From Dehalococcoidia bacterium (GTDB taxonomy: Bacteria > Chloroflexota > Dehalococcoidia > UBA6926): DNA of 64,000 bases. How positions within the stretch are numbered: the stretch's first letter is position 1; every line of letters starts with the position of its first letter. Below are positions 1 to 64,000 of this stretch, one piece after another. The notes beneath the pieces were generated by a model that had not been told where the DNA came from, did not search any database, and saw only the letters and a list, made by a program, of their open reading frames with translations. A program made the position numbers and the translations under genes. The stretch spans positions 58,670 to 122,669 of the forward strand of contig VXMO01000043.1 of NCBI GenBank assembly GCA_009841045.1, given 5' to 3'.

Positions 1-8
1 GGGAAACA

Positions 9-599
9 ATGTCCATCATCGCCTTGTCACATGGTTTGCGTGACTTTCTCAATCGCGGAGGCGCCGCTCACGTGCAGAACGGCTACCCCTCCGGCGATGC
101 CCTCGCAGGTGTTTTTCAGGCCTGCCAGCGCACGCTAACGCAAGCCGTCGAGACCATGTCCGAAGAGGACATGGCGTGGCGGCCGTTCCCGGAGACGCCC
201 TCCGCGGGTTACTACCTCTGGCACGTCGCCCGCGTGCAGGACGCCCTGCTCCACAAGCAGATCCTCAACCGCCCTGAGATCAATGAGACACACGGCTATG
301 CCCGGGAATTCGGCCTGCCCCTTGAAGACACGGGGCAGGCATACACCTCAACACAGCGCGCCCACTTCCAGGAGCCGCCCAAGAAGGCACTGCTTGAGTA
401 CCTGGGGCTCACGTTCCAGGCCGTTCTCCGCACAATAGAGGAACTCGGGCCGGAGGGTCTGGACATTGAGACGGACAGCGGAATGCGGCGCATCCGCTAC
501 CTCATCACGCTTACCACGCACGCCAACCTCCACGCCGGCGCAATCAACCACATCAGGGAAGTCCTCACAGCCTCGAGAGAGGTTCCCGCTGAAAGCTGA
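9..599 (+). CDS. DinB/YfiT-like (DinB_2 superfamily) metal-dependent hydrolase-like protein
   Basis: 196-aa ORF starting near the window edge. Spaced His motifs (WHVARVQDALL, THANLHAGAINH) are typical of the DinB_2 four-helix family. Confidence 0.45.
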   Translation: MSIIALSHGLRDFLNRGGAAHVQNGYPSGDALAGVFQACQRTLTQAVETMSEEDMAWRPFPETPSAGYYLWHVARVQDALLHKQILNRPEINETHGYAREFGLPLEDTGQAYTSTQRAHFQEPPKKALLEYLGLTFQAVLRTIEELGPEGLDIETDSGMRRIRYLITLTTHANLHAGAINHIREVLTASREVPAES

Positions 600-1272
600 T
601 TCCCCGGTAGGCGGAGCTTCTCCCTCACGCCGCCCCATCGTCCCCCCCGTCACGCGCCCCGGCCTCTCATACGAGCGTGAACTGCTCCTTAGGGGCGCCC
701 GCCTCATCGCGGGCATCGACGAAGCCGGACGTGGCGCGCTCGCAGGCCCCGTCGCCGCAGCCGCGGTCATCCTCCCTGCTCAACCGCTGGCATGGTTTGA
801 TGACGTTGACGATTCCAAGAAACTCAGTGCCCCTGAACGGGAACGTCTGGCCAAAATGATCCTTACCGATGCAGCCGTTGGCCTCGCCATGACACCCGCA
901 AGCCGCATCGACTCCGCAGGCATCGCCACAGCAACCCGTGAAGCCATGCTGGCCGCCCTTAACACACTTGGAAGTCGCGTGGACGGCATCCTCGTGGACG
1001 GCTCGCCGCTCCCTATAGCCGACAGTATTCACCAGTTGGCCCTTACCCGCGGCGACCAGGTCTCTATCTCAGTATCAGCGGCCTCCATCATCGCGAAAGT
1101 CGCCCGTGATGAGGTCATGCGCCGTCTGGACGCCCAACATCCCGGCTACGGACTGGCAGCTAACAAGGGGTACGGGACCGCTAAACATCTTGAGGCGCTG
1201 CGAGAAATCGGCCCCTCCGCTACCCACCGCCGCACATTTCGCAATGTGGAACATACCGTCACGGCATCTTGA
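466..1272 (+). CDS. rnhB: Ribonuclease HII
   Basis: Canonical RNase HII motifs: IAGIDEAGRGALAGPV, DDSKKLS, ILVDG, ASIIAK. The start is uncertain: no ATG/GTG/TTG lies between 600 and the catalytic motif, and the ATG at 466 overlaps the upstream ORF by ~130 nt. Confidence 0.8.
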   Translation: MRRTAECGASATSSRLPRTPTSTPAQSTTSGKSSQPRERFPLKADSPVGGASPSRRPIVPPVTRPGLSYERELLLRGARLIAGIDEAGRGALAGPVAAAAVILPAQPLAWFDDVDDSKKLSAPERERLAKMILTDAAVGLAMTPASRIDSAGIATATREAMLAALNTLGSRVDGILVDGSPLPIADSIHQLALTRGDQVSISVSAASIIAKVARDEVMRRLDAQHPGYGLAANKGYGTAKHLEALREIGPSATHRRTFRNVEHTVTAS

Positions 1273-1402
1273 CACGGAACGCCCACGCCGCCTAGCATGG
1301 CGTCGTTCAGATATGTCAACCGATTTAGAGCCCCCAAGTACGGGGCACACACAAATTGCGCCGGGTCGACGCATGACTAACGTCACCGGGGCATAGACGC
1401 CA

Positions 1403-2713
1403 GTGTCCGCCCTTTTGTTGCCGGCATATCCGCTGGCCTTGATCTTGTTGACGCTGGTGGTCGCTTTGGAAGACGCGTTCTTCAAGACACGCGGAGAGCG
1501 TCTGGAACGCCTTGTGCAGCGACGCAGGCCGGGCGCGCGCCGCCTCGCCCAACTCCAGGAATCTCACGATTCACTGACCATGGCCGCTCTCATGATCCGT
1601 TCCACCGCGACGGTTCTCTTCGCCATCATCAGCTTTGGCCTCGTCTTGGAGTACAGCCCCTGGCCCTCGTTGGAGGTTCTCCTCGGAATCATCCTCACCA
1701 TTGCGGGCGTCATACTTGCCCAGGCCGCCGGGCGCGTGTGGGGCGGCCATGACGCCGATCGCCTCGCCCTCGTGTCTGCCCCCCTTGTCGCATTCGTGAA
1801 CGCCGTCCTCTCAGTACCGGCGTCAGCCCTACATACCCTGTTCCGCCCGCTCGCCCGAGCCTTGGGACAGAAAAGGTCGGATAACCTCGCCGTGGAACGC
1901 TCTGATCAGCGCAGCGCCAACGGCGACCACCTGAACGGCACGGACGACGCCGTGACAGTTGATGAGGAATGGGAGCGCAACGTCATGCGCGGCCTCGTTC
2001 GGCTGGAGTCCCTTGCCGTCCGCGAAGTCATGGTGCCGCGACCGGACATTGTTGGCATTGAGGCTGGCTCGTCATTGGAAGATGCCGTTCAGATCGTCAT
2101 GCAGGAGGGCTTCAGCCGCCTGCCCCTCTACCGTGGCAATCTCGACGATACAGTCGGCATCGTTTACGCCAAAGACCTGCTCGCTGCATTCCAGAATAAG
2201 AACGAAGACTCAACTCTGGAATCTATCGTCCGCGCTCCCTTGCACGTTCCGGAGACCAAGCGCGTCGGCGACCTCTTGCGTGAGTTCCAGTCGCGGCGTG
2301 TTCACATCGCCCTCGTTGTTGACGAATACGGCAGTCTCGTCGGTCTGGTCACGAACGAAGACCTGCTTGAGGAGATCGTTGGAGACATCGACGATGAGTT
2401 CACCGCCAGCGAGCCTCTGGTCCGCCGGGTCAGCGAGCAGGAAGCCGTCGTCGACGCCCGTGCGCCCCTCAAGTACATCAATGAGATGTTCAACGTGGAG
2501 CTGCACGCGGAGGGCGTGGACACGGTCGGTGGCCTCATCCTATACGCCCTCGGCCGCATCCCCCACCCCGGCGAGACCGTCAGCGACAACGGCTTGACCA
2601 TGACCATCCTGTCGACAACAGGCCGCCGCGTCCGTCAGGTCCGTCTCCTCCACGGAGAGTCTCCCACCGGCACCGACGCCGAAGACCACACCCCCACCGC
2701 CGCCTCCGCCTAA
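1403..2713 (+). CDS. CorC/HlyC (CNNM) family transporter: DUF21 TM domain + CBS pair + CorC_HlyC C-terminal domain
   Basis: N-terminal TM helices; a CBS pair (VMVPRPDIVGIE...HIALVVDEYGSLVGLVT); a transporter-associated C-terminal domain (TVGGLILYALGRIPHPGE). Confidence 0.8.
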   Translation: MSALLLPAYPLALILLTLVVALEDAFFKTRGERLERLVQRRRPGARRLAQLQESHDSLTMAALMIRSTATVLFAIISFGLVLEYSPWPSLEVLLGIILTIAGVILAQAAGRVWGGHDADRLALVSAPLVAFVNAVLSVPASALHTLFRPLARALGQKRSDNLAVERSDQRSANGDHLNGTDDAVTVDEEWERNVMRGLVRLESLAVREVMVPRPDIVGIEAGSSLEDAVQIVMQEGFSRLPLYRGNLDDTVGIVYAKDLLAAFQNKNEDSTLESIVRAPLHVPETKRVGDLLREFQSRRVHIALVVDEYGSLVGLVTNEDLLEEIVGDIDDEFTASEPLVRRVSEQEAVVDARAPLKYINEMFNVELHAEGVDTVGGLILYALGRIPHPGETVSDNGLTMTILSTTGRRVRQVRLLHGESPTGTDAEDHTPTAASA

Positions 2714-2717
2714 TCTC

Positions 2718-2743
2718 CGTTCGCCCTGAGCCTGTCGAAGAGC
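2718..2743. repeat. L-type unit of the dispersed palindromic repeat family (cgccctgagcctgtcgaag)
   Basis: Same 20-mer recurs at 7561-7588, 23321-23350 and 23557-23585. Confidence 0.5.
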
Positions 2744-2776
2744 ATAAGCGGGAGGACAATCGGCCAAAAATAGCTT

Positions 2777-2798
2777 GGGGGCGCCAATTGGCGCCCCC
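2777..2798. terminator. Perfect 9-bp stem / 4-nt loop hairpin (GGGGGCGCC-AATT-GGCGCCCCC) between convergent genes
   Basis: Lies between the 3' ends of the CorC gene (+) and the collagen-like gene (-). No U-tract, so it is a bidirectional terminator candidate only. Confidence 0.35.
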
Positions 2799-2829
2799 AT
2801 CAATCGTGGCTATTGTGGTCAGGCTTGGT

Positions 2830-3402
2830 CTATTTCACCCCCAGCGCCGGAGCCTCGCCCGGGCCATACACGCGGATTGCTGTGCTCGCGACCGCCGGTC
2901 CGGACGCCCCTTCCGGGGTCCTGCTTCCCACTGCGATCACTGTCCATACCCCGGGCGGCAGATCCTCCGGTATGGCGGGCAACAGATCGGAGCCAACGAC
3001 CATCTCAAGCGCGCCGGATGAATTCACCTGGGCGGTCCCCATCTCGTAATCGGTGGCAGCGCCACCTGCTTCACGAATGTACAGTGTCACGTCATCCCGT
3101 CGCGGGAAACCGGACAGCCTGAAAGTCACCCGTGTCGTTCCCGGAACAAGAATGACATTTGCATCAAGGGTATTGATATTGGCTTCGGGGTTGATGGCGC
3201 CCGGTCCTGCCTCGCCGGCCGCTCCCGCCTCGCCTGGTGTTCCGGGCTCTCCTGCCTGGCCGGGCGGCCCCGGCTGACCGTCAACGCCGTCAGAGCCGGG
3301 CGCTCCCGCAGGGCCTGCGGGTCCTCGCTCACCCTGTTCACCTTGCGGGCCTGTGCATGCGGCCAAAACAAGAATAAAGGCAGTAATCAGAACAAGGGGC
3401 AT
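2830..3402 (-). CDS. Collagen-like (GXY-repeat) secreted lipoprotein
   Basis: Start set to the ATG at 3402 (MPLVLITAFILVLAAC), giving a signal peptide plus lipobox Cys. About 17 uninterrupted Gly-X-Y triplets (GPQGEQGERGPAGPAGAPGSDGVDGQPGPPGQAGEPGTPGEAGAAGEAG) precede a C-terminal globular region. The track ORF extends to 3513 but its extra 37 residues look non-coding. Confidence 0.6.
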   Translation of the reverse strand: MPLVLITAFILVLAACTGPQGEQGERGPAGPAGAPGSDGVDGQPGPPGQAGEPGTPGEAGAAGEAGPGAINPEANINTLDANVILVPGTTRVTFRLSGFPRRDDVTLYIREAGGAATDYEMGTAQVNSSGALEMVVGSDLLPAIPEDLPPGVWTVIAVGSRTPEGASGPAVASTAIRVYGPGEAPALGVK

Positions 3403-3593
3403 CCAAAATGCTTTCCCTGTAAACACGCGCTGCTCCCTCCTGCCTAACCCCGCTCGACGCTGTGTAAATTGGCCGAAATACGCGCGCCAAACGGCTGAAA
3501 GACACTTAATCATATTGGCGCAGGTAGGGAACTGTCAAGAAGAAACGCCCTCAGACAGCCCAATCACCCAACACAGTTTTTCCCTGTCCCGCG

Positions 3594-3599
3594 TATAAT
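3594..3599 (+). promoter_or_regulatory. Perfect TATAAT -10 hexamer upstream of the tRNA-Ser pair
   Basis: TATAAT lies 21 nt upstream of tRNA-Ser(CGA). The -35 is weak. Confidence 0.3.
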
Positions 3600-3620
3600 G
3601 ACCATCGGAGAGGCCCCAAC

Positions 3621-3710
<90 letters not shown>

Positions 3711-3721
3711 TCACGCAAGAC

Positions 3722-3813
3722 GGAGAGGTGCTGGAGTGGCCGAACAGGCACGCCTGGAAAGCGTGTAGGGTCTTACCGGGCCCTCGCGGGTTCGAATCCC
3801 GCTCTCTCCGCCA
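3722..3813 (+). tRNA. tRNA-Ser (anticodon GGA), long variable arm, CCA encoded
   Basis: Acceptor GGAGAGG; anticodon stem CACGC/GCGTG with loop CTGGAAA; long variable arm; T-arm GCGGG-TTCGAAT-CCCGC. Confidence 0.85.
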
Positions 3814-3850
3814 CTTCTTTTCAACGCCCGCTCGTCCTATACACCCCCCT

Positions 3851-3890
3851 GTCATTCTGGGCGCAGCGAAGAATCCAAAGACTCCATTGC
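3851..3890. repeat. S-type palindromic repeat unit (gtcattctgggcgcagcgaagaatccaaagactcc)
   Basis: Near-identical copies at 7493-7525, 22912-22950, 23087-23120, 23199-23232 and 23408-23443. Reverse-orientation copies at 45800-45834 and 52705-52742. Confidence 0.55.
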
Positions 3891-3997
3891 ATCATGCATG
3901 CAGGAACGCGCATCGCAAGCCCCACAGACCAACCAACCTAAATCGCGAACCGGGAAAAATCTTGACCACTCACACTGAAATCGATAGCGTTGGAATC

Positions 3998-5176
3998 GTG
4001 AATGACGATCTACCATATTGGATTGCGTTCCAGCGCGTCAGTAGGCTCGGCCGGGTCAGATTTGGACATCTCGAGTCGCATTTTCCAACTCTGAAAGACG
4101 CGTGGCACGCATCAGAGTCTGACTTGCGAGCCACTCGCCTTGACGGGCGGACGGTGGACGAAATCCTCAAAACGCGCGCCGACCTCGACCCTGATGACGA
4201 GCTTGAGAGACTGCACCGTCATCGCGTCAGCGCCTACACCTGGCACGATGAGCGCTACCCTGCGCGCCTCCGCCAGATCCATGACATGCCCCCCGTCCTC
4301 TACGTCAAGGGAGAACTCAAACCGGAGGATGAACTCTCACTGGCCGTCGTTGGAACCCGCAAGGCCACGCCATACGGCCGCGAGGTCACCCGTGAATTCG
4401 TCAGAGACCTCGTGCAGGCAGGGCTCACCATTGCCAGCGGACTTGCCACCGGCATAGACTCAACGGCTCATTACGCCACCCTGCAGAATCGGGGCAGAAC
4501 GATCGCCGTCCTCGGCAGCGGTGTTGACATCATCTATCCCGCGCAGAATCGCAAGATGGCGGCGGAGATCGTGGAGAACGGCGCTCTCATCAGCGACTAC
4601 CCAATCGGCACGCCACCCATGAAAGAGAACTTCCCTCGCCGCAACCGCATCATGAGCGGCATCAGCCTTGGTTGCCTCGTCATTGAGGGGAATGAGAAGA
4701 GCGGCGCGCTGATCACTGCCCGCCAGGCTCTAGAACAGAATCGGGAGGTCTTTGCCGTCCCCGGCAGCGCCCTCAGTGAGCGCAGTCGCGGCCCCAACCT
4801 CCTCATTCAGGGCGGCGAGGCCAAGCTGGTGCTGACCTCGGAGGACATCCTGCAGGAACTCAACCTGTCCCAGGAGGATCGGCAGCTAAATTTGCCCTCG
4901 ACCTCCGAGCCTGTCGACGAAGAACAGGCCGCCGTCCTCCGTGTCCTCAGCCGTTCCCCTATCCATATTGATGAGATTTATCGCGCTTCCGGAATGTCCA
5001 TGCCGGAAGTGTCCAGTACCCTTACAATGCTTGAACTGAACGATCTCGTAAGACAGGTAGGCGGGATGCACTACGTCTTGACACGAGAGGCACATGCGAT
5101 TTACGAATCTCACAGAGGAAACAACGCTGGCGGAGAACAGCCCGAGACCAAAGCGGCCGAGAATCAGATCACTTAA
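3998..5176 (+). CDS. dprA: DNA processing protein A (Smf/DprA)
   Basis: Rossmann-like DprA core (LAVVGTRKATPYGRE...GLATGIDSTAHYATL...AVLGSGVDIIYP...FPRRNRIMSGISLGCLVIEGNEKSGALITA). GTG start at 3998, after the tRNA genes. The track ORF from 3683 runs through the tRNA. Confidence 0.8.
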   Translation: MNDDLPYWIAFQRVSRLGRVRFGHLESHFPTLKDAWHASESDLRATRLDGRTVDEILKTRADLDPDDELERLHRHRVSAYTWHDERYPARLRQIHDMPPVLYVKGELKPEDELSLAVVGTRKATPYGREVTREFVRDLVQAGLTIASGLATGIDSTAHYATLQNRGRTIAVLGSGVDIIYPAQNRKMAAEIVENGALISDYPIGTPPMKENFPRRNRIMSGISLGCLVIEGNEKSGALITARQALEQNREVFAVPGSALSERSRGPNLLIQGGEAKLVLTSEDILQELNLSQEDRQLNLPSTSEPVDEEQAAVLRVLSRSPIHIDEIYRASGMSMPEVSSTLTMLELNDLVRQVGGMHYVLTREAHAIYESHRGNNAGGEQPETKAAENQIT

Positions 5177-5191
5177 AGAGGCAATCACCGT

Positions 5192-7483
5192 ATGACAACC
5201 GGACGAAAGAAGACGACGACCACGCGCAAGACAAAGAAGGCCGCTGCATCAAGCACTGGCCGCGCAAATGGTCGCTCGTCAACGGCCCGGAGAACGAGCG
5301 CAGCATCCCGGTCTACTGTGGTTCCCGGCGCTGATGTCGTCATCGTTGAGTCTCCCGCAAAGGCCCGAACACTCTCTCGCATCCTCGGCAACCGCTACAA
5401 CGTCCTTGCCTCAATCGGCCACGTCCGCGATCTCCCCAAGAGCAAGATGGCCATCGACGTCGAGAATGATTTTGCGCCGGACTATATCGTGCCCCGTGAC
5501 AAGTCCGCTGTCGTTAAGGAAATAAAGGCCGCAACGAACGCCGCGGGCACCGTCTACCTCGCAACAGACCCCGACCGTGAAGGCGAGGCCATCTCATGGC
5601 ACCTGATGGAGGCCGCCGGCATCCCGGAAGATCGGATGCGCCGCGTCGTCTTTCATGAGGTAACGGAGAACGCCGTCCGCCGCGCCTTTGACGAGCCACG
5701 CGGCATCGACGTCGATCTCGTCAACGCCTATCAGGCCAGACGCGTCCTTGACCGCCTCGTCGGATACCGCCTCAGCCCCGTCCTCTGGAGCAAGGTGCGC
5801 AAGGGGCTGTCGGCTGGCCGCGTCCAATCCGCCGCCCTCCGCCTCGTCGTTGAGCGCGAAGCTGAAATCGACGCGTTCGTTCCTCAAGAGTACTGGGAAA
5901 TCGACGCCGATCTCCTCACGCAGGCCACACAGGCAGAAGAATTCTCGGCGCGATACCGCTCAGAGTTGGGCGCAAGCCGGCAAGCCACCATCCCGAATGA
6001 GGAGACGACCAACAGGATTCTGACAGACCTCCGCGCGAGTTCCTATCAGGTCGCGTCCGTCCGCCGCCGTGAGACAACGCGTCGTCCCGGCCCGCCATTC
6101 ATCACCTCCACGCTCCAGCAGGAGGCATTTCGCAAACTGCGGTTCACCGCCCGCCGGACCATGACCGTCGCCCAGCAGCTCTATGAAGGCCTGCCCATCG
6201 GCAATGAAGGCCCCATCGGACTCATCACGTACATGCGGACCGACTCAACCAACATGGCAAATGAGGCCGTGCAAGAAGCGCGAGCCGTCATCGGCAACCG
6301 CTACGGCAAGGACCATGTCCCCGCCTCTCCCCGCTCCTTCTCGCGTCGCGTCAAGGGAGCGCAGGAGGCCCATGAGGCCATCCGACCCACATCCTTCATG
6401 CGTGACCCTGAGTCGCTGCGAAACTCTCTGAACCGCGAGCAATTCAACCTCTACCAGCTCATCTGGCAGCGCGCCCTCGCGTCCCAGATGGCCGACGCGA
6501 AGTTCGACCAGACTACGGTGGACATCACAGCATCCGGCGCGCCTTCCGGCGTCAGCCACACCCTTCGCGTCACTGGCTCAATCATGACCTTTGCGGGCTA
6601 CCTCGCAGTCTATAGAGAGGGGATCGATGAGCCGGACATCGACTCTGATGAAGGGCGTGTCCTGCCTGATCTGCGTGAGGGACAGCCAGTCGACCTCCGA
6701 AACGTCGCGGGAACGCAGCGCTTCACACAACCCCCGCCCCGCTTTACGGAAGCCACGTTGATTAGGGCTCTGGAAGAGCGAGGCATCGGACGCCCCAGCA
6801 CCTACGCCGCCATCCTCAGCACAATCCAGGACCGCGGCTATGTTGACAAGGCGGACAACCGCTTTCGACCTCTCAAACTCGGTACGGCGGTGTCCGGTCT
6901 CCTCTCCGAGTATTTCCCACAGGTGTCCAGCCTGGATTTCACCTCGCGCATTGAGGAGGAGCTGGACGACGTTGCGCGTGGCGAGCGTGAGTGGGTGCCC
7001 GTCTTGCGTGATTTCTACGGGCCGTTCAACGAACGCATCGACACCGCGCAGGAAAAGATTGAGCGCGTCAGCAACATTGACGAAGAGACAGACGAAGTCT
7101 GCCCGGAGTGCGACGCGAACATGGTCATCAAGCGCGGCCGCTACGGTCCGTTCCTCTCCTGCTCGCGGTTCCCGGAATGTCGCGGCATGAAGCGCATCCA
7201 GAAGGGCACCGGCGCCAACTGCCCCGAGTGCGGCGGCGAACTCGTCCAGCGATCATCCCGCAAGTCCCGACGCCCCTTCTACGGCTGCTCCAACTATCCC
7301 AACTGCAACTTCCTCACCAACCAGGAGCCGCTCCCACAGCCCTGCCCTGACTGCGGCGGCCTCGTCGTTGCCACCAGCCGAACCGATGCCGCATGCAATG
7401 ACAAGGAATGCGGCTGGCAAGGCTCCCGCGAGGAACTCACTGCCGAGCAGCCACAACCGGAACCTCAACTCGTCGAAGTCTAG
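5192..7483 (+). CDS. topA: DNA topoisomerase I
   Basis: Toprim and topo IA domains (VIVESPAKARTL...YLATDPDREGEAISWHL...). Three C-terminal C4 zinc ribbons. Lys/Arg-rich N-terminal extension. RBS AAAGAGG lies 9 nt upstream. Confidence 0.95.
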   Translation: MTTGRKKTTTTRKTKKAAASSTGRANGRSSTARRTSAASRSTVVPGADVVIVESPAKARTLSRILGNRYNVLASIGHVRDLPKSKMAIDVENDFAPDYIVPRDKSAVVKEIKAATNAAGTVYLATDPDREGEAISWHLMEAAGIPEDRMRRVVFHEVTENAVRRAFDEPRGIDVDLVNAYQARRVLDRLVGYRLSPVLWSKVRKGLSAGRVQSAALRLVVEREAEIDAFVPQEYWEIDADLLTQATQAEEFSARYRSELGASRQATIPNEETTNRILTDLRASSYQVASVRRRETTRRPGPPFITSTLQQEAFRKLRFTARRTMTVAQQLYEGLPIGNEGPIGLITYMRTDSTNMANEAVQEARAVIGNRYGKDHVPASPRSFSRRVKGAQEAHEAIRPTSFMRDPESLRNSLNREQFNLYQLIWQRALASQMADAKFDQTTVDITASGAPSGVSHTLRVTGSIMTFAGYLAVYREGIDEPDIDSDEGRVLPDLREGQPVDLRNVAGTQRFTQPPPRFTEATLIRALEERGIGRPSTYAAILSTIQDRGYVDKADNRFRPLKLGTAVSGLLSEYFPQVSSLDFTSRIEEELDDVARGEREWVPVLRDFYGPFNERIDTAQEKIERVSNIDEETDEVCPECDANMVIKRGRYGPFLSCSRFPECRGMKRIQKGTGANCPECGGELVQRSSRKSRRPFYGCSNYPNCNFLTNQEPLPQPCPDCGGLVVATSRTDAACNDKECGWQGSREELTAEQPQPEPQLVEV

Positions 7484-7492
7484 CCCACTCTT

Positions 7493-7588
7493 GTCATTCC
7501 TAGCGCAGCCGAGGAATCTAGAGCCTCACTTGCGCCGCCCAACCCGGTAACGCCACTCCCCGCTCACCCTGAGCCTGCCGAAGGGTGT
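7493..7588. repeat. Composite S + P-fragment + L palindromic repeat units
   Basis: gtcattcctagcgcagccgaggaatc ... ccggtaacgccactcccc ... gctcaccctgagcctgccgaaggg. Same family as the array at 22903-23700. Confidence 0.5.
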
Positions 7589-7619
7589 CTCTTTTTCAAA
7601 CCTGGTCTAAAATAGTGGT

Positions 7620-8669
7620 ATGGCACTCAAACCAGCCCTCGCTCCCGACCAACCCGCGGACGCCACGACAATCCCACAGGAATGGACGGCCCGCCTGCAA
7701 GACTTCGCCGCGTTCCTCGAATACGAACGCGGCGCGTCTCGCTACACCCTCCGTAACTACATGGGCGACATCGGCCTCTTCCTCCAATTCCTGGCGGATG
7801 AGGGCGTCAAACAACTGCCGGACGCCACCCGCGACCACGCGCAGCGATGGGTCTATGACCTGACGATGGACGGCTCGGCCCGTTCCTCCATCGCCCGCCG
7901 TCTCTCAGCGCTCCGCTCCTTCTGGCGCTTTCTCGCCCGAGAGGGCGTCATTGAAAACCCCGAAGTAATCACAAAGACCCCCTCACCCAAGATCGGCCGT
8001 CGCCTGCCGGATCTCCTCTCCGAACGAGATGCCGAGCGACTCGTCCACGCGCCGCTCCGGTTCGCGGAGAGCATTGATGCATCAACCGTAGACAAGCAGC
8101 AGGCTCTCCAACGTGCCCTCGCACTGCGAGACTACGCCGTCCTGGAACTCGCATATGGCGCGGGACTGCGTGTGGCGGAAATCGCCTCCCTGAATCTGGC
8201 CGGCCTTGATCTCCGCAACCGTGTCGCGCGGGTGTGGGGTAAACGCTCAAAGCAGCGCGAGACGCTCTTTGGAGAACCGTGCCGGGGGGCCCTGTCCATG
8301 TATCTCAACGATGCCCGCCCCCTGCTCGCCCGTGGCATCAGGACACGCGCCGCAGTCTTTCTCAACAGCCGCGGCGGACGCCTGACCACGCGCGGCATTG
8401 AACTCTCCCTCAAGAAATGGGCTCGCGCCGAAAACCTGCCGGAAGACATCCATCCCCACACCCTTCGTCACTCTTTCGCGACGCATATGCTGGACGGCGG
8501 CGCTGATCTAAGGCTCGTGCAGGAAATGCTCGGGCACGCCTCCGTCGCCACCACGGAGATCTACACGCACGTCTCACAAGCGCAGATGGCGCAGGCCTAC
8601 GCCCGCGCCCACCCCGGCATGAACCGCGACGATGATAGTGAATCTCAACGAAACAACGTTGCTGACTGA
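7620..8669 (+). CDS. xerC: Tyrosine recombinase XerC/XerD family
   Basis: Catalytic box RHSFATHMLDGGADLRLVQEMLGHASVATTEIYTHV. N-terminal SAM-like core-binding domain. Confidence 0.85.
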   Translation: MALKPALAPDQPADATTIPQEWTARLQDFAAFLEYERGASRYTLRNYMGDIGLFLQFLADEGVKQLPDATRDHAQRWVYDLTMDGSARSSIARRLSALRSFWRFLAREGVIENPEVITKTPSPKIGRRLPDLLSERDAERLVHAPLRFAESIDASTVDKQQALQRALALRDYAVLELAYGAGLRVAEIASLNLAGLDLRNRVARVWGKRSKQRETLFGEPCRGALSMYLNDARPLLARGIRTRAAVFLNSRGGRLTTRGIELSLKKWARAENLPEDIHPHTLRHSFATHMLDGGADLRLVQEMLGHASVATTEIYTHVSQAQMAQAYARAHPGMNRDDDSESQRNNVAD

Positions 8670-8681
8670 TAAAATGGCCGC

Positions 8682-9122
8682 ATGAGAGTACTACTCATCA
8701 ACGGCCCGAACCTGAATCGCCTCGGCCACCGGGATCCCGCTGTCTATGGAACAACTACCCTCGCCGAGATCGAGGTGGCATTCTCCGCGCGCGTGAAAGA
8801 GCGCGGTGCAGAATGCGTTTGCTTCCAGTCGAACCACGAGGGGGCCATCGTCGATTTTCTCCAATCGCAGATTCCCAACGGCATCGACGGTATCGTCATC
8901 AACCCCGGCGCTCTCACACACTACGGCCTCAGTCTCCGTGACGCCCTGCAGGACGTCGGCGCGCCCACTATCGAAGTCCACCTCTCAAACATCCACGCTC
9001 GGGAAGAGTTTCGACGCCACAGCGTCATCGCCCCCATTGCCCGTGGCCAAATGACCGGTTTCGGTTGGCGCGCCTACCTTTGGGCGCTGGATTATCTCAT
9101 CGACGAGATAGATAAGGACTAG
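8682..9122 (+). CDS. aroQ: 3-dehydroquinate dehydratase, type II
   Basis: MRVLLINGPNLNRLGHRDPAVYG ... HLSNIHAREEFRRHS. 146 aa. Confidence 0.9.
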   Translation: MRVLLINGPNLNRLGHRDPAVYGTTTLAEIEVAFSARVKERGAECVCFQSNHEGAIVDFLQSQIPNGIDGIVINPGALTHYGLSLRDALQDVGAPTIEVHLSNIHAREEFRRHSVIAPIARGQMTGFGWRAYLWALDYLIDEIDKD

Positions 9123-9130
9123 GGACAGAA

Positions 9131-10219
9131 ATGAGCATCACGAACCGTCTAACCAAACTGCGCGAGACAATGGAACCCTCCGGCGTCGATGCCGTGTGGG
9201 TTTCCCAGCCGGAGAACCGCCGCTACATGAGTGGCTTCACCGGCTCCGCCGGCTCCCTCTTTATCACTGCGGAAAGCGCAATGCTCGCCACTGACTCCCG
9301 ATACACGGAGCAGGCGGGCGACCAGTCGCCTGAGTACCAAATCGTCCACATGGCCGGGCCGGGAAGTGACTGGTTCAAGGAGATGCTTGCATCCATGGGC
9401 AATGCCAAGCGCGTCGGTTTTGAGGAAACATACGTCACCGTCGCAACCCACCGGCGGCTCGTCGAACTCTGCGGCGAGGCCGGCAAAGAACTCGTCCCCA
9501 TGAGCGACACCATCGAGATGATCCGTTCCGTCAAGGACGAAGCCGAGCGCGAAGCCCTCATAACCGCCATCCGCATCACTGATGAGGCGTTTGTGGAGGT
9601 CCGGGACGGACTTGAGCCCGGCGTGTCCGAGAAGGATGTCGCGTGGCGCATCGAGAAGGCTATGCGCGAGCGCGGCGCGGAGGCGCTGGCTTTTGAGTCC
9701 ATTGTCGCCTCAGGCCCACACGGAGCGCGCGCGCATCACCGCCCCTCTGACGAACCAATCGCAGTGGGGGCCCCCATCGTCATGGACATCGGCGCCCGCT
9801 TTGACGGGTACCACGCGGACATGACACGCACCATCTGCATTGGCGACTATGACGACCAATTCCGCCGCATCTATGACATCGTCCTGACTGCCCAGGAAAC
9901 CGCCATCGCCACAATCGAAGAGGGTATGACGGGTGATCAGGCGGACGCTCTCGCGCGGGACATCATCGAGAAGGCTGGCCACGGCCCGGAATTCGGCCAC
10001 TCGCTCGGCCACGGTGTCGGACTAGCCATCCATGAATACCCGCGTGTCGCCAAGCGCGCCCCGGATGTGCTGACGAAGGGTATGATCTTCACTGTAGAAC
10101 CCGGCATCTACATCACTGGCTGGGGTGGAGTCCGTATTGAGGACATCGTTGAGTTCAGAGACGGTCGCTGCCAGTCGTTGAGCAAGGCCCCGAAGATCAA
10201 CGTGAAGAATGGGAGTTAG
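9131..10219 (+). CDS. pepP: Xaa-Pro aminopeptidase (M24 family)
   Basis: M24 pita-bread fold motifs (DMTRTI..., HGPEFGHSLGHGVGLAIHEYPRV, VEPGIY). Conserved aroQ-pepP-efp synteny. Confidence 0.85.
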   Translation: MSITNRLTKLRETMEPSGVDAVWVSQPENRRYMSGFTGSAGSLFITAESAMLATDSRYTEQAGDQSPEYQIVHMAGPGSDWFKEMLASMGNAKRVGFEETYVTVATHRRLVELCGEAGKELVPMSDTIEMIRSVKDEAEREALITAIRITDEAFVEVRDGLEPGVSEKDVAWRIEKAMRERGAEALAFESIVASGPHGARAHHRPSDEPIAVGAPIVMDIGARFDGYHADMTRTICIGDYDDQFRRIYDIVLTAQETAIATIEEGMTGDQADALARDIIEKAGHGPEFGHSLGHGVGLAIHEYPRVAKRAPDVLTKGMIFTVEPGIYITGWGGVRIEDIVEFRDGRCQSLSKAPKINVKNGS

Positions 10220-10225
10220 CGCGGA

Positions 10226-10783
10226 ATGATTGAGACGGGCGACCTAAGGCGTGGCGTAACCATTGAGATCGGCGGCACGCTTTACCAACTACTTGACTTT
10301 CACCACCTCAAGATTGGACGCGGCTCCGCCCAGGTCCGCATGAAGCTGCGCGACATCAAGGGTGGGCACACCATCGAGCGCACCGTACAGGCGGGTGAAC
10401 GCTTCACCCGAGCCACGCTTGAGACCCGCTCAGTTCAGTTCCTCTACAGCGAGGACGGCCTCTATCACTTCATGGACACGGAATCCTTTGAGCAGTTCCC
10501 CGTAGACCGGGACCAGATCGAAGATTCTCTGCCCTACATGATTGAGAACATGAACCTGGACATGGTCTTCTACCAGGACGCGCCCATCGGCGTTGAACTC
10601 CCGACCACCGTCACGCTGAAAATCGTAGAAACGCCCCCTGCGTTCAAGGGCGACACCGCCAACGCCGGCACCAAACCCGCCACGTTGGAAACCGGGCTCG
10701 TCATCACCGTCCCCATGTTCGTCGAGAACGGCATCGCCGTCGTCGTCGACACCCGCACCGGCGACTACGTGGAGCGCGCCTAA
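10226..10783 (+). CDS. efp: Elongation factor P
   Basis: 185 aa with a KOW-like N-terminus carrying the conserved lysine (HHLKIGRGSAQVRMKLRDIKGG) and two OB domains. Confidence 0.95.
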   Translation: MIETGDLRRGVTIEIGGTLYQLLDFHHLKIGRGSAQVRMKLRDIKGGHTIERTVQAGERFTRATLETRSVQFLYSEDGLYHFMDTESFEQFPVDRDQIEDSLPYMIENMNLDMVFYQDAPIGVELPTTVTLKIVETPPAFKGDTANAGTKPATLETGLVITVPMFVENGIAVVVDTRTGDYVERA

Positions 10784-10798
10784 CCTTCTCATGGAGCA

Positions 10799-11467
10799 AT
10801 GCGCGCAGACTTCCACATCCACACTCGCGTCTCTCCCGACTCCCAGCTAACCCCGGAAGCCCTCATCCGCGCCTGCCAACGCAAGGGCATCGATATTATC
10901 GCCGTCACGGATCACCACGCCATCCGCGGCGCGCTTGAAGTCCGGGAGATAGCCCCGTTCCCTATCATCATCGGCGCAGATCTCAGAACGGCGGACGGTG
11001 AGATTGTCGGCCTGTTCCTTGAAAAGGACATCCCCTGCGGTCTCTCCGCCAAAGAGTCCGTCAAGCGCATCAAGGACCAGGGCGGCATCGTGCAGGTGCC
11101 CCACCCGTTTGACAGATTCCGTCGCAAACGCATCACCCTGCCCGCCCTGATGGATATTCTCCCGGACGTAGACCTCATCGAGGCGTTCAACGCTCGCACG
11201 ACCCTCAGAAGGGATACCATGCTCGGCGTGGAGTTCATTCGTGAGCACAGGGAAAAACACAACATCCGGCCCGTTGGCGTTTCGGACGCGCATACCGCCC
11301 GCGAGATTGGCAACGCCTACACGGATATCCCCGCGTTCGAGGGCCGCGAGGACTTCATGGACGCTCTACGCCACGCATCCATCCACGGCAAGCGCACAAC
11401 CCCACTTATCCACCTCACCACCCACTGGACGGTACTCAGCAAGAAAATAGGTTTGGCGCGCTCCTAA
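10799..11467 (+). CDS. PHP-domain (polymerase/histidinol-phosphatase-like) metal-dependent phosphoesterase
   Basis: MRADFHIHTRVSPDS ... IDIIAVTDHH ... GIVQVPHP. PHP motifs. Confidence 0.7.
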   Translation: MRADFHIHTRVSPDSQLTPEALIRACQRKGIDIIAVTDHHAIRGALEVREIAPFPIIIGADLRTADGEIVGLFLEKDIPCGLSAKESVKRIKDQGGIVQVPHPFDRFRRKRITLPALMDILPDVDLIEAFNARTTLRRDTMLGVEFIREHREKHNIRPVGVSDAHTAREIGNAYTDIPAFEGREDFMDALRHASIHGKRTTPLIHLTTHWTVLSKKIGLARS

Positions 11468-11475
11468 CGCGCCCC

Positions 11476-12636
11476 CTACGCCAGGTTCCGCACTGCGGCC
11501 GCCAGCTGATCCACTTCCTCCTCCGTGTTGAAGAAGTGAAGCGACGCTCGCACGCCCTCCGGATGTTCGATGTGACGCACAACAATGTGGTTGTGTTCCC
11601 AGAGATAATCATCAAGCGCCTCAGGCTCCCAGCCCTCAACGGCGAATGAAACAAGGCCGGACGCCAACGGCCCATCCTCCGGCGACAGTACCGTGACGCG
11701 CGGTGATTCCCTCAGTTGGGCCTTGAGTCGAGATGCCAACTGGAGGTTGCGCGTCTCAATCTCCCTGACACCTATGGCCTCAATAAAGCGGGTCGCCTCC
11801 AGAAACGCCGCCTGTAGCGGAATGCTGCCTGACCCTCCGTAGAACTTATCCACCGTGGCATGATTCGGAACAAGGTGGCCTGCCGTGACCGGCGATTCCA
11901 TGTGCCGCCCGCCCGTGTGCGCAGGGTGAACTGCGGGGATCAGTTCTTTCCGTATGTACAGCGCCCCGGTGCCCTCGAACCCCAGCATCCACTTCTGGCC
12001 CGGAATCGAGTAGTAGTCATAGTCACCAGCGACCATATCCAGGTCGATATGCCCACCGGTCTGCGCGCCGTCCAGCAGGATCTCCGCGCCATTCTCATGC
12101 GCCATCCGTGCCAGCTCGGGAGCGGGCATCCGTAGCCCGGTCGAGTACTGGATATGGCTGATGAAAATGAGGCGTGTCCTGGTTGACATGACCGCTTGAA
12201 ACTTCTCAAGGATGACGTCGGCGGGATCGTGAGGGTCCAGCATGACAATGTGGACGTTAACCCCGTAGCGCAGGCCAATCATCCATGCAGGCGCAAGCAC
12301 GGACGGATGCTCCAGGCTGCACGTGACAATCTCATCGCCCGGCTGCCAATCCAGCCCGCTCATCACGATATTCAGCCCTTCGGTCGTATTGCGCGTCAGA
12401 ACCAACTCCTCTTCCGAGACATTCATCAGCCTGCCGACGGCCTGTAGGGCCTGTCCGCGGATCTCCCGTGCCGTCTCGATCACTCGCATGCTGGCCGGTG
12501 GCTCCATCGCCTCCATGTCGATGCGGTCCTTCAAGGCGTCTATCACCGACCGCGGCGAGGGCCCGGACCATCCCGTATTCATCCACACCTGCCGGCCCAC
12601 CGCCGGTATCTGGGATCGAAGTTGTGCTACATCCAT
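11476..12636 (-). CDS. Class V aminotransferase / cysteine desulfurase-like PLP enzyme
   Basis: Fold-type I class V signature (DGAQTGGHIDLDMVAGDYDYYSIPGQKWMLGFEGTGALYIRKE). Start set to the ATG at 12636, which has a GGAGGGAG RBS. Confidence 0.75.
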   Translation of the reverse strand: MDVAQLRSQIPAVGRQVWMNTGWSGPSPRSVIDALKDRIDMEAMEPPASMRVIETAREIRGQALQAVGRLMNVSEEELVLTRNTTEGLNIVMSGLDWQPGDEIVTCSLEHPSVLAPAWMIGLRYGVNVHIVMLDPHDPADVILEKFQAVMSTRTRLIFISHIQYSTGLRMPAPELARMAHENGAEILLDGAQTGGHIDLDMVAGDYDYYSIPGQKWMLGFEGTGALYIRKELIPAVHPAHTGGRHMESPVTAGHLVPNHATVDKFYGGSGSIPLQAAFLEATRFIEAIGVREIETRNLQLASRLKAQLRESPRVTVLSPEDGPLASGLVSFAVEGWEPEALDDYLWEHNHIVVRHIEHPEGVRASLHFFNTEEEVDQLAAAVRNLA

Positions 12637-12688
12637 GAGAAACTCCCTCCGGCCACTATCGTACACGTCCCGATGCTACGCTTACCCA

Positions 12689-13519
12689 ATGACGACTGAC
12701 GACGAAACAGCATCGCGCCCGCCCCTCCGCCTCGGCTGGCTGTCCACTGGACGCGGCCCCGGCTCCCGTGGACTACTCGAAGCGGCGCACAAGGCAATCT
12801 CCGGCGGCACACTTAACGCATCCATCAACTACGTCCTCTGCACTCGCGAGCGCGGCGAGGCAGAAGGCAGCGACTTGTTCCTCGACCAAGCGGAGAGCTA
12901 TGGCCTGACCACCGTCTCGGTTTCGCTCCGTGACTACCGCCAACATCAAGCCGATGACCCTGCGTGGCGAGACCGCTACAACGCCGATCTCTTATCCGCC
13001 GTTCAGCGCAGACCCGTCGACGCCCTCGTCTTCGCGGGACTCATGCTCATCGTCAGTGAGGACATCGTCAATGCAGTTCCTGCCCTCAACCTCCACCCCG
13101 CTCTCCCCGGAGGCCCTGTCGGCGCGTGGCAAGATGTCATTTGGGAACTCATCGGGCAGGGCGCATTGGAGACGGGCGTCATGGTGCAGCTATCGACGGC
13201 GGAGGTTGATAAAGGCCCCGTGATCGCCTGGTGCCGATTCCCTATTCGCGGGCCGGAGTTCGACGCCCTCTGGAATGCAATCGCAGGGCAGTCCATCGAC
13301 GCCTTGCAGAAAGAACACGGAGAGAATCATCCCCTCTTCGCCAAAATCCGGCAAGAGGGGTTGCGACGGGAGGCGCATACGCTAGTCGAGGCGCTGCGCC
13401 AACTCGCTGACGGCAACGTGAAAATTGACGGCGGCGTTCTCCATGACGCCAACGGTCAGCCGCTCGAAAACGGCCTCGATATCACAGGCAAAATCGAGGC
13501 GGCAATCAGAGACGCCTAG
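12689..13519 (+). CDS. Formyltransferase-family protein (PurN-like N-terminal domain)
   Basis: Formyl-transferase signature [10 protein letters not shown] and a Rossmann-like N-terminus. ATG at 12689. The preceding 122 codons of the track ORF are antisense to the aminotransferase gene. Confidence 0.5.
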
Positions 13520-14853
13520 GCGCTCTCTTCCTCAGGCTGCAAGGTCACCGTCGCGCCCTGCGCGTTGAACAGCAACGGCGGAACCTTGTTGTGAATGGTG
13601 TCGGCGGTGATCAGGCAGCGCGTGATGCCCTCCATGCTCGGCAGCTCATACATCACATCCAGCAGGACTTCCTCCACAACCGTCCGAAGACCGCGCGCGC
13701 CCGTCTTCTGTGACAGCGCCCGATCGGCCACCGCCTCCAGCGCCTCGTCCGTGAACTCCAGCGTCACGCCATCCTGTCCCAGAAGGCTCGCATACTGCTT
13801 CACCAACGCGTTCCTGGGCTTCGTCAGCACCTCAAGCAGATCGGACTTCTGCAGTGGGTCAAGAGCAACTGCCAGCGGCATCCGCCCCACAAACTCCGGA
13901 ATCATCCCGTACGCGAGAATATCGTCGTGGCTCAACTGCGCCATCACGCGGCTGCGCTCTGCCGGATCATCTTTCATGCGCTCAGAACCGAACCCGATGC
14001 TGCGTTTGTCCTTGTTGACGCGGGCGGCAATGATCTCATCCATTCCTTCAAACGCCCCGCCGCAGATGAACAGGATGCCGTGGGTGTCAATCTGGATGAA
14101 TTCCTGCTGAGGATGCTTGCGCCCACCCTGTGGCGGCACGTTCGCCTTGCATCCCTCAACAATCTTCAACAGCGCCTGCTGCACGCCCTCCCCGGAAACG
14201 TCCCGAGTCACGGACGGATTCGCGTTCTTGCGCGCTGTCTTGTCTATCTCGTCGATGTAGATGATGCCCCGCTCCGCCCGCGAAACGTCATAGTCTGCCG
14301 CCTGGATCAAACGGAGGAGGATGTTCTCCACGTCCTCACCCACGTACCCCGCCTCCGTCAGCGATGTTGCATCAGCGATGGCGAACGGCACGTTCAGGAT
14401 GCGCGCCAGCGTCTGTGCAAGGAGTGTCTTGCCGCTCCCTGTGGGTCCGACGAGCAGGATATTCGTCTTGTCCAGCTCGACATCCGGCTCCTCTTCGTTC
14501 TTGACGGAACTGCGCTTGTAGTGGTTGTAGACGCCGACGCTGAGCACGCGCTTTGCGCGCTCCTGTCCGATAACGAAATCGCTCAGTTCGTTATAGATCT
14601 CTCTCGGAGTGCGGTTCAGTTGAGGCTCTTCCTGCTGCTCCTGTTCCTCATCCGTCGGCTCCTCACGGCCTTTCCCACGCGGCCGTCCCTCAAGGATGCG
14701 CAGGCAAACCCGAACGCACTCGTCGCAGATGTAGGCCTTGTGGTCCGGCCCGGCCAACAGCCTGACCGTCCCCTCGGGCTTGCCGCAGAAAGAGCACCGA
14801 TGCGGCCCCTCACCCTGGCCTCCGTTTCGTCGGCCGTTAGTCTCGTCAACCAT
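13516..14853 (-). CDS. clpX: ATP-dependent Clp protease ATP-binding subunit ClpX
   Basis: N-terminal C4 zinc finger (CSFCGK...CDEC), Walker A GPTGSGKT, sensor motifs. Start ATG at 14853 with a GGAGGAG RBS. Confidence 0.95.
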
Positions 14854-14933
14854 GCCCGTGCCCTTACTCCTCCCCAATAGCCGAGTTTCAGGCAATCCCC
14901 GGCCCGTCCCGTACGGGCCTCTATCACTGGCCG

Positions 14934-15605
14934 TTATGCGGCGCTGGCGTCGCTCTCGCCCTCCGGCCCCGCGAGAACCTCATCAACGATGCCGTACTCC
15001 TTCGCCTGGTCCGCAGTGAGATAGTAGTCGCGATCCATGTCGCGCGCCACCTTCTCCACGGGCTGTCCGGAATGCCGCGACAGAATACCACGAATGATCT
15101 CCTGCAGCCGCAGGATCTCACGCGCGGCGATCTCAATATCCGCCGCCTGCCCTTGCGCGCCGCCCATGGCCTGGTGCATGTGAATCGTCGAGTTCGGCAG
15201 GGCGTACCGCTTGCCTGCCGCGCCCGCGCACAGCAGAACTGTCGCCATGCTCGCTGCCATCCCCACGCAAATCGTAGACACGTCCGCGCGAATCAACTGG
15301 ATGGTGTCATAGATGGCCAGCCCGGATGTAATGACGCCGCCCGGGCTGCTGATATACAGCGAAATGTCCTTGTCAGGGTCCTCTCTGTCCAGGTACAGAA
15401 GCTGAGCCACCACAAGATTGGCAATCTGGTCGTTGATCGGCGTGCCGAGAAAGATGATCCGCTCCTTGAGCAGGAGGGAGTAGATGTCGAAAGCCCGCTC
15501 GCCTCGCGCCCCGGTCTCAATAACCATCGGCACAATGCCCTGCGGCCCCGCCGGCACGATACCCTGCGGCACTCCTTCGCCGGTTCCGCCTGTCCACGTT
15601 GTCAT
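14934..15605 (-). CDS. clpP: ATP-dependent Clp protease proteolytic subunit ClpP
   Basis: Catalytic triad context ([11 protein letters not shown]..., [12 protein letters not shown]). Start at 15605 with a GGAGAA RBS. Confidence 0.95.
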
Positions 15606-15652
15606 ATCGCTAATTCTCCCCTGACCTTTTGTGGGACTTGCGTCCATTCGCG

Positions 15653-17170
15653 CTACTCGTCCCCGTTATCTGTATCCTCGTCGGCGTCCGCTTCCGTCTC
15701 AGTCTCGGCGGCATCCTCAGACCCGTCGCGCTCTCCTCTCGCGATTTCTACCAGCATATCCATTGTCTTGCGCGCGACAATCCTGCGCTCCACGCTCTCT
15801 CGCGCCGCCTCGCTCTCAAAGACCTGCCGCGCCTGCTCCTGCGTCGCCTCATCCTGCTGTGCCCCAACGACCTGAGCGATGTCGTCGTCGATTTCCTCGT
15901 CTGAGGCCTCAATGTCTTGCGACTCAGCCAGGTTTGTTATCAACAGCCCGCGCAGGATCCGCTGCTCCGCCTGTGGCCGCACGGAGTCGCGCAGTTGCTC
16001 GACGTCCTGCCCTGTCGTCTGCACGTACGCGGCTAGGGACATTCCCATTCCCCGCATCTGCTCATCTTGTTCTTGCAGGATACGGTCAATCTCTAGCTCC
16101 ACGACGATGGGCGGATATGTCACCGTAGCGACCTCTGCGAACCTGTCGAGGACATTCTCCTCGTACTCCGCTCGCGCCTGTGCTTCCGTTCGTTCCGTCA
16201 GATCAGACAGAATTCTCTCCCGCAAAGCCTCCACCGTCTCGAACTCATCGTCGCCGAAACCCTCAATGCCCTGCGCCCATTCATCATCCAACTCCGGCAG
16301 ATCCTGTTCCTTGACCTCCCGCACCGTCACGGTGAAATGCGCATCCTTCCCGTTCAGATCACGAATCGTGAAATCGTCCGGCACGGAAATCGTGAACTCC
16401 TTGGTCTCCTCCGCGTTCATGCCAACAAGCTGCTCAGGCACCCCGGGCGCAGGGTACGTCACGCCCTCTTGCACCATGTAGCTGATGCCTGTCTCCTCCA
16501 CGAAAGTCCGCCGACCCGGCGCCTCCGGCTCGCCTACAGAGTCGTCACTCTCGTTGGATTCAGTCTCAGAATCAGTTTCCTCCGTTGGCGCCGGCTGCTC
16601 ATCGGACTCCGCCTCGGCACCGTCCTCGGATTCCGCCGCGTCCTCAGGGTCCTCGTCCACATAGCCGTGCATATCGACCGTCAGCAGATCGCCCAACTGC
16701 ACTGGGCGCTCCACCGGCTCCCACGGCGAGCCTTGCCGACGCAGGTTGTTCAGCACATCCTCAATCTGCTCGTCCGTGACCTCCGGCTCCTCCCAGTCGA
16801 CGCGAATCGACTCATAATCACCAAGCTCCACCTCAGGGCGCAGCGAGACCGTTGCCCGAAACGTAATGGGATTAAGAGATTCAATGTCCGTCACTTGCGG
16901 CTGCGCGATGGGCTCGAGCTCTTGCTGTTGCACCGCGTCCACCACGGACCGCTCCAGCAGACCCTCGATATCGTCTTGCATCAGCGTTTCCGTTCCGATG
17001 TGCCGCTCAAGGATCGCGCGCGGCGTCTTGCCCTTACGGAATCCCGGAATCACGTACTGCTGGACAAGCCGCCGGTACGCTCGCTGCTTGTGGTCCTCAA
17101 TCTCCGCCTCTTCCAACTCAATAAGCAGCCCAATTTGGCGGTCAGGCATATCTTCAGTCGTTATCTTCAC
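15653..17170 (-). CDS. tig: Trigger factor, with a long acidic C-terminal tail
   Basis: Ribosome-binding signature [12 protein letters not shown]-type PPIase domain, and an unusually Asp/Glu-rich C-terminal ~40 aa. tig-clpP-clpX order is conserved. Confidence 0.9.
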
Positions 17171-17238
17171 GCGCGGAAACTCCGTCTCAAGATTGGCTTG
17201 GAGGCAGGAACAACATTATACATCGGGGCGCAGAACGC

Positions 17239-19059
<1,821 letters not shown>

Positions 19060-19161
19060 TGGATACGTGAATCAGGTGATGCCCATGTGGCGTTTACGGC
19101 AGAACAAGCAGGGAAACTCCAGTCTCCCAGACCCATCACCAATCATAGCACCCACCCCTTC

Positions 19162-19245
19162 GTCATTCCCGTGCGTGACACGGGAATCCAGTGCGGCGCA
19201 CAGCGCCGCCTCTCCCTTGATGGGGGAGGGTTAGCGCGTCGTGGA
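19162..19245. repeat. V-type palindromic repeat unit plus adjacent hairpin
   Basis: gtcattcccgtgcgtgacacgggaatccagtgcggcgcacagcgccgcctc, followed by CTCCC-TTGATGG-GGGAG. Same family as the 22903-23700 array. Confidence 0.5.
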
Positions 19246-19252
19246 TCCTGGC

Positions 19253-21064
19253 CTACTCGGAGACGTCGGACAGGTCGTCGTAGTAGCGCGACGTGAAGAG
19301 CAGCCCGTCGTATCGAATCGCCCACACGTGAGCGTAAAGTGTCTCCGAAGACCTGGTGTTGGGGAAGACGAAGTTGACCCAGATACCCTCTTCCGTGGCC
19401 GCCGCCATCTCTTCGCCCACGTTCCGAACGCTGCCCGCGCCAACGGTCTTTAGGTCCGTCCCGATGAGGTGTGGTGAGAGTATGGCTACTCGCACGATAT
19501 CGTTCTCATCGGCCATTGTCAGATTCCACTGGCCGTCAACACTGTCCGCAGTGTTGTAATGAGCAATCGTAGCGTCCAGGCCGTTGGCTACGTAGTAGTC
19601 GATGGCCATCTGCACGTATGCCCTGGTCTCGGCCGCAGGGTCGTCTACGCGGACGTAGTAGCCCGAAGCGAAAAGCAGCCCGTCGTGGCGCACCGCGTAC
19701 CCCACCTTCGGAACTTCCTTGAGCGTCACCGGGTGCGGCCACAGGTACTCCACCCAGACTCCTTCACCGCCGTCGACGGCCTTGGCCAGTTCATTGCCCA
19801 ATTCGTAGCCGTCCGAACCCACCACATCCTTGATATCCGTGCCTATCAGATCGGGAATCAGCGGATGGACGTGATAGATGTCATTTTCATCTGTGGCGAA
19901 CAGGTACCATTCACCCTCGAAGCTCGCGACGCTGTTGTAATAGTTGAGCATGGATTGCAGCCCGTCGCGCTCATAACGCGCTATCGCCTGCTCCACATAA
20001 GTCACCGTGTATTCCCTCGGATCGACACCCTGCCAGGCCGGAGTGCCGGACTCAACACCACCGGTGTAGTAGCCGGAGGCGAAAATCAGCCCGTCATGGC
20101 GGACGGCCCACGTAACCTTTTGCTGTTCCTTGCGGGATGTGGGATGAGGCCACAGGTATTCCACCCAGATGCCGCCTTCGGTGGCCTCCGCTATCTCCCT
20201 GCCCAGCTCGTGGCCATCTGAACCCACCACGTCCTTGATGTCCGTGCCGATCAGGTGCGGGAAGATGGGATGGGCCAGATAGTTGTCATCGTCGCCGATG
20301 AGGAACAGGTAGAACTGGCCGTTCAGGCTCTCCTGGCTGTTGTAGTAAGCGATAGTGGCGTCCAGGCCGTCCTCTTCATACTTGGCGATGGCCCTGTCAA
20401 CGTACTCCTTGGTTGAGCTCGCCACGTCTTCCGTTAGGGCCGAGTGAGTGGCGGCGAAAAGCAGGCCGTTGTGAAGGATGGCATAGAGTCTCCGCGGCTC
20501 TACCAGCTTGGTGACCGGGTTAAGGCCTCGGGTCGTTACCCAGTAGCCCTCTTCAGTGGCGACGGTTGTAAGCCACTGAAGCCCGGACAACGTTGAGCCG
20601 GGGCCGACGTTTTGGCCCTCCAGGGAGGGGAGGGCGCTGTAGACCAGCAATTCGTTCTCTTCGATGTCTATGATCGTCAGCGGTCGACCGTTTTGGAGAC
20701 CGGCCTCGGATCGGTAGTGCGTCAGGGTGGCCTCCAGCCCGTTCGCGTCGTAATAGGCCACGGCCTCCTCCACGAAGGCCAGGGTGAGCGCATCGTCTTG
20801 ACTGGCAAGCTCGGGCGTCGAAGGCTCGGGCGTCACAATCGCGACTCGCTCAGGGGTCCGGGTCGCGGTGGGTTCGGGCGCCTCAGTGGGTGCGGGCTCG
20901 GGAACAGGGGTTGCCGTCGGCTCGGGCGCGGAGACTGAGGGTGCTTCGGTCGCCGCGGGCACAGGGGTGGCGGTGGGGTCATCCTCGGCGCAGGCAACGG
21001 CAAAAATCGCGAAGGAAGAAACAACAAGAAGCAAGAAGAGGACGACTGGGATTCTCTTGAACAT
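19253..21064 (-). CDS. Secreted lipoprotein made of four tandem single-Cache (sCache_2-like) domains
   Basis: Signal peptide with Cys lipobox (FAVAC) and a Pro/Thr/Ala/Glu-rich linker. Four ~115-aa repeats each carry the sCache_2 pattern: YY..GL.A....Y......G..YLF.......Y..HP..P.LIGTDIKDV....G.E.G.E.A.A...GIWVEYLWPHP.....K..YAV.HDGLIFASGYY. Confidence 0.6.
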   Translation of the reverse strand: MFKRIPVVLFLLLVVSSFAIFAVACAEDDPTATPVPAATEAPSVSAPEPTATPVPEPAPTEAPEPTATRTPERVAIVTPEPSTPELASQDDALTLAFVEEAVAYYDANGLEATLTHYRSEAGLQNGRPLTIIDIEENELLVYSALPSLEGQNVGPGSTLSGLQWLTTVATEEGYWVTTRGLNPVTKLVEPRRLYAILHNGLLFAATHSALTEDVASSTKEYVDRAIAKYEEDGLDATIAYYNSQESLNGQFYLFLIGDDDNYLAHPIFPHLIGTDIKDVVGSDGHELGREIAEATEGGIWVEYLWPHPTSRKEQQKVTWAVRHDGLIFASGYYTGGVESGTPAWQGVDPREYTVTYVEQAIARYERDGLQSMLNYYNSVASFEGEWYLFATDENDIYHVHPLIPDLIGTDIKDVVGSDGYELGNELAKAVDGGEGVWVEYLWPHPVTLKEVPKVGYAVRHDGLLFASGYYVRVDDPAAETRAYVQMAIDYYVANGLDATIAHYNTADSVDGQWNLTMADENDIVRVAILSPHLIGTDLKTVGAGSVRNVGEEMAAATEEGIWVNFVFPNTRSSETLYAHVWAIRYDGLLFTSRYYDDLSDVSE

Positions 21065-21149
21065 CAGGGGGGCTCGGTTCGTCTTGTTCTCTTGCTTGTT
21101 TCTCATTAGAATCTGCACCTCTTTCTTCTGTTCATAGTATCATCCGATA

Positions 21150-22901
21150 TTGAGTGCAGGCTGCATGAGTCAAATTCGCTACGAACCTGAAGAAAACTGC
21201 CCGCCGTTAACAGCGGTAACCGCAGCTTTACAGATACTCATACCCAACACTATCAGCCTCGTTCTGCTGACGGCGCTGGTAGTGCGCGCAGCCGGCGAAT
21301 CCGATGCCTACCTCTCTTGGGTCACCTTTACCGCCCTCGTCGTCACCGGCGCCGGCATGATCCTGCAGACGCTGCGATTGCGTCATCTGGGCGCTGGCCG
21401 GCTTGTTGTCGCGAACTTCAATGTGCCTTTCCTGGCCGTGTGCGCTCTGGCGCTCTCCGTGGGCGGACCCGGATTGCTGGCCAGTCTGGTGGTGGCGTCA
21501 ACCCTCATTCAGGCCGTCCTGACTTTTCGTCTCGCCTCTCTCCGCCTCATCTTCACACAGACAGTGAGCGGAATCGTCGTCATGCTCGTGGCGATATCGG
21601 CCATGCCATTCATCATCGGCAGAGTGGTCACACCGCCGGAAGGCGAGTCAACCCTGGTGTTCCTTGCGCCGGGCCTGGCCGCCCTGGCTGTCGGCGTTCT
21701 CATCGCCCTGCAGGACAGGCCCGTGTGGCGCATGTGGATCCTCACAATCACCGTCGCAGTCGGAATGCTGGTCGCCGTGCCTCTGGGCTTCTATGACACG
21801 AACCCCATCGCCGAGGCCCCCTGGGTGAGCCTGCCTCTCTACCCATGGCCTGCCCTGGATATCGCCTTCAACGCCGATTTCTGGACCCTCCTGCCGGTCT
21901 TCGTACTCGTGAATCTCACCGGATTTATGAAGGTAGTGGGCGACCTGTCTGTCATCTATCGCGCCTCCTACCGCCGGCAATCCGCCGTTGACTTTCGCGC
22001 GGTTCAGGGAGGCCTGAATGTCTACGGCATCGGCACCTTTGTGTCCGGCCTCCTGGGGACCCTGCCTGTCGCCGCTCCATGGTCGTCCACTGCCGTGTAT
22101 ATCGGCTTCATCGGCGTTGCGGCCAGAAATGTTGGACTGTACCTGGGTGTGCTGACCATCATCGCCGCCTTCTTTTCCAAGTTCCTTGCCGTCATTGTCG
22201 CCATTCCCAGCCCCGTCGTCAGCGCGGTATACATCATCATCTTTGCCATGCTCTTTGTGGAAGGGGCCAAAACCGTCTTCACCGGACAGATTGACCAGAA
22301 AAAGGCCGCCATCACCGGCGTCTCTATGGTGATGGGCTTGTCTGCGGTGGCATTGAGCCGCCTCTTCGAGGGCAACGTCGGCCATCTTGTCAGCAACCCT
22401 ATTGTCGTCGGCGGCGCGGTTGCCATCGCCATGACACTGATCGCCCAGATGCCGCGTCTACGCGCGAGCACACTGCGGATCGACTTGTCTCCGGCCTCCC
22501 CGGCCGCTGTCGATGAATTCCTCGGCAGGTTCGCGGACAAACAGTCGTGGACAGAGGAGGGGGCGAACCGGCTGCGTCTTGTCGGAGAAGAAGCCATCCT
22601 CAGCCTGCTCGAATCCGGAAAGGAAGGCGCCTCCCCACAGAAGCGTTCGCTGGTCGCTACAATCAGCCCCGACGGCGCTTCCGCCGAGCTTGAGATTATC
22701 GTCGCCTCCAACGACGCCATCCAGGGCAACATTGAGGATCGCATGGCCTATCTCGGGCAGGATCAGGCGCTGGAAGACGAGCAGGAACTGTCCGTCCGCA
22801 TCCTGCGCCACTACGCCTCATCCGTGCAGCACCGCCAGTACTACGGCATCGACATCGTCAACTGCCGCGTCACAGATAACCAGCGAGAACGCGTCCGCTA
22901 A
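21150..22901 (+). CDS. NCS2 (xanthine/uracil permease) family transporter with ~150-aa C-terminal cytoplasmic extension
   Basis: Resembles XanQ/UraA (YGIGTFVSGLLGTLP...AARNVGLY, IPSPVVSAVYIIIFAMLFVEGAKTV). About 12 predicted TM segments. Confidence 0.65.
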   Translation: MSAGCMSQIRYEPEENCPPLTAVTAALQILIPNTISLVLLTALVVRAAGESDAYLSWVTFTALVVTGAGMILQTLRLRHLGAGRLVVANFNVPFLAVCALALSVGGPGLLASLVVASTLIQAVLTFRLASLRLIFTQTVSGIVVMLVAISAMPFIIGRVVTPPEGESTLVFLAPGLAALAVGVLIALQDRPVWRMWILTITVAVGMLVAVPLGFYDTNPIAEAPWVSLPLYPWPALDIAFNADFWTLLPVFVLVNLTGFMKVVGDLSVIYRASYRRQSAVDFRAVQGGLNVYGIGTFVSGLLGTLPVAAPWSSTAVYIGFIGVAARNVGLYLGVLTIIAAFFSKFLAVIVAIPSPVVSAVYIIIFAMLFVEGAKTVFTGQIDQKKAAITGVSMVMGLSAVALSRLFEGNVGHLVSNPIVVGGAVAIAMTLIAQMPRLRASTLRIDLSPASPAAVDEFLGRFADKQSWTEEGANRLRLVGEEAILSLLESGKEGASPQKRSLVATISPDGASAELEIIVASNDAIQGNIEDRMAYLGQDQALEDEQELSVRILRHYASSVQHRQYYGIDIVNCRVTDNQRERVR

Positions 22902-22902
22902 T

Positions 22903-23700
22903 CCTCCCATGTCATTCCGAGCGGAGCGCAGCGGAGTCGAGGAATCCAAAGACTCAATTGCGCCACTCAACCCCGTAACCGCACTCCCCTCATTCCTGCG
23001 AAAGCAGGAATCCATCGGGACTCCTCACCGTCATTCCCGTGAACGCGGGAATCCAGTGCTGCGCGCAACGCCTCTCATGTCATTCCGAGCGCAGCCGAGG
23101 AATCCAAAGACCCACGTACGCCACTCTACTCCGTAACCACACTCCCCTCATTCCTGCGAAAGCGGGAATCCAGTGCGGCGCGCCAGCGCCGTCTCTCATG
23201 TCATTCTGAGCGCAACGAAGAATCCAAAAACTCCAATCCTCCGCCGAAGCCGGAACGCGGCTGCCAAACTGCACTGGCCAGACAATCTGGAACACGAACC
23301 GAGAGCCGTAACGCAGTTACCCGCTCGCCCTGAGCCTGTCGAAGGGTGAGCACCCCCCTCCGTCATTCCCGTGAACGCGGGAATCCAGTGCTGCGCGCAA
23401 CGCCTCTCATGTCATTCTGAGCGCAGCGAAGAATCCAAAGCCTCAATTGCGCCCCCCAACCCCGTAACCGCACTCCCCTCATTCCTGCGAATGCAGGAAT
23501 CCATCGGGACTACCTCACCTTTGGTGGGGGAGGAGTAAGGTGGGGCAACACAACCCCCGCTCGCCCTGAGCCTGTCGAAGGGTGAACCCCAATCCGTCAT
23601 TCCCGCGAAAGCATGCCCCGTACCCCGATACGGGGCGGGAACCCAGTGCGGCGCGCAGCGCCGCCTCTCATGTCATTCTGAGCGCAGCCGAGGAATCAGT
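22903..23700. repeat. ~800-bp mosaic array of small palindromic repeat units (REP/BIME-like), four unit types
   Basis: Interleaved unit types: S (gtcattcYgagcgcagcgaRgaatccaaagac), P (ccgtaaccgcactcccctcattcctgcgaaagcaggaatcc), V (gtcattcccgtgaacgcgggaatccagtgcKgcgcgcaacgcctc) and L (cgctcgccctgagcctgtcgaagggtga). Each carries an internal hairpin. Spacing is irregular with two unique inserts of ~90 nt and ~50 nt. No coding potential. Confidence 0.8.
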
Positions 23701-24130
23701 GCATTCTGCAATCGGCAAGCAGTTTATCTGCTCTACGAGACATAGGGCAAAGCATGTCGATTCTACTCGGCTGTCGGAAAGCGCTTACTTGTCTCCTCTA
23801 TAACATCCGGTAGGGTACATCCGTGATTACACGACGCTACTCTGGGTGGCTTGATTGGATACCGCTCTCGGATATCTCGCAATGATCCCGGTGTGAGTGG
23901 AATTCTGAACTCGACCCATGTTCCGTATCGGCGGACTGTGATTATGTGCCCCTTAAGGTTCCGCCTGTCTTCATTCTGATGGAGACGTGGGGTCTCTACA
24001 TGTGACCGGTGTCGTTCTCGCAGAAGAATCGATGGTCGACCATGGTGCCAACAGAAGACCTTTGGGTGCTTTCCGCTAATCACAACATTCCGCAAATCAT
24101 CCGCAGCAATGGGAGCGAGGGTCTGCCCTA

Positions 24131-25000
24131 CTACACTGCAAGATCAAATGGCAGATCACTGATGTCACGCAGTCGGTTCCCTGCAACCATGGCTTCCAAC
24201 ATCTCGGACTGATCTGCGAGGCTTGGTTCGGATGCACAGACTTTCCGTAGCTCACCGAGTGCAAAATGATATACGCAGTCCAAATCCCCTGTTCCAAGCG
24301 CTAGAGATGCTATTCGCATCGGCAAGGGTTCTGCAGTGACAGCAACAATGTGGGGCAAATTACCTTTCCGATTGCGAATCAGATTCAGGGCCTCAGTTCG
24401 AGTGTTCTGTGATCGGTCGCTCCGGATTGTCCACTTGCATGAAATGCTGGCATGCAATAAAGGGGTTTCAGGGCTCATGTTTCCCTGTATGAAAGGGGTA
24501 AGCGTGGCCACCTCGTCTTGGGAAAGGAAATCTCCTCCAGAGTCTACTTCTCCCTTAGCAACAGGTTGCCGCGCTACGACGATATCAGGAGTGACTACGT
24601 AGCCATGGCCTAGGGCTGAGGCCAGCGCGTGGTTCTCGTTGACCAAGCTCTCTATCGCCTCAAGGTGGGCGTACTGGACGAAATTGGATATTTTTGTCTG
24701 GCCAACCTTATAAGTCCATTGGCCGGGGCGTAAGTGTGCGAGCGAATCAAATGCAGTTCGGATGAATTCGCAGGTCAGGCCTTCAAATCGTGACCCCGCA
24801 GTCTGTCCAGAGATCTGCTGTGCGCCACGTTGTTGTCGAAGCCCAAGTTCTTCTACAAGGCCGTTTCCAATACGGATGCTCGACTGACTACTGCCATCAG
24901 CGAAGTTGGGGAACCGTCTGTTGTTGCGTACTGAGAACCGCAGAATTTGAGAGCCAACCATGCGGTGGTAATCTCGCCGCATAGACACCAATCTTGTCAT
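24131..25000 (-). CDS. Type II restriction endonuclease, NgoMIV/Cfr10I-like
   Basis: Immediately downstream of the methyltransferase in the same operon, inside a low-GC island. Atypical active-site arrangement: PD139 (TPDIVV), S-C-K189 (HASISCKWTIRSDR), E203. By recollection this matches the Cfr10I/NgoMIV/Bse634I variant of the PD-(D/E)XK fold. Confidence 0.6.
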   Translation of the reverse strand: MTRLVSMRRDYHRMVGSQILRFSVRNNRRFPNFADGSSQSSIRIGNGLVEELGLRQQRGAQQISGQTAGSRFEGLTCEFIRTAFDSLAHLRPGQWTYKVGQTKISNFVQYAHLEAIESLVNENHALASALGHGYVVTPDIVVARQPVAKGEVDSGGDFLSQDEVATLTPFIQGNMSPETPLLHASISCKWTIRSDRSQNTRTEALNLIRNRKGNLPHIVAVTAEPLPMRIASLALGTGDLDCVYHFALGELRKVCASEPSLADQSEMLEAMVAGNRLRDISDLPFDLAV

Positions 25001-25011
25001 TTCGCTACGGC

Positions 25012-25902
25012 CTATCCACTCCTGACTAAGCGAGCAAGCGTCGAAGTTTCGAGCCGACTCTGTGCCAACTCAACATAGTCGGGATTAATTTCCATCAGGA
25101 TTGCACTTCGGTCTAGTTCTGCCGCCGCAACACCGGTAGTTCCAGAACCGGCAAATGGGTCGAGTATTATATCCCCAGGTCGACTACCCAGCAGAATGCA
25201 ACGCTTCGCGAGTTCTCTCGGAAACGCGGCAGGGTGTCCTCCTGACGTAGTGTCGGGACCAAGAATCCAATAGTTTCTAAGGTTGGCTCCACTCTCCTCA
25301 CGAAATCCACTGTTGTCGTAGTAGTAATGAGCTGACTTCGCAAAGAGGAATACATCCTCAGTGGCATTTGACGGTCGGTTCTTCACGCTCTCTGGCATAG
25401 GTGCCCTCTTCACCCACGTAATTCTGGATCGCAGTATCCAGCCATCTTCTTGAAGGGCAAAGGCTACACGCCATGGAATCCCCATCAGGTCTCTGTCTTT
25501 CAATCCCCATGTGGAGGGCACTCGCAAGTTTCTTTTCTGGATATCTTTCTTAGTATTGGCCACCTGAGCGTTAGGACCGTGCCGCCCAACGCCTCCGTTA
25601 CGTGCATATCCGTCACCGATGTTGAGCCAGAGAGTTCCGTCATCAGACAAGGCGCGCCGAACTTTTCGAAAAAGATGAACGAGATCGTCCACGTACTGTT
25701 GAGGAGAGCTTTCAGCTCCGAATTGCTCGTCGTGCCCGTAGTCCCTTAGTCCCCAGTAAGGTGGGGACGTAACACAGGATTGAACGGATGCGGGTGCCAA
25801 ATCGTCAAGCAAGTGTTGGGCGTCGCCAAGGAGAATCTCCACCGTCTTCGGTACAGGGAGGCGACCTGCTTTGAGGTCATCCCTAATCATCTCTTTCCCC
25901 AC
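25012..25902 (-). CDS. DNA amino-methyltransferase (N4-cytosine or N6-adenine), beta class
   Basis: Motif IV TSPPYW near the N-terminus and motif I LDPFAGSGTTGVAA near the C-terminus (beta-class order). An SPPY motif favours m4C-type enzymes. Confidence 0.85.
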   Translation of the reverse strand: MGKEMIRDDLKAGRLPVPKTVEILLGDAQHLLDDLAPASVQSCVTSPPYWGLRDYGHDEQFGAESSPQQYVDDLVHLFRKVRRALSDDGTLWLNIGDGYARNGGVGRHGPNAQVANTKKDIQKRNLRVPSTWGLKDRDLMGIPWRVAFALQEDGWILRSRITWVKRAPMPESVKNRPSNATEDVFLFAKSAHYYYDNSGFREESGANLRNYWILGPDTTSGGHPAAFPRELAKRCILLGSRPGDIILDPFAGSGTTGVAAAELDRSAILMEINPDYVELAQSRLETSTLARLVRSG

Positions 25903-26124
25903 TTTCCCGCGCCGTCACCCAACAATTGAGAATCCTGTAGTGACCCCAATAGATATAGTGGCACAACAGCGCCGCTGATTCGCGGACGGCATAGTCTTCT
26001 GGGCTAAAAGGATTCTCGGTCATCAAAGTCTAGCCTAACATCCCCGATGCTCTAAATGTCTTTAGGCCTGCCACTATCATTCCCACGCAGACCGGAATCC
26101 ATCCTTCTACCCCCAAAACCCTAA

Positions 26125-26160
26125 CGGGGCGACCTCAGAAAGGCCGCCCCGCTCTCTTGC
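26125..26160 (-). terminator. GC-rich hairpin downstream of rpoD (candidate terminator, no U-tract)
   Basis: GGGGCGaCC-tcagaaa-GGcCGCCCC, located ~60 nt past the rpoD stop. Confidence 0.25.
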
Positions 26161-26216
26161 CGGAACGTGGAACGCCAACTCCATTGGCCGAACCACACCG
26201 ATCGCGAACTTTACAA

Positions 26217-27320
26217 TCAATCCTCGATGTAGCTCTCCAACCGCTCGCGATTCCGCTGCAGCCGCAGGTTCTTCATCGCGCCGGCCTGGATCTGCCGCAC
26301 ACGCTCCCGCGTCAGGCTCAGCATGTCACCGATCTCACGCAGCGTGTACTCCTTGCCGTCCATGATCCCGAACCGCAGCTCCAGCACCAGGCGCTCACGC
26401 GGCGACAGCGACGCCAGCACCGCCGCGATGCGCTCCCGCAGCATCGTCTGCGCCACCATGTCGATGGGCGACTCCGCCTCATCCTGAGCCACGAAGTCCG
26501 CCAGCGTCGCGCCGTCTTCGCCCACGGGCGCGTCGATGGACGCGGGTTGCTGCGCCAGGGAGATCAGTTGCTCCACCTTCTCCAGCGGAATCTCCGTCTC
26601 CTTCGCCAGCTCCTCAGGCGTCGCCTCACGGCCGAACTGCTGGAGCAGCCGATGCCGCGCGCGATCCACCTTCGCGGACAACTCGCCCACGTGTACCGGC
26701 AGGCGGATGCTGCTCCCCTGCTCAGACACGCCGCGGGCGATGGCCTGGCGGATCCACCACGTCGCGTACGTCGAGAACCGGAACCCGCGCCGATGGTCGA
26801 ACCGGTCCACCGCCTTCAGCAGGCCGATGTTGCCCTCCTGGATCAGATCGAACAGGGTCAATCCCCTGCCCTGGTACCGCTTGGCGATGCTGACCACAAG
26901 GCGGAGATTCGCCTCCGTCATGGACTTGCGGGCCTCTTCGCCCGCCTTGACCGTCTTCAGCAATTCACGACGCTCGGCGGCGCTCATCGTGTCCGCGCCG
27001 GCAAGGCGCATGGACGCGCGGCGTCCCTCATCCATGAGCATGCCGAGCTCAGTCTCCTGCTGCGGCGTCAACAGCTTGCGGCGGCCGATGTCCTGCAGGT
27101 AACCCCGTAGAGGATCATTCAGGTTCTCCGTGGAGCCGCTGTCGAACTCGTCAACCTCTGCCGCGCCCGCGGAAGTCGCCGACTCATCCTGCGCATCGTC
27201 GAGGCCGAGGACATCCACGGAGGTCTCATCCGCCTCCATAGGGACGTCTGCGGAACCCGACTTGCGCCGGGCCTCGTCCTCCGCGATCACGGCTCTCGCT
27301 TCGTCCGTTATCGCCTTCAT
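26217..27320 (-). CDS. sigA: RNA polymerase sigma factor, primary-type (sigma-70 family)
   Basis: Regions 1.2-4 present. Hallmarks TYATWWIRQAI (region 2.4), IADYLG-like region 3, and a region 4 HTH (LTLREIGDMLSLTRERVRQI). Confidence 0.95.
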   Translation of the reverse strand: MKAITDEARAVIAEDEARRKSGSADVPMEADETSVDVLGLDDAQDESATSAGAAEVDEFDSGSTENLNDPLRGYLQDIGRRKLLTPQQETELGMLMDEGRRASMRLAGADTMSAAERRELLKTVKAGEEARKSMTEANLRLVVSIAKRYQGRGLTLFDLIQEGNIGLLKAVDRFDHRRGFRFSTYATWWIRQAIARGVSEQGSSIRLPVHVGELSAKVDRARHRLLQQFGREATPEELAKETEIPLEKVEQLISLAQQPASIDAPVGEDGATLADFVAQDEAESPIDMVAQTMLRERIAAVLASLSPRERLVLELRFGIMDGKEYTLREIGDMLSLTRERVRQIQAGAMKNLRLQRNRERLESYIED

Positions 27321-27641
27321 CTGCGCACCTCCTTGTGTTGGTTCCGACCGATCACGCGCCTGTCAAACCCAACACACCCCTCCCGGTTTCCGCAAAGGGA
27401 TTGGCTAACAGCATAGACCTGCTGCCACGCTTGTCAATCTCTCGGTATCCGATGGTGTTTGCGTCTCGCATTATTTCTTGCTGCTGTTCGTACACTTGAT
27501 GCCCTCACTTGCTATAACGCTTTTGTCACTAACCAGGAAAGCACCCGACCGCTCGTTTCGAGGGAGCAGGCTATATGCGACAATTGTTTCTGCGCCTATG
27601 GCACGCCGCTAAACCGAATTGGAACACGGAGGATCTCACCA

Positions 27642-28781
27642 ATGCAGGATAACCCCCGTGCGCTGGAAATACTGGAGACGCTCTGCAGACAGCCCGCCAC
27701 GTCGTACTTCGAGGACAACGTCTCCCGCGAAGTTGAGCGTATGCTCACAGATGCCTCAATCCCCTGGGAGCAGGACGACTACGGCAACATCATCGCCCGC
27801 CTAACACGACGGAACGAATCGGACCCAATGCCGTCGCGACCCGTCGCCCTCGTCGCCCATATGGACCACCCGGGATTCGATGTTATCAATGTCGATGGAC
27901 GTCGGCTGACCCTCAAGATGCTCGGCCGGGTCTCCGATGTCATCTACGAACAGCAGGTGGATCTCGTCGTCCACTGCGCCGACGGCTCATCATGCGCAGC
28001 CCGCACAACCGGGCAGGACGGCGACATGGAATCGCGCGTCCTCTATGCAGATTTAACCCAGCAAAACGACCTTGTTTTGCCCGCTTTTGCCGTCTTTGAC
28101 CTCGTAGATTGTGAATTCCGTGACAATACCGTTTTTGCGCGTGCCCTGGACGATCTCGCCGGTTGCGCCGCCACTTTAAGTGTTATGGAAACTCTCGCCG
28201 AGGAAAATGGACCGGTTGACGTAATCGGCGTATTCACTCGTGCAGAGGAGATTGGCCTCATTGGAGCGCGCCTATTGGCCGCCACTGGCTCTCTTCCAAA
28301 GGAAACGCTCGTCATCTCCATAGAATCCTCCAGAACGCTCCCCGGCGCAGAACAGGGCAACGGCCCCGTCATCCGCGTCGGCGACGCGCTTTCCACCTTT
28401 TCACAATCCGCAGAAGAAATCCTCCAAACCGCCCGAGTGACGCTACAACGCAGAGATCCACCTATTCCGGTTCAAAGGCAGCTCATGTCCGGCGGTGTCT
28501 GTGAAGCATCAGTCTTTCTCGCGCACGGCTATGACTCCACCGGCGTCGCATTCCCACTAGCTCACTATCACAATGGATTCGGCGAAGACTCCATTCAAGC
28601 TGAAAACATCACGGTCAGTGACTTCCTGGGAGGTGTGGAACTCCTCCTGGAGGCGTCCCGCCCCATACACGTTCCAGATCAAGAGACGCCCGGCGGCGCC
28701 CAATCTCTCTATGAGCGACTCCGCCAGGCGCCGGAGGAAGAAGGAAGCCGGCTTCGTTCAATCGCCCAAAGGGCCGGATGA
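27642..28781 (+). CDS. M42-family (FrvX/deblocking aminopeptidase-like) metallopeptidase
   Basis: AHMDHPGF and RAEEIGLIGAR motifs correspond to M42 metal-binding motifs. ATG at 27642 with a GGAGG RBS. The upstream part of the track ORF lacks homology. Confidence 0.65.
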   Translation: MQDNPRALEILETLCRQPATSYFEDNVSREVERMLTDASIPWEQDDYGNIIARLTRRNESDPMPSRPVALVAHMDHPGFDVINVDGRRLTLKMLGRVSDVIYEQQVDLVVHCADGSSCAARTTGQDGDMESRVLYADLTQQNDLVLPAFAVFDLVDCEFRDNTVFARALDDLAGCAATLSVMETLAEENGPVDVIGVFTRAEEIGLIGARLLAATGSLPKETLVISIESSRTLPGAEQGNGPVIRVGDALSTFSQSAEEILQTARVTLQRRDPPIPVQRQLMSGGVCEASVFLAHGYDSTGVAFPLAHYHNGFGEDSIQAENITVSDFLGGVELLLEASRPIHVPDQETPGGAQSLYERLRQAPEEEGSRLRSIAQRAG

Positions 28782-28864
28782 TAAGCAGCCAACAAGTGCA
28801 ATCCTGTCGCAGTCACTATGTCACATTGTGATTTCGTAGACTACGATAAGGGCAGGAACCAAGC

Positions 28865-29905
28865 ATGCTAAGGCAAGTCTGGCTTTATGGGCGAATCCTC
28901 ATTGGCGTAGCCCTTGGAGTGGGGGTTGCCTTCATTATTGTTCGTGAGGTTCAGTGGACCGAGTTGCTGAATCAACTCGCAGCGTTCAATTGGTTCCTGA
29001 TGATTCCAGTTATGGGCGTCGTCGTTGCCAGTAACACCGTTCGAGCGCTTAGGTGGAGAATGCTCTTCCATGGCCGAGCGCCCACTGCAACACTCCTCTT
29101 CTTTGTAGAGAACACCGGCCAGGGCTTGAACAACCTTTCGCCAATTCGTGTCGTCGCAGAACCCATTCAATTTGGTTACATCGCGCTGAGGGAAGGATAT
29201 GAAAGGGGAGCCGTGCTCGCGTCAATCGTCCTCGGGCGTGTGTCGGACCTCGCGATCACACTCGGAAGCCTTGCACTCGGTTTCGCGATATTCGCACCGG
29301 AGGGGGCAGGGTACCTTAGCGTAATCATTCTTGTGCTGGTCGGAATCCTTGTTAGTGTTGCGGTATTGTCCTTGTTTACACACAGGATCACGTGGTTTGA
29401 ACGGTTCCCTGTCGTGCGAACGTATTCAGCGGCGTGGCAGGAGCTCATCGCTCAGCCGGGAAAACTGGCCTCAGTCATGGGTGTAACGCTCGCAACGTGG
29501 ATGACACTAGGACTGGCAGCATATCTGGTGGCGCTGTCAAAGGGGCTAGAGCCGAACAATTCACAGAACCCTGTTGAAATCTACGTCATCATCTATGTAG
29601 TGGTGCTTGGCACGATGACGTTGGGGGCAGTCTTGCCGGGCCTGCCATCCGCCATAGGTCCGTTTGAGGCAGCTGCGGTCGCTTTCCTGGGTTTCTACGG
29701 TGTAGACAAAGAGGTTGCGTTGGCCTTTGGCCTCATCATCCATGCGGCTTTCTTCATTCCACCGATCATTATCGCCCTTGGCACCCTAATCATGTTTGGT
29801 CCTCCGTGGTCGACGACGCATCGGGTGCGGCGTCTCCGCCGCGAGCGGCGCGAAGCTCGAAGATCTTCCGCAGCCAGAAGGGTAGCGCAAGAAGGAGACC
29901 TATAA
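28865..29905 (+). CDS. UPF0104 / lysylphosphatidylglycerol-synthase-TM-like (flippase-like) membrane protein
   Basis: Eight predicted TM helices. The N-terminal pattern (RILIGVALGVGVAFIIVREVQW...RALRWRML) matches the LPG_synthase_TM family. Arg-rich C-terminal tail. Confidence 0.5.
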   Translation: MLRQVWLYGRILIGVALGVGVAFIIVREVQWTELLNQLAAFNWFLMIPVMGVVVASNTVRALRWRMLFHGRAPTATLLFFVENTGQGLNNLSPIRVVAEPIQFGYIALREGYERGAVLASIVLGRVSDLAITLGSLALGFAIFAPEGAGYLSVIILVLVGILVSVAVLSLFTHRITWFERFPVVRTYSAAWQELIAQPGKLASVMGVTLATWMTLGLAAYLVALSKGLEPNNSQNPVEIYVIIYVVVLGTMTLGAVLPGLPSAIGPFEAAAVAFLGFYGVDKEVALAFGLIIHAAFFIPPIIIALGTLIMFGPPWSTTHRVRRLRRERREARRSSAARRVAQEGDL

Positions 29906-30464
29906 GCACGCCTCCATACAGATACCCGGCATCCTCGATAGCTATCAGGTCGGGCATCTGAATGTCCGTGAAAACTGAAATCGCGGTAATGCCAAATGCA
30001 ATGGCGATTGTAATCCCGCCTGTCCACCCCATGTTCTTCGTCATGAGCAGCATTGGAAGACCAACGAATCCGGCCACAACAGTCGGCCCAAGCATCATTC
30101 CGGCAACCCCGCCGAAAGCAGACGCCAGGCCTGCGCCCCCTCTGAATTTCAGAAACACTGAATACTGATGCCCCCAAAGAGCGCCGGCCGCTGCAATCAC
30201 CGCTCCGGTTGGGCCAAGATCAAAGAACCTGTCGGCAACCAGAACTGGCAAGAGCCCTTTGAGAATATCTACGATGGCGACGAAGACCCCTACACGGCGA
30301 TCAACCTCCCGGAACACATTGGCTGCCCCGGCATTTCCTGTTCCCAGATCACGAACATCAACCCCTGCGACAAGCCGTGACATGATAACTGCCGTTGGAA
30401 GGGAACCAGCCAAGTAAGCCGCAACAAGGATGCCCGCCAGTCCCATCACTTCACCCATCGTCAT
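29790..30464 (-). CDS. plsY: Glycerol-3-phosphate acyltransferase PlsY
   Basis: PlsY signature GTGNAGAANV and 5-6 TM helices. The 3' end overlaps the convergent UPF0104 gene by 116 nt. Confidence 0.8.
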   Translation of the reverse strand: MTMGEVMGLAGILVAAYLAGSLPTAVIMSRLVAGVDVRDLGTGNAGAANVFREVDRRVGVFVAIVDILKGLLPVLVADRFFDLGPTGAVIAAAGALWGHQYSVFLKFRGGAGLASAFGGVAGMMLGPTVVAGFVGLPMLLMTKNMGWTGGITIAIAFGITAISVFTDIQMPDLIAIEDAGYLYGGVLIGLLLALPFWLRKIFELRAARGGDAAPDASSTTEDQT

Positions 30465-30674
30465 TTATTCTCCTCCGGAAATGTCAGTTGCAGAGATTCA
30501 TGCGCTTGTAGATCCCACCACTAAGCGTAGCGCACAGGCTTATTGGACGAATGGAGTAAGATTGCTACTGAAGTGGCGAAGGCTCAAATACCAACCCACT
30601 GCGGCAGCTTTGTCCTGCCGCCGAACCGGAAGCGAGCAGGGTAAGGCTGCGATCACTCGGAATCGGGGCGAAGG

Positions 30675-31943
30675 ATGGGCAACAGCCTCTTGGGATCGGT
30701 TGGTCTGCGGCTAGCCATTGCCGTTGTCGCGCTGGCCGCTGGTGTCTACCTCATTCAGGGCATATCCGACCTGTTCAGTGTCCTATTTGATGTCCTGATC
30801 CTCATATTTCTCGCATGGATACTGTCTGCCGCGGTGCGTCGTCTGGCAAACTTTGTTGAGATTTACGTTCCGAACCCGGCATGGGCGGCAGTCCCGCTCG
30901 CCTACCTCATCATATTGCTTCCTGTTGTCGCACTGATCGGACTCCTGGTTCCGCTTACCATATCCCAGACTGTCACCCTCTCCGAAGACCTGCCTGATTT
31001 TGCCGTCAGGCTTTCGGGTTTCATGTCGTCAATCAATGAGTTCTTTGATTCGCTCCGGGCAGCCGGCGGCGGTGAAGAAACCGCCACAACCGATCCACTT
31101 CTTGCCTTTAGCTCCACTGCGAGTGCGTGGGTGCAAGACAACGCGCTGGGAATCGTAGGCAGTACAACCAACATCTTTATTCAGACCATCTTCTGCATCT
31201 CGTTGTCGTTCTATATGACCATTGAGCGGGAGCAACTCGGAAGGTTGTTTTACAGGCTCTTGCCGGTCGAATACCACGAACGCGCCTCCGTGGTTGTAGC
31301 TCATCTCGACAGAACATTTTTCTCGTACCTGAAGGGCATCTCTATCGTTGTTGTGCTTTATTCAGCAGCTATCACGATAACCATGTTGGCTGCGGGACTG
31401 CCCTTTGCCTTGCCGATTGGAATCACAGCAGGCCTTATTCAGCTGGTCCCAATCATCGGCGAAGTCGCCGCTATCGGGATACCGACAACTATTGCATTGC
31501 TAACGGGGTCGGTTACGACGGCAATTATGGTGGCAGTTGCCCTGATTTCATGGAGCCTCTTCATGAATAACTTTGTTCTTCCACGTGTCTACGGCAGGGC
31601 TGTTCGTATGCCCGGCTTCTTTGTGTTGCTTGCCGTGGTTGTCGGTACGCGATTCGGAGGGCCCTGGGGAGCCATGCTCGCCGTACCCGTGGCCGGTTTC
31701 ATCTACTCCTTAATCTTTGCGTGGGGAGAGTTGAGACAAGACCACGATGCTGAACCAGGCGAGCCTTCAACGGAGGGGGAAACGGCGACCAACGAAAAAA
31801 CCACTCCCGAAGAAGAGGCACTTGAATCCTCAGATGCGCCCGACGAGACCGGCAACGGCCGCGTCCGTGTAAACGGCGACGGGACAAGTCCGGGAACGAC
31901 GGAGCGAATCCTGGCCAGTATTCGCAGCATCATTTCTCGCTAG
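30675..31943 (+). CDS. AI-2E family transporter (PerM/UPF0118)
   Basis: Typical AI-2E architecture (FSYLKGISIVVVLYSAAITI...GLIQLVPIIGEVAA...). Eight TM segments plus a hydrophilic C-terminal tail. Confidence 0.7.
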   Translation: MGNSLLGSVGLRLAIAVVALAAGVYLIQGISDLFSVLFDVLILIFLAWILSAAVRRLANFVEIYVPNPAWAAVPLAYLIILLPVVALIGLLVPLTISQTVTLSEDLPDFAVRLSGFMSSINEFFDSLRAAGGGEETATTDPLLAFSSTASAWVQDNALGIVGSTTNIFIQTIFCISLSFYMTIEREQLGRLFYRLLPVEYHERASVVVAHLDRTFFSYLKGISIVVVLYSAAITITMLAAGLPFALPIGITAGLIQLVPIIGEVAAIGIPTTIALLTGSVTTAIMVAVALISWSLFMNNFVLPRVYGRAVRMPGFFVLLAVVVGTRFGGPWGAMLAVPVAGFIYSLIFAWGELRQDHDAEPGEPSTEGETATNEKTTPEEEALESSDAPDETGNGRVRVNGDGTSPGTTERILASIRSIISR

Positions 31944-31989
31944 TCCCTCAACATCTCCCGCTACAGCGCCAGAGATGGAGTCTACCCGC

Positions 31990-32733
31990 TTAGTAGTCGA
32001 ACCCCAGCCCCTTCTCTTTCATGCTGACAACACGATTTCCCTCGTTGTGGGCAACAACGATATGGTCGAGCACTTTGATATCCAGCGCCTTGCCCGCCTC
32101 AACAAGATGACGCGTGGTCCGCTCGTCATCTGCGCTCGGAGTGGGGTCTCCTGACGGGTGGTTATGAACGACAATGATGCTGGGCTGATTTCGCCGCACG
32201 GCCTCACGGAACACCTCTGCAGTCCTCACGTGAGATGAATTGACGGTTCCTCGATACAGGCTCTCTACATGGATCACCTGATTCTTCGTGTCCAACACAA
32301 GAACGCGCAGTTCTTCATGGTCCAGGAACACCATGTCCGAGCCCACCACGTTATAGACATCCTCCGGCCCAGAGATAACGGGGCGCTGCTCCGGCGACAC
32401 ATCTAGCAGTCGCCGCCCGAGTTCCAGAGCAGCCTTGATTTGCGCGGTCTTGGCGACGGCCATGCCGGGCTGGCGGGCAAGCTCGTCAAATGTTGCCTGG
32501 TGTAGCCCTTTGAGCCCACCGAGGTCACGGAGCAACCGCGTTGACATGGTGAGAACGCTCTCATTTCGCCTGCCGACGCGGAGGAGGATTGCGAGAAGCT
32601 CGGAGTGGCTCAGAGCCTGTGCGCCCCGATCTCTCAGACGCTCGCGCGGCCTTTCATCCTGTGGCACATCCCGTATTAGTAGGCTCGCGGAGTATTCCAG
32701 ACGCCCCGCGTATTCCTGCTCGTCCCCAATCAT
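31990..32733 (-). CDS. radC: RadC-like JAB/MPN domain protein
   Basis: HhH N-terminal region and JAMM motif HNHPSGDPTPSADD. Start ATG at 32733. Confidence 0.85.
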   Translation of the reverse strand: MIGDEQEYAGRLEYSASLLIRDVPQDERPRERLRDRGAQALSHSELLAILLRVGRRNESVLTMSTRLLRDLGGLKGLHQATFDELARQPGMAVAKTAQIKAALELGRRLLDVSPEQRPVISGPEDVYNVVGSDMVFLDHEELRVLVLDTKNQVIHVESLYRGTVNSSHVRTAEVFREAVRRNQPSIIVVHNHPSGDPTPSADDERTTRHLVEAGKALDIKVLDHIVVAHNEGNRVVSMKEKGLGFDY

Positions 32734-32831
32734 GGTCCGACCCCCGACACGCCGGCCTCGACCGGCCAAGAGACAAGAAAACGGTGGCCTGTCGTCGTAA
32801 CAGGCCACCGGATCTGTTCGACTTCAGTTTG

Positions 32832-32852
32832 GCCCGGTCACGTGAACCGGGC
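32832..32852 (-). terminator. Near-perfect palindrome hairpin downstream of rplL
   Basis: GCCCGGT-CACGTGA-ACCGGGC, located ~15 nt after the rplL stop. Confidence 0.35.
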
Positions 32853-32863
32853 TTAGACGATTC

Positions 32864-33259
32864 CTAGGTGATGTCGACGGCTGCACCGACGCCCTCAAGC
32901 TTGGACCTGATCGTGTCAGACTCGTCTTTGGCGACGTTCTCCTTGATGGCCGCAGGGGCGGACTCCACCAGTTCCTTTGCTTCCTTGAGACCAAGGCCGG
33001 GAACCAGTTCTCGGACGGCCTTGATGACCTCAATCTTGTTGGGGCCAATGTCCTTCAAGGTCACGGTGAACTCGAACTGCTCTTCCTCAGCGGGGGCCGC
33101 GGCGGCATCCCCACCACCACCTGCCGCCGGGGCAGCCGCAACGGCGACAGGCGCGGCGGCCGTCACACCAAGCCGCTCCTCAAGCTCCTTGACCAAGTCG
33201 GCAAGATCAAGGACTGACATGCCCTCGATCGCCGCAACAATCTCATCCTTTGTCGCCAT
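32864..33259 (-). CDS. rplL: 50S ribosomal protein L7/L12
   Basis: [32 protein letters not shown]..., Ala/Gly hinge, and C-terminal domain [19 protein letters not shown] at 33259 with a GGAGAGGAG RBS. Confidence 0.95.
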
Positions 33260-33263
33260 CTTG

Positions 33264-33794
33264 CTAGCTCCTCTCCTCCAACTGTCTACGTCTCTGGTCC
33301 AGGACATTCACGATACTGCTCAAATGAGTATGTAATACACTGACAAGCCGCTGGCTGACGCCGTTCATCGCGCCCATCACCTGAGCCAGCAGCACTTCTC
33401 GTGAAGGGAGTGTCGCCAGCCGCTCAAGCTGCTGCGGCGCGATAACCCGGTTCTCCAACACCGCGTTCGTTATCCGCAGCTGCATCCGATTTGTTCGGAC
33501 ATATGTGGTGAGAGCCTGGATGACGGGAATCGGATCCTCTCGCGTCACAATCAGGCCCACGGAACCGTCCAGCAGACTGCCAATCTCATCCCCCTGCCCA
33601 AGCGACTCGGCCGCCCTTAGGGCTAGGCGATTCTTGACGATGCGATAGCGTGTGTCATTGATACGCAGGGCCCCGCGCAGTCCTTCCATCTCCTGCACGG
33701 AGAGCCCGGAATGGCCCGCACCGATAATAAGAGAGGCCCCGTCAAGGAACTCTGTGAGTTCTTGCACCTGCTCGATCTTCTTTGCTGCTGGCAT
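33264..33794 (-). CDS. rplJ: 50S ribosomal protein L10
   Basis: L10 family sequence. Sits between rplA and rplL in canonical order. Confidence 0.9.
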
Positions 33795-33816
33795 GGCGTC
33801 GTCTTTCGCTTACGTG

Positions 33817-34533
33817 TTAATCAACGGGTTGGAGGGCGCTTGCAGAAATGGGATCAATGCGGACACCAGGCCCCATGGAGCTGGAAACGCTGACACTACG
33901 GATAAACTGGCCGCGAACCGCCTCCGGTCGTGCCTGCGTGATGGCGCTCACGAGAGCGGCCATATTACCCATCAGGTTTTCCGGCTCAAAGCTCGCCTTC
34001 CCGATGGGGCTGTGGATAATGCCCGTTCGGTCAAGCCGGAACTCAACGCGCCCCTTGCGCGCCTCTTCAATGGCGCGTGGCAAATCCTGCGGCTGCACCA
34101 CCGTGTTTCCTCGTGGGCTTGGCATGAGCCCCCGCCGTCCGAGGACGCGTCCGAGCCGCCCGATGCGGCCCATGATGACCGGCGTTGCAAGCGCGACATC
34201 AAAATCTGTCCAACCGCCCTCAATCCGCTCCATGAGGTCGTCGGACCCAACATAGTCAGCACCGGCTTCAGTGGCTAGTCGCTCACCCTCTCCCTGTGCA
34301 AACACGAGCACGCGAACCGCCTTGCCAAGCCCGTGCGGGAGCAGGGCCACACCGCGGACCTGCTGGTCTGCCTGCCGGGGATCAACGTTCAGCCGTATGT
34401 GCAGCTCCACCGTCTCGTCGAATTTTGCGGTGGCAGAGTCCTTGACGAGGCTTATCGCGGCATCCGGTTCGTAGAACGTCAGGTGTTCTATGCTGTCGGC
34501 GGCCTGATCGTATCGCCTGCTGTGCTTTGGCAT
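33817..34533 (-). CDS. rplA: 50S ribosomal protein L1
   Basis: [27 protein letters not shown] and [12 protein letters not shown]. Typical L1. Confidence 0.95.
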
Positions 34534-34551
34534 CTGTCGATTATCCGTGGC

Positions 34552-34977
34552 TTAGTCACTAATGTCGATGCCCATGCTACGGGCGGAGCCCATCACCATT
34601 TGCATCGCAGCTTCAACATTATCTGTGTTGAGATCCTCCAACTTCAGCTGGGCAATCTCTCGCACCTGGTCTCGGGTGACCGTCGCGACACGCTCCGTCC
34701 GCACGTCTGAACTGCCCTTTTCGATACCGGCGGCCTTGCGCAGGAGGTCGGACGCAGGCGGGGTCTTTGTGACAAACGTGAATGATCGATCCTCATAGAT
34801 GGTGATGTCAACGGGAATGATATTGCCGGTCTGATCCGCAGTCCGCGCGTTGTACTCCTTAACGAATCCCATGATGTTCACGCCATGGGGGCCAAGAGCC
34901 GTGCCGACAGGCGGCGCGGGCGTGGCCTTGCCTGCCTGGATTTGCAGGCGCACTACCGACCGTACTTTGCGTGCCAT
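34552..34977 (-). CDS. rplK: 50S ribosomal protein L11
   Basis: [34 protein letters not shown]. Typical L11. Confidence 0.95.
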
Positions 34978-35035
34978 TCTTTCGTATTACTCCGTTGGGT
35001 GGTGTCTAAAATCAGGCGACAAATGGTTGAAGCCG

Positions 35036-35596
35036 TTACAGTTTCTCAATCTGCAGGAAGTCCAGTTCTACGGGCGTTTCACGGCCGAAGAACGAAACCA
35101 TCACAACAACCTTGCCGCGATCCGGGCTGACTTCCTCAACCGTGCCGATGAAGTCAAGGAACGGGCCATCTGTGATGCGGACGCTCTGACCCTTCTGATA
35201 CCCCACACGAACGCGCGGTGCTTCCTGCTCCATCTGATCCAGGATGGATCGTACTTCATTCTCATCCAGTGGAACCGGCCGCGGCGGGTCGCCACTGCTC
35301 ACGAAACCGGTGACGCCGGGGGTTTCCCGAACCACACGCCACGTTTCGTCGTCCATCATCATCTCAACGAGGATGTAGCCGGGGAATACCTTGCGGGTCA
35401 CGGTGCGCTTCTGCCCCGATCGGATTTCAATCTCATCCTCAGTTGGCACAATGACCCGATAGACTCGGTCCCTGACGTCCAGTGAATCGATTCGGTTCTC
35501 CAGGTTGCGTTGGACGCGATCCTCTTGCCCTGAGTACGTATGCACCACGTACCAATGGCTCTGTTCTTCCAGAACTTCACTCTGCTGAGAAGTCAT
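35036..35596 (-). CDS. nusG: Transcription termination/antitermination factor NusG
   Basis: NGN domain ([11 protein letters not shown]) and KOW domain ([21 protein letters not shown]). Confidence 0.95.
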
Positions 35597-35619
35597 TGCT
35601 TACCTGTCTGAATCTGCGT

Positions 35620-35862
35620 CTAGACGCCCAGGATGAACTCAGTCATCAGGAAATTGAAGACGTAGTCCACACCACCGAGGAATAGTCCAACAACTGTAGA
35701 CACGACGAGGACCATAATTGTAAGGCGGACGGCCTCCTCCCGAGACGGCCACGTCACTCGTCGGAGCTCGGTGATGACCTCACGAGGCAGTCGCGTCGCA
35801 GAACCCGCGCCTGCGCGCCGTGTGCTGGTGGTCGGGGTGCGTGTGCTCATTGAATCGACCAA
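35620..35862 (-). CDS. secE: Preprotein translocase subunit SecE
   Basis: Single TM helix preceded by the conserved ELRRVTWPSREE segment. Lies upstream of nusG. Confidence 0.8.
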   Translation of the reverse strand: MVDSMSTRTPTTSTRRAGAGSATRLPREVITELRRVTWPSREEAVRLTIMVLVVSTVVGLFLGGVDYVFNFLMTEFILGV

Positions 35863-35870
35863 ACCACCAG

Positions 35871-36039
35871 CCTACCGGACTTCCCGGTGCAGACGGCGGC
35901 CGTGACACCGCGGGCAGAACTTATTAAGTTCCATCCGCTGGGTATCATTGCGGCGGTTCTTCATGGAGGAATAATTGCGCTCACGGCATTCCGTGCATGC
36001 CATGGTGATAACAATGCGGTTTCCCTGTTTCTTTGCCAT
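35871..36039 (-). pseudogene. rpmG: 50S ribosomal protein L33 (rpmG) with +1 frameshift in a GGG run
   Basis: Frame A reads MAKKQGNRIVITM then hits a stop. Frame B reads CTECRERNYSSMKNRRNDTQRMELNKFCPRCHGRRLHREVR*. The canonical protein is restored by deleting one G at 36001-36003 (ccatgggcatgc). Confidence 0.6.
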
Positions 36040-36083
36040 GGTTGCCTCGTTGGTCGTGAGCGCCTCTCTCTGGTACTCGGTTT

Positions 36084-37283
36084 CTACTGGATGATGCCGG
36101 TGATCACGCCGGAGCCAACAGTTCGACCGCCTTCACGGATGGCGAACCTGAGCCCCTCCTCCATCGCTACGGGCGTAATCAATTCGATGCGCATTTCGAC
36201 GTTATCCCCGGGCATCACCATTTCCGTGCCCTCAGGAAGGTGCGCGGAGCCTGTGACGTCCGTGGTGCGGATGTAGAACTGCGGCTTGTAGCCATCAAAG
36301 AACGGGGTATGACGCCCGCCCTCATCTCGTGTGAGCACGTACACTTGAGCCGCCGCCTGGGTATGCGGCGTGATGGAACTCGGCAGGGAGACCACCTGGC
36401 CTCGCTCAACGTCATCGCGCTCGATGCCCCGCAGCAACAGGCCGACGGCGTCGCCGGGTTCCGTCTCATCAACGGTCTTGTGGAACATCTCAATTCCCGT
36501 GACGACGGTCTTGCGCTGCTCGCCGAAGCCGACAATCTCAACCTCTTCGCCGACCTTCATGACGCCGCGCTCAACACGACCGGTCACGACCGTGCCACGG
36601 CCCTTGATGCCAAAGACGTCCTCAATCGGCATCAGGAAGGACTGATCACGCGGGCGCTCCGGCTCCGGGATATAGGAGTCAACGGCTTCCATCAGTTCAA
36701 GAATGGAGGCGTACTCCGCCGCGCTCGCATCGGTCGATTCGCTCTCCAGCGCCTGAAGGGCGCTTCCGCGAACGAACGGGATGTCATCGCCGGGGAAGTC
36801 GTATCGCGAAAGGAGCTCACGCACTTCCATCTCGACCAACTCAAGTAGCTCCTCGTCATCCATCATGTCGACCTTGTTGAGGTAGACGACGATTCGGGGA
36901 ACTTCCACTTGCCGGGCGAGAAGAATGTGCTCTCGCGTCTGCGGCATAGGGCCGTCAGGAGCGCTCACAACGAGGATCGCGCCATCCATCTGTGCCGCGC
37001 CGGTAATCATGTTCTTGATGTAGTCGGCGTGACCGGGACAATCGACGTGCGCGTAATGGCGACCCGCCGTTTCATACTCGACGTGAGCGATGTTGATCGT
37101 CACGCCGCGGGCCCGCTCCTCTGGAGCGTTGTCAATGGAGTCAAAGGGCCGAAAGTCGCTTGTGCCGGCGAGATTCAGCACCTTGGTAATCGCTGCGGTG
37201 AGCGAGGTCTTGCCATGGTCAACGTGACCAATGGTTCCAACGTTGAGATGCGGCTTGTTCCGCACGAACTTCTGCTTCGCCAT
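36084..37283 (-). CDS. tuf: Elongation factor Tu
   Basis: [20 protein letters not shown] and the full three-domain EF-Tu sequence. Confidence 0.98.
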
Positions 37284-37305
37284 TCCCTCCCGTCCTCCTT
37301 CGAGC

Positions 37306-37381
37306 TGGAGCCCACAACCAGATTCGAACTGGTGACCTCGTTCTTACCAAGAACGTGCTCTACCTCCTGAGCTATGTGGGC
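37306..37381 (-). tRNA. tRNA-Thr (anticodon GGU)
   Basis: Reverse complement folds as GCCCACA..TAGCTCAGGAGGTAGAGC..CGTTC-TTGGTAA-GAACG..ACCAG-TTCGAAT-CTGGT..TGTGGGC-T-CCA. Confidence 0.85.
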
Positions 37382-37455
37382 TTCTATCTCTCCTTTCCGA
37401 TTTTTCTGCTTCCAATTCGCCATTTCATCGTGCCCACGGGCGGCATACATGTGAT

Positions 37456-37531
37456 GCTGGAGCCCGAGAGGGGATTCGAACCCGCTAACCTGCCGATTAC
37501 AAATCGGCTGCGCTACCCTTGCGCCACTCGG
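37456..37531 (-). tRNA. tRNA-Thr (anticodon UGU)
   Basis: Reverse complement folds as GCCCGAG..GCGC-AAGGGTA-GCGC..GCCGA-TTTGTAA-TCGGC..T-loop TTCGAAT..CTCGGGC-T-CCA, with one T-stem mismatch. Confidence 0.75.
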
Positions 37532-37632
37532 GCCGGGCCCTTCTCCTTGACGGCACAACAAAAGGAGCTAGCTGTTGCTAGCCCAGTTCAGTATGAATTG
37601 CAGGCTATCAATCGTCAAGTAGACGGCATACG

Positions 37633-38847
37633 TCAGCGAAGCGAATCCTCCGCAGCCCGCCGCACGATGTCATAGACACGACTCAGCGGCACGGATGACT
37701 GTTTAGCTAATTGACGACAGTCTTCATATTCAGGAGAAATGCCGATTATCTCCCCTCCTTCAACAAGTCGCTTAATCTTGACGCTCGCCGGACCGAGCGG
37801 AGTTTGAACGATGACCGACTCTCTGACCGCCTCATAACGTGTCATGGGGGTGACGCGAACCCCAAGCGTGGTTGTTTCTCGGAGTAGCTCGCGGACGATT
37901 GCATCCTTCACAGATTCCGGCGCGATTGCAGACACGATTACGCCGGGGCGGCCCTTCTTCATCTGGACATTCTCAAGCCACACATCTCGCGCTCCCGTGG
38001 CCATTAGACGTTCACGAACATAGTCATAGACTTCAGGGTTCATATCGTCGATGGTCGTTTCAATCATGGCCATCGCCCGAGTTTGCGTAGGTTCAGCGGC
38101 CGCCTCTCCAACGACCAAAGTGACGATGTTTGCCCTGCCTTTCGGGTCTTTCGTGCCTGCGCCGTAGCCGACGGCGTCAACCGTGTTCATTACAGGGGGA
38201 GGGTCAAAGGAGGCAAGCGTTGTAACAATTGCCGCGCCGGTAGGAGTTACCAATTCGCCCGTTTGCTGACCTTCGGCATTCGCGGGCGGCGGCAGTGCGG
38301 GTGCTCCAGCCAGTCGCATGATTTCCAGCGCGCCGGGGGCCGGTACAGGCAGCGTTCCGTGCTGAGTCGTCACGCGGCCGGTTGCCAACGGGAGGCCGGT
38401 GGAATAAAGAGTTTCAATACCTAATTCACCCAGGCCAACGAGCGTTCCAACAATGTCAACAAGTGTATCGGCTGATCCGAGTTCCGCGAGTTCTACAGAC
38501 TCAGCGCTGCCGCCGTGGACACGTGCTTCCGCCTCACCAATACGGCGCAGGATGGCAATTGCTCGTTGAATAACACTTGCCGGGAGATTGGCTTTCTCAA
38601 CCCGATCAATCAGATCTCTCAGCGATGTATGGCCGTGTTCAGCGGTATCGCCACCCTGCACAGCGATGTGTGTTGCGCGGATTCCAGCCCGCGAAGTCTC
38701 CACTGGCGTAAGCCGAATCGGCTCGTCCGGAAAGACGCAATCAATCGCTTCATTCATCGCGTCCATGGGAGCGCCGGCATCCACAAGCGCACCCAGAAGC
38801 ATGTCACCGCTGACGCCGTTCGCGCATTGCAGCCACGCGATTCGCAT
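37633..38847 (-). CDS. larC: LarC-like nickel-insertion protein (DUF111) for the nickel-pincer (NPN) cofactor
   Basis: MRIAWLQCANGVSGDMLLGALVDAG N-terminus. Both DUF111 domains are present. Confidence 0.75.
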   Translation of the reverse strand: MRIAWLQCANGVSGDMLLGALVDAGAPMDAMNEAIDCVFPDEPIRLTPVETSRAGIRATHIAVQGGDTAEHGHTSLRDLIDRVEKANLPASVIQRAIAILRRIGEAEARVHGGSAESVELAELGSADTLVDIVGTLVGLGELGIETLYSTGLPLATGRVTTQHGTLPVPAPGALEIMRLAGAPALPPPANAEGQQTGELVTPTGAAIVTTLASFDPPPVMNTVDAVGYGAGTKDPKGRANIVTLVVGEAAAEPTQTRAMAMIETTIDDMNPEVYDYVRERLMATGARDVWLENVQMKKGRPGVIVSAIAPESVKDAIVRELLRETTTLGVRVTPMTRYEAVRESVIVQTPLGPASVKIKRLVEGGEIIGISPEYEDCRQLAKQSSVPLSRVYDIVRRAAEDSLR

Positions 38848-38855
38848 GTGGCGTC

Positions 38856-39737
38856 CTACCCGCTCCGTTTGATCAATTCCGCCGAGCCGCTCTGGCTTGA
38901 GGAGATTGCAGCCTTTCGTGTGTTTAGGCTGCCGGTCTTGTATCCGGAAAGATCCAGTGTCACAAAGAGGTAGCCCAGATCACGAATGTGGTTGATCAAG
39001 TCCTCGCGCAGGTCCTCAGCAATCAGGCGGTGCATATCCTCGGGCGGGACTTCAATCCTGGCAATAGCACCGTGATGACGCACACGAACATGCCTGAAGT
39101 CGTGTTCATGAAGATATTTCTCCGCGCGGGCAATCTTGTCCAGAAGCTCGAATGAGACGGGCGTGCCCAATGGAATACGGGAGGCAAGGCACGACTCAGC
39201 AGGCTTATCCCAGTTAGGCAGACCTCGCTCACGAGCCAATTGGCGTACCTCGCCCTTGCTGAGGCCGACCTCTACAAATGGGCTGCGAACACCTTGCTCG
39301 TCCTTTGCCTTAAGTCCCGGGCGCACATCTCCCAGGTCATCGGTGAGAGTACCGTCAAGCACCCACGGAATCCCGCGCTCCTCGGCAATCGTACGCAACT
39401 GCGAGAATAAGTCGACGCGACAGAAATAACAGCGACGACCGTCGTTGGCCGCAAAGCCCTCCATATCCAGTTGGTCGGTGTAGAGAAACTCGTGGCGAGC
39501 ATTCAGGAATGCGGCAATGTCCCGCGCGTCTTCGGCCTCGGAATCAGCGAACGTTGGCGAGAGAGCGGTTACCGCAAGGGCATCATGCCCCAGAACATCA
39601 ACCGACTCGGCGAGAAGGAGGCTGGAATCAACCCCTCCCGAAAACGAAACGACAATTGAACCCATCTCTCGCAACAGAGAGCGCAGTCTCTCCCGTTTTT
39701 CTGCAATCTCAGGAGTCACAGCGAAATTGGCGTTCAT
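38856..39737 (-). CDS. larE: LarE-like PP-loop ATP pyrophosphatase (sacrificial sulfur insertase family)
   Basis: PP-loop SFSGGVDSS and C-terminal Cys-containing region. Stop overlaps the radA start. Confidence 0.75.
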   Translation of the reverse strand: MNANFAVTPEIAEKRERLRSLLREMGSIVVSFSGGVDSSLLLAESVDVLGHDALAVTALSPTFADSEAEDARDIAAFLNARHEFLYTDQLDMEGFAANDGRRCYFCRVDLFSQLRTIAEERGIPWVLDGTLTDDLGDVRPGLKAKDEQGVRSPFVEVGLSKGEVRQLARERGLPNWDKPAESCLASRIPLGTPVSFELLDKIARAEKYLHEHDFRHVRVRHHGAIARIEVPPEDMHRLIAEDLREDLINHIRDLGYLFVTLDLSGYKTGSLNTRKAAISSSQSGSAELIKRSG

Positions 39738-41149
39738 GGTGATCTCCCACCAGGAGAGGAGACTTCAAGGTCGCTGGGCTGTGGGTATTCGGAAAGAGCC
39801 AGCTCAACTGCCTCATGAAGGGTTGCGACAGGAACGACCGTGATGACTGTTTCGAGGGCAGGAACGGCATCGGGAGGCGCGATAATGCGTCGGTAGCCGC
39901 GGCGAGCAGCCTCATTGATGCGGCGTTGGAGTTGGGGAACCCGCCGGATATCACCCGTAAGGCCAATCTCCCCGACTGCCGCCAGATCAGGCGCGGCAGG
40001 AACATCACGAAGGCTTGAAACGATGGCGAGCGCGAGCGCAAGATCCGCAGACGGGCTCGTAACGCGCAGCCCGCCGATGGCATTGACGATAACGTCGTGC
40101 TTTCCGAGCGGCAGCCGCAGGCGTCGTGAGAGAACGGCGCATATGAGGAGCAGCCGATTGAAATCAATGCCCGTCGCCATGCGCCGCGGGTCTGCCCCGC
40201 CGGACGGAGCAACGAGAGCCTGTATCTCAACCAGCAGGGGGCGCGTTCCCTCCACGATGGGCGTGACGATGGAACCCGGCGCAGTGGACGTTCGTTCCTG
40301 CGTAAGGGCAGCGGAGGGATCACCCACCTCGCGCAGGCCACTGTCAGTCATTTCGAGGACGGCAATCTCATCCGTGGAGCCGAAACGATTCTTGACGCAC
40401 CGGGCAACACGATAAGGTCCAAGACCCTCGCCCTCCAGGTAAAGAACAACGTCAACTGCATGCTCAAGCACGCGCGGACCTGCAATCGCGCCGTCCTTGG
40501 TCACGTGGCCCGTCATGATGATGGAAACGCCGCGCCGACGCCCCCATTCGACTAGCCGCGCCCCACACTCCCGCACCTGCGCCACAGTTCCCGCAGATGA
40601 CCCAGCATCAGTCCTGAGCGTTTGAATGGAATCAATGAGCAGCAGATTCGGCGGGCTGTCACTGAGCGCCTGCAAGAGTGCATCGATATTCGTCTCGGAC
40701 GACAACGTCACTCCGCCGCCTGCTAGCGAAAGTCGAGCGGCGCGGAGGGCGATCTGCTCAGGAGATTCCTCTCCCGCCACATACACCACACTCGCTCCCG
40801 CTTGCCCCAGCACGGAGGCAATCTGGAGCAGCAAGGTTGATTTACCAATGCCGGGTTCGCCTCCGAGCAGGACCACGCTGCCGGGTATGACACCGCCGCC
40901 AAGAACGGTCATAAGCTCCGGCATTGTTGATACTGCAATCCGTGACGGTTGCGTGGCAGCCTGTTCCATGACGGACGTCAGCGCGGCAGGCGGAGGAGCA
41001 GGCTCCAGGACGCCCGTTGCTAGATCACTGGATTCCGCGGTGACCTCAACAAGCGATCCCCACGTTTCGCACCGGGGGCAACGCCCCTCCCAACGGGACG
41101 ACCCCGCCCCACAAGCCGTACAGCTATAGGAAACGCGCGGTCGTGGCAT
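39734..41149 (-). CDS. radA: DNA repair protein RadA/Sms
   Basis: N-terminal C4 zinc finger (CTACGAGSSRWEGRCPRCETWG), RecA-like Walker A GGEPGIGKST, KNRFG motif, Lon-like C-terminal domain. Confidence 0.95.
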   Translation of the reverse strand: MPRPRVSYSCTACGAGSSRWEGRCPRCETWGSLVEVTAESSDLATGVLEPAPPPAALTSVMEQAATQPSRIAVSTMPELMTVLGGGVIPGSVVLLGGEPGIGKSTLLLQIASVLGQAGASVVYVAGEESPEQIALRAARLSLAGGGVTLSSETNIDALLQALSDSPPNLLLIDSIQTLRTDAGSSAGTVAQVRECGARLVEWGRRRGVSIIMTGHVTKDGAIAGPRVLEHAVDVVLYLEGEGLGPYRVARCVKNRFGSTDEIAVLEMTDSGLREVGDPSAALTQERTSTAPGSIVTPIVEGTRPLLVEIQALVAPSGGADPRRMATGIDFNRLLLICAVLSRRLRLPLGKHDVIVNAIGGLRVTSPSADLALALAIVSSLRDVPAAPDLAAVGEIGLTGDIRRVPQLQRRINEAARRGYRRIIAPPDAVPALETVITVVPVATLHEAVELALSEYPQPSDLEVSSPGGRSP

Positions 41150-41170
41150 CGTGCCAGACCCGGCCGTCAG

Positions 41171-43726
41171 CTAGCCCGCCACCTCGACGGTCTCAGGAGC
41201 TTCGGGGGCTTCAGGAGTCTCAGGACTGTCGACAGACACAGTTGGCTTGGCCGGACGATGCTCGGTAACTGTGACGACAACCTCTTCATCCACGTAGTCA
41301 ACGCGGACTGTGTCCCCCTCGGCAATGTCGCCGCTCAGGATGTCATCGGAGAGCCTGTCTTCAATCATGTCCTGGATAACACGGCGAAGCGGTCTCGCGC
41401 CGTAGGTCTCGTCGTAGCCCTTTTCCCCGACATAGTAGCGTAGTGCGTCGGTAGCCTCAATGCTGATCTTCTTGGCCTCCAATTGCTTCTCCACATCCTT
41501 CATCATCAGGTCAACAATCTGGCGAATGTGATCCCGATCAAGGGAGTGGAAGACGACTTGCGCGTCAATGCGGTTGAGGAACTCAGGCCGGAAGAACTGC
41601 TTGACCTCGTCCAGCACCTTGTCCTTCATGCGCTCATAACTCAACTGGCGCATGTCGGTTTCGTCGCGTGCATACGAGAAGCCGATATTCGAGTTCTTCT
41701 TGATGACCTCCGCGCCGATGTTGGACGTCATGACAATGATGGCGTTCCGGAAATCAACCCGGCGTCCTTTCGCGTCGGTCAGGTGACCGTCGTCAAAAAT
41801 CTGCAACAGGATGTTGAAGACTTCAGGGTGGGCCTTCTCGATTTCGTCGAGGAGGATGACGCAGTAGGACTTGCGACGCACAGCCTCCGTCAACTGTCCG
41901 CCTTCATCAAAGCCGACGTACCCGGGCGGCGCGCCAACGAGTCTCGCAACGGTGTGACGCTCCATGAACTCAGACATGTCGAGCCGAATGAGCGAGTCCT
42001 CTGAGCCGAACATGAACTCGGACAGCGCGCGCACAAGCTCGGTCTTGCCAACGCCTGTCGGCCCAAGGAACAGGAACGTTCCGATGGGACGGCGCGGGTC
42101 CTTGAGCCCTGCCCTCGCGCGGCGGACGGCCTTGGAGACATTGATGATGGCCTCATGCTGCCCAATGATGCGGTCGTGCATCACCTCTTCCATGTGCAGG
42201 AGGCGCTCGCTCTCTTCGGCCGCGAGCCGTGTGACCGGGATATTGGTCCACATGCTCACGACTTGCGCGATGTCGTCCTCGGTCACCTCCGGCGTCGCGC
42301 TCTGCTGCTCGTTCTGCCACTCCTGCTCAAGGCGAGCGATGCGCTCGGCGAGGCTGACCTCGCGCTCGCGCATCTCGGCAGCGAAATCAAAATTGGCGGC
42401 GGCGACAGCGTTGTCCTTTTCGGCGCGAACACGCTCAAGCGCTCTCATCGCCTCCTTCACCGACAGCGGCATGGACGAGGCCCGAATGCGGACACGGCTG
42501 GCGGCCTCATCGATGAGGTCGATGGCCTTGTCCGGCAGGAAACGATCCGCGATGTACCGAGAGGCCAACGCAGCGGCAGCTTCCACTGCCTCATCCGTGA
42601 TAGTAAGGCTGTGGTGCTCTTCGTACTGTGACCTCACACCGCGCAGGATGGCGGCCGTGTCGTCGGACGACGGCTCCTCCACCCGGACGGGCTGGAAACG
42701 CCGCTCAAGCGCGGGGTCGCGCTCAACGTAACGGCGATAATCGTCCAGGGTGGTGGCGCCTATTGTCTGGAGCTCGCCGCGGGCAAGTGACGGCTTCAGG
42801 ATGTTAGACGCGTCGACGGCGCCTTCTGCCGCGCCCGCTCCAACGAGCGTGTGCATTTCGTCAATGAAAAGAATGATGTTCTTGGCAGAGCGAATCTCGT
42901 CGACAACCTTCTTAAGACGTTCCTCAAATTCACCACGGTACTTGGTGCCGGCGACGAGTGCGCCCATATCCAACGTGACGAGCCGTGCGCCGCTGAGCCT
43001 GTCGGGGACAGGGATATCGTAGTGCTCTTTATCCTCATCAAAGACACCCGCGATGCGGCGCGCAAGCGCTTCAACGATGGCCGTTTTACCAACACCGGGC
43101 TCGCCGATGAGAACGGGATTGTTCTTGGTGCGGCGAGAGAGTATCTGCACTACACGCTCGATTTCCTGCTGCCGCCCGACCACCGGGTCAAGTTGCCCCT
43201 CACGCGCGAGATGAGTCAGGTCGACGCCTAACTGATCAAGTGTCGGGGTGCGTGTGCCGGAGCGGCTGCCGGGCTGCCCGCCGGACTGACTCAGAATGCG
43301 CTGCGTCTCCTGCCGGACTTTGTCCAGCGTGACACCTAGACTCTCAAGAACTCCGGCGGCAACGCCGTCGCCCTCGCGCAGCAAACCGATAAGCAGATGC
43401 TCGGTTCCGATGTAGTGATGTGACATTTCGCGCGCCTCGTCGACGGCGAGTTCAATGACTTTTTTGGCGCGCGGAGTGAGACCAACATCGCTCGTCGGCT
43501 GCTTCTGGCCCCGCCCGATGATAAAAGTGACGGCAGATCGAATCTTGGAGAGATCGACACCCAAAGAGACAAGAACGCGTGTGCCGACACCCTCCGGCTC
43601 ACGGGCAAGGCCAAGAAGGACGTGCTCCGTGCCGATGTAGTTGTGGTTTAGTTCGCCTGCCTCTTCCTGTGCCAGGGAGAGAACCCGCCTGGCCCGTTCC
43701 GAGAACTTCTCAAATCTGCTCGCCAT
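41171..43726 (-). CDS. clpC: ATP-dependent Clp protease ATP-binding subunit ClpC
   Basis: Two Clp_N repeats, two AAA+ modules (GEPGVGKT; GPTGVGKT), a UVR-like middle region and a ClpB_D2-small domain. Confidence 0.95.
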
Positions 43727-43777
43727 TGTTTTCTCCGCTCACCCTATGTCTGGGATTCGCGCCCGCGCATTTCTTTT

Positions 43778-44920
43778 CTATGCATCCACTTGGCGTAGGC
43801 TGAGACCCAGCCTGCGCCGCTCCGGTTCAATCCGCAGCACCTTCACCCGCCGTGTATCTCCTTCCTTGATGACCTCACGCGGATGATTGATATGGTGATC
43901 CGCCATTTCCGAGATGTGAATAAGGCCCTCTATATTACTTTGCTCCAAACGTGCAAAAGCGCCAAATACGGCCAGACGGGTCACGGTTGCCTCAACAATC
44001 TGACCCTCTTGATATGCCTCCACTTCCGCAAGCCACGGATCCGGCTGCGTGCGGCGCAGACTGAGAGAAATACGGCCCGTCTCGTGGTCAACCTTGAGGA
44101 CGTGTACCTCAAGTTCCTGCCCTGTCTGGACAATCTCTGAGGGATGTGTAACGGGTTCCCACGCAAGCTCGGACACGTGGATAAGGCCGTCCGCCCCGCC
44201 AAGATCAACAAACGCGCCGAAATCGCGCACCCCTGTCACCCGGCCCTTGCGAACTGCCCCTTCCTGCAGTTCAGCAAGCAGGGCCTGGCGCTGCTCGATT
44301 CGCATGTCCTGGGACGCGGCGCGCTCTGAGAGGATGGCGCGCTGCCGGCGACGATTAACCTCGATAACCTTGAATTGGAATTCCTCGCCAACGAGCGTAT
44401 CGAGAGCCTGCAGCTGGTCATCGCCCTCGCCGGACGCAAGTTCGCGATGCTCAGGAGACAACTGCGACAGTGGCACAAACGCCTGTACGCCTCGCGTTTC
44501 AACGAGGATGCCGCCACGATTGTGGCCGATGACCTTGCCGGTAATCAGTTCGTCGGAGTCCTTTTCCTTTTCGAGCTGACGCCACCCCCGCTCGGCCTGC
44601 GCGCGATCATACGAGAGCATGTATTGCCCGGCCTCATCGGTTCGGACAAGAGTTGCCACGATGGGATCTCCCGCCTTGAGGGCCTTTGCCTCATCCTCAG
44701 GAAGACTTCGCATTTCGCGGTACGGAATGACACCTTCGCTCTTCGCGCCGATATTTACCAAGAGTCCCTCGTCGTCAACGTGGACGATGATGCCTTCCAC
44801 GGCTTCCCCGCGGCGGAGGACGGGCATATTCTGACCTTCGGCCTCCAAAAGGCGAGCCATCTCGCTATCTTCTGGCCGTTGCGATTCCTGTTGACTACCC
44901 TCGACGGGCTCCTGGAGCAT
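43778..44920 (-). CDS. rpsA: 30S ribosomal protein S1-like, four S1 domains
   Basis: Four tandem S1/OB repeats (GEAVEGIIVHVD...; GKVIGHNRGGILVE...; GEEFQFKVIEVN...; GRVTGVRDFGAFVDL...). ATG at 44920 with an AGGGGA RBS. Confidence 0.8.
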   Translation of the reverse strand: MLQEPVEGSQQESQRPEDSEMARLLEAEGQNMPVLRRGEAVEGIIVHVDDEGLLVNIGAKSEGVIPYREMRSLPEDEAKALKAGDPIVATLVRTDEAGQYMLSYDRAQAERGWRQLEKEKDSDELITGKVIGHNRGGILVETRGVQAFVPLSQLSPEHRELASGEGDDQLQALDTLVGEEFQFKVIEVNRRRQRAILSERAASQDMRIEQRQALLAELQEGAVRKGRVTGVRDFGAFVDLGGADGLIHVSELAWEPVTHPSEIVQTGQELEVHVLKVDHETGRISLSLRRTQPDPWLAEVEAYQEGQIVEATVTRLAVFGAFARLEQSNIEGLIHISEMADHHINHPREVIKEGDTRRVKVLRIEPERRRLGLSLRQVDA

Positions 44921-45017
44921 CAAGTCCCCTGACGTTGCGCTTGAGCGCACAGTGATGGTGCAAGTATACACCGCATCGGTCACGCAACGCATTTGATTTC
45001 TTAGGTTTGACGGTATC

Positions 45018-45767
45018 GTGATGAGCATGAGTGAAGAGTGGCGTTTGCTTTTGGACGCGGGATTAACTGGGCGGGAAACTATGGCTCTGGATGAGGAGCT
45101 TGCCGCGGAAGTGGCTCAAGGAAAGTCCATCCCTGTTATACGGATCTATTCGTGGCCCTGCCCCGCGGTGTCGCTGGGGCGACATCAAAAGAGTGAGGAG
45201 CTGCTTGACGTTCAGCGCTGCGAGCAGTCGGGCATCGAGATCGTGCGACGCCCAACAGGTGGTAAGGCAATCCTGCACTCTGTTGGCGACATCACTTACA
45301 GCGTTATCGCACTCGTTGACGATGAGCCGTTCTCGCGCGATGTGCTGGCCGGCTATGCAGCCGTCAACAGAGCGTTGGTGGCCGGACTGGAGATGCTGGG
45401 CATTCGCGCTTCTGTACGGGACCCGGCACCTATCTGGCCGGAAACCGGCGTTGATTTCGGCTGTTTCGAGTCTCCCGGGCGGCATGAGGTGTATTGGGCG
45501 GGCCGAAAACTGGTGGCCAGCGCGCAGCGCCGTACGGCAGGCGTCGTTCTCCAACACGGGACGATCCCGTTAGCAGAGGCAGGATCGGGACTGGCTGACT
45601 TCCTACATCTCGACCCGGGGCGCCGTGAACGATTCCGCCGGGACCTGAATGACCGTACGGGAGCACTGGCAAATGCACTCGATAGGATTCCCGAATTTAG
45701 AGAGGTGGCCCACGCCCTGAGCGAGGGTTTCAGGGGTGCCTGGAAGTTGTCATTCCAAACGGAGTGA
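45018..45767 (+). CDS. Lipoate-protein ligase / octanoyltransferase (BPL_LplA_LipB catalytic domain)
   Basis: LDEELAAEV...PVIRIYSWPCPAVSLGRHQ...GIEIVRRPTGGKAILHS. Matches the LplA/LipM catalytic core. Confidence 0.7.
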   Translation: MMSMSEEWRLLLDAGLTGRETMALDEELAAEVAQGKSIPVIRIYSWPCPAVSLGRHQKSEELLDVQRCEQSGIEIVRRPTGGKAILHSVGDITYSVIALVDDEPFSRDVLAGYAAVNRALVAGLEMLGIRASVRDPAPIWPETGVDFGCFESPGRHEVYWAGRKLVASAQRRTAGVVLQHGTIPLAEAGSGLADFLHLDPGRRERFRRDLNDRTGALANALDRIPEFREVAHALSEGFRGAWKLSFQTE

Positions 45768-45774
45768 CGCATCC

Positions 45775-45834
45775 GGAATCTTCATTGAGTAACCAGTGGA
45801 GTCCTTGGATTCTTCGCTGCGCTTAGAGTGACGG
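45775..45834. repeat. S-type palindromic repeat unit, reverse orientation
   Basis: ggagtccttggattcttcgctgcgcttagagtgac is the reverse complement of the S unit. Confidence 0.45.
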
Positions 45835-45867
45835 ACAAGGCGGCGCGCCAGGGTATACGCTTTCTGA

Positions 45868-47418
45868 ATGACGCTCGGCCAAAGACTCCGTTCAGGCCCC
45901 CAGTACAAGTGGTTAGTGCTTGTGACGGTCGGGCTTGGCATTCTGACGAGCACCGTTGATGGCTCAATCACGAACATTGCCCTGCCTGAACTAGGCAAGG
46001 TCTTTGGCGTCGACCCCAGCGTCATCTTGTGGGTGAGCGTCGCCTACTTGCTGGCGAGCATCGGTCTCATGCTGACCCTGGGTAGCCTGGGCGACGCCAT
46101 CGGTCGCAAACAGGTCTTCCTGACAGGGTTTCTCGTCTTCGGTATCGGGTTGGTGATTACGCCGCTCAGCACAACACTGCCGATGCTGCTGTTTGGACGA
46201 GTCGTGCAGGGCATCGGGCAGGCAATGATTCTCGCCAACGGCAACGCTCTCGTGGTTGACGCGTTTCCTGATTCGGAACGCGGGCGCGCGATTGGAATGG
46301 AGAACGCTTTCGTCGGAGTGGGTCTGGCGAGCGGCCCACCCCTTGGAGGATTCCTGCTCGATCTCTGGGGTTGGCAATCGCTGTTCTGGACACGAGCCCC
46401 ATTCATGGCGGCATTCTTCGTAATGGGGCTGCTGTTCCTGAGAAATGACCGGCAGGAAGGCAACCACGTCCGATTCGACATCCTCGGTGCGGTGGCCCTG
46501 TTTGGGTTCATTTCTGCGTTCCTGCTTGCATTGAACCGCGGGCCCAAGCTGGGATGGACGGAGCCGGTCATCATTGGAATGGGAACGCTTGCCATTGTGA
46601 TGTTCATTGGATTCCTGTTCGTGGAGTCGCGCCAGCGCATGCCAATTATGGAGATTCAGATGCGGGGCATTCGGTTCTTGCGTGATCACCTGCCTGTGCT
46701 GGAACTGACCCTCTTTCGCAACCGTATGTTCTCTTTCGCGAACGCCACGAACGCGCTCCAGTTTTTGAGTCAAGGTGCAATAGTTATCCTGCTCCCCTTC
46801 TTCCTGCTTGAGGGGCGAGGATTCACCGCGACCGAAGCCGGATTGATCCTTATTACGCTGCCTGTGGTTCGGCTGGTCGTTGCTCCTGTCGCAGGTTGGG
46901 CGGCGGACAAGGCGCCGTCACGGATCGTGTCCACGTTCGGATTGCTCGTGATGACAGGCGCGTATTTTGGGTTGCGGAGCGTCGGCATAGACACCCCCGT
47001 AGCACTTCTGGTGACACTACTCCTGCTGGAGGGGACCGGCAGCTCGATCTTCGGGCCGGGCAATAACAGCGCGATCATGGGCTCCGTCCCGCCATCGCAC
47101 CTAGGTACGGCCTCCGGGATGATCGGCACGGTGCGTCAGATCAGCATGGCAACAGGCATCGCGGTGGCAGGCACGTTGTACGCCGTTATCCAAAGCAATG
47201 AAGAATCTCGGCTGTTAGAGGCAGGAGTAGCAGCCGAGGAGGCGCTCAGTCGCTCAGTCACCATGGGATTCCAGGACGTACTGACAATCATGGTCGTCAC
47301 GCTTGTGGCTGCCATCTTCGTGTCCATAGTGCGTGGTAAGGATCCGCCGCATCGCGATCTCCCGCGCGGCGGACGCGGCATGGGAGCGCCCGCGGCCCAG
47401 CGGCAGGGATCGGCATAG
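45868..47418 (+). CDS. MFS transporter, DHA2 (14-TMS) drug:H+ antiporter-like
   Basis: 14 predicted TM segments. MFS motifs (GDAIGRKQVFL, GLVITPLS). Confidence 0.8.
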   Translation: MTLGQRLRSGPQYKWLVLVTVGLGILTSTVDGSITNIALPELGKVFGVDPSVILWVSVAYLLASIGLMLTLGSLGDAIGRKQVFLTGFLVFGIGLVITPLSTTLPMLLFGRVVQGIGQAMILANGNALVVDAFPDSERGRAIGMENAFVGVGLASGPPLGGFLLDLWGWQSLFWTRAPFMAAFFVMGLLFLRNDRQEGNHVRFDILGAVALFGFISAFLLALNRGPKLGWTEPVIIGMGTLAIVMFIGFLFVESRQRMPIMEIQMRGIRFLRDHLPVLELTLFRNRMFSFANATNALQFLSQGAIVILLPFFLLEGRGFTATEAGLILITLPVVRLVVAPVAGWAADKAPSRIVSTFGLLVMTGAYFGLRSVGIDTPVALLVTLLLLEGTGSSIFGPGNNSAIMGSVPPSHLGTASGMIGTVRQISMATGIAVAGTLYAVIQSNEESRLLEAGVAAEEALSRSVTMGFQDVLTIMVVTLVAAIFVSIVRGKDPPHRDLPRGGRGMGAPAAQRQGSA

Positions 47419-47430
47419 GCCGTTCAGCTT

Positions 47431-48942
47431 TTGAGACAACTGACGGATAGGCTGCGTACGGCCGGCTACTACAAATGGCTCGTGCTTCTCACGGTTGGCG
47501 TGAGCATCCTCACAAGCGCCTTCGATGTGGGAATAACGAACATAGCGCTACCCGAGCTGGGGCGAGAGTTCGATGTCGAACCGGATGTCATCCTCTGGGT
47601 AAGCGTCATCTACCTGCTGGCAAGCCTCGGGTTGAGCTTGACGTTTGGCAGCCTGGGCGACGCGATTGGCCGGAAGCAGGTCTTCTTGAGCGGCTTCCTA
47701 GTGTTTGGTCTTGGACTGGTCATTGCCGCCCTGAGCACAACCCTTCCGATGCTGCTGGTTGCCCGCGTGATTCAGGGTATCGGGTTGGCGCTGTTCATCT
47801 CCAACAGCGACGCTATCGTCGTCGGGGCCTTTCCTGAAGCCGAACGCGCGCGAGCAATCGGGCTAGAGAACGTCTTCGTAGGAATAGGCCTTTCAATTGG
47901 CCCGCTGCTGGGAGGATTCCTACTGGACGTGCTCGGTTGGCAGGCGCTCTTCTACACGCGCATCCCCTTCATCTTGCTGTTCTTTGTAATGGGGCTCGTC
48001 ATTCTGCGAAACGACCGAACGGAGGGCCGACACGTCCGGTTCGACTTCTTTGGCGCAATCCTGCTGTTCATCTTCATGACAACATTCCTGCTCGCGCTCA
48101 ACCGCGGACCGATTCTAGGTTGGTCGGAGCCTCTCATCATTGGCTTCACGACAGCTGCGGCTGCCACGTTTGCCGTGTTCATGTACGTGCAGTCGAGACC
48201 GGACATGATAGTTCTCCAGATTCGCAGGAACGGCGTTCAATTCCTGCGCGAACGTCTACCTATCCTCGAGTTGAACCTGTTCCTAATCCGCCAGTTCTCC
48301 GCGTCAAATGCCACCAACACGCTCCAGTTCATCACGCAGGGTGCACTCATCATTCTGCTTCCGTTCTTCCTTCTGGACGGGCGCGGCCTGACAGCGACGG
48401 AAGCGGGCCTGATACTCGTCACCCTGCCAGTCGTACGGCTTTTCGTCGCTCCATCTGCCGGATGGGTAGCAGACAAGATCCCGACGCGAGTGATTGCCAC
48501 CTTTGGACTCGCTCTGATGACGGTGGCCTACTATGCGCTGACATATATCGGAATCGATACGCACATCGCCATCTTTGTGGTCGTTCTGATGTCTCTGGGA
48601 ACGGGCATCTCCATCTTTGAGCCGGGCAACAACACCGCCCTCGTCAGTTCCGTACCACCTCATCGACTCGGAACAGCCTCCGCCATGATAGCCACCGTCA
48701 GGCAGGTCAGCCAGGCAACAGGCATCGCCATAGCAGGAACACTCTTTGCCGTCATTCAGCGCGATGAAGAAGCGAGGCTCCTAGGCGCTGAAGTGGACGC
48801 GGGAACGGCAATGGCTCAGTCAGTAACCACGGGCTACCAGGACGTCATTACGTACCTGACAGTGCTGCTCGTGGTAGCGATATTCGTGTCCGCGCTCCGC
48901 GGACGGGACCCGGTGCGTGTGAGCGCTACACCCCAACCATGA
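47431..48942 (+). CDS. MFS transporter, tandem paralog of the preceding gene
   Basis: Roughly 60% identical to the upstream MFS protein over the full length, with the same topology. Confidence 0.8.
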   Translation: MRQLTDRLRTAGYYKWLVLLTVGVSILTSAFDVGITNIALPELGREFDVEPDVILWVSVIYLLASLGLSLTFGSLGDAIGRKQVFLSGFLVFGLGLVIAALSTTLPMLLVARVIQGIGLALFISNSDAIVVGAFPEAERARAIGLENVFVGIGLSIGPLLGGFLLDVLGWQALFYTRIPFILLFFVMGLVILRNDRTEGRHVRFDFFGAILLFIFMTTFLLALNRGPILGWSEPLIIGFTTAAAATFAVFMYVQSRPDMIVLQIRRNGVQFLRERLPILELNLFLIRQFSASNATNTLQFITQGALIILLPFFLLDGRGLTATEAGLILVTLPVVRLFVAPSAGWVADKIPTRVIATFGLALMTVAYYALTYIGIDTHIAIFVVVLMSLGTGISIFEPGNNTALVSSVPPHRLGTASAMIATVRQVSQATGIAIAGTLFAVIQRDEEARLLGAEVDAGTAMAQSVTTGYQDVITYLTVLLVVAIFVSALRGRDPVRVSATPQP

Positions 48943-48981
48943 CCTCCCAATTAGGAGGAGGACAAGTCATGCTGGTACTGG

Positions 48982-49446
48982 TTAGCCGGAGAGGCCCCTG
49001 ACAGCTTCCAGTGCTTCATTCGCGTGACGCTCCATGTCACCGGGATCATCGATGATATGACGGAGGATGCCCTCCTTGTCGATGACGTAGGTGACGCGGC
49101 GGATCATACTGCGCTCTTCATTCCACGCCCCGAGCGTCTTGGCCGCCTCATGGCTTGGATAACCGCTAACGAGCCTGTAGCTCAGACCACAATGCTCCGC
49201 AAACGCTGCCTGGCTCGGAATCAAATCGACGCTTGAACCCCAGACCTGGGTGTTGAGCTTTCGGAATTCCTCGTGCAAACGCTCGAATTCCCTCAGCTCA
49301 CGCTCTCAACCACCTGTAAATGCGGCGGCGTAAAACGCGATGACAAGGTTCTCCTCACCCTTGAGGTCTGCGGTACTGATCGTCTCTCGAAATCCGGATG
49401 TAAAAGTCAGATCCGGCAGTGGCTGTCCGATTTCAGGCATGGTCAT
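48982..49446 (-). CDS. Bcp/PrxQ-type peroxiredoxin with in-frame UGA (putative selenocysteine) at the peroxidatic position
   Basis: 155-codon frame MTMPEIGQPLPDLTFTSGFRETISTADLKGEENLVIAFYAAAFTGG[UGA]ERELREF...GYPSHEAAKTLGAW...VTYVIDKEGILRHIIDD aligns end to end with E. coli Bcp. The UGA (49306-49308) falls on Bcp Cys45. A 30-nt hairpin starts 13 nt 3' of the UGA. ATG at 49446 has a GGGGGA RBS. Confidence 0.6.
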
Positions 49447-49524
49447 GGTCTGTTCAATCCCCCGTTCGTCGCGGCTAATTCACTTGTGCCGCGCCATCAT
49501 CGTAGCGCGTTGATGTGCTGTCTG

Positions 49525-50004
49525 TCAGCGCAGGACGCCCCGTCTCTCCTTGGGTGCGTGGCAATACCACACCCGACCCGCAAGAGCATCGCGTGTGACC
49601 ACGCCAAATGCGCGACTGTCTCTGCTGTCACCGCGATTGTCGCCGAGCAGAACAAAATCATCCTCCCCGGTTGTCCACTCCGCGCCATCGCCGGAATTCG
49701 GCCTCGACGGAGCGCGTGAGACATACGACTCCGGCAGCGGCTGACCGTTCACGTAAATCGCTCCGTCTACCATTGCGATTTGCTCATTTGGCAGACCGCA
49801 AACCCGTTTAATGGATACCCCTCCGGATTCCGGTTCCCTGAATGCCACAACGTCACCCCTTTGCGGCACTCCACCGGGGAAACGCCGAGACACCAGAACC
49901 ATGTCGCCCTCCAGCAGATATGGTTCCATGCTATGGCCGACCACGCGGAACCGGAGGGAGCTGAACAGATCCAGCAGGCGTGGAGGATGCAGCCACCAGG
50001 GCAT
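49525..50004 (-). CDS. sodX: S26-family signal-peptidase-like protease, probable Ni-SOD maturation peptidase SodX
   Basis: S26 catalytic Ser/Lys motifs (VVGHSMEPYL, GDNRGDSRDSR), no convincing N-terminal TM anchor, divergently adjacent to sodN. Confidence 0.6.
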   Translation of the reverse strand: MPWWLHPPRLLDLFSSLRFRVVGHSMEPYLLEGDMVLVSRRFPGGVPQRGDVVAFREPESGGVSIKRVCGLPNEQIAMVDGAIYVNGQPLPESYVSRAPSRPNSGDGAEWTTGEDDFVLLGDNRGDSRDSRAFGVVTRDALAGRVWYCHAPKERRGVLR

Positions 50005-50123
50005 CAGAGGCGCCCTGCAATGCCAGCGGCATTCCTTGCCCTTTGAGTGGGGGCTACCGTACAATCTTTCACGTTTGAATCCGCTTAAGCCAACTTGAAA
50101 ACTGGGGACGATAGGAGGAAGAA

Positions 50124-50618
50124 ATGTCCGCACTCAGTATAGCCCTGCGAGCGATTGAAAGGTTCTCACCCGCCAAGCCGGCGAACGCGCACTGCGATAT
50201 CCCATGCGGTATCTATGATCCGCACGCGGCCCAAATTGCGGCGCATACGGTCGTGCGAATGGTGAACTTGATTGAGGATCTGGGCGAGGTCTCAGACGCC
50301 GAGTCGCGCAACAAACTCATACGCTACATCGCCGTCAAGGAAGAGCACGCTGAGCTCGCCAAGAAGGAACTCCGCATCCTGTGGGGTGACTATTTCCGCC
50401 CCGAGCACCTGGAGCAGCATCCGAACCTGCACAACCTGTTCTTCACTGCCATGAAGCAGGGCTCCGCCGCGCGCCAGAGCGTGAGCATGGAGAACGCGCA
50501 GGCTTTGGTAGCAACGGTGCAGGAAATCGCCGAGATTTTCTGGGCCACCAAGGGTGCGGAGACATCCCGACAGCCGTCTCGTCAGACCTCCGGCGGGGAG
50601 ATCGTCTATCCCGCGTAG
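50124..50618 (+). CDS. sodN: Nickel-containing superoxide dismutase precursor
   Basis: Ni-hook motif HCDIPCGIYDP preceded by a 22-aa N-terminal propeptide (MSALSIALRAIERFSPAKPANA). Four-helix bundle remainder (...ELAKKELRILWGDYF...). Confidence 0.9.
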   Translation: MSALSIALRAIERFSPAKPANAHCDIPCGIYDPHAAQIAAHTVVRMVNLIEDLGEVSDAESRNKLIRYIAVKEEHAELAKKELRILWGDYFRPEHLEQHPNLHNLFFTAMKQGSAARQSVSMENAQALVATVQEIAEIFWATKGAETSRQPSRQTSGGEIVYPA

Positions 50619-50637
50619 CTACCACAGGGGCGCGAGG

Positions 50638-51099
50638 TCACGGATACCCAATATCCCGATCAAAGGACGGCTCTGAATTAACCTGCCCCCCGGCGTTTAG
50701 ATACCATCCGTAGTTCCCGCTGGGCGCGTTCGTCGCGCCCACGTTGAGCGTGGTTTCGGCGGATGTGATCGCGGCCGTGGATTCCAGCCCGCCGTGCTCC
50801 GAGAGTAGCTCGAAGGCGAGCCAGGAGCAGATTTCCCCTCCGTCAGAGCCGTCGCACTGGTAGCCTGCCGCATTCCCCTCCCGTGGCGCGCCAATCTCGC
50901 CGGAGAGGGTTGGCCACTCTGGTTGGGGAAAGACTCGGCTCTCCTGATAGATAGGAATGGCGTCCTGAAGCAGAGATCGGTCGGCCTCATGAGCGCGTTC
51001 GCCGAGGATGCCGCGGATGGTCGGCGCAAGCAGGATGGCAAGTGCAACCAGAACGATGATGATGACGAGGGCGGATAGTTCCCTGGTGAACCGTCGCAC
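50638..51099 (-). CDS. Hypothetical membrane-anchored protein (N-terminal TM, Gly/Ser/Asn-rich ectodomain)
   Basis: Single N-terminal TM helix (LSALVIIIVLVALAILL). No recognisable domain. Co-directional with the small HTH gene upstream. Confidence 0.3.
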   Translation of the reverse strand: MRRFTRELSALVIIIVLVALAILLAPTIRGILGERAHEADRSLLQDAIPIYQESRVFPQPEWPTLSGEIGAPREGNAAGYQCDGSDGGEICSWLAFELLSEHGGLESTAAITSAETTLNVGATNAPSGNYGWYLNAGGQVNSEPSFDRDIGYP

Positions 51100-51126
51100 G
51101 ATGGGGCCTTAGTGGGCCGCCGCCGC

Positions 51127-51357
51127 TCAGGAGGCTTCGCGCTTGATTTCCAGGCTCTCGCCAGGGGCGAGCGCAACGCGCTTGACGGTGAGATTCATCT
51201 TGAGGAGCCAGTACCAGAGAGTCCCCTTGCTGATGCCGAGTTCCTCGGACATGCCCGGCAATCCAAGTTCGTTGTACATTTCAGGCAAAAGCCGCTCAAG
51301 GGGGCGCCCATAGCGCTCCTCAACCTGCTTCATCAACTTGGTTTTTCCGCGTGCCAT
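51127..51357 (-). CDS. Small HTH DNA-binding protein (sigma-70 region-4 / YlxM-like)
   Basis: 76 aa. HTH-like segment MSEELGISKGTLWYWLLKMN. Confidence 0.35.
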   Translation of the reverse strand: MARGKTKLMKQVEERYGRPLERLLPEMYNELGLPGMSEELGISKGTLWYWLLKMNLTVKRVALAPGESLEIKREAS

Positions 51358-51575
51358 ACTGCCTCCGGAGCGTGGCTAGTCTATTCGCGCGGGAGCGGAA
51401 ATGTCAAGTATTCTAAGACCGGTTTCAAACCTGGTCTAAAGACTTGACAGATAGATCGCAACGTCAGTAGGATTTTTGCGTGATGATTGGCGACGGCTAT
51501 GGCTATTACTACTTTAGCTACCCCCCGCGGGGTGGGTTACCGACGTCTTTCGTCTGAATTGACACGCATAGTAAA

Positions 51576-51604
51576 GAAAGAGGCAAAGCCCCCCCGCATC
51601 AGTC
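51576..51604. promoter_or_regulatory. Strong 11-bp-stem hairpin in the DAHP-synthase 5' leader
   Basis: AAGCCCCCCCG-catcagt-CGGGGGGGCTT, 70 nt upstream of the DAHP synthase ATG. A TTGACA-N18-TAGGAT promoter-like pair lies at 51440-51469. Confidence 0.3.
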
Positions 51605-51675
51605 GGGGGGGCTTTCCATATATTCAGGAGTGGTAGATAGAACAAAGGCCTCATGGCCGGAGGAAAGCGCACGCT

Positions 51676-52698
51676 ATGATTGTCGTAATGCGAAGCGACG
51701 CAACTCAGGAAAACGTGGATGGCGTCGTCGAGAAGATTCAGGAACTTGGCTATCGGGCAGACGTGGAGCCCGGCGAGTTCACCAGTGTCGTTGCCGTCAT
51801 CGGTGACACGACTGCAGGTGGCGATGACGTCCTAAGAATCCTGCCTGGTGTGGATCATGTTGTCCGCATCATGAAACCCTACAAGCATGTGAGCCGCGAT
51901 TTTCGAAAGCGGGACACCGTAATCGATTTACCCAACGGCGTGAAGATCGGGCCAAGCGCGCCTGTGGCCATGATGGTGGGACCGTGTGCGGTGGAGTCCG
52001 AGGAGCAGGTGCGGCAGGTTGCCGAAATGGACAAGAAACTCGGCTTCACTATTCTTCGTGGCGGCGCGTTCAAGCCACGTACCTCGCCCTATACATTCCA
52101 GGGGCTGGGTCTTGAGGGACTGCGCATCCTCAGAAATGTCGCAGATGAATACGGTCTGATGGTCATCACCGAGGTGATGTCTGAGATGGACGTGGAAATG
52201 TGCGAGGAGTATTCGGATATCCTCCAGATTGGTGCTCGCACCATGCACGCATTCCGGTTGCTCAAAACAGTCGGGCAGACGCGCAAGCCGGTCCTGCTGA
52301 AGCGCGGATTCCATGCCACCATCCGTGAGTGGCTCCTGAGCGCCGAGTACATCATCAGTGAGGGCAATTGGAACGTCATCATGTGTGAACGCGGCATCCG
52401 CAGCTTCGACGATGAATTCTCTCGCAACGTCCTTGATCTGACGGCCGTGCAGATTCTCAAGAAGGAGAGCCACCTCCCCGTCGTCGTTGATCCTAGTCAC
52501 GGCACGGGTGAACGTGATCTCGTTATGCCAATGGCAAAGGCTGCCATCGCAGCAGGGGCTGACGGGCTTATTATCGAAGCGCACCCAGACCCCACGACGG
52601 CGCTTTCCGATGGGGCGCAGTCACTGCCAGTGGATTGGCTGCCGGAGTTGCAGAAGCAGGTCCACGGTATTGCCAAGGCAATCGGACGGGAGGTCTAG
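51676..52698 (+). CDS. 3-deoxy-7-phosphoheptulonate (DAHP) synthase, type I-beta, with N-terminal ACT-like regulatory domain
   Basis: N-terminal ~75-aa ferredoxin-like domain followed by a KDO8PS/DAHPS-I-beta TIM barrel (IGPCAVESEEQ..., LRGGAFKPRTSPY, KRG). Architecture resembles the Thermotoga type. Confidence 0.9.
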   Translation: MIVVMRSDATQENVDGVVEKIQELGYRADVEPGEFTSVVAVIGDTTAGGDDVLRILPGVDHVVRIMKPYKHVSRDFRKRDTVIDLPNGVKIGPSAPVAMMVGPCAVESEEQVRQVAEMDKKLGFTILRGGAFKPRTSPYTFQGLGLEGLRILRNVADEYGLMVITEVMSEMDVEMCEEYSDILQIGARTMHAFRLLKTVGQTRKPVLLKRGFHATIREWLLSAEYIISEGNWNVIMCERGIRSFDDEFSRNVLDLTAVQILKKESHLPVVVDPSHGTGERDLVMPMAKAAIAAGADGLIIEAHPDPTTALSDGAQSLPVDWLPELQKQVHGIAKAIGREV

Positions 52699-52704
52699 GG
52701 CAAA

Positions 52705-52742
52705 GGAGTCTCAGCATTCTTCGCTGCGCTTGGAATGACATG
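52705..52742. repeat. S-type palindromic repeat unit, reverse orientation
   Basis: tctcagcattcttcgctgcgcttggaatgacatgg is the reverse complement of the S unit. Confidence 0.45.
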
Positions 52743-52791
52743 GCGCGGGGCATGACGTGAGAAGGCGGTGGTCAGTAGAATGCGTAGCAAC

Positions 52792-52877
52792 GGCAGGATG
52801 GCGGAGTGGACAAACGCACCAGGCTGTAAACTTGGCGCCCTAGGGCTACGGGGGTTCGAATCCCTCTCCTGCCACCA
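52792..52877 (+). tRNA. tRNA-Tyr (anticodon GUA), long variable arm
   Basis: Acceptor GGCAGGA/TCCTGCC; anticodon stem CCAGG/CTTGG with loop CTGTAAA; 14-nt variable arm; T-loop TTCGAAT; CCA encoded. Confidence 0.85.
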
Positions 52878-52914
52878 CTCCGCCCGTACCTCGTAACGCC
52901 TGTGAGGCCGTGTA

Positions 52915-54951
52915 ATGTTGTTTGAGATTTCAGGCGACCTGCTCCAGCGACACCCAACGTATGTTGTAGGCGTCGTATTCGTGCAGAACGCGACCAAGCC
53001 TTCTCCTGAAAACGTCGGCAAACTCCAACGCACGCTGCAAGAGGAAGTACAGACTGTTCCGTGGAAGCTTGGCGGAGCTGGATTGCATGGCCACTCGGCA
53101 ATTACGCGATGGGAGCAGGCGTTTGAGGCAGAAGGAATCAACCCTCGAACCTATGTGCCGTCGGTCGCCGCCCTTGCACAGCGGTGCCTCCGCGGTGACT
53201 ACATTCGTTCAATCAACCCTGCGGCCGATATCGCCAACCTCATCTCCATGAGACACCTCGTGCCGGTCGGCGCGCACGATGTAGATCGACTGCCCGGAGA
53301 TATCACCGTGCGCCTGAGCCGTGAGGGGGACGCGTTCACGGCTTCCACCGCTGACGAGAAGGAACTGCCAATCGGCGAGCCGGTATACGCGACGGGCGAC
53401 GATATTCGGACCCGTCGCTGGGTGTGGCGACAGGCTGAAACAGCCATGACAATGCCGGAGAGCCGCACGATTGTCTTTCCCGTCGATGGGTTCATGGATG
53501 CGACCGCTGACCGCGTAGAGGCGGCGACGCGGGAACTGGCCCTGTTAGCCAAGGCGACACTTGGCGGAGATGTGTCCTACGGCTATGTGAACGCCGACAA
53601 GCCTTCCCTTTCTGGGGATGATGTCTCGCTGACCCAAGTGGATGACATTGAGGCGGCCACTGCCCCGCTGCTTTCTCTGGACTCACCGGATGAAAGCGCT
53701 GAAACATACCCGTCCCCGCCGGCGGATGAGGCACTCGCCGGATGGTCATTGTCAGACCTACTCCGTCGCGGAATTCTGGACAGCGTAATCGTCGAGGAGG
53801 AATTGCAGGAAGCGCTCGACTCTGGACGGCGACTGACCATCTACGAGGGTTTTGACCCCACAAGCACAAGCCTGCATATCGGCCACTATCTTTCCTTGCG
53901 TGTGCTTCGGTGGTTCCAGCTGCAGGGGCACCGCGTGATCATGCTGTTCGGTGACTTCACCGCCCGCATCGGAGACCCCACCGGCCAGTCCGCTGAACGC
54001 TTGCAGCTAACGCAGGATCAGGTAGTCGCCAACGCGCAGACGTGGCGAAATCAGATCTCTCGCGTGCTTGACCTTGGAGGCGACAACCCCATCGAAATCA
54101 AGTGGAACGGAGAGTGGCTGGATAGTCTCACGCTGCGGGACATGATCGAGATTGCCGCAAACGTAACGGTGCAGCAACTCATTGAACGGGACATGTTCCA
54201 GGAACGCCTCTCGCAGCAACGCCCGCTCCACCTGCATGAGACCCTTTACCCGCTGCTGCAGGGCTACGACTCTGTTGCAATGAGTGTGGATGCGGAGCTT
54301 GGCGGCCGGGACCAGATGTTCAATATGATGGTCGGGCGAGACCTCGTGCGGAATTACAACGGCAAGACCAAACACGTGCTGATGACACCCCTCATCCCGG
54401 GCCTTGATGGTCGCAAGATGAGCAAGTCGTATGGGAACACCGTTGATCTCACTGAGAATCCCGTTGATATGTTCTTCAAGCTGACACAGGTCAGTGATGA
54501 ATTGCTGCCGATGTTCATGAGCGTCCTGACGGACACGCCGGACGACGAGATCGACGGGGTTCGCCTCCGCCTGTCAACGGAGTCCAATCTGCAGAACGCC
54601 CGAGAGCGCTTTGCATGGGCCGTCACAGAGCGCCTGCACGGCACCGATGAGGCGCAGCGGGCTCAGAAAGAGTTCACGCGTGTCGTGGATGAAGGCAGCA
54701 TGCGGCAGGACGTGGAGGAGGTCTTCCTGAAGCCTCGGGCAGAGCCTCTGACGATTCTTGACGTTGCGGTTGCGACGGGTCTGGCAACAAGCCGCAGCGA
54801 CGCCCGCCGCCTCATCCAGCAGGGTGGCCTTGAAATCAATGACCAGCGCCATACCGAGCCCACGCTGCAGCTCTCGCCGGAGGACGTGGAGGGTGCAATT
54901 ATCAAGATGGGCAAGCGTGGATTCGTGCGGATGAAGGTGGAGCGAGCATGA
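52915..54951 (+). CDS. tyrS: Tyrosyl-tRNA synthetase with N-terminal B3/4-domain extension (678 aa)
   Basis: Residues ~290-678 are a complete TyrRS (HIGH = HIGH at FDPTSTSLHIGHY; KMSKS = KMSKS; C-terminal S4 domain). Residues ~1-230 align to the PheT B3/4 domain (INPAADIANLISMRHLVPVGAHDVDRLPGDITVRLSREGDAFTA...). A single uninterrupted frame. Confidence 0.85.
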   Translation: MLFEISGDLLQRHPTYVVGVVFVQNATKPSPENVGKLQRTLQEEVQTVPWKLGGAGLHGHSAITRWEQAFEAEGINPRTYVPSVAALAQRCLRGDYIRSINPAADIANLISMRHLVPVGAHDVDRLPGDITVRLSREGDAFTASTADEKELPIGEPVYATGDDIRTRRWVWRQAETAMTMPESRTIVFPVDGFMDATADRVEAATRELALLAKATLGGDVSYGYVNADKPSLSGDDVSLTQVDDIEAATAPLLSLDSPDESAETYPSPPADEALAGWSLSDLLRRGILDSVIVEEELQEALDSGRRLTIYEGFDPTSTSLHIGHYLSLRVLRWFQLQGHRVIMLFGDFTARIGDPTGQSAERLQLTQDQVVANAQTWRNQISRVLDLGGDNPIEIKWNGEWLDSLTLRDMIEIAANVTVQQLIERDMFQERLSQQRPLHLHETLYPLLQGYDSVAMSVDAELGGRDQMFNMMVGRDLVRNYNGKTKHVLMTPLIPGLDGRKMSKSYGNTVDLTENPVDMFFKLTQVSDELLPMFMSVLTDTPDDEIDGVRLRLSTESNLQNARERFAWAVTERLHGTDEAQRAQKEFTRVVDEGSMRQDVEEVFLKPRAEPLTILDVAVATGLATSRSDARRLIQQGGLEINDQRHTEPTLQLSPEDVEGAIIKMGKRGFVRMKVERA

Positions 54952-55829
54952 ACTTCGACAGACCGACTGTGGGATTTCTCCAGCCGGAGGCCACCTTCAC
55001 GCACCTTGCGGCCATTGCCCACTTCGGCCGGGATGCCACTTTCGAACCGATGGAATCAGAGGCAATCTGCCAAGCCGTTCAGCAGGGTGAGATCGAATAC
55101 GGTGTGCTGCCGATTGAGAACCTGCTTGAAGGAACCGTGGGAGCGACGCTGGACTTCGTGACAGCGACAGAGGGTATCAACGTCATTGCTGAAGTCTTCT
55201 TGCCTATTCACCACCACCTCCTGACCAAGACGACACTGGAGCAGGTGACGCGCATCTACTCTCATCCGCAGGCACTTAGCCAATGCAGACGGAGTATCCA
55301 GCGCTTATCTGAGGAGTTGGGGCGTGAAATCGAGGTCATTGAAGAATCCAGCACGGCGCGTGGAGCGCAGATAGCCGCAGCGTCTGAAGACCCCGGGGCC
55401 GCGGGATTTGGGAATGTAGTTTGCGGCATTTTATAGAGTGTGTATGGTGTAAGCGTGGAAGAGGGGGGGGGCGCGGGGCATGAGGCACGGAGGTGTGTGC
55501 TGAGTAAGGACAGATTCCCCGAGACTACGGGTGGGGACAAAACGACAATCCTGTTCGACCTCGAGAATCAACCCGGCGCGTTGGTCAAGGTCCTTAGCCT
55601 GTTCTCATCACGCGGATTGAACGCAACGATGCTGCAGTCGCGGCCATCCCGCCTTGATCCGGGGGCAGGCCTGTGGGAATACACCTTCATCGCGGAGTAT
55701 TTGGGACACATACGTGACCAAGGCTTGGCGGAGGCTTACGCTGAAGTTGAGGCCGGGCTGGGCACACTCTGTAAGCGAATCCGTTTGTTGGGTTCATACC
55801 CACGGAGTTCTATGGGTGAGAACGACTAA
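54948..55829 (+). pseudogene. pheA: Prephenate dehydratase (PDT + ACT domains) interrupted by one in-frame TAG
   Basis: PDT domain at 54948-55433 and ACT domain at 55440-55829 are in the same frame, separated only by TAG at 55434-55436. Conservation continues across the stop (..CGIL*SVYGVSV..ARRCVLS.. corresponds to ..ELYGL.IL....NxTRFxVLS). A G10 homopolymer lies 25 nt downstream. Confidence 0.7.
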
Positions 55830-55844
55830 ACACGTACAATTGAA

Positions 55845-57350
55845 TTGGCCGGTCTACGGCTCCTGAATAGTGCGCGGGGGAGAATCGTGACATCATCAGT
55901 CGGCAAAGTTGTCTATGGTGGAAAGGTCTTGGAAGTCCAGGTGCCGCCTCGGTCGCTTGACCTTTTGGCTCCATTCGTCAGTAAGAAGCGCCGGTCTGCA
56001 ATTGCGGAGGCGGCGCAGACGGTCAGCCAAGCCCTTCATGGCCGGACCGTCATCAACATAAACTCCACGGCCAGGGGTGGCGGCGTAGCAGAACTCGTGC
56101 AGGGACTATGCGGTTATGCAAAGGGTGCAGGTGTCGATTCGCGCTGGCTGGTTATCGACGGTGATAGCGAGTTCTTTCGCATAACCAAGCGCATCCACAA
56201 CAATCTGCATAGAGAGGTAGGCGACGGCGGCCCGCTGGGCAAGGCAGAGCGCGCGCACTATGAGCAAGTGCTGGCTCAAAACGCAGCCGCCATAACAGCG
56301 CAGGTGCGAACGGGAGACATCGTCATCCTGCACGATCCCCAAACAGCAGGCATGACCGAGGCAATGCTTCAAGCAGGCGCACGCGTCATCTGGCGGTCCC
56401 ACATCGGTCACGAACATCATGGGGAACTTGTGACCGGAGCTTGGGAGTTTCTCCGCCCCTATGTGCAACAGGCAGATATGTGCATATTTAGCTTGGCGGA
56501 ATACGCGCCTGCATGGCTTGATTCGGCTGCTATCCGCATCATCAATCCATCCATCGATCCGGCGAGTTCAAAGAATACGGATATCAGCGATACGGCAGCG
56601 GACATTCTTGTAACTGTCGGTCTCCTCGATGCCTCAACTCCCTCCACGCCACCGCGCTTTTGGCGAGACGATGGTACGTCCGGGCCAATTCTCCATCGCG
56701 TCGGGATCGTGACAGAGGGCGTCCTTCCACGCCCGGAGGACCCGATCGTCACGCAGGTTGCCCGTTGGGACAAGCTCAAGGATATGGCGGGAGTGATGCG
56801 CTCGTTCGCACAGATGACGGACGCCCCACCCAACGCCCACCTTTGGCTCGTTGGACCGGCGGCGAGTGGCGTAGCGGACGACCCTGAGGCACATCGCGTG
56901 TTCGAGGACTGCTCTGCCGAGTGGAGGACTCTGCCGGAAGACATTCGACGACGAGTTCACTTGGTAAACGTGCCGATGGACGACCGCGAGGAAAACGCAG
57001 CGGTCATCAACGCGATTCAGAGCCACGCCACGGTCGTCGTTCAGAAGAGTCTCGCAGAAGGCTTCGGTCTGACGGTGACCGAGGCGATGTGGAAAGGGAA
57101 GCCCGTCGTAGCAAGCGCAGTCGGCGGCATCCGTCAACAGATCGTCGACGGCCAATCGGGCATCCTCTTGCCCGATCCCTCGGATGAGGCAGCGTGCGGT
57201 CAGGCGATCAGGAATCTTCTTGCTAATCCGGCGTGGGCAACCGAGTTGGGCGCCACGGCAAGGGAACGGGCCCGGGAACTATTCCTGCCAGATCGGCATC
57301 TTCTCCAATACGCAGAACTCATCCTTGACACTATGCCAGAGGCGGCATAG
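55845..57350 (+). CDS. GT4 glycosyltransferase, trehalose-synthase (TreT)-like
   Basis: N-terminal NINSTARGGGVAE...RWLVIDGDSEFFRITKRIHN and C-terminal GT-B motif (EGFGLTVTEAMWKGKPVVASAVGGI) resemble trehalose glycosyltransferring synthase. Confidence 0.6.
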   Translation: MAGLRLLNSARGRIVTSSVGKVVYGGKVLEVQVPPRSLDLLAPFVSKKRRSAIAEAAQTVSQALHGRTVININSTARGGGVAELVQGLCGYAKGAGVDSRWLVIDGDSEFFRITKRIHNNLHREVGDGGPLGKAERAHYEQVLAQNAAAITAQVRTGDIVILHDPQTAGMTEAMLQAGARVIWRSHIGHEHHGELVTGAWEFLRPYVQQADMCIFSLAEYAPAWLDSAAIRIINPSIDPASSKNTDISDTAADILVTVGLLDASTPSTPPRFWRDDGTSGPILHRVGIVTEGVLPRPEDPIVTQVARWDKLKDMAGVMRSFAQMTDAPPNAHLWLVGPAASGVADDPEAHRVFEDCSAEWRTLPEDIRRRVHLVNVPMDDREENAAVINAIQSHATVVVQKSLAEGFGLTVTEAMWKGKPVVASAVGGIRQQIVDGQSGILLPDPSDEAACGQAIRNLLANPAWATELGATARERARELFLPDRHLLQYAELILDTMPEAA

Positions 57351-57367
57351 CCAGACGCGTCATTCCT

Positions 57368-58435
57368 TCAGGTTGACAACACCCGCGCTAACTCGTCGCG
57401 GGCAAACCGCGGAACATTAACTCCCTGCGGGCGCGGCACAGCGAGACCGATCTGCGTCGCGCGTATGGACGCGCCCTCAAGGGCCGCGATAACGGCAGTT
57501 GCATCGTCGGGAGCAACTGCAAGTAACAGCCCACCCGCAGCAATCAACCCAAGCGGGTCAACACTAAGCGCCCTGCAAATCTCTGTCGCCTCAGGCGAGG
57601 TCATGGCCTCCATGGCATCCGCATCGATATCCAGTCCAACATCTGATGCGTCCGCCATCTCGTGTAGCGCCGTTGCAATGCCACCCTCAGTTGGATCATG
57701 CATGGCGTGGATGGGAACTGTCTTAAGAGCGATATGGGAATCATGGACAACACTGATACCGGGATCATGCAGAAAATCGGCTCCGTGCCGAATGGTCTCA
57801 TCGGAAACCCCAGCGGCGCGCAGCCGATCAGCAACTTCAATTGCCAGGATGGCCGTGCCCTCGATGCCGACACCCTTGGAGAGGACAATCGCATCGCCCT
57901 CCTGAACACCGGATGTTGGCGTTTGTTTGCCTCTAGCAACTTCGCCGATCATCGTGCCAATGGCGATTGGGCGGTCAATGCCGTACGTCACCTCAGTGTG
58001 CCCGCCCACAAGCGTCACCCCGATCTCCGCGCAGGCGTCCAACGTCTGCCGCATGATGTCTTTGGCAAGCTGCGGAGGCGACCCATCCGGCAGGATGACA
58101 GTCATTACCATCCATCTCGGCGTCCCGCCAGTGGCGGCGATATCGTTGGCGTTAACGTGCACTGCGTACCATCCCAGCTGTTCCGCGGCGAAAGTGATGG
58201 GATCTGAGCTAACGACGAGATAGTTCTCCCCGCCGCTATCGATCAGCGCCGCGTCCTCCCCCATGCGCGGCCCAAGTATGACGCTGGGGTCCCCGATATT
58301 GGCCTGCTCAAGCAGTTGGCCAAGGAGATCAGGCGGAAGCTTGCCAACACGAAGAGGGCCGTTCTGTGCGTCTGTCATAAAGCCATTATCCCTGCTTGGG
58401 ATGCATCGAGGAGCGCTGGATGCCCTAAGTTTCAT
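57368..58435 (-). CDS. AIR-synthase-related (PurM-like) protein, HypE/ThiL-like
   Basis: PurM N-terminal (GEDAALID...VVSSDPITF...NDIAATGGTP) and C-terminal domains. Lacks the SelD Cys/Sec motif. Confidence 0.5.
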   Translation of the reverse strand: MKLRASSAPRCIPSRDNGFMTDAQNGPLRVGKLPPDLLGQLLEQANIGDPSVILGPRMGEDAALIDSGGENYLVVSSDPITFAAEQLGWYAVHVNANDIAATGGTPRWMVMTVILPDGSPPQLAKDIMRQTLDACAEIGVTLVGGHTEVTYGIDRPIAIGTMIGEVARGKQTPTSGVQEGDAIVLSKGVGIEGTAILAIEVADRLRAAGVSDETIRHGADFLHDPGISVVHDSHIALKTVPIHAMHDPTEGGIATALHEMADASDVGLDIDADAMEAMTSPEATEICRALSVDPLGLIAAGGLLLAVAPDDATAVIAALEGASIRATQIGLAVPRPQGVNVPRFARDELARVLST

Positions 58436-59087
58436 GGGCAAATGTCAGCGCGTAAACGTTGTTCGCGCCCCCATGCCGTAGCGCCCTGGCTGCTTCAGTG
58501 AGTGTCGCGCCTGTCGTCAAAACATCGTCGATGAGGAGGACATTGGCGCGTCGGATTTGTGCTGGATTTGGGACATGGAACGCGCCGCGCACATTGGCAG
58601 CACGTTCGGCTGCACTCATGGCTCGCGCTTGAACACCCGTCTCCCGCAGTCGGACAAGGGCTGAGATAGCTACGAGACCCGTCATCTGTGAGAGTTCCCG
58701 CGCCAGGAGTCCCGACTGGTCAAATCCCCGTTCCCTAAGCCGCGCGGGATGAACAGGAACGTGAACAATTACGTCAGTGGCCGGACCCCATTCGTGCAGC
58801 ACATCCCCCATCTCCAGTGCAAGAACCGGAGCGAGCGACCTGAGACCGTTGTACTTATAGTGTCGAACAATCTCACGGACGTTGCCTTCATACGGCCAGA
58901 CCGCCCGCGCCGCCCGGATACCGTTTAGCTTTGGAATGGCATCTGGATCAAGGCGAGGCGGCAACGAACGACGGCATGACTCGCAGACAAGATCGCCCTC
59001 CCGTCCACAAAGTACGCAGCGGGGCGGAAACAGAAGTCGCAGGGCCGAATCGGCAAAGTCGCGTAGTCGCATTCTCACTAATGGCAA
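58425..59087 (-). CDS. comF: ComF family protein (zinc finger + phosphoribosyltransferase domain)
   Basis: CxxC...CxxC N-terminus and PRTase motif VLLIDDVLTTGATL. Confidence 0.8.
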   Translation of the reverse strand: MPLVRMRLRDFADSALRLLFPPRCVLCGREGDLVCESCRRSLPPRLDPDAIPKLNGIRAARAVWPYEGNVREIVRHYKYNGLRSLAPVLALEMGDVLHEWGPATDVIVHVPVHPARLRERGFDQSGLLARELSQMTGLVAISALVRLRETGVQARAMSAAERAANVRGAFHVPNPAQIRRANVLLIDDVLTTGATLTEAARALRHGGANNVYALTFAHET

Positions 59088-59169
59088 TGAGCAATCTGAA
59101 TGGAGGAGATGCTCAATAGGCCTCCAATAGGAATCATGTTGACACTCGTAGGTAGGAATGGCAAAATCG

Positions 59170-59430
59170 ACACTGCTACGAAGGGGAGTAGTAGCGCAAG
59201 TCTAGCGGACAGCGAGCCGGGGATGGTGGAAGCCCGGTCGTGATGACCCGTGAACTCGCCCCGGAGCACCCGGAACGCGGTCTCCGTCATCAGGATGGAG
59301 ACATGTGGGTTTTGGCGGGGTCGCGCCCGAATAAACGCTAATGAGAGACTCGGCCACTGTGCCGGGTAAGGAGGGTGGTACCGCGGGACCGCGAAAGCTC
59401 CCGTCCCTTCACGGGACGGGTTTTTTGTTG
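59170..59430 (+). promoter_or_regulatory. T-box riboswitch leader with intrinsic terminator upstream of ilvBNC
   Basis: Conserved T-box sequence AGGGTGGTACCGCGG at 59372-59386, followed by terminator CCCGTCCC-TTCA-GGGACGGG + T6 (59400-59426). Stem-I-like hairpin with AGTA motif at 59186-59206. A TTGACA -35 sits at 59139. Confidence 0.6.
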
Positions 59431-59540
59431 GGATTGCGCAAGCGGTTTCAAGAAAACACCCACCCTGCCCTGCGCCCGTTAGGGTGAGGACACCACAAGA
59501 GAGTGAACAACGAGCTGGTAAGAGAGTAGTGAGGAGAACG

Positions 59541-61258
<1,718 letters not shown>

Positions 61259-61262
<4 letters not shown>

Positions 61263-61810
61263 CAATGCGCCGCGTCATCTCCGCGCTGGTGCATGACCGG
61301 CCGGGAGTACTCAACCGCGTGGCGAGCATGTTCAGGCGGCGCGGATTCAATATCGCCAGCCTGACTGTGGGGCATTCGGAGAAGCCTGAGTTCTCACGAA
61401 TGACCATCGTCGTGGACAATGTCCCGGAGTCCGCGCTGTGGCAGGTGACATCGCAGTTGTGGAACGTGGTGGACGTCGTTGAAGTGATGGATATCACAGA
61501 CGAGGACTACGTGGCGCGAGAGACTGCGCTAATCAAGGTACGGGCAAACCAGGAGAACCGTGGCCACATTGTCGAGATTCTAGATCTCTTCCGCGGCGCG
61601 GAGGTTGTGAGCGTCTCACCGAGCACGGTCATCCTCGAAATCACTGGGCCGACCGAGCAGGTTGAAAGCCTCTTGGCATTGCTTGAGCCATACGGGATTC
61701 TTGAACTCATGCGCACGGGTCTCGTGGCCCTGACTAAAGACGAAGAAGTTCCGCAAGACGGCGAATTCCGCGGCCCGGCGCTCGTGGGCGCGCCGTCTCA
61801 ACGGAGGTAA
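61259..61810 (+). CDS. ilvN: Acetolactate synthase small (regulatory) subunit
   Basis: ACT domain ([35 protein letters not shown]). ATGA overlap with the ilvB stop. Confidence 0.9.
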
Positions 61811-61859
61811 GGCCGACGACGGCTGCCGCATAAGAACAACACCAAGCAGGAAGGGCACG

Positions 61860-62858
61860 ATGGCAGACATCTACTACGACAACGACGCGAATCTTGATCA
61901 CATCAAGGATGAGGTCATCGGGGTCATCGGCTACGGCAGCCAGGGCCACGCCCACGCACTGAATCTCAAGGACAGCGGCGCGAATGTCATGGTTGGCCTG
62001 TACCGCGGCAGCAAGTCGTGGGAACAGGCGGAGTCAGACGGCCTCGAAGTCGGAACCGTCGAAGAAGTCGCGCAGCGAGCAAGCATCATCATGATGCTAA
62101 TCCCGGACACACGACAGAAGCAGGTCTATGACGAGTCCATCGCCCCACATCTGGACGATGGCAAGACGCTGATGTTCGCGCACGGCTTCAATATTCACTA
62201 CAGCCAGATCGTGCCGCCCCCCGGCGTGGACGTGACCATGATCGCTCCCAAGGCCCCCGGCCATCGCGTCCGCCAACTCTTCCAGCGTGGTGTCGGCACC
62301 CCTGCCCTGATGGCGATTCACCAGGACGTGACTGAAGGCGCGCGTGCACGAGCGCTGGGTTACGCAAAAGGCATTGGCGCAACGAAGGCGGGCGTCATCG
62401 AGACAACGTTTTCCGAGGAAACCATCACCGACCTTTTCGGCGAGCAAGCCGTCCTGTGCGGCGGCATCACCAGTCTCGTCAAGGCCGGGTTTGAGACGCT
62501 GGTCAAGGCGGGCTACCAGCCTGAAATCGCATACTTCGAATGCCTCCATGAGATGAAGCTCATCGTTGACCTCATCTACCAGGGCGGGCTGGAGTACATG
62601 CGGTATTCAGTAAGCGATACCGCCGAGTACGGCGATTACGTGTCCGGACCGCGCCTCATTGACGACGGCGCAAAGGAGCGCATGCAGCAGATCCTTGAAG
62701 AGGTCCAGGATGGCACGTTCGCCCGTCAGTGGATTTTGGAAAACCAGGCGGGTCGCCCCAGCTTCAACGCGCTCAAGGCGGCGGACACCACGCACCTCAT
62801 CGAGGTCGTCGGGCGCGATCTACGCGCAATGATGCCCTGGCTCAAGGACACGGTCTAA
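61860..62858 (+). CDS. ilvC: Ketol-acid reductoisomerase
   Basis: [17 protein letters not shown] Rossmann motif plus the class I KARI C-terminal domain. Confidence 0.95.
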
Positions 62859-63051
62859 TCGGACACTACACCAATGACTGTACTGTCACATATCGATTCA
62901 TCGCGGCGCGCATTGGGCGCCGGATGCGGCGGCAACCTCTACCTTACAGGCGCGCTCATGCTGCGGGGACGCTAGCAGGTGGGCGCGCGCAAACAGGGAA
63001 GAGGCGCGGCCTGACGGGCCGCGGAACACCTACAGATAAAGGACATCAGTC

Positions 63052-64000
63052 ATGGTTGAGCAGGAACGAATAACAATCTTTGACACCACGCTCCGTGACG
63101 GAGAACAGGCAGCAGGCGCAGGCCTCAATTGGGAGGAGAAGCTGGAAATAGCCCGCCAACTTGAGCGTCTCGGCGTGGATGTTATCGAGGCGGGGTTTCC
63201 CGCCTCATCCCCGGGCAACCTGGAAACCGTGCAGCGTATAGCCCGTGAAGTGCGTGAGCCGGTCATCGCGGGACTGGCCCGCTGCGTTCCCGGTGACATC
63301 GACGCCGCATGGGAAGCCGTGCAAGTCGCGGACAAGCCGCGCATCCACGTTTTCATCTCCAGTTCAGATATTCACCTGACCCACCAACTCCGCAAGTCCC
63401 CCGAAGAAGTGATGGAGCAGGCAATCACATCTGTCGAACGGGCAAAGAGCTACTGCGACAACGTCGAGTTCTCCCCAATGGACGCCACTCGAACGGACTG
63501 GGATTTCATCTATCGGCTGGTTACGGAGGCAATCAAGGCGGGCGCAACCACGATCAACATCCCGGACACAGTCGGCTACGCCATTCCGGACGAGTTCGGG
63601 CGGCTTATCTCCAGCGTGTTTGAGAACGTCAAGAACATCAGCAATGCGACGGTCAGCGTGCATTGCCACAACGATCTTGGTCTTGCCTCCGCGAACTCCA
63701 TCGCCGCCGTCCAGAACGGCGCGCGCCAGGTTGAAGTCTGCGTCAATGGCATCGGCGAGCGCGCGGGAAACGCCTCGCTTGAAGAGGTCGTCATGGCCAT
63801 CCACACGCGCGAGGACTTGCTGGGTTTCACGACAGGTGTGGACACCACCCAGATCTACCGCGCGAGCCGCATGGTCAGCGACTACACGGGCTTCGCAGTG
63901 CAACCCAACAAGGCCATCGTTGGCCTCAACGCCTTCCGCCATGAGTCCGGCATCCACCAGGACGCCATGCTCAAGGCGCCAATCACGTTTGAGATCATAA
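63052..64000 (+). CDS. leuA: 2-isopropylmalate synthase (5' portion; runs off the window end)
   Basis: [25 protein letters not shown]...[17 protein letters not shown]...[14 protein letters not shown]. No stop before 64000. Missing from the ORF track because it is unterminated. Confidence 0.9.

Follow-up and report, generated by a model that had tools for sequence, protein, structure and literature searches.

In a 64,000-nt stretch of an uncultured Dehalococcoidia genome (hereafter, the window), a low-GC island lies in the intergenic spacer bounded by the rpoD terminator and the 3' end of an NCS2 permease gene. REP-like repeats occupy this spacer as well, and close relatives differ in what it contains. 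We list below the features of the locus.

22901..23700, no strand: array of short palindromic (REP/MITE-like) units, 800 bp, with nine direct-repeat families
23671..26043, no strand: inserted low-GC island, delimited by homology with strain L085 and by its absence from L083 and L084
23763..24095, minus strand: 110-aa ORF with a TTG start, intact in L085 (in-frame dN/dS 0.18)
24131..25000, minus strand: gene of an NgoMIV-family restriction endonuclease of 289 aa, predicted site G/CCGGC (assigned from PF09015, PDB 1fiu and conserved residues; GenBank MYD36496.1)
25012..25890, minus strand: gene of a beta-class amino-methyltransferase (MTase), predicted to be N4-cytosine-specific, 292 aa from ATG (N6_N4_Mtase; GenBank MYD36497.1, exact match of 292 aa)
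25891..26043, minus strand: upstream non-coding leader, a putative promoter/operator region (conserved block in alignments)
26077..26103, no strand: one repeat unit beyond the island towards rpoD (78% identity to the reference unit; family D2)
26110..26153, minus strand: rpoD terminator-like hairpin (GGGGCGGCC...GGTCGCCCC) with a T-rich tail after it, read from the sequence

The methylase and endonuclease genes follow each other in this order on the minus strand, separated by 11 nt. The original prediction had taken the frames 25012-25902(-) and 24131-25000(-) for a Type II restriction-modification (R-M) pair. Both frames and their spacing were confirmed, and the profile matches of the two proteins (NgoMIV_restric and N6_N4_Mtase) bear out the pairing. 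This is an ordinary R-M defence system, made of a DNA methylase and an NgoMIV-family endonuclease; its only surprise is a tiny third gene on the island border, which is almost without relatives. Both R-M genes already carry generic annotation in GenBank (MYD36496.1 and MYD36497.1).

The composition of the island is deviant at two levels. Its GC content is 0.523, compared with 0.598±0.018 in the other 2373-bp stretches of the window (about 4 standard deviations below the mean). This makes it essentially the lowest-GC stretch of its length; the lowest non-overlapping one is at 0.546. The GC3 values of its three ORFs (0.508, 0.517, and 0.505, i.e., about 0.51) are the lowest among 49 ORFs, with 0.691±0.071 and a minimum of 0.558 in the 46 other long ones. 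The value of the 110-aa ORF (0.505) is similar to those of the methylase and endonuclease genes. The claim of a low-GC island, illustrated at the time by a 32-mer that we located at 24686-24717, is therefore upheld for both GC and GC3, even if the surroundings are themselves not uniform (GC of approximately 0.55 at 28-32 kb).

The repeat array lies directly after the permease stop codon, between it and the island. With the further unit at 26077-26103, repeats flank the island on both sides, as had been described. Units of the same family are found elsewhere in the window (2721, 3850, 7492-7587, 19181-19214, 45805, and 52716). The length of the array differs between strains: it is absent from L083, and spans about 1.1 kb in L084 and about 0.25 kb in L085.

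The endonuclease and its predicted site

The endonuclease matches the Pfam profile NgoMIV_restric (PF09015) over its full length (5.6e-99, 331 bits for a cut-off of 23.2), with residues 24-289 aligned on profile positions 13-275 of 275. It also matches REase_II of PADLOC (1.2e-80), and its alignment with the sequence of the NgoMIV crystal structure (1fiu in PDB, 2.7e-78) runs from end to end. It is 48% identical to NgoMIV of Neisseria gonorrhoeae (PDB 1FIU/4ABT), a Type IIF tetramer that cleaves G/CCGGC and is encoded in the same methylase-then-endonuclease order. Endonucleases of the CCGG family have a permuted PD-K-X12-13-(E/D) motif (PMC5389614, PMC3413111). The PD139, SCK189, and E203 given in the original prediction as a family hallmark are present in the 289-aa protein and agree with this published motif (PMC5389614), with 13 residues between K189 and E203.

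The alignment with NgoMIV shows that the conservation extends to all the residues of interest. In the active site, P138-D139, K189, E203, and E73 correspond to P139-D140, K187, E201, and E70 of NgoMIV (the PD...K-X13-E site). The CCGG-reading motif R-(D/E)R is represented by R193-S194-D195-R196, identical to R191-S192-D193-R194. Finally, D35, Q66, and R229 match D34, Q63, and R227, whose roles in the readout of the outer G:C pair by NgoMIV have been described, as has that of S192 (PMC4652773, PMC5389614). Since no residue for catalysis or for reading the CCGG core and the outer G:C pair has been lost, the predicted site is G/CCGGC. At 48% identity to NgoMIV, the enzyme is probably a Type IIF homotetramer acting on two sites by Mg2+-dependent cleavage.

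The endonuclease had been placed in a subgroup gathering Cfr10I, NgoMIV, and Bse634I. The assignment to the CCGG family stands, but the protein is specifically NgoMIV-like (residues equivalent to D34 and R227 are conserved) and not Cfr10I/Bse634I-like. The tetrameric Cfr10I and Bse634I (R/CCGGY) and SgrAI (CR/CCGGYG) share with it the PD-K-X12-13-(E/D) and R-(D/E)R motifs (PMC3413111, PMC5389614), but lack the outer G:C contacts of the D34/R227 type that it has. None of their chains was retrieved at E≤1 when we searched the PDB sequences with the endonuclease.

It is unlikely that the endonuclease recognises something other than GCCGGC, such as RCCGGY or another CCGG-containing site, or that the methylase modifies N6-adenine in a different motif. 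CCGG-family enzymes can change their specificity (PMC3413111), identity to NgoMIV is only 48%, and GCCGGC is not clearly avoided in the window. We counted 31 sites where dinucleotide shuffles predict 41.9±6.8, a weak avoidance measured on 64 kb only; with a 4th-order Markov model the ratio is 0.56, which puts GCCGGC only 13th among 64 palindromes, with GGCGCC depleted to the same degree. Yet, the four residues behind the strict outer G:C readout of NgoMIV (D34, R227, Q63, and S192; PMC4652773, PMC5389614) are all kept, the family profile is matched at full length with no Cfr10I/Bse634I chain at E≤1 in PDB, and the catalytic motif of the methylase is SPPY instead of DPPY (PMC8885841).

The methylase and the distribution of the pair

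The open frame of the methylase reaches a GTG at 25902, which would give a protein of 296 aa. The ATG at 25890 is the more likely start because it gives 292 aa, as in the database entries and in the genes called in relatives. The protein matches N6_N4_Mtase (PF01555; 2.6e-49, 168.6 bits for a cut-off of 26.7) and MTase_II of PADLOC (5e-90), and has no match to PF00145 in Pfam. In the numbering of the 296-aa frame, TSPPYW is at residue 45 (SPPY at 46) and DPFAGSGTTG at 248 (FAGSGTT at 250). Motif IV (SPPY) is thus N-terminal to motif I, which defines the beta class. The best match in PDB is 2zie (1.4e-25, residues 24-284). Beta-class N4-cytosine methylases (M.PvuII, 1BOO; the TTHA0409-like putative methylase, 2ZIE; rotifer/bacterial N4CMT, 8S9M) are of similar size and share PF01555 and the SPPY before FxGxG, but the target-recognition region of the window protein could not be aligned with those of the characterised enzymes.

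SPPY marks N4-cytosine methylases, and DPPY marks N6-adenine ones (PMC8885841). One homologue with 71% identity is named cytosine-N4-specific by JGI. Given the SPPY motif and the lack of adenine in GCCGGC, the methylase is predicted to place N4-methylcytosine (m4C) in GCCGGC, a target base and site taken solely from the partner endonuclease. The gonococcal system is different in this respect: the partner of NgoMIV is a 312-aa C5-cytosine methylase (PF00145, 3.6e-81), whereas that of the window is a 292-aa amino-methylase of the N6_N4 class, hence the prediction of protection by m4C and not m5C. For this comparison we inspected the gonococcal locus directly and did not rely on a review table that lists M.NgoMIV as m5C (PMC12114051), which has obvious errors. 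A precedent for an m4C partner is PspGI (CCWGG), described as a CCGG-family endonuclease with a putative N4-cytosine methylase (PMC2532716). Unlike the window enzyme, PspGI has an interrupted site (CCWGG), acts as a dimer that flips nucleotides, and falls into another Pfam family.

All six loci that we inspected with an endonuclease at least 63% identical to that of the window have the same pair, methylase first (L001, L002, L085, L114, L196 from Nitrospira, and L197 from Gammaproteobacteria). The pairs of Nitrospira and Gammaproteobacteria are in unrelated housekeeping contexts. The partner changes with the distance between endonucleases. In metagenomes and plasmids, the methylase is upstream of the NgoMIV-family endonuclease throughout, but endonucleases with at most 50% identity have a C5 methylase, those with 50-56% have amino-methylases of approximately 470 aa with an N-terminal motif I, and the beta-class partner of 290 aa is found only with endonucleases about 63% identical or more. 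NgoMIV-type endonucleases pair with three classes of methylases.

A small ORF at the island edge

The 110-aa ORF noted earlier as lacking a recognisable domain is indeed present at 23763-24095(-), beginning 35 nt downstream of the endonuclease stop codon, and has no match in Pfam, NCBIfam, PADLOC, PHROG, or PDB. Among the loci that we compared, it is found only in the island versions of the window and of L085, a near-identical strain, where it is intact, free of indels, and 91% identical. Most of the substitutions between the two are synonymous (16 of 26; dN/dS of 0.18, binomial P=7e-5), and the other frames give values of 1.3-1.6. A single homologue was identified among 1.84 billion representative proteins: P0361, with 113 aa and 41% identity (E=3.2e-6), which shares the positions C, HH, NEDR, EFR-PL, and C-GC. 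We found no further homologue in a family-alignment scan of metagenomes, nor by tblastn in 80 metagenome and 27 viral endonuclease loci, nor in plasmids and phages.

This ORF is probably a real small gene. That it is a chance open frame in the non-coding DNA downstream of the endonuclease seems doubtful, even if it starts with TTG without an evident ribosome-binding site, has an unusual R/H-rich composition, is missing from the gene calls of the source MAG, matches no family, and gives a structure model of low confidence (pLDDT 57). Synonymous changes are in excess in this frame alone (dN/dS above 1 in the others), the frame is kept without indels in L085, and the similar protein is encoded in an unrelated contig. 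We rejected two other candidates. A C-W-H-H...DRR pattern in the protein had suggested a Vsr/DUF559-like repair nuclease, but the E. coli Vsr gives a BLASTP E-value of 1.2 and there is no family or PDB match. The other candidate was a structured RNA just after the endonuclease gene, but those 430 bp have no hit in Rfam, no tRNA, and folding z-scores of +0.20 and -0.12.

The gene of the homologue is in an element of 753 bp, which ends in perfect terminal inverted repeats of 23 nt, is flanked by a duplication of 7-8 bp, and is itself inserted into a REP-like repeat. The terminal repeat of L086 is absent from the window, and the terminal inverted repeats and target duplications found around the 110-aa ORF in the window and L085 are at chance level. 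One could speculate, with little confidence, that the ORF belongs to an undescribed and extremely rare family of small Cys/His proteins, carried by, and perhaps required to move, miniature inverted-repeat-bounded elements that target the REP-like repeats of these genomes. If true, the island would be a composite of an R-M cassette and the relic of such an element, and elements of this type could explain why cassettes land in repeat arrays.

Probable acquisition, expression, and maintenance of the cassette

We compared the locus with those of relatives, using the contigs of RpoD homologues for synteny; the scan of contigs for RpoD returned only sigma factors of other phyla, with at most 51% identity. 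L083, whose RpoD is 95% identical, has an empty site, where about 35 bp separate the rpoD terminator from the permease in a clean junction devoid of R-M remnants. L084 has the repeat array without the R-M genes. L085 and the more distant L001 carry the cassette at the same place. The rpoD hairpin, conserved at 85-89% identity in L083, L084, and L085, is the last host sequence conserved before the insertion. Positions 26043-23671 of the window are 92.2% identical to 9329-11691 of L085 (blastn), against 97.2-97.3% in the flanks, although some of these substitutions may be sequencing errors because L085 is a long-read contig with 4x coverage and frameshifted genes. Synonymous divergence from L085 is 0.34 for the methylase, 0.20 for the endonuclease, and 0.08-0.15 for the flanks. 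The respective values for L001, whose flanks have 82.8% nucleotide identity to the window, are 1.3, 2.4, and 0.39-0.63 (rpoD 0.39, M42 peptidase 0.63). Divergence in the cassette is thus 2-4 times that of the flanks (2-6 times relative to L001), and this speaks for exchange of the cassette or for its gain more than once; its alleles are older than the flanks.

The empty site of L083, the repeats without R-M genes in L084, and the deviant GC3 support horizontal acquisition into a repeat-rich spacer, as originally proposed. Overall, the locus is very probably a two-gene Type II R-M cassette acquired horizontally beside rpoD. There is no ORF for an integrase or transposase in 21-29 kb, no tRNA gene, and at the island no target duplication, att site, or terminal repeat (at its borders, only short repeats at chance level, in the window and in L085). 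Since a mobility gene is absent, homologous recombination through the flanks or the repeats is the likeliest route of insertion. We regard as improbable the alternative in which the cassette was ancestral at the rpoD locus of this Dehalococcoidia clade and was deleted in the lineages of L083 and L084. It would account for the presence of the pair at the same position in the distant L001, with a shared leader block. It fits poorly with the synonymous divergence of the two genes, above that of rpoD and the M42 peptidase relative to L001 and of the flanks relative to L085, with a GC3 that is the lowest in the window, with the clean junction of L083, and with the spread of the pair across phyla. 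Cassette alleles older than their flanks fit the lateral exchange of R-M genes reported among sponge-associated symbionts (PMC8163846). Judging from the names of the homologues, the source may itself be sponge-associated.

Both genes would presumably be transcribed together from the leader upstream of the methylase, where the alignments of the window, L085, and L001 show a conserved block at about 26020-26046, GGGATGTTAGGCTAGACTTTGATGA. A scan of the region for consensus sigma-70 promoters gave no site. A terminator scan gave no consensus terminator, and the two terminator-like matches, both inside coding sequence, are at chance level. We found no controller of the C-protein type: there is no HTH ORF between rpoD and the methylase, and no HTH family matches the 110-aa ORF. 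In L001, an HTH_3 gene lies upstream; it looks like HigA and is absent from the window. Once expressed, the methylase would protect GCCGGC by m4C and the endonuclease would cut unmethylated G/CCGGC, and together they would destroy incoming unmodified DNA. The dN/dS values relative to L085 indicate purifying selection (0.015 for the endonuclease and 0.047 for the methylase). That the system is decayed, with an orphan methylase and a dead endonuclease, is very hard to believe, despite the lack of a recognisable promoter in the scan, because neither ORF is truncated, no catalytic residue is lost, and the endonuclease differs from that of L085 at only 2 of 289 residues for 37 synonymous changes.

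This system is one further uncharacterised member of the NgoMIV family and alters the field little. A GCCGGC enzyme with m4C protection could serve as a reagent pair. The locus is a clean case, at the sequence level, of close relatives between which an R-M cassette comes and goes in one chromosomal spacer. A possible new miniature mobile element could be followed up cheaply from the orphan 110-aa gene and its relative bounded by inverted repeats.

The restriction-modification genes and their island

The region holds a horizontally acquired Type II restriction-modification (R-M) cassette that looks functional, composed of an NgoMIV-family endonuclease and a beta-class methylase. Its place is a spacer downstream of rpoD that repeats have colonised and that varies between strains; three ORFs share one orientation there between rpoD and the permease gene:

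21150-22901, plus strand: NCS2/xanthine-uracil permease gene (PF00860 in the homologues of relatives)
23763-24095, minus strand: ORF110, 110 aa, 35 nt past the endonuclease stop
24131-25000, minus strand: endonuclease ORF, 289 aa, 11 nt past the methylase ORF stop
25012-25902, minus strand: methylase ORF, 296 aa
26217-27320, minus strand: rpoD, with the island between it and the permease gene

The original prediction, a low-GC island with these three ORFs and repeats on both sides, was confirmed in all particulars. The 32-mer it quoted lies at 24686-24717. The island, whose bounds (23671-26043) were set by homology, has a GC content of 0.523, against 0.598±0.018 in the other 2373-bp stretches of the window (lowest non-overlapping one: 0.546). 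The proposed codon and GC comparison gave the same picture: GC3 is 0.508, 0.517, and 0.505 in the three island ORFs, all below the minimum of 0.558 among the 46 other long ORFs (0.691±0.071). GC is likewise reduced (~0.55, GC3 ~0.60) in the genes just beyond rpoD at 27459-31943 (M42 peptidase, LPG-synthase-like, and neighbours). All relatives nevertheless keep these genes in synteny, and a low GC is by itself no marker of foreign DNA here.

The 289-aa protein matches the Pfam profile NgoMIV_restric over its whole length (5.6e-99), the PADLOC Type II REase model (1.2e-80), and the sequence of the NgoMIV crystal structure 1fiu/4abt (2.7e-78, residues 8-289 on 9-286). With the NgoMIV protein encoded on an N. 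gonorrhoeae chromosome it shares 48% identity. An alignment mapped onto published structural work showed no loss of a functional NgoMIV residue. The permuted active site PD...K-X13-E and the upstream Glu are kept (E70, D140, K187, and E201 in NgoMIV; E73, D139, K189, and E203 here), as are the R-(D/E)R motif (R191-S192-D193-R194; here R193-S194-D195-R196) and the outer G:C residues (D34, Q63, and R227; here D35, Q66, and R229). The R-(D/E)R motif reads CCGG, and D34, Q63, and R227 give NgoMIV its strict recognition of the outer G:C (PMC3413111, PMC4652773, PMC5389614). Because all these residues are conserved, the predicted site is G/CCGGC, not the degenerate RCCGGY of Cfr10I and Bse634I. The enzyme had been placed in a Cfr10I/NgoMIV/Bse634I group by its PD...SCK...E arrangement; the NgoMIV part of this assignment holds, but a search of PDB sequences with the 289-aa protein returned no Cfr10I or Bse634I chain at E≤1.

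The 296-aa ORF matches N6_N4_Mtase (2.6e-49) and the PADLOC Type II MTase model (5e-90). Its motif IV (TSPPYW at residue 45) stands before motif I (DPFAGSGTTG at residue 248). This order is that of the beta class and bears out its description as an SPPY beta-class amino-methyltransferase. Among solved structures it is closest to the Thermus putative methylase 2zie; cytosine-N4 methyltransferases come next. N4-cytosine enzymes are marked by SPPY and N6-adenine enzymes by DPPY (PMC8885841). Since the enzyme has SPPY, the predicted target GCCGGC contains no adenine, and one homologue with 71% identity bears the JGI label cytosine-N4-specific, the methylase is probably an N4-cytosine enzyme, with m4C in GCCGGC as its predicted product. 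The gene probably begins at the ATG at 25890, which gives 292 aa, the length also of GenBank MYD36497.1 and of the relatives' gene calls.

In the 64 kb of the window, any avoidance of the predicted site is weak. GCCGGC occurs 31 times, against 41.9±6.8 in dinucleotide-preserving shuffles and 55.5 expected under a 4th-order Markov model (ratio 0.56, z=-3.3), but it ranks only 13th among the 64 hexamer palindromes, with GGCGCC just as depleted. The island itself has no GCCGGC, against ~0.7 expected from base-composition arithmetic. Across the whole window, palindromes at least as depleted under the same Markov model include GGCGCC (26 versus 50.4 expected), TGCGCA (12 versus 25.1), CGATCG (7 versus 18.0), and CTCGAG (5 versus 13.6). 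Their depletion may stem from further R-M systems in the genome or from a general avoidance of palindromes.

Acquisition and divergence at the rpoD spacer

As a direct test of insertion, we compared the contigs of the closest RpoD homologues with the window by blastn. One relative (L083, a 1.87-Mb contig, RpoD 95% identical) has an empty site: the 3' end of the permease gene lies ~35 bp past the rpoD terminator hairpin (window 26153-26110), and blastn revealed neither R-M genes nor repeats in its spacer. In a second (L084, RpoD 93% identical), the spacer lacks the R-M genes but is filled by ~1.1 kb of repeats. The near-identical strain L085 (flanks 97.2-97.3% identical in nucleotides) carries the stretch 26043-23671 at 92.2% identity, ORF110 included, with shorter repeat arrays on both sides of the island. 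Together with the deviant GC3, the empty and repeats-only sites bear out the proposed horizontal acquisition into a repeat-rich spacer. Between the rpoD stop and the hairpin, the window also has ~31 extra nt at ~26165-26200 (CGGTGTGGTTCGGCCAATGGAGTTGGCGTTC), absent from L083, L084, and L085; they overlap a weak, sub-threshold Rfam match to the L31 leader (18.5 bits, E=0.95) that is probably due to chance.

The repeats are short palindromic REP/MITE-like units (for example TCATTCCNGCGAANGCNGGAATCCA, CATGTCATTCYGAGCGCAGC, and CCCGCTCGCCCTGAGCCTGTCGAAGGGTGA) of a genome-wide family. They form an 800-bp array left of the island (22901-23700), with one further unit to its right (26077-26103). Units of the same family occupy other intergenic spacers of the window:

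2721: repeat unit
3850: repeat unit
7492-7587: repeat units
19181-19214: repeat units
45805: repeat unit
52716: repeat unit

Identical motifs occur on an unrelated contig (L086). In the rpoD-permease spacer the array differs from strain to strain: it is 0.8 kb long in the window, 0 bp in L083, ~1.1 kb in L084, and ~0.25 + 0.07 kb in L085.

In the more distant relative L001 (flanks 82.8% identical), the order is rpoD, an HTH_3 gene, the methylase-endonuclease pair (78.3% nucleotide identity), and aspS; permease and dCache genes are missing, and the cassette abuts aspS. The HTH_3 gene (4715-4933, 72 aa), between rpoD and the methylase, has a product that by its sequence resembles antitoxins of the HigA type. 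The homologous stretch shared by window and L001 includes a leader block upstream of the methylase and reaches no further than the stop codon of the endonuclease.

In the cassette (24131-25890), synonymous divergence is 2-6 times as high as in the flanking genes. Against L085 it is 0.34 for the methylase and 0.20 for the endonuclease, versus 0.15 for rpoD and 0.08 for both the M42 peptidase and the permease; against L001 it is 1.32 and 2.37, versus 0.39 (rpoD) and 0.63 (M42 peptidase). With this excess in both comparisons, the cassette alleles predate the divergence of the genomes at this locus. Repeated gain, or an exchange of alleles at a hot-spot, is thus favoured over plain vertical inheritance followed by losses. 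The two proteins also disagree in their identities, with 96.9% (L085) and 91.8% (L001) for the methylase and 99.3% and 82.4% for the endonuclease, suggesting recombination between cassette alleles. At the island borders we found neither an integrase or transposase nor a tRNA gene, and no sign of target duplications or terminal repeats. Entry by recombination through conserved flanks or repeats would be the most economical guess.

Strong purifying selection acts on both genes and speaks against decay of the system. Between the window and L085, the endonuclease has 37 synonymous and 2 non-synonymous differences (dN/dS 0.015), and the methylase has a dN/dS of 0.047. L085 is a long-read contig at 4x coverage with some genes frameshifted; sequencing errors would raise dN, not lower it. 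The original prediction was right in observation and interpretation alike.

Distribution and methylase partners

The exact proteins, from a Dehalococcoidia MAG (140-kb contig), are in GenBank under generic names as MYD36496.1 (restriction endonuclease) and MYD36497.1 (site-specific DNA-methyltransferase). The endonuclease has over 100 related clusters, at 61-85% identity, and the methylase equally many; a large number of them lie on contigs of identical length in both lists. Source names include Chloroflexi, Nitrospira, Gammaproteobacteria, Cyanobacteria (Ca. Synechococcus spongiarum), and Acidobacteria. The methylase is immediately upstream in all six inspected loci with an endonuclease at least 63% identical, including those of Nitrospira and Gammaproteobacteria, where the pair lies among unrelated housekeeping genes.

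In N. gonorrhoeae, by contrast, NgoMIV is preceded by a 312-aa C5-cytosine methylase (PF00145), as are prophage-like and plasmid copies. The window system is therefore NgoMIV-like on the restriction side, but its beta-class amino-methylase differs from the C5 partner of the classical system. Across metagenome loci, the class of the partner tracks endonuclease identity to the window's: C5 methylases at ≤50%, ~470-aa amino-methylases with N-terminal motif I at 50-56%, and the same 290-aa beta-class partner for the closest (65%). The window system belongs to this common, uncharacterised, probably m4C-type branch. PspGI offers a precedent of a CCGG-family enzyme paired with a putative N4 methylase (PMC2532716). 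One N. gonorrhoeae record (NZ_CP119142.1, 2.17 Mb), a 'plasmid' in PLSDB, is evidently a mislabelled chromosome; its genuine C5-methylase/NgoMIV pair adjoins purK.

ORF110 and its relative

Contrary to expectation, ORF110 behaves like a gene. It is intact and without indels in L085, 16 of its 26 substitutions are silent when read in its own frame (dN/dS 0.18, binomial P=7e-5; 1.3-1.6 in the other two frames), and its GC3 resembles that of the R-M genes. HMMER, run exhaustively against 1.84 billion representatives, gave a single homologue, P0361 (113 aa, 41% identical, E=3.2e-6), which shares C15, H17-H18, NEDR, EFR-PL, and C89-x3-C93. The idea of a Vsr-like identity found no support, and the structural approach gave no lead either.

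The P0361 gene, in a neighbourhood on L086 (1-1629; Logan SRR22586459_569039) without R-M genes, lies within a 753-bp segment that interrupts a repeat unit of the window-array family. The segment has perfect 23-nt terminal inverted repeats (GGGACTTATAGCGAATTTTAGCC; 30-52 and 760-782) and a flanking 7-8-bp direct repeat, ATCTAAA(G) (23-30 and 784-791), and has the look of a miniature mobile element carrying a small gene as cargo. Given this homologue away from R-M genes, and the absence of ORF110 from L001 and every other endonuclease locus examined, ORF110 is probably a separate hitch-hiking module and not a functional part of the R-M system. The cassette is of a well-known kind, with genes already auto-annotated; ORF110 and its inverted-repeat-bounded relative are the sole loose end.

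Follow-up and report, generated by a model that had tools for sequence, protein, structure and literature searches.

What is the 800-bp stretch at 22903-23700, a non-coding mosaic of small hairpin repeats in a Dehalococcoidia (Chloroflexota) MAG, and what kind of enzyme might act on it? An earlier note on the window, that is, the whole 64-kb stretch of DNA analysed here, described it as a BIME-like array of four palindromic elements, S, P, V and L, mobilised by RAYT/IS200-like transposases. Our analysis confirms that the stretch has no coding potential and leads to a different assignment. The array is probably an intergenic mosaic of Ssn-related motifs (SRMs) with the architecture of a Neisserial intergenic mosaic element (NIME), reshuffled by recombination and serving as the target of an Ssn-type nuclease that is encoded elsewhere in the genome.

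The window is syntenic with the Dehalococcoidia MAGs OZ242203.1 and CBDEUZ01 at 87-88% nucleotide identity, and its proteins are annotated as Dehalococcoidia MAG proteins. The array starts 1 nt past the stop codon of a Xan_ur_permease gene (21150-22901) and is intergenic, flanked by convergent genes. With profile HMMs trained on the relatives' copies alone, the window being excluded (nhmmer), we identified 13 oriented units, namely five S, three P, one V/P hybrid, two V and two L. The four families of the earlier note are upheld, its count of about 12 copies becomes 13, and one of these is a hybrid. All 13 lie on the plus strand, head-to-tail. The shared core, TCATTCY-N8-16-RGAATC, has 14 copies in the window, where shuffles predict 0.13; for the L core the figures are four and zero. 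The linkers between units are repeat families too (RSa with three copies in the array, Q with four), apart from the unique stretches 23233-23318 and 23509-23554; the earlier note likewise counted two unique spacers. Owing to the interleaved, non-tandem order of its units, the array drew no call from Tandem Repeats Finder.

The array opens with a long variant of the S unit, GTCATTCCGAGCGGAGCGCAGCGGAGTCGAGGAATCC, at 22906-22954 (nhmmer E 2e-9 with the relatives' HMM), followed by the RSa linker at 22947-22988, a non-hairpin element of about 42 nt belonging to a direct-repeat family with 85-94% identity. Repeat and fuzzy searches placed further RSa copies at 23105-23146, at 23436-23477 and, at about 7521-7527, behind an S unit. 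Next comes a V unit, CTCATTCCTGCGAAAGCAGGAATCCAT, at 22985-23019, with an 8-bp stem and a GAAA loop (hairpin z -4.45, HMM). The P-Q unit at 23028-23073, in which P is CGTCATTCCCGTGAACGCGGGAATCCAG, was called by HMM and contains an exact dRS3 match at 23033-23052; an S unit follows at 23075-23111 (HMM, E 2e-13). At 23143-23196, HMM and direct reading reveal a hybrid hairpin in which the 5' half of V is joined to the 3' half of P, and behind this hairpin, within the same interval, lies the long Q hairpin GCGGCGC-GCCA-GCGCCGT. An S unit at 23196-23232 (HMM, fuzzy search) leads to the first unique spacer (23233-23318), which is covered by no repeat family.

Beyond this spacer, the L unit GCTCGCCCT-GAGCCTGTCGA-AGGGTGAGC at 23319-23352 has a 9-bp stem and an 11-nt loop (repeat family, HMM). 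The P-Q unit at 23360-23404 (HMM) carries the second exact dRS3 match (23365-23384) and is part of a direct repeat, 95% identical to 23020-23095. It is followed by an S unit at 23407-23443 and a V unit at 23474-23508, both found by HMM and fuzzy search. The second spacer (23509-23554) holds, on direct reading, a G-rich motif, TTGGTGGGGGAGGAG, which resembles the sequence behind another P-Q unit at about 19215-19235. The second L unit occupies 23555-23589 (repeat family, core count, HMM). The P unit at 23594-23668 (HMM) has a second hairpin, CCCCGTA-CCCCGA-TACGGGG, nested in its loop and also carries a long Q hairpin; the same nested-hairpin variant is present in the relative L161 at 877-951. 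The last S unit, at 23668-23697 (HMM, fuzzy search), closes the array.

Significant hairpins of 7-9 bp are formed by P, V, L and the long Q linker only (z -2.5 to -4.5). The S stem is weak (5+2 bp) and no better than shuffles, so the earlier description of an internal perfect hairpin in each element is wrong for S. Q constitutes a second hairpin behind P, whose structure is conserved and whose sequence is not. In an alignment of 67 distinct P-Q copies, 91.6% of the cells are paired, and the 44 double-change cells compare with 10.8 in shuffles, a value reached by 0/500 shuffles. Compensatory changes occur in 5/7 Q pairs, and they argue for selection on the hairpin structure. The sequence of the first hairpin is invariant among copies, which points to protein recognition of the sequence.

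The identity of the units can be read from P. Its sequence at 23029-23056 agrees with the Neisseria NTS consensus, CGTCATTCCCGCGMAVGCGGGAATCYRG, at 27/28 positions, and the two dRS3 matches reproduce ATTCCC-N8-GGGAAT exactly. The published SRM search pattern is matched by P at 23029 and 23361, by the P-Q unit at 19161 and by the S unit at 7492. The latter is the only S unit that fits; the other S units and V share the flanks and fail the strict pattern. V, S and hybrid units deviate from the dRS3 core (ATTCCT, ATTCYG), while S and V have in common with P the oriented flanks (G/C)TC-ATTCY...RGAAT-CC. L is a different hairpin without the ATTCC core. In the 343 kb of relatives' loci, 46 exact 28/28 NTS matches and 60 dRS3 matches were counted. 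Judged by their sequence, the P units are dRS3/NTS elements. Chenal 2025 (PMC11893778) describes NTS as the target of SsnA, a GIY-YIG nuclease for single-stranded DNA. This enzyme recognises NTS hairpins solely in ssDNA, makes its cut upstream and spares the reverse strand; Ssn biochemistry is known for the Neisseria and Wolbachia enzymes only.

The array families recur at eight other intergenic sites of the window. An L unit lies directly behind the stop codon of a CNNM/CorC gene (2715-2745, plus strand; core count, HMM), an S unit between two tRNA genes and dprA (3847-3883, plus; fuzzy search, HMM), and an S-RSa-L module between topA and an xerC-like gene (7490-7588, plus; fuzzy search, HMM). 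The P-Q unit at 19159-19214 (plus; HMM), located between two minus-strand genes (a Cache-domain gene and aspS), is conserved in the relatives L127 and L131. The unit that marks the right edge of the R-M island (26076-26101, plus) is V-like and degenerate, with a weak HMM score (E 0.09-0.16). At a GC-skew switch, HMM calls show a head-to-head pair, an S-like unit on the plus strand (45750-45781) and an S unit on the minus strand (45800-45835), and a further inverted S unit lies upstream of a tRNA gene (52714-52743, minus; HMM). The single and paired copies listed in the earlier note all exist and are all intergenic (fuzzy search, HMM). Its claim that both orientations occur holds for these two inverted copies, the only ones in the window and both right of 45 kb, but not for the array, where every unit is head-to-tail. 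In about 343 kb of related Dehalococcoidia loci, the HMMs found 46 S, 64 P-Q, 9 V and 58 L distinct copies, which bears out the view that this is a dispersed repeat family. In relatives, units also occur in-frame within meaB, as a 20-aa insert (P-Q) in L155 and a 14-aa insert (V) in L234; L235 has none.

The orientation of the units follows base composition. In Dehalococcoidia, from which these counts come (units being few in the non-Dehalococcoidia loci), the motif is on the negative-GC-skew strand in 31/31 single-orientation blocks (Fisher p 1.3e-7), and the coupling survives masking of 300 nt around every unit. The direction of the flanking genes has no such relation to unit orientation (++ 17, -- 17, +- 22, -+ 16). 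The leading strand is usually G-rich, and we therefore take the C-rich strand as lagging-type; the placement of the r-protein, tuf and nusG genes on the G-rich strand agrees with this. No dnaA and no DnaA-box cluster were found when the 45-kb skew switch was examined as a possible replication origin. Neither the GC-skew polarity nor the bipartite P-Q element appears in the main text of PMC11893778.

The ssnA gene of an SRM-Ssn system is of cd10448 type, encodes a single GIY-YIG domain in about 95-105 aa and typically has SRMs on its flanks. No GIY-YIG gene was detected in the 64-kb window, either by tblastn with GIY-YIG homologue queries (E > 0.1) or by Pfam scans. GIY-YIG genes are found in relatives. 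In L155, positions 377-691 encode a protein of 104 aa whose single domain is GIY-YIG (PF01541, 58 bits); P-Q units lie within 60 bp on each side, and the orthologues in L234 and L235 are likewise bracketed by P-Q units. The module occupies three different positions inside one syntenic block in these three genomes. Unit-flanked GIY-YIG genes are also present in L176 and L187 (Proteobacteria) and in L103, a viral contig with S-type units. Proteobacterial proteins share 65-70% identity with the L155 protein, an indication that the GIY-YIG/SRM module has spread horizontally. The ssnA-bearing Dehalococcoidia are moderately related to the host (permease 74% amino acid identity). When the Dehalococcoidia GIY-YIG protein was searched against PDB sequences, spurious WD40 matches were the only result, and nothing in the clusters of 10 SsnA homologues pointed to the source MAG.

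It is conceivable that the units are relics or selfish descendants of SRM-ssnA that have no current partner in this host and persist by homologous recombination and replication slippage. The lack of ssnA within the window would fit this, as would the apparent horizontal spread of the module and the partial degeneracy of the array units (a T:G in the P stem, the V/P hybrid, the 26076 unit and the weak S stems). We nevertheless consider it unlikely, as several related genomes carry these families in abundance and in well-conserved form, and the 31/31 polarity together with the compensatory changes argues for ongoing selection or a strand-specific process.

That the hairpins act mainly at the RNA level, stabilising 3' ends, marking processing sites or terminating transcription between convergent genes, with an incidental relation to Ssn, appears still less probable. 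The array does lie between convergent genes, several single copies are found behind stop codons (2715, 7490), and the stable P, V, L and Q hairpins with their covariation would fit RNA structure equally. However, a sequence scan of the array found no promoter-like or terminator-like sites and no U-tracts, and Rfam searches at the gathering score and at E <= 10 yielded tRNAs and noise only. Unit orientation tracks the GC skew and ignores the direction of neighboring genes. Moreover, the invariant first hairpin and the oriented flanks are those of the ssDNA target NTS, and SsnA, as described by Chenal et al., does not act on RNA.

The surroundings of the array differ between relatives. A 3.2-kb segment (22889-26113) is missing, by locus comparison, from L236, the closest retrievable relative (88% nucleotide identity), which has one L unit in a 130-bp spacer at this place. 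The segment comprises the array, 430 bp of unknown sequence, the R-M genes and the V-like unit. Pfam scans assign the R-M genes to an NgoMIV-type endonuclease (24131-25000, minus) and an N4/N6 methyltransferase (25012-25902, minus), in agreement with the R-M island that had been noted as a neighbor. L241 has the R-M genes and lacks the permease cassette, and in more distant relatives, the right-hand neighbor of the permease gene differs in each. Since either cassette may be present or missing in a sister genome, the array is placed exactly at the junction of the Cache+permease and NgoMIV R-M cassettes, a position that NIME arrays of Neisseria also take. We infer that the site is a hot-spot of cassette gain and loss beside the R-M island, and the hot-spot suggested earlier agrees with the differing cassette content of L236 and L241.

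The reading proposed originally, that the units are REPs multiplied by a RAYT (an IS200/IS605-like Y1 transposase) and the array a BIME, is very improbable. Chenal et al. themselves liken NTS-ssnA-NTS to REP-RAYT (PMC11893778). The general resemblance holds as well, with short intergenic palindromes, mosaic clusters and dispersed copies, and the BIME analogy is fair for how the system works. It fails as family membership. BIMEs are defined by REPs that alternate in orientation, whereas the array units are all direct, and the P units bear the dRS3/NTS signature. RAYT systems have a GTAG-type REP head, unlike the conserved 5' flank GTC-ATTCC found here. Pfam scans found no Y1_Tnp/RAYT domain among roughly 55 ORFs of the window or in the annotated loci L234-L241 of relatives, and where these units bracket a gene, it is a GIY-YIG gene. 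The array is part of a dispersed, mosaic, hot-spot-associated repeat family that is not REP/BIME-RAYT.

Other repeat classes can be dismissed briefly. CRISPR, already discounted in the earlier note, is rejected because there are at least four repeat types, the "spacers" are mostly repeats and Pfam scans found no cas genes; an integron is rejected on architecture and for want of intI. MITE or Correia-type elements have terminal inverted repeats around a body of 100-300 bp and a target-site duplication, whereas the units here are single hairpins of 25-55 nt, and a repeat search within 22700-23900 found no long inverted repeats.

For the SRM mosaic with an Ssn-type partner, we propose the following mechanism. 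The motif strand would fold into hairpins once the DNA becomes single-stranded, during uptake or transfer, recombination, repair or replication. A GIY-YIG nuclease of Ssn type, whose gene would lie elsewhere in the genome, may bind these hairpins and cut the strand just upstream, as was demonstrated for SsnA of Neisseria and Wolbachia; the predicted cut on the motif strand lies a few nucleotides 5' of GTCATTCC. Such cutting would modulate recombination of the flanked DNA. Recombination or template switching between units, for which the V/P hybrid and a 332-bp higher-order duplication are evidence, would build and reshuffle the array and could also turn the site into a hot-spot for cassette gain and loss. 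With the cleavable strand on the C-rich, lagging-type strand, it would be kept off the single-stranded lagging-strand template, and self-cleavage at forks would therefore be avoided.

A further possibility, tentative and in our view rather doubtful, is that in this Dehalococcoidia clade SRM hairpins form a genome-wide strand-polarised signal and that Ssn-SRM acts as a strand-aware surveillance of ssDNA, for self/non-self discrimination or genome architecture, beyond the modulation of transformation. The cell's own lagging-strand template would then never be a substrate, the cleavable strand being almost exclusively on the C-rich strand. Single-stranded DNA of the "wrong" polarity, for instance from transforming or conjugative strands entering the cell, from inverted segments or from reversed forks, would be cleaved at SRM arrays, and arrays at cassette junctions, e.g., beside the R-M island, would be preferred points of cutting and recombination. 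If this were true, the logic of SRM would be comparable to that of Chi or KOPS. The polarity, if genome-wide, would mean either that replication-associated ssDNA is a substrate of Ssn in vivo or that the repeats take a strand-specific route when they spread.

The significance of the SRM mosaic lies in its host. NIME arrays were long held to be a peculiarity of Neisseria, and Ssn, their partner enzyme, was not identified until 2025. In this locus, the dRS3/NTS hairpin, the mosaic architecture and the variable-gene setting recur in an uncultured lineage of Chloroflexota whose genome measures about 1.9 Mb, which argues that the SRM-Ssn module crosses phyla and repeatedly builds recombination hot-spots. 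Testable material is provided by the three sister genomes that differ in cassettes at one site, by the ssnA module in three positions and by the meaB inserts. The host may be a sponge symbiont, as we presume from the style of the MAG name. If so, it would fit the enrichment of SRM-rich genomes among symbionts described in PMC11893778.

Among known systems, the Rickettsia palindromic elements are comparable in that SRM units of relatives lie in-frame within meaB; in this window, none lies inside a gene. RPEs insert in-frame inside genes and, at about 100-150 bp, are longer than SRM units. E. coli BIMEs and the REP-RAYT (REPIN) system share with the array short intergenic imperfect palindromes arranged in mosaics with linker motifs. 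In both, the presumed partner is a small nuclease or transposase that acts on the hairpins as ssDNA and has such units on either side of its gene. The class of this partner differs, HUH/Y1 there and GIY-YIG for SRM, as does the alternating orientation of REPs from the direct arrangement here. The NTS/SRM-Ssn system is closer. P is identical to NTS at 28/28 positions in relatives, against 27/28 here, with flanks oriented alike; units are rarely inside genes, and the SRM-ssnA-SRM gene architecture is present in related Dehalococcoidia (L155, L234, L235). The differences are the absence of ssnA from this 64-kb window and the S and L units, which are outside the published consensus.

The architecture itself is most readily compared with NIMEs, in which dRS3 inverted repeats flank RS elements (Parkhill 2000; Bentley 2007, PMC1797815). 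As in NIMEs, the P units of the array carry the 20-bp dRS3 core, the hairpins alternate with short recurrent linker families (here RSa and Q) in intergenic DNA, and the arrays vary in length between relatives and adjoin variable genes (here the R-M and permease cassettes). The RS-type linkers, at 20-45 nt, are at the short end of the NIME range of 19-214 bp. NIME arrays were stated not to have been seen outside the genus Neisseria (Bentley 2007, PMC1797815); the host here is a Chloroflexota MAG, and the array is therefore NIME-like in architecture but not a NIME taxonomically. Unlike NIMEs, it interleaves at least three ATTCY-type hairpin variants (S, P, V) with the unrelated L, its P carries a second, covarying hairpin Q, and all of its units are co-oriented, following the GC skew.

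The region 22903-23700 begins 1 base past the stop codon of a xanthine/uracil-permease-family gene (21150-22901; Pfam PF00860) and is made up of short recurring modules. Profile HMMs made solely from copies in related genomes detect 13 units, all on the + strand: five S, three P-Q (a P unit plus the Q hairpin), one V/P hybrid, two V and two L. They form a permuted higher-order repeat, (RSa-V-P-Q-S)n, in which RSa is a non-hairpin linker of ~42 nt, with a period of 332 bp and 94-95% identity. Since the unit at 23147-23175 joins a V-type 5' half to a P-type 3' half, it is a recombinant between unit types. The 64-kb window contains 14 copies of the core common to S, P and V (TCATTCY-N8-16-RGAATC), versus 0.13 expected from dinucleotide shuffles, and four of the L core, versus 0 expected. 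The copies outside the array listed in the earlier note all exist and are all intergenic: L (2715), S (3847), S-RSa-L (7490-7588), P-Q (19159), a degenerate V-like unit (26076), an S-like pair (45750/45800) and S (52714). That note also gave every element a perfect hairpin. P, V and L do form stems of 7-9 bp, as does the long Q linker (z -2.5 to -4.5), but S is a poor hairpin (5+2 bp stem, z ~0). Most of the spacers between units are themselves repeat families (RSa, Q).

The P unit shows what the motif is. The Neisseria Transformation Sequence (NTS), CGTCATTCCCGCGMAVGCGGGAATCYRG, is a longer, oriented motif that includes the 20-bp dRS3 repeat, ATTCCC-N8-GGGAAT; Ssn-related motifs (SRMs) generalise it and flank ssnA homologues in many phyla. 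SsnA, a 94-aa single-domain GIY-YIG nuclease, binds and cuts NTS in ssDNA only and on one strand only; the cut falls upstream of the bound hairpin and affects how transforming DNA is integrated (Chenal et al. 2025, PMC11893778). The P unit of the window, CGTCATTCCCGTGAACGCGGGAATCCAG, has 27 of the 28 NTS bases, contains an exact dRS3 match and conforms to the published SRM pattern. Among relatives, the full 28/28 form has 46 exact matches in 343 kb. The critical flanks are the three bases preceding the palindrome and the C following it (PMC11893778); S and V retain them (GTC, or CTC in V; C after the palindrome), while their stems differ. The array is a NIME-like SRM array in Chloroflexota, NIME denoting the Neisserial intergenic mosaic element. 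The same organism has also been assembled independently from short reads (Logan SRR9841446); the contig is 100% identical to window 23612-25617 and ends within the array. SRM-type arrays fragment short-read MAGs and are probably under-represented there.

Related Dehalococcoidia loci totalling ~343 kb yielded distinct copies of all four families: 46 of S, 64 of P-Q, 9 of V and 58 of L. The densest array, in locus L178, reaches 19 cores per 8 kb. Dispersal of these families within the clade is thus genuine. Searching a genome collection for the P-Q junction GGGAATCCAGTGCNGCGC gave many matches, in a group of ~1.9 Mb Dehalococcoidia MAGs. Window 11.9-21.5 kb has syntenic counterparts, at 87-88% nt identity, in two loci (OZ242203.1 and CBDEUZ01). 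The permease and the restriction enzyme of the window each have a 100% identical counterpart annotated as a Dehalococcoidia MAG protein (P0121, P0244). P-Q is a two-hairpin element with covariation. In 67 distinct copies, 91.6% of cells are paired, falling to 32-48% in slid controls, and double-change cells number 44 versus 10.8 in shuffles (0/500). Hairpin 1 (ATTCCCG.../...CGGGAAT) is near-invariant in these copies, the exception being one compensatory pair (C:G to T:A); hairpin 2 (Q) varies in sequence with its structure kept (GCGGCGC/GCGCCGC, ACGGCGC/GCGCCGT, GCCGCCC/GGGCGGC). A P variant whose loop holds a second hairpin (23594-23646) recurs in another locus (L161) and is thus a family member, not an accident.

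The association with a GIY-YIG gene is seen in related genomes. Locus L155 (Dehalococcoidia CBDBNN01) encodes a 104-aa protein whose sole domain is GIY-YIG (PF01541, 58 bits), and P-Q units bracket this gene within 60 bp on both sides, in the gene's own orientation. The same bracket is found around the orthologues P0003 and P0002, from contigs of 1.9 Mb and 1.6 Mb, and GIY-YIG genes in two proteobacterial loci are likewise unit-flanked. In an IMG/VR viral contig (L103:10700-11250), S-type units bracket a GIY-YIG gene; S is therefore also an SRM type. That gene (~95 aa, 10850-11134, - strand) has three such units (TCATTCTGAGCGAAGCGAAGAATC), and the S pattern overall occurs in 117 viral-contig stretches. 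The L155 protein is 65-70% identical to proteins of Proteobacteria (Rhodanobacter, Sphingopyxis), and the 28-nt NTS consensus is identical in Neisseria and Dehalococcoidia. This unusually high cross-phylum conservation suggests that the SRM-ssnA module spread horizontally.

A scan of ~55 ORFs and tblastn found no GIY-YIG gene in the 64-kb window. The ssnA-bearing Dehalococcoidia clade is only moderately related to the organism of the window, the permeases sharing 74% aa identity. It is possible that the repeats here are orphans without a current nuclease. We favor a model in which an Ssn encoded elsewhere in the genome would recognize P, with S and V perhaps recognized by Ssn paralogues or a tolerant enzyme. 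The window ORFs are mostly housekeeping genes. Those for recombination and repair include dprA, topA and an xerC-like tyrosine recombinase, clustered at 3683-8669 with S, RSa and L units in the two gaps between them, as well as radC at 31990-32808 and radA at 39734-41149. The window thus contains genes for handling incoming ssDNA, a point that bears on an Ssn-type function. Elsewhere, a tyrosyl-tRNA synthetase ORF (52915-54951, 678 aa) carries an N-terminal B3_4 domain, an unusual fusion, as this domain normally occurs in the PheRS beta subunit or stand-alone; a 227-aa ORF with a collagen triple-helix repeat (PF01391; 2830-3513, - strand) lies between an L unit and tRNA genes.

Unit orientation follows GC skew. 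Across 38 Dehalococcoidia loci, the motif strand is the negative-skew strand in all single-orientation blocks (23 '+/negative', 8 '-/positive', 0 discordant; Fisher p 1.3e-7), and the association holds after masking 300 nt around every unit. Skew is near zero in most of the seven mixed-orientation blocks (five within ±0.05; not L144 or L178). L units obey the same rule, and orientation is unrelated to neighboring gene direction. In the window, skew on the + strand stays negative over the first ~45 kb irrespective of gene strand, and every unit in this part is '+'; both '-' copies are to the right of the ~45-kb switch. Within 44000-46000 the skew turns weakly positive, with a head-to-head S-like pair (45750 +, 45800 -) at the switch. 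Neither dnaA nor a DnaA-box cluster was found there, so either an inversion breakpoint or an origin that carries no such marks may lie here.

The leading strand is usually G-rich, a rule supported here because r-protein, tuf and nusG genes lie on the G-rich strand. By this rule, the SsnA-cleavable strand is the lagging-type strand, that is, the leading-strand template. The exposed lagging-strand template would then bear only the non-cleavable complement, and we read the polarity as self-cleavage avoidance. Alternatively, a strand-specific mode of spread would explain it. Leading and lagging strands are not discussed in the main text of the Ssn paper (Chenal et al. 2025, PMC11893778). The orientation statistics also speak against an RNA-level role, and the array lacks terminator features; such a role is disfavored as the primary function but possible as a side effect. 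The observation of an array in the earlier note stands and its interpretation is supported in part, but a REP/BIME-RAYT system fails on both orientation pattern and partner gene, the ~55 window ORFs containing no Y1/RAYT transposase or IS.

Loci L155, L234 and L235, which are 82-92% identical, all have rho, a gene for a 1390-aa protein and meaB in that order. An SRM-flanked ssnA-like gene (L155:377-691, -; L234:10001-10315, +; L235:1523-1837, +) occupies a different intergenic gap of this syntenic block in each. The differing positions are direct comparative evidence of a mobile SRM-ssnA-SRM module. The MeaB orthologues (88-90% aa identity) carry in-frame repeat insertions at a single site just N-terminal of the P-loop: 20 aa encoded by a P-Q unit (L155:833-1840, -), 14 aa encoded by a V unit (L234:10600-11643, +) and none in L235:7032-7979 (+).

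Three sister genomes differ between aspS and the sigma-70 gene. In the window the order is aspS, P-Q, Cache-permease, array, 430 bp, endonuclease (24131-25000, -), methyltransferase (25012-25902, -), V-like unit and sigma-70; the R-M segment has 52% GC versus ~60% elsewhere. L236 (CAYOPL01, 88% nt identity) has aspS and Cache-permease, then 130 bp (one L unit and a shared terminator hairpin) before sigma-70. In L241 (82-85% nt identity), from which the Cache-permease cassette is absent, aspS is followed by 180 bp bearing a degenerate SRM remnant and then by genes for the NgoMIV endonuclease, the methyltransferase and an HTH controller, before sigma-70. In more distant relatives the gene after the permease differs each time. 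These gene orders place the array exactly at the meeting point of two variably present cassettes. The HTH_3 controller beside the L241 methyltransferase is missing from the window, and the 430 bp between array and endonuclease (23701-24130, ~50% GC) have no counterpart in L241; a 110-aa ORF within them (23763-24095, -) has no Pfam match.

A variable-cassette junction is a prediction of the NIME recombination model (Bentley et al. 2007, PMC1797815). The array may have arisen, and may be reshuffled, through recombination between units, and would promote cassette exchange. The strand polarity, the bipartite P-Q element, the mobility of the ssnA module and the meaB in-frame insertions are worth pursuing. 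The meaB inserts resemble the within-gene placement of Rickettsia palindromic elements. Like NIMEs, the array consists of dRS3-type hairpins and short recurrent linkers, is intergenic and adjoins variable genes. No NIME-type arrays had been observed outside Neisseria as of Bentley et al. 2007 (PMC1797815).

Follow-up and report, generated by a model that had tools for sequence, protein, structure and literature searches.

In the 64-kb window (the whole stretch of Dehalococcoidia DNA analysed here), positions 49446 to 48982 of the minus strand very probably form one functional AhpE-like peroxiredoxin (Prx) gene, in which sequence comparison points to selenocysteine (Sec) at residue 47, encoded by the UGA at 49308-49306. 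The central proposal of a first-pass annotation of this DNA, a Sec-Prx with a hairpin downstream of the UGA, is supported by conservation of the TGA codon, pN far below pS, orthologues with Cys at the codon and covariation in the hairpin. Sec-peroxiredoxins and the recoding mechanism are already well established, and the locus changes nothing in kind. Coordinates are collected in Table 1.

Table 1. Features of the peroxiredoxin locus, in window coordinates.
Feature	Position	Strand	Basis or remark
Complete predicted selenoprotein gene, 154-residue AhpE-like peroxiredoxin, Sec47	48982..49446	-	ATG 49446-49444, TAA 48984-48982
GGGGGA, Shine-Dalgarno-like (putative, by sequence)	49458..49463	-	11 nt 5' of ATG
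Ala40 codon, site of the near-universal Pro of PxxxTxxC	49327..49329	-	residue comparison at -7
UGA codon 47 at the peroxidatic site, predicted Sec, motif A-x-x-x-T-G-G-U	49306..49308	-	aligned to Cp of AhpE and 2ywn
SECIS-like hairpin	49254..49300	-	conserved, covarying; same structure from RNAalifold
Hairpin lower stem	49300-49295 / 49259-49254	-	
Hairpin middle stem GGAAUUC / GAAUUCC	49291-49285 / 49269-49263	-	
Hairpin apical mini-stem CGU/ACG, loop UUGC	loop 49278-49275	-	
Cys86 codon (AEHCG), sole Cys of the product, candidate resolving residue	49189..49191	-	
Arg117 codon, conserved active-site Arg	49096..49098	-	aligned to Arg of 'ANRGTFVVD' in AhpE
S26 signal-peptidase-family protein, candidate SodX-like NiSOD maturation protease	49525..50133	-	upstream neighbour of Prx
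Nickel superoxide dismutase sodN	50124..50618	+	divergent; NCBIfam TIGR02753, 159.6 bits vs cut-off 90

A single reading frame spans the UGA

Translation of the minus strand from 49446 to 48982 gives 155 codons that end in TAA and contain one internal stop, the TGA at 49308-49306, with no further stop or frameshift. This confirms the claim that the same frame runs via a single TGA to the ATG at 49446, and the GGGGGA proposed upstream of that ATG, a putative ribosome-binding site, is indeed read at 49463-49458. The full-length product would have a mass of about 17 kDa, and orthologues share the architecture of the window gene. The locus appears in the open reading frame (ORF) listing as two pieces only, 49306..49446 (46 aa) and 48982..49278 (98 aa, TTG start), and the same splitting pervades the databases. 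Within a 5.8-billion-protein collection, all homologues of more than 60% identity are either C-terminal fragments cut at one place or proteins whose Sec position is spuriously read as Trp, and their contigs carry a 44-46-aa ORF, a TGA and a 98-104-aa ORF, all in one frame. The W at the UGA codon occurs in two database entries, from contigs of 523-666 bp for which the gene caller used another code.

TGA-bridged ORF pairs are frequent in this GC-rich window (189 in a mechanical scan), and among them family homology spans the TGA only at the Prx locus. The other candidates in that scan of the window are consistent with chance, and no second selenoprotein emerged from it. One further candidate beside sodN, at 50638-51357, consists of 76-aa and 153-aa ORFs that lie in one frame in three genomes; it was rejected on the two stops, TGA then TAA, between the ORFs.

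The UGA codon is conserved and its flanks are under purifying selection

The first-pass annotation had proposed an alignment of homologues as a check, and this alignment bears out its reading. Among close Dehalococcoidia genomes at species level, 24 of 24 have TGA at the same codon, and so do many metagenome contigs, down to ~42% identity. In total, 42 distinct sequences from independent assemblies, at ~42-96% protein identity, are TGA forms, and the carriers include marine and sponge-associated Dehalococcoidia. The orthologue is also present on complete chromosomes, among them OZ242203.1 (96% identical), OZ242019.1, OZ244736.1, OY762213.1 and OZ241912.1. Cys stands in the UGA column in L034 (TGT), in L102 and L114 (TGC), in P0004 and in the Bryobacterales homologues (FTGGC), and more distant relatives have TGT or TGC at the codon. 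The claim that the UGA sits at the peroxidatic Cys position likewise holds, in that the codon aligns with the peroxidatic Cys (Cp) of both M. tuberculosis AhpE and the S. tokodaii Prx.

In the comparison with L001, the part of the gene upstream of the TGA has a pN/pS of 0.011/0.564 and the part downstream one of 0.034/0.597, and by this sequence measure both coding halves are under purifying selection. Two marks of a bacterial selenoprotein are therefore present at the locus: an in-frame UGA conserved together with coding sequence on either side, and Cys homologues aligned to that UGA at the redox-active site.

The product is an AhpE-like peroxiredoxin

With U replaced by C, the product matches Pfam AhpC-TSA (PF00578) over model positions 1-124 of 124 with 95.9 bits (cut-off 26, E 2e-27), and also matches Redoxin (PF08534) with 54.8 bits. 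The top sequence match among solved structures is 2YWN, the S. tokodaii Prx (E 3.7e-15), and AhpE is among the top matches at E about 1e-14. The fold was assessed on a Sec-form homologue, P0007, which is 48% identical to the window protein. Its AlphaFold model (pLDDT 85.2, pTM 0.80) displays a thioredoxin-type Prx fold and superimposes on AhpE with a TM score of 0.88-0.90 and an rmsd of 1.7-1.9 Å at 35% identity. The window Prx is closest to AhpE in sequence and, as far as the P0007 model predicts, in fold, and less close to archaeal BCP. The score against the E. coli-type Bcp family of NCBIfam (PRK09437) is 52.3 bits, below the cut-off of 140, and the Cp+5 site, the resolving position of E. 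coli-type Bcp, is occupied by R, K, V or Q and in no case by Cys. The original Bcp-type assignment stands insofar as the protein is a full-length AhpC/TSA peroxiredoxin, but it is AhpE-like rather than Bcp proper (52 vs 140 bits). For the NCBIfam PrxU model (NF040737), the score is 26.3 bits and the cut-off 270.

In the alignment, Thr44 and U47 fall on the active-site Thr and the Cp of both AhpE and 2ywn; the Thr is kept in 32/33 Sec forms, and helix α2 begins at residue 48 in the P0007 model. Arg117 is invariant in alignments A1, A4 and A5, so that the conserved active-site Arg is in place. The Pro of PxxxTxxC is missing from the window Prx: as the first-pass annotation had noticed, Ala replaces it, at residue 40. 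At this site (-7), the Sec forms have Ala (24), Val (6) or Pro (3), and 23/24 Cys forms have Pro; PxxxTxxU is called highly conserved in a review (PMC13188914). The missing Pro is a within-family deviation and no argument against a Prx fold.

The first-pass annotation found no resolving Cys, yet the protein does contain a candidate, Cys86, which is invariant in alignment A1. The residue is subfamily-specific: 30/33 distinct Sec forms have Cys at this position (+39), as does the ERE-type Cys form, and 0/23 outgroup Cys forms have it. In the P0007 model, Cys86 is the last residue of the predicted helix α3 (H76-86), and Hall et al. reportedly described in 2011 a resolving Cys in helix α3 of some BCPs. 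On the modelled position, it is plausible that Cys86 is the resolving residue. Given Cys86, the description of the protein as a 1-Sec Prx is not established.

Relation to known Sec-peroxiredoxins

The first-pass annotation regarded Sec-peroxiredoxins as rare. This view is contradicted by ocean metagenomes, in which 'Prx, pfam00578, TxxU', a known selenoprotein family, is among the most abundant, with 253 GOS sequences, and so is a major marine selenoprotein family (Zhang & Gladyshev 2008, PMC2398784). PrxU of Eubacterium acidaminophilum is an experimentally known Sec-Prx (Sohling et al. 2001, as cited in PMC13188914). With the marine family and PrxU, the window Prx shares the PF00578 fold, Sec for the peroxidatic Cys in T-x-x-U, a hairpin after the UGA within the coding region, many Cys homologues and marine occurrence. 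However, it is no PrxU equivalog (NF040737, 26 bits vs 270); its motif is A/V-xxx-T-G-G-U instead of PxxxTxxU; it is an AhpE-like, single-domain protein of 154 residues; and the apical loop of its subclade is without the consensus G.

The best structural match, judged on the P0007 model, is M. tuberculosis AhpE (Rv2238c; PDB 1XXU, 1XVW, 4X0X), a 1-Cys peroxiredoxin of equal length with the same 'AFTG-x-C' active-site context and conserved Arg. AhpE differs in having Cys, in keeping the Pro and in having Ser at the Cys86 position, whereas the window Prx has Sec, Ala and a near-invariant Cys86. The BCP/PrxQ proteins (E. coli Bcp; archaeal Bcp1/Bcp4, 3DRN and 3HJP; S. tokodaii 2YWN) share the small monomer-type Prx fold; in contrast, the window Prx scores under the Bcp cut-off, has no Cys at Cp+5 and would be structurally nearer AhpE on the P0007 model.

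A second Sec-Prx clade, 'AFYPAAFTPV-U-T[VI]QMPSYEEDL', occurs in Acidobacteriota, Myxococcota and Chloroflexota (L058, L069, L070, L080, L083, L086-L089 and L091). It shares the fold family, the UGA column and an apical loop 27 nt after the UGA, but it keeps the Pro, has canonical G-first loops (GAUCU/GACCU) in 7/8 cases, is only ~33-38% identical and is without the ERE and Cys86 features. Sec was probably gained independently in this clade.

A conserved hairpin follows the UGA

The GGAAUUC...GAAUUCC stem-loop of the first-pass annotation is present, but it forms only the central part of a longer hairpin, 49300-49254, and its distance from the UGA is 14 nt, not 13. The hairpin begins 5 nt past the UGA in the window, with conserved stems from +7, and the 60 nt after the UGA have a minimum free energy (MFE) of -19.9 kcal/mol. 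Across 31 distinct sequences, 341/341 cells are paired (100%), with 2 compensatory pairs, and RNAalifold arrives at the same structure independently. Every Sec form has a hairpin after the UGA; in other subclades its sequence is different, and it starts at or near the same offset.

How far can this conservation be ascribed to the RNA? The main stem is made of two Glu-Phe codon pairs, GA(A/G)-UU(C/U), and the lower stem of Glu-Leu and Lys-Leu codons (AGCU/AGCU). Because Glu-Phe codons are self-complementary, the main stem would be paired under any synonymous choice; it follows automatically from the conserved Glu-Phe...Glu-Phe peptide, and for this reason its conservation alone cannot tell RNA from protein constraint. 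Against dinucleotide shuffles, the window hairpin has z = -1.0, on its own not significant; against synonymous-codon permutations it is more stable (z -2.0). The native sequence is likewise the more stable in most Sec forms under codon permutation, but not in the Cys form L034, and the Cys form L102 has z = -1.8. As single-sequence significance is weak, support for the hairpin comes from comparison with relatives. The mean fold of the 60 nt after the codon is -18.5 kcal/mol in 42 Sec forms vs -11.7 in 27 Cys forms, despite equal or higher GC in the latter.

The bSECIS model (PMC13188914, Fig. 2) prescribes an apical loop of 3-9 nt, an upper stem of 4-16 bp, 16-37 nt from UGA to apical loop, an MFE of at most -7.5 kcal/mol and a G in loop position 1 or 2. 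A hairpin compliant with this model at <= -7.5 kcal/mol can be forced in 28/42 Sec forms vs 9/27 Cys forms, 3 of these 9 being near the MFE, and the three Cys forms examined individually (L034, L102, L114) are without one. These folding tests split Sec from Cys forms only on average. In the window, the spacing of 27 nt to the apical loop and the MFE of -19.9 are within the limits. The 4-nt loop UUGC sits on a 3-bp mini-stem, followed by an internal loop and then a 7-bp stem, so that the upper stem reaches the prescribed length only if the interrupted stem is counted as one. The loop-G rule, one of four bSECIS constraints, is broken in the window, where the loop is UUGC, and in close relatives, where it is CUGC; a loop-G-compliant fold of the window sequence exists only at -10.4 vs the MFE of -19.9, and GUU, GUC and GCC loops in the MFE folds of L008, L101, L111 and L097 satisfy the rule. 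The proposal that the hairpin fits bacterial SECIS elements therefore holds for spacing, loop size and energy and, with the interrupted stem counted as one, for the upper stem, but not for the loop G. Among BSepDB entries, 12.6% are likewise without a canonical SECIS (PMC13326102). No Rfam family, SECIS or other, matches the region at gathering thresholds; the sole match at a permissive threshold, a miRNA hairpin at 49254-49300 (E 0.6), was dismissed as spurious.

Selenocysteine machinery and neighbouring genes

The 64-kb window and the ~10 kb extension on each side, made through identical proteins, contain neither selA, selB, selD nor tRNA-Sec. Searches by tblastn of the window and 173 loci with approximate E. 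coli SelA, SelB and SelD queries returned only EF-Tu, an AIRS paralogue and, in Bryobacterales/Acidobacteria loci, two weak matches to the approximate SelA query at ~25% identity. The AIRS/AIRS_C gene at 57368-58441 was considered as SelD on a weak alignment to the E. coli protein (27% identity) and was rejected: it falls below all NCBIfam cut-offs (hypE 109/251, thiL 96/184, selD 84/125) and is without the GxGC/UK motif. In BSepDB, Dehalococcoidia metagenome-assembled genomes rank with the bacteria richest in selenoproteins (PMC13326102).

The S26 protein upstream of the Prx matches NCBIfam sigpep_I_bact (E 1.6e-32) and, under the cut-off, sod_Ni_protease (E 1e-11); its gene adjoins the Prx gene in L001, L002, L006 and L009, and synteny of sodN with the Prx locus is conserved in relatives. 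From this synteny, the Prx likely removes SOD-made peroxide in aerobic marine, sponge- and coral-associated Dehalococcoidia. A promoter and terminator scan of 48700-50300 gave only weak promoter-like matches and no terminator. Elsewhere in the window, the prephenate dehydratase gene contains a scrambled patch and is locally corrupted.

Alternative readings of the UGA

The strongest competitor to Sec insertion, and still an improbable one, is recoding without selenium, whereby the UGA would be read as Cys, Trp or another residue, either through near-cognate readthrough or by a tRNA that is a suppressor or resembles tRNA(Sec), and the product would be a Cys-Prx or an inactive protein. Such recoding would agree with the lack of Sec machinery in the window and its extensions and with the non-canonical loop-G position in the window's subclade, and W is in fact given in the two database entries, yet only through the gene caller's other code. 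However, TGA is the ordinary terminator of 15/48 long ORFs in the window, which indicates that the genetic code is not reassigned; moreover, the enzyme would be inactive with Trp as its peroxidatic residue, but purifying selection on the gene is strong. The codon falls exactly at the catalytic Cys/Sec site of a family with experimental Sec forms (PrxU; PMC13188914), and Dehalococcoidia are documented Sec users (PMC13326102). A conserved hairpin stands at SECIS distance in every TGA form, while L034, L102 and L114 are without a compliant one and folding is on the whole weaker among Cys forms.

That the gene is instead a decaying pseudogene, with a nonsense mutation or sequencing error at its catalytic Cys codon, is very unlikely. 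Standard gene callers do split the ORF here, and the window does hold at least one locally corrupted gene, the prephenate dehydratase, but the first-pass annotation's own nonsense-mutation alternative fails on the homologous loci. An identical TGA in 42 distinct sequences from independent assemblies, pN far below pS on either side of it and a frame otherwise free of lesions are not those of a mutation, and synonymous divergence excludes that the homologous loci are copies of one contaminated sequence. This conservation effectively refutes the pseudogene reading at the sequence level. Equally unlikely is that the locus encodes two separate products, a peptide of 46 residues and a C-terminal fragment of 98-107, with the hairpin as an intercistronic regulatory structure: public records annotate the locus in this way, but neither piece amounts to a complete thioredoxin fold, the frame is continuous in all cases, the downstream 'start' varies among genomes (TTG or ATG, at different codons) and the joined pieces match the Pfam model end to end.

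Proposed mechanism and implications

Under the Sec-Prx reading, and by analogy with the established bacterial mechanism, the hairpin at 49300-49254 would act as a bacterial SECIS that recruits SelB-GTP-Sec-tRNA(Sec), such that the ribosome inserts Sec rather than terminating. The Sec47 selenolate, activated by Thr44 and Arg117, would then reduce H2O2 or an organic peroxide and become a selenenic acid. From family membership, it is plausible that Cys86 resolves this selenenic acid as an intramolecular selenenylsulfide and that a thioredoxin-like reductant recycles the enzyme.

We tentatively suggest, as a possibility that we hold to be rather doubtful, that the FTGG-U-ERE proteins are a mechanistically distinct AhpE-like subclass, confined to aerobic marine and host-associated members of the Dehalococcoidia and to their relatives, in which Sec gain went with loss of the otherwise universal Pro and with a selenenylsulfide-forming α3 Cys, and which uses a non-canonical SECIS built of Glu-Phe codons. 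If this were true, SelB must recognise a hairpin without the consensus loop G. In any case, the added set of hairpins stretches the bacterial SECIS consensus, and one small Prx with Sec/Cys and Pro/Ala variants in nature offers material on the catalytic gain from Sec.

Gene callers routinely split this ORF at the TGA, and the Prx gene is thus systematically mis-annotated. As fragments or Trp forms, the enzyme escapes notice when the metabolism of marine, sponge- and coral-associated Dehalococcoidia is reconstructed. A Sec-Prx would imply a selenium requirement for these symbionts, and in this lineage, whose genomes are small, a selenium-dependent peroxidase beside a nickel SOD would constitute a conserved module against oxidative stress.

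Gene structure and reading frame

The peroxiredoxin (Prx) gene occupies one reading frame that the mechanical ORF list splits into a 46-aa piece (49306..49446) and a 98-aa piece with a TTG start (48982..49278). The first-pass annotation had joined the latter fragment, the only one it found in the ORF track, through a single TGA to an upstream ATG preceded by a GGGGGA ribosome-binding-like sequence, and each of these elements is present in the DNA. Its placement of the UGA at the peroxidatic Cys position was likewise borne out: the TGA aligns on the peroxidatic Cys of both M. tuberculosis AhpE and S. tokodaii peroxiredoxin 2YWN in alignments to solved structures, and Pfam AhpC-TSA covers the product end to end when TGA is translated as Cys (1-124/124, E 2e-27). 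A mechanical scan counted 189 TGA-bridged ORF pairs in the GC-rich window, where such pairs are common by chance, and the hairpin that follows the UGA in the window sequence is not significant on its own (dinucleotide-shuffle z = −1.0); for this reason, the case must rest on homology and comparison. On that footing, the locus is very probably a genuine Sec-decoded peroxiredoxin gene.

Coordinates of the features discussed, in window numbering
Feature	Position	Strand	Remarks
Prx gene	ATG 49446 to TAA 48984-48982	minus	155 codons; single internal stop, TGA 49308-49306
GGGGGA	49463-49458	minus	11 nt 5' of ATG
Cys86 (AEHCG)	49191-49189	minus	only Cys of the window Prx; invariant in close family
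SECIS-like hairpin	49300-49254	minus	contains the stem-loop of the first-pass annotation
S26-family peptidase	49525-50133	minus	Prx gene 78 nt downstream, same strand
Nickel superoxide dismutase sodN	50124-50618	divergent	adjoins S26 peptidase; 159.6 bits vs cut-off 90
ORF pair, no family match	50638-51357	minus	76 aa and 153 aa; 153-aa ORF with hydrophobic N-terminal stretch
AIR-synthase-family gene (AIRS + AIRS_C)	57368-58441	minus	below HypE, ThiL, SelD and PurM cut-offs
Prephenate dehydratase gene	54948-55830	plus	in-frame stop 55434-55436
Intergenic short-repeat array	22900-23700		families of 22-85 nt, 2-6 copies each, 67-97% identity

Conservation of the TGA codon

Among 5.8 billion proteins searched, 11 homologues were retrieved, and every one with identity above 60% consists of a C-terminal piece 98-121 residues long. 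The contigs behind them have an ORF of 44-46 aa, then a stop that is TGA every time, then an ORF of 98-104 aa, all in one continuous frame. Two database entries, P0003 (71% identity; L007 217-555) and P0007 (50%; L008 109-516), read Trp at the critical position (AFTGGWERE); the DNA of their 523-666-bp contigs has TGA, so the Trp comes from a gene caller that applied a different code (TGA=Trp), and false Trp variants enter protein databases in this way. In a scan that took a single genome for each bacterial species, 24 Dehalococcoidia genomes (many are closed chromosomes, ~1.9 Mb) proved to have the gene, with TGA at the codon in 24/24; it also revealed TGT in L034, a Dehalococcoidia genome from Lake Baikal (49% identity), and FTGGC in homologues from Bryobacterales and other Acidobacteriota. 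Metagenomes added more Sec forms, down to ~42% identity, and two extra Cys forms (L102 and L114), and in all 42 distinct nucleotide sequences have TGA in the FTGG context. The comparison proposed in the first-pass annotation, whether homologues hold Cys or TGA here, thus finds both, with Cys in L034, L102, L114 and P0004, the sole protein homologue of the 11 to carry it (AFTGGCERE).

Is the machinery for Sec insertion within reach? None of the five tRNAs of the 64-kb window is a tRNA-Sec, and no SelA, SelB or SelD homologue was found in the window, in the ~10 kb added at either end or in the relatives' syntenic flanks; the search matched only EF-Tu and an AIRS-family paralogue. The latter, at 57368-58441, was rejected as SelD because it scores under the SelD cut-offs and is without the catalytic Cys/Sec loop; it adjoins a zinc-ribbon phosphoribosyltransferase in all relatives. 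The bacterial selenoprotein database BSepDB takes in only species possessing the Sec pathway, and two Dehalococcoidia MAGs, with 46 and 49 genes, are in its top ten for selenoprotein number (PMC13326102). One of the two has a UUID-style isolate name, as do the genomes found here, and the listing lends indirect support to a Sec pathway in these genomes. Reading of the UGA without selenium, an alternative on which both the local search and this listing bear, is considered unlikely.

Selection was estimated on either side of the codon. Relative to the homologous locus L001, pN/pS is 0.011/0.564 over the 40 codons 5' of the TGA and 0.034/0.597 over the 100 codons 3', and purifying selection on both halves was the outcome in every pair tested. 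That the locus is a pseudogene, or that its two ORFs yield separate products, is extremely improbable in either case. Moreover, 15 of the window's 48 long ORFs terminate normally at TGA, which is therefore not reassigned genome-wide; the aspartyl-tRNA synthetase gene ends in TGA, and its product fits the family model end to end. The conserved TGA, the Cys forms, the two-sided purifying selection and the normal TGA stops are together the pattern that comparative analysis typically shows for a selenoprotein gene, and on these comparative grounds the TGA at codon 47 is a conserved codon rather than a lesion.

A hairpin follows the UGA

The stem-loop noted in the first-pass annotation exists, although it begins 14 rather than 13 nt 3' of the UGA and represents the middle section of a longer hairpin. 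Across 31 distinct sequences of one subclade, the window's among them, the UGA is followed by 7 nt, AGCU, 3 nt, GGAAUUC, 15 apical nt, GAAUUCC, 3 nt and AGCU, and every cell is standard-paired (341/341; 11 pairs in 31 sequences). Compensatory double changes occur in two pairs, C-G to U-A in L009 and L096 (Leu CUG to UUG plus Lys AAG to AAA) and G-C to A-U in L155, and RNAalifold independently gives the same structure. The 7-bp stem is coded by two Glu-Phe dipeptides, and since GA(A/G)UU(C/U) is self-complementary and pairs regardless of synonymous codon, the fact that this stem is conserved cannot alone separate RNA from protein constraint.

Four lines of sequence comparison speak for a constraint on the RNA. 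First, subclades with other peptides have different hairpins with onset at or near the same offset: ELRKFQSLLSEF gives a near-perfect hairpin of ~17 bp, the ELVGFQQ class gives UUGUUGG-GUU-CCAACAA (18 nt identical in four sequences only ~50-55% identical to the window protein), and L111 has a GUC loop on a stem of 7 bp. Second, no hairpin fitting the SECIS model was found at the site in the Cys forms L034, L102 and L114, of which L114 retains a weak outer stem; RFF replaces REF in L034 and L102. Third, mean fold energy over the 60 nt after the codon is −18.5 kcal/mol in 42 Sec forms versus −11.7 in 27 Cys forms of equal or higher GC. Fourth, in a synonymous-codon permutation test the native sequence is more stable than its permutations in most Sec forms (z −2.0 in the window, −3.3 in L009, −3.9 in L103), with no excess in L034 (+0.3); the Cys form L102 also shows excess stability (−1.8), so the test discriminates only partially between the groups, and the short-hairpin ELVGFQQ class has no excess at the 60-nt length.

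The bacterial SECIS model specifies an upper stem of 4-16 bp, a loop of 3-9 nt that has G at its first or second position, a UGA-to-loop distance of 16-37 nt and MFE <= −7.5 kcal/mol (PMC13188914). The window hairpin lies within these limits for spacing (27 nt), energy (−19.9) and loop size, but its UUGC loop has no G at either of these positions and is closed only by a 3-bp mini-stem above the 7-bp stem, and a model-compliant fold is reached only at −10.4 kcal/mol. In the positive control, the FTPV-U-T[VI]QM Sec-Prx clade, 7/8 sequences have canonical G-first loops, likewise at 27 nt. A canonical SECIS is absent from 12.6% of BSepDB bacterial selenoprotein entries (PMC13326102). The hairpin is best described as SECIS-like, comparatively well supported by sequence comparison, with a non-canonical loop. 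The control belongs to a second, unrelated clade ('AFYPAAFTPV-U-T[VI]QMPSYEEDL'; L058, L069, L070, L080, L083, L086-L089 and L091), whose hosts in the same genome scan are Acidobacteriota, Myxococcota and one Chloroflexota MAG.

Peroxiredoxin type and active site

The first-pass annotation had called the protein Bcp-type, and the full-length AhpC-TSA match upholds the peroxiredoxin family but not that subtype. No NCBIfam equivalog cut-off is reached (AhpC 52/272, Bcp 52/140, PrxU 26/270), and the top solved-sequence matches are 2YWN and AhpE (E ~1e-14 to 1e-15). A structure model made from P0007, a Sec form 48% identical to the window Prx (pLDDT 85, pTM 0.80), is nearest AhpE (TM 0.88-0.90, rmsd 1.7-1.9 Å, 35% identity), followed by archaeal Bcp proteins.

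Thr44 and Arg117 are conserved. The motif Pro of PxxxTxxC/U is Ala in the window Prx, as had been noticed, and the 33 distinct Sec forms have Ala in 24, Val in 6 and Pro in 3, whereas 23/24 Cys forms have Pro; a recent review describes the motif as 'highly conserved' in Sec-Prx (PMC13188914). A Sec-form subclade (match regions L098-L100) has Ser replacing the catalytic Thr (AFSGG-U-ERE), a rare TxxC variant. The Cys86 position is Cys in 30/33 Sec forms and in ERE-type Cys forms (FTGG-C-ERE) and in 0/23 outgroup Cys forms, and in the P0007 model helix α3 (H76-86) ends with it. In Tpx and a minority of BCP enzymes, α3 reportedly carries the resolving Cys (Hall et al. 2011). The earlier reading of a 1-Sec Prx with no resolving Cys is unsafe given the conservation and location of Cys86, and a Sec47-Cys86 selenenylsulfide would be the likelier resolution step, judging from the alignment and the model.

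Other features of the window

The prephenate dehydratase gene is 94% identical over its whole length to the L006 orthologue, with mismatches concentrated in a ~95-nt patch (~55405-55500) that is scrambled by many substitutions and three 1-nt indels and is C-poor and G-rich. The pattern resembles a local error of assembly or base calling, or else local hypermutation. Many interspersed repeats of the 22900-23700 array contain the small palindrome CATTCCTGCGAAAGCAGGAATCC, which gives them a likeness to REP or MITE elements.

Genomic context and significance

The order sodN, S26 peptidase, prx repeats in relatives down to 67-71% identity. Proteins identical to those of the window lie on scaffolds of metagenome sample ENGE20-1 (ERZ23491743), and the closest relatives come from MAGs whose names suggest sponge and coral hosts, from TARA Oceans and from other metagenome samples. 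The ORF pair with no family match is kept beside sodN in L001, L002 and L006, in the same frame with two stops between.

Sec-containing peroxiredoxins are experimentally proven in PrxU of E. acidaminophilum (PMC13188914). Their supposed rarity does not hold, since 'Prx, pfam00578, TxxU' ranked sixth in abundance among the selenoprotein families of the Global Ocean Sampling data, at 253 sequences (PMC2398784). The window Prx shares its motif, fold family and recoding layout with PrxU and the marine proteins and thus belongs to a known kind, mis-annotated until now; the first-pass call was correct and is useful for annotation, and a specialist would not be surprised by it. Novelty is modest and lies in the AhpE-like subfamily of Sec-Prx, the tie of Sec to loss of the active-site Pro and to Cys86, a hairpin coded by palindromic Glu-Phe codons and with a non-canonical loop, and the conserved Prx-NiSOD linkage in Dehalococcoidia. 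As judged from gene order, this sodN-S26-prx cluster fits a detoxification module that would convert superoxide to peroxide and peroxide to water.

Follow-up and report, generated by a model that had tools for sequence, protein, structure and literature searches.

The gene pair described here was found to consist of sodN, which encodes the precursor of a nickel superoxide dismutase (NiSOD), and a gene for an S26 peptidase that is, with high probability, the SodX-type maturation protease by which the SodN leader would be removed. A SodX-like role was regarded as the best reading because the two genes were found side by side in 79 of 82 sodN loci from bacteria and archaea, and because the SodN leaders share a pattern of small residues at positions -3 and -1. 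The pair itself is known and widespread, and it lies in a lineage for which sodN has already been reported. Annotation pipelines mislabel the peptidase, which is a variant of the long form. The features are listed with their coordinates in Table 1, where positions refer to the window, i.e., the whole 64-kb stretch of DNA that was analyzed.

Table 1. Positions of the sodN–peptidase pair, its predicted functional sites and the adjoining peroxiredoxin gene in the window.
Feature	Position	Strand	Description	Basis
AhpC/TSA-family peroxiredoxin (Prx) gene	48982..49446	-	78 nt downstream of the peptidase gene	Pfam AhpC-TSA, translation
Candidate SECIS hairpin	49254..49300	-	starts 5 nt 3′ of the in-frame TGA of the Prx gene; AGCU..GGGAAUUCG...CGAAUUCC..AGCU	
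sodX-like S26A peptidase gene	49525..50004	-	159 aa, long form, anchor-less	Pfam, NCBIfam, hydropathy, adjacency
Box E, GDNRGDSRDSR	49612..49644	-	residues 121–131	alignment with homologues
Lys66 codon, AAA	49807..49809	-	predicted general base, SIKRVCGLP (box D)	alignment column at least 90% conserved
Ser25 codon, AGC	49930..49932	-	predicted nucleophile, GHSMEP (box B)	alignment column at least 90% conserved
Divergent intergenic region	50005..50123	.	119 bp, between the peptidase gene and sodN	
sodN, NiSOD precursor gene	50124..50618	+	164 aa	TIGR02753, Pfam Sod_Ni, alignment with 1Q0D
Leader peptide coding region	50124..50189	+	22 codons, MSALSIALRAIERFSPAKPANA	predicted cleavage after Ala22
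Ni-hook	50190..50222	+	HCDIPCGIYDP; ligands His1, Cys2 and Cys6, also Tyr9	read from sequence

The product of sodN scored 159.6 bits against the NCBIfam model TIGR02753 (cutoff 90) and 157.1 bits against Pfam Sod_Ni (PF09055; cutoff 25). Its N-terminus, MSALSIALRAIERFSPAKPANA, is a leader of 22 residues that ends in PANA and is directly followed by the Ni-hook (residues 23–33); this arrangement had been described in the first-pass annotation of this DNA, and both the motif and its coordinates in the 164-aa protein were confirmed. Comparison with PDB entries showed that mature residues 1–116 of the Streptomyces NiSOD (1Q0D) align with residues 23–144 of SodN. The 1Q0D chain starts at the His that is aligned with His23, its residues 1–11 corresponding to the hook, and His23 is thus the predicted mature N-terminus of SodN. 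The ligand positions of the Ni-hook and Tyr9 were invariant in 23 SodN homologues, and the hook positions were identical in nearly all sequences from 83 sodN loci (82 fetched loci and the window). In the leaders of the same 83 SodN sequences, position -1 was occupied by Ala in 82 and position -3 by Ala or Val in 80, Pro-(Pro/Ala) was frequent at positions -7/-6, and 22 residues was the commonest length (35 sequences). Type I signal peptidases, members of family S26, cleave by a rule of small residues at -3 and -1, and the leader pattern, represented by Ala-Asn-Ala in the window SodN, thus fits cleavage of the signal-peptidase type. No hydrophobic core of the signal-peptide type was seen in the SodN leader when it was read directly from the sequence. 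These data support the view that SodN is made as a precursor, in which the Ni-hook is preceded by a leader that is predicted to be cleavable.

The maximal ORF of the peptidase gene (49525–50133, minus strand) encodes 202 aa from a GTG start, and an internal ATG at 50004 gives a protein of 159 aa that contains GHSMEPYL and GDNRGDSRDSR. Fifteen homologues with 82–87% identity were found to be 159–160 aa long and to start with MPWWLHP or a close variant, and homologues at 46–65% identity were 159–166 aa long. Based on these lengths and starts, the ATG at 50004 was taken as the best choice. The GTG start at 50133 was rejected, since translation of the homologues starts at the MPWW position and the longer ORF would overrun the start of sodN. 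The start and the motifs SMEPYL and GDNRGDSRDSR assigned in the first-pass annotation were thus upheld by the ORF and by the homologue starts.

Further sequence analysis showed a score of 104.5 bits for the peptidase against Pfam Peptidase_S26. When the protein was aligned with 29 homologues, Ser25, Lys66 (within IKRV), Gly70, Pro72 and box E were invariant or nearly so, and the box E residues G121, D122, N123, R124, S127 and D129 were invariant. An AlphaFold2 model of the protein (mean pLDDT 83.4, pTM 0.79) matched E. coli LepB and S. aureus SpsB best among PDB entries (probability 1.00, TM 0.6–0.67 on the query), and the closest solved chains by sequence were the catalytic domains of Gram-positive type I signal peptidases (SPase I; 4ME8, 4WVG-J and 4NV4). 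Judged by its sequence, the window protein consists of an entire S26A catalytic domain and has no membrane anchor.

The kinship with SPase I raises the alternative that the S26 gene encodes the housekeeping signal peptidase I and that its position next to sodN is incidental. For a general signal peptidase to work, the catalytic domain has to be placed on the trans side of the membrane, and the usual anchor of LepB is a hydrophobic segment located just before the catalytic Ser. The presence of such an anchor was measured as the highest 19-residue Kyte-Doolittle mean over the peptidase together with 35 additional N-terminal residues of the ORF. Neither the peptidase nor the 35 ORF residues preceding its start showed a membrane anchor, the hydropathy maximum being 0.91; the first-pass annotation had likewise seen no convincing anchor. 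It had named such an anchor after correction of the start, combined with the absence of other S26 peptidases from the genome, as the sign of a general signal peptidase, and this anchor is lacking. The homologues P0001–P0023, mostly of 159–162 aa, were similar in this respect, with a maximum below 1.0 in most of them and a top value of 1.31 in the 166-aa P0022. By contrast, 20 of the 21 more distant, LepB-type matches from the same search (163–276 aa) contained a segment of 2.0–3.1 immediately ahead of the catalytic Ser. Only P0029 (136 aa) did not; its sequence starts with the catalytic motif and seems to be truncated at the N-terminus. Anchored LepB-type proteins thus differ clearly in hydropathy from the window peptidase. 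Besides, the maximum hydropathy was below 1.6 in 75 of 81 S26 ORFs adjacent to sodN.

Comparison to curated family models placed the window peptidase closer to LepB than to SodX. It scored 46.3 bits against the SodX equivalog model TIGR02754, below the cutoff of 63.25, and 113.7 bits against the bacterial signal peptidase I model TIGR02227, well above the cutoff of 47, and all SPase I boxes from B to E are present, which are points in favor of a housekeeping enzyme. This combination explains the public name "signal peptidase I", which is carried by the closest NCBI homologue, P0001; the prediction that pipelines label sodX as lepB was thereby borne out. Ten other peptidases encoded next to sodN were scored against TIGR02754, TIGR02227 and the archaeal SPase model TIGR02228. 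Three short proteins (approximately 100 aa) encoded by archaeal MAGs, including a Thaumarchaeota MAG, passed TIGR02754 (82.9–87.1 bits), and proteins of intermediate length (121–133 aa) failed it at 51.6–62.1 bits. Five long proteins of 149–162 aa, from Dehalococcoidia, Thermoproteota, Elusimicrobia and Thermoplasmata, also failed TIGR02754 (35.9–50.4 bits), and four of these five passed TIGR02227. TIGR02228 was not reached by any of the ten.

The long form was shown to differ from the short form by an additional segment of approximately 40 residues between boxes D and E (around residues 82–118), which in the structural model forms in part a beta-hairpin and in part a loop of low confidence (residues 101–105) and which is absent from the short forms. 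The match of the window peptidase to TIGR02754 was split by this segment, and its retention accounts for the scoring of the peptidase as LepB by the curated models. The claim that this gene matches SodX thus held with regard to function and context, as judged from the pairing and the leader pattern, but failed at the level of the SodX model itself. Similarity of the peptidase to anchored LepB-type proteins reached up to 85.7 bits, approximately equal to that of many peptidases encoded next to sodN. A crude neighbor-joining tree based on 103 columns did not separate SodX-like from LepB-like S26 groups, with a LepB set that was biased because its members had been picked for similarity to the query.

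The conservation of the pair was assessed by scanning a profile of 23 SodN proteins against one genome per GTDB species. The 80 best loci were kept, and two further loci brought the comparison set to 82. The 80 best loci span Dehalococcoidia, other Chloroflexota, Elusimicrobia, CPR bacteria and many archaeal MAGs, including Thermoplasmata, Thaumarchaeota, Micrarchaeota, Aenigmarchaeota and a Heimdallarchaeota contig; the closest among them was a Dehalococcoidia locus (OZ241912.1) with 98% SodN identity. Exactly one S26 gene was present beside sodN in 79 of the 82 loci examined, within approximately 500 bp of sodN except in L020 and L021 (approximately 0.9–1.5 kb). The three sodN genes without an adjacent S26 gene were found in L007, which has full flanks, and in L060 and L076, whose upstream flanks are short. 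A total of 81 S26 ORFs were counted, including the window gene and with a frameshifted gene (L045) counted as two pieces. Among these, the long form was divergent and upstream of sodN in 31 cases and co-directional and downstream in 6, and the corresponding numbers for the short form were 15 and 29.

Other neighbors of the pair, i.e., the peroxiredoxin, a 153-aa membrane protein, a 76-aa protein, DAHP synthase, MFS transporters and LplA, recurred only in the six closest relatives. The sodN–S26 association is thus the only one that has survived deep divergence and inter-domain transfer, and its occurrence at 79 independent loci is beyond chance. The archaeal partners are bacterial-type S26A enzymes by their sequences and score below TIGR02228, which indicates that they are not the housekeeping signal peptidases of those hosts. 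Since an anchor-less S26 type accompanies sodN at nearly all loci, including those of archaea in which the housekeeping enzyme belongs to a different subfamily, the incidental presence of a housekeeping signal peptidase beside sodN is considered highly improbable in spite of the model scores, the database name and the closest solved relatives of the protein.

The gene located downstream of the peptidase gene was proposed in the first-pass annotation to encode a selenocysteine-containing peroxiredoxin. Both the gene and its in-frame TGA (49306–49308), at the position of the peroxidatic Cys, proved to be real, as Pfam AhpC-TSA matched on both sides of the TGA. The TGA and the reading frame were conserved in six loci (L001–L006) at 67–94% identity, and no Prx matches were obtained in the 76 other loci searched (L007–L082). 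A hairpin was predicted by folding in all seven Prx orthologues; this SECIS candidate is suggestive only, with a single-sequence z-score of only -1.0. From its sequence features the Prx is probably a selenoprotein. An AIR-synthase-like gene at 57368–58441 was considered as SelD and rejected, as it scored below all cutoffs. For the Prx gene, a separate ribosome-binding site (GGGGGA) and a weak promoter-like match were seen, and the gene is possibly co-transcribed with the peptidase gene. The three-gene antioxidant cluster claimed earlier was thus only partly supported: the Prx adjoins the pair here and in the six closest relatives, but it is missing from the other 76 loci, and it is a lineage-specific neighbor outside the conserved module.

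The close, co-directional arrangement of the peptidase and Prx genes, kept in seven genomes, could be taken to mean that the S26 protein serves another or a broader substrate, such as the Prx, as leader peptidase or assembly factor, or that it is a non-catalytic chaperone like SipA, as Streptococcus SipA (4N31) was among the structural matches. However, the Prx does not have an N-terminal extension: the AhpC-TSA match begins at residue 6 counted from the ATG at 49446, corresponding to residue 7 of the 46-aa fragment before the TGA (49312–49449). Besides, nearly all of the loci that are devoid of the Prx still contain the peptidase gene, the catalytic Ser and Lys are kept, unlike in SipA, and a conserved A/V-x-A leader end is seen in no universally co-located protein other than SodN. 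Very little credence is therefore given to another substrate or a chaperone role.

Removal of the SodN leader by the peptidase remains the preferred reading, and the following course of maturation is proposed. sodN would be translated as an inactive precursor with a non-secretory leader of 22 residues, and the S26A Ser/Lys peptidase of 159 aa would be soluble and presumably cytoplasmic. For the peptidase, Ala-Asn-Ala with its small residues at -3 and -1 would be the recognition site, and the cut would fall between Ala22 and His23. The freed amino group of His1 would then bind Ni together with the amide N of Cys2 and the thiolates of Cys2 and Cys6, forming the active Ni-hook. This scheme of Ni ligation follows work on Streptomyces and Prochlorococcus that is cited in PMC3919588 and PMC8346466. 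SodX has been described as the cognate peptidase of SodN, encoded adjacent to it in Streptomyces (PMC3919588), and according to PMC8346466 (citing Eitinger 2004) the activation of NiSOD requires cleavage of the preprotein by SodX. Autocatalytic processing of SodN, or processing by another protease, with the S26 gene as a decaying or functionless remnant, is hardly credible: certain cyanobacteria with sodN are devoid of sodX (PMC8346466) and an adjacent S26 gene is missing in 3 of the 82 loci, but the gene is intact, and its length (159–162 aa at 57–87% identity) and catalytic residues are conserved across deep divergence, which argues for purifying selection.

The organization of the pair is similar to that of sodN–sodX in Streptomyces coelicolor (SCO5254/SCO5255) and Prochlorococcus marinus MIT9313, where a leader also directly precedes an HCD(L/I)PCG(V/I)YDP hook and the neighboring gene encodes an S26-family peptidase. 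Compared to the Streptomyces enzyme, the window SodN has an additional, conserved C-terminal tail of approximately 20 residues, and its leader of 22 residues is unlike the Streptomyces SodN leader, which has 14 residues. With the classical short SodX proteins of TIGR02754 (approximately 90–110 aa), the peptidase shares the Ser/Lys S26 core, box E, the missing anchor and the adjacency to sodN, but it differs from them by its length of 159 aa and by the hairpin between boxes D and E. It shares with LepB, SipS and SpsB (TIGR02227, PF10502) the fold and boxes B to E, with 4ME8, 4WVG-J, 1T7D and 1B12 as best matches, and also an Ala-x-Ala substrate preference, which is predicted for the window peptidase. 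Unlike LepB, it does not have an N-terminal transmembrane anchor, and it is encoded together with a substrate that would be cytoplasmic and whose leader does not appear to be a secretion signal.

sodN and the peptidase gene were shown to be divergent, as reported in the first-pass annotation. A strong Shine-Dalgarno sequence (AGGAGGA, 50113–50119) is located upstream of sodN, and a consensus scan detected a sigma-70-like match, TTGCCC-18-TACAAT, at 50036–50065 that may serve as the sodN promoter. The -10 region and the 5′ UTR of sodN were conserved in three of the closest relatives (L003–L005). No Rfam match of note was obtained around the pair.

Pfam and NCBIfam scans of approximately 50 ORFs covered the 64-kb window. 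Neither a Ni transporter nor a Nur/Fur-family regulator, for both of which a search had been suggested in the first-pass annotation, was present within the window. Only one match was obtained when an S26 HMM was run against all six-frame ORFs with 60 aa or more, and a second S26 gene was thus not found in the window. The scans yielded LarC, LarE, two DHA2-type MFS transporters and housekeeping genes. LarC and LarE are encoded approximately 11 kb from the pair; they belong to the synthesis of the Ni-pincer cofactor, and the organism thus handles nickel.

The occurrence of sodN in Chloroflexota, in particular Dehalococcoidia, and in archaea has been published (bioRxiv 10.1101/2021.01.12.426412; PMC8346466), and Chloroflexota have been proposed as a source of NiSOD (bioRxiv 10.1101/2021.01.12.426412); a peptidase, a protease or maturation is nowhere mentioned in that preprint. 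A possible, but rather unlikely, scenario is that an anchored LepB gave rise to a soluble long form and this to the minimal short SodX, with co-transcription of the protease and the Sec-Prx genes possibly occurring in this clade. If this were true, SodX would have arisen, possibly within Chloroflexota, from signal peptidase I, which would have lost first its anchor and later the box D–E hairpin, and the long forms of Dehalococcoidia and some archaea would be intermediates. Co-transcription of the peptidase and Prx genes would link the formation of H2O2 by SOD to the removal of this product. The UGA-containing Prx is a separate lead of modest interest.

The main value of the finding lies in annotation, since for this lineage, and likewise for many MAGs of archaea and Chloroflexota, a long-form S26 maturation protease is called signal peptidase I by curated models and pipelines. 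If sodX is counted by means of TIGR02754, sodN would falsely appear to lack sodX, and the count of lepB would be too high. For the organism itself, a member of the Dehalococcoidia, the presence of the sodN pair implies that it meets oxygen stress and uses nickel.

Among the 82 sodN loci fetched from bacterial and archaeal genomes (L001–L082), sodN and a bacterial-type S26A peptidase gene were found together in many archaeal MAGs, among them Thermoplasmata, Thaumarchaeota, Micrarchaeota, Aenigmarchaeota, Marsarchaeota and one Heimdallarchaeota contig. The two genes seem to have been transferred between domains as one unit. In three Chloroflexota loci, the S26 protein encoded next to sodN contained a hydrophobic N-terminal segment (maximum hydropathy 1.9–2.2, as the highest 19-residue Kyte-Doolittle mean), and these proteins may be membrane-tethered SodX variants.

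Features of the window and of the fetched sodN loci (L coordinates are positions within each locus)
Feature	Position	Strand	Remarks
Type II restriction-modification pair	24131–25902	–	NgoMIV-type endonuclease and DNA methylase
LarC and LarE genes	37633–39737	–	TIGR00299, LarC2 and TIGR00268 scores
AhpC/TSA peroxiredoxin gene	48982–49446	–	In-frame TGA at 49306–49308; hairpin at 49254–49300
SodN C-terminal tail, residues 145–164	50556–50618	+	Conserved pattern ..RQPSRQ-x-GGE-VYP
153-aa protein	50638–51099	–	Hydrophobic, pilin-like N-terminal segment
76-aa protein	51127–51357	–	93–100% identity in six relatives
Aromatic amino acid and tyrosine cluster	51676–55436	+	
AIR-synthase-family protein	57368–58441	–	HypE, ThiL and SelD scores all under cutoff
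Chloroflexota sodN-adjacent S26 proteins, hydrophobic N-terminus	L042 6517–6936; L047 6521–6937; L059 6519–6968		
Archaeal sodN/S26A loci	L008, L009, L018, L021, L022, L025, L027, L031, L032, L036, L037, L039, L040, L043–L045, L051–L058, L060–L080		sodN near 6001–6510 in most

The C-terminal tail of SodN extends past the point where the Streptomyces enzyme and the Pfam and TIGR models end, and six of its residues (S152, G157, G158, E159, V161, and P163) were invariant across 23 Chloroflexota-type homologues. The genes for the 153-aa and 76-aa proteins occupy the interval that separates sodN from the DAHP synthase gene, and neither protein matched any Pfam or NCBIfam family. In the aromatic amino acid cluster, the DAHP synthase carries an N-terminal ferredoxin-like domain, a tRNA-Tyr gene is located at 52792–52877, the 678-aa TyrRS is fused N-terminally to a B3_4 domain, and a short prephenate dehydratase-like ORF is also present. 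Elsewhere in the window, the NgoMIV-type restriction endonuclease (331 bits) adjoins an N6/N4 DNA methylase.

LarC (TIGR00299, 153.8 bits; LarC2, 131.7 bits) and LarE (TIGR00268, 312.3 bits) are encoded by nickel-pincer nucleotide cofactor genes approximately 11 kb from sodN, and this genome region therefore contains a second nickel-dependent system.

The peroxiredoxin gene has the same orientation as sodX and follows it after a gap of 78 nt. Its TGA falls at the position of the peroxidatic Cys (context AFTGG*EREL), and the TGA, the frame and the hairpin 3′ of the TGA were kept in the six closest genomes (L001–L006) at identities down to 67%. The protein is probably a selenocysteine peroxiredoxin. 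The window contained no tRNA-Sec. The AIR-synthase-family protein scored 109.5 bits for HypE, 95.9 for ThiL and 84.1 for SelD; if it were SelD, this identity would bear on the selenoprotein.
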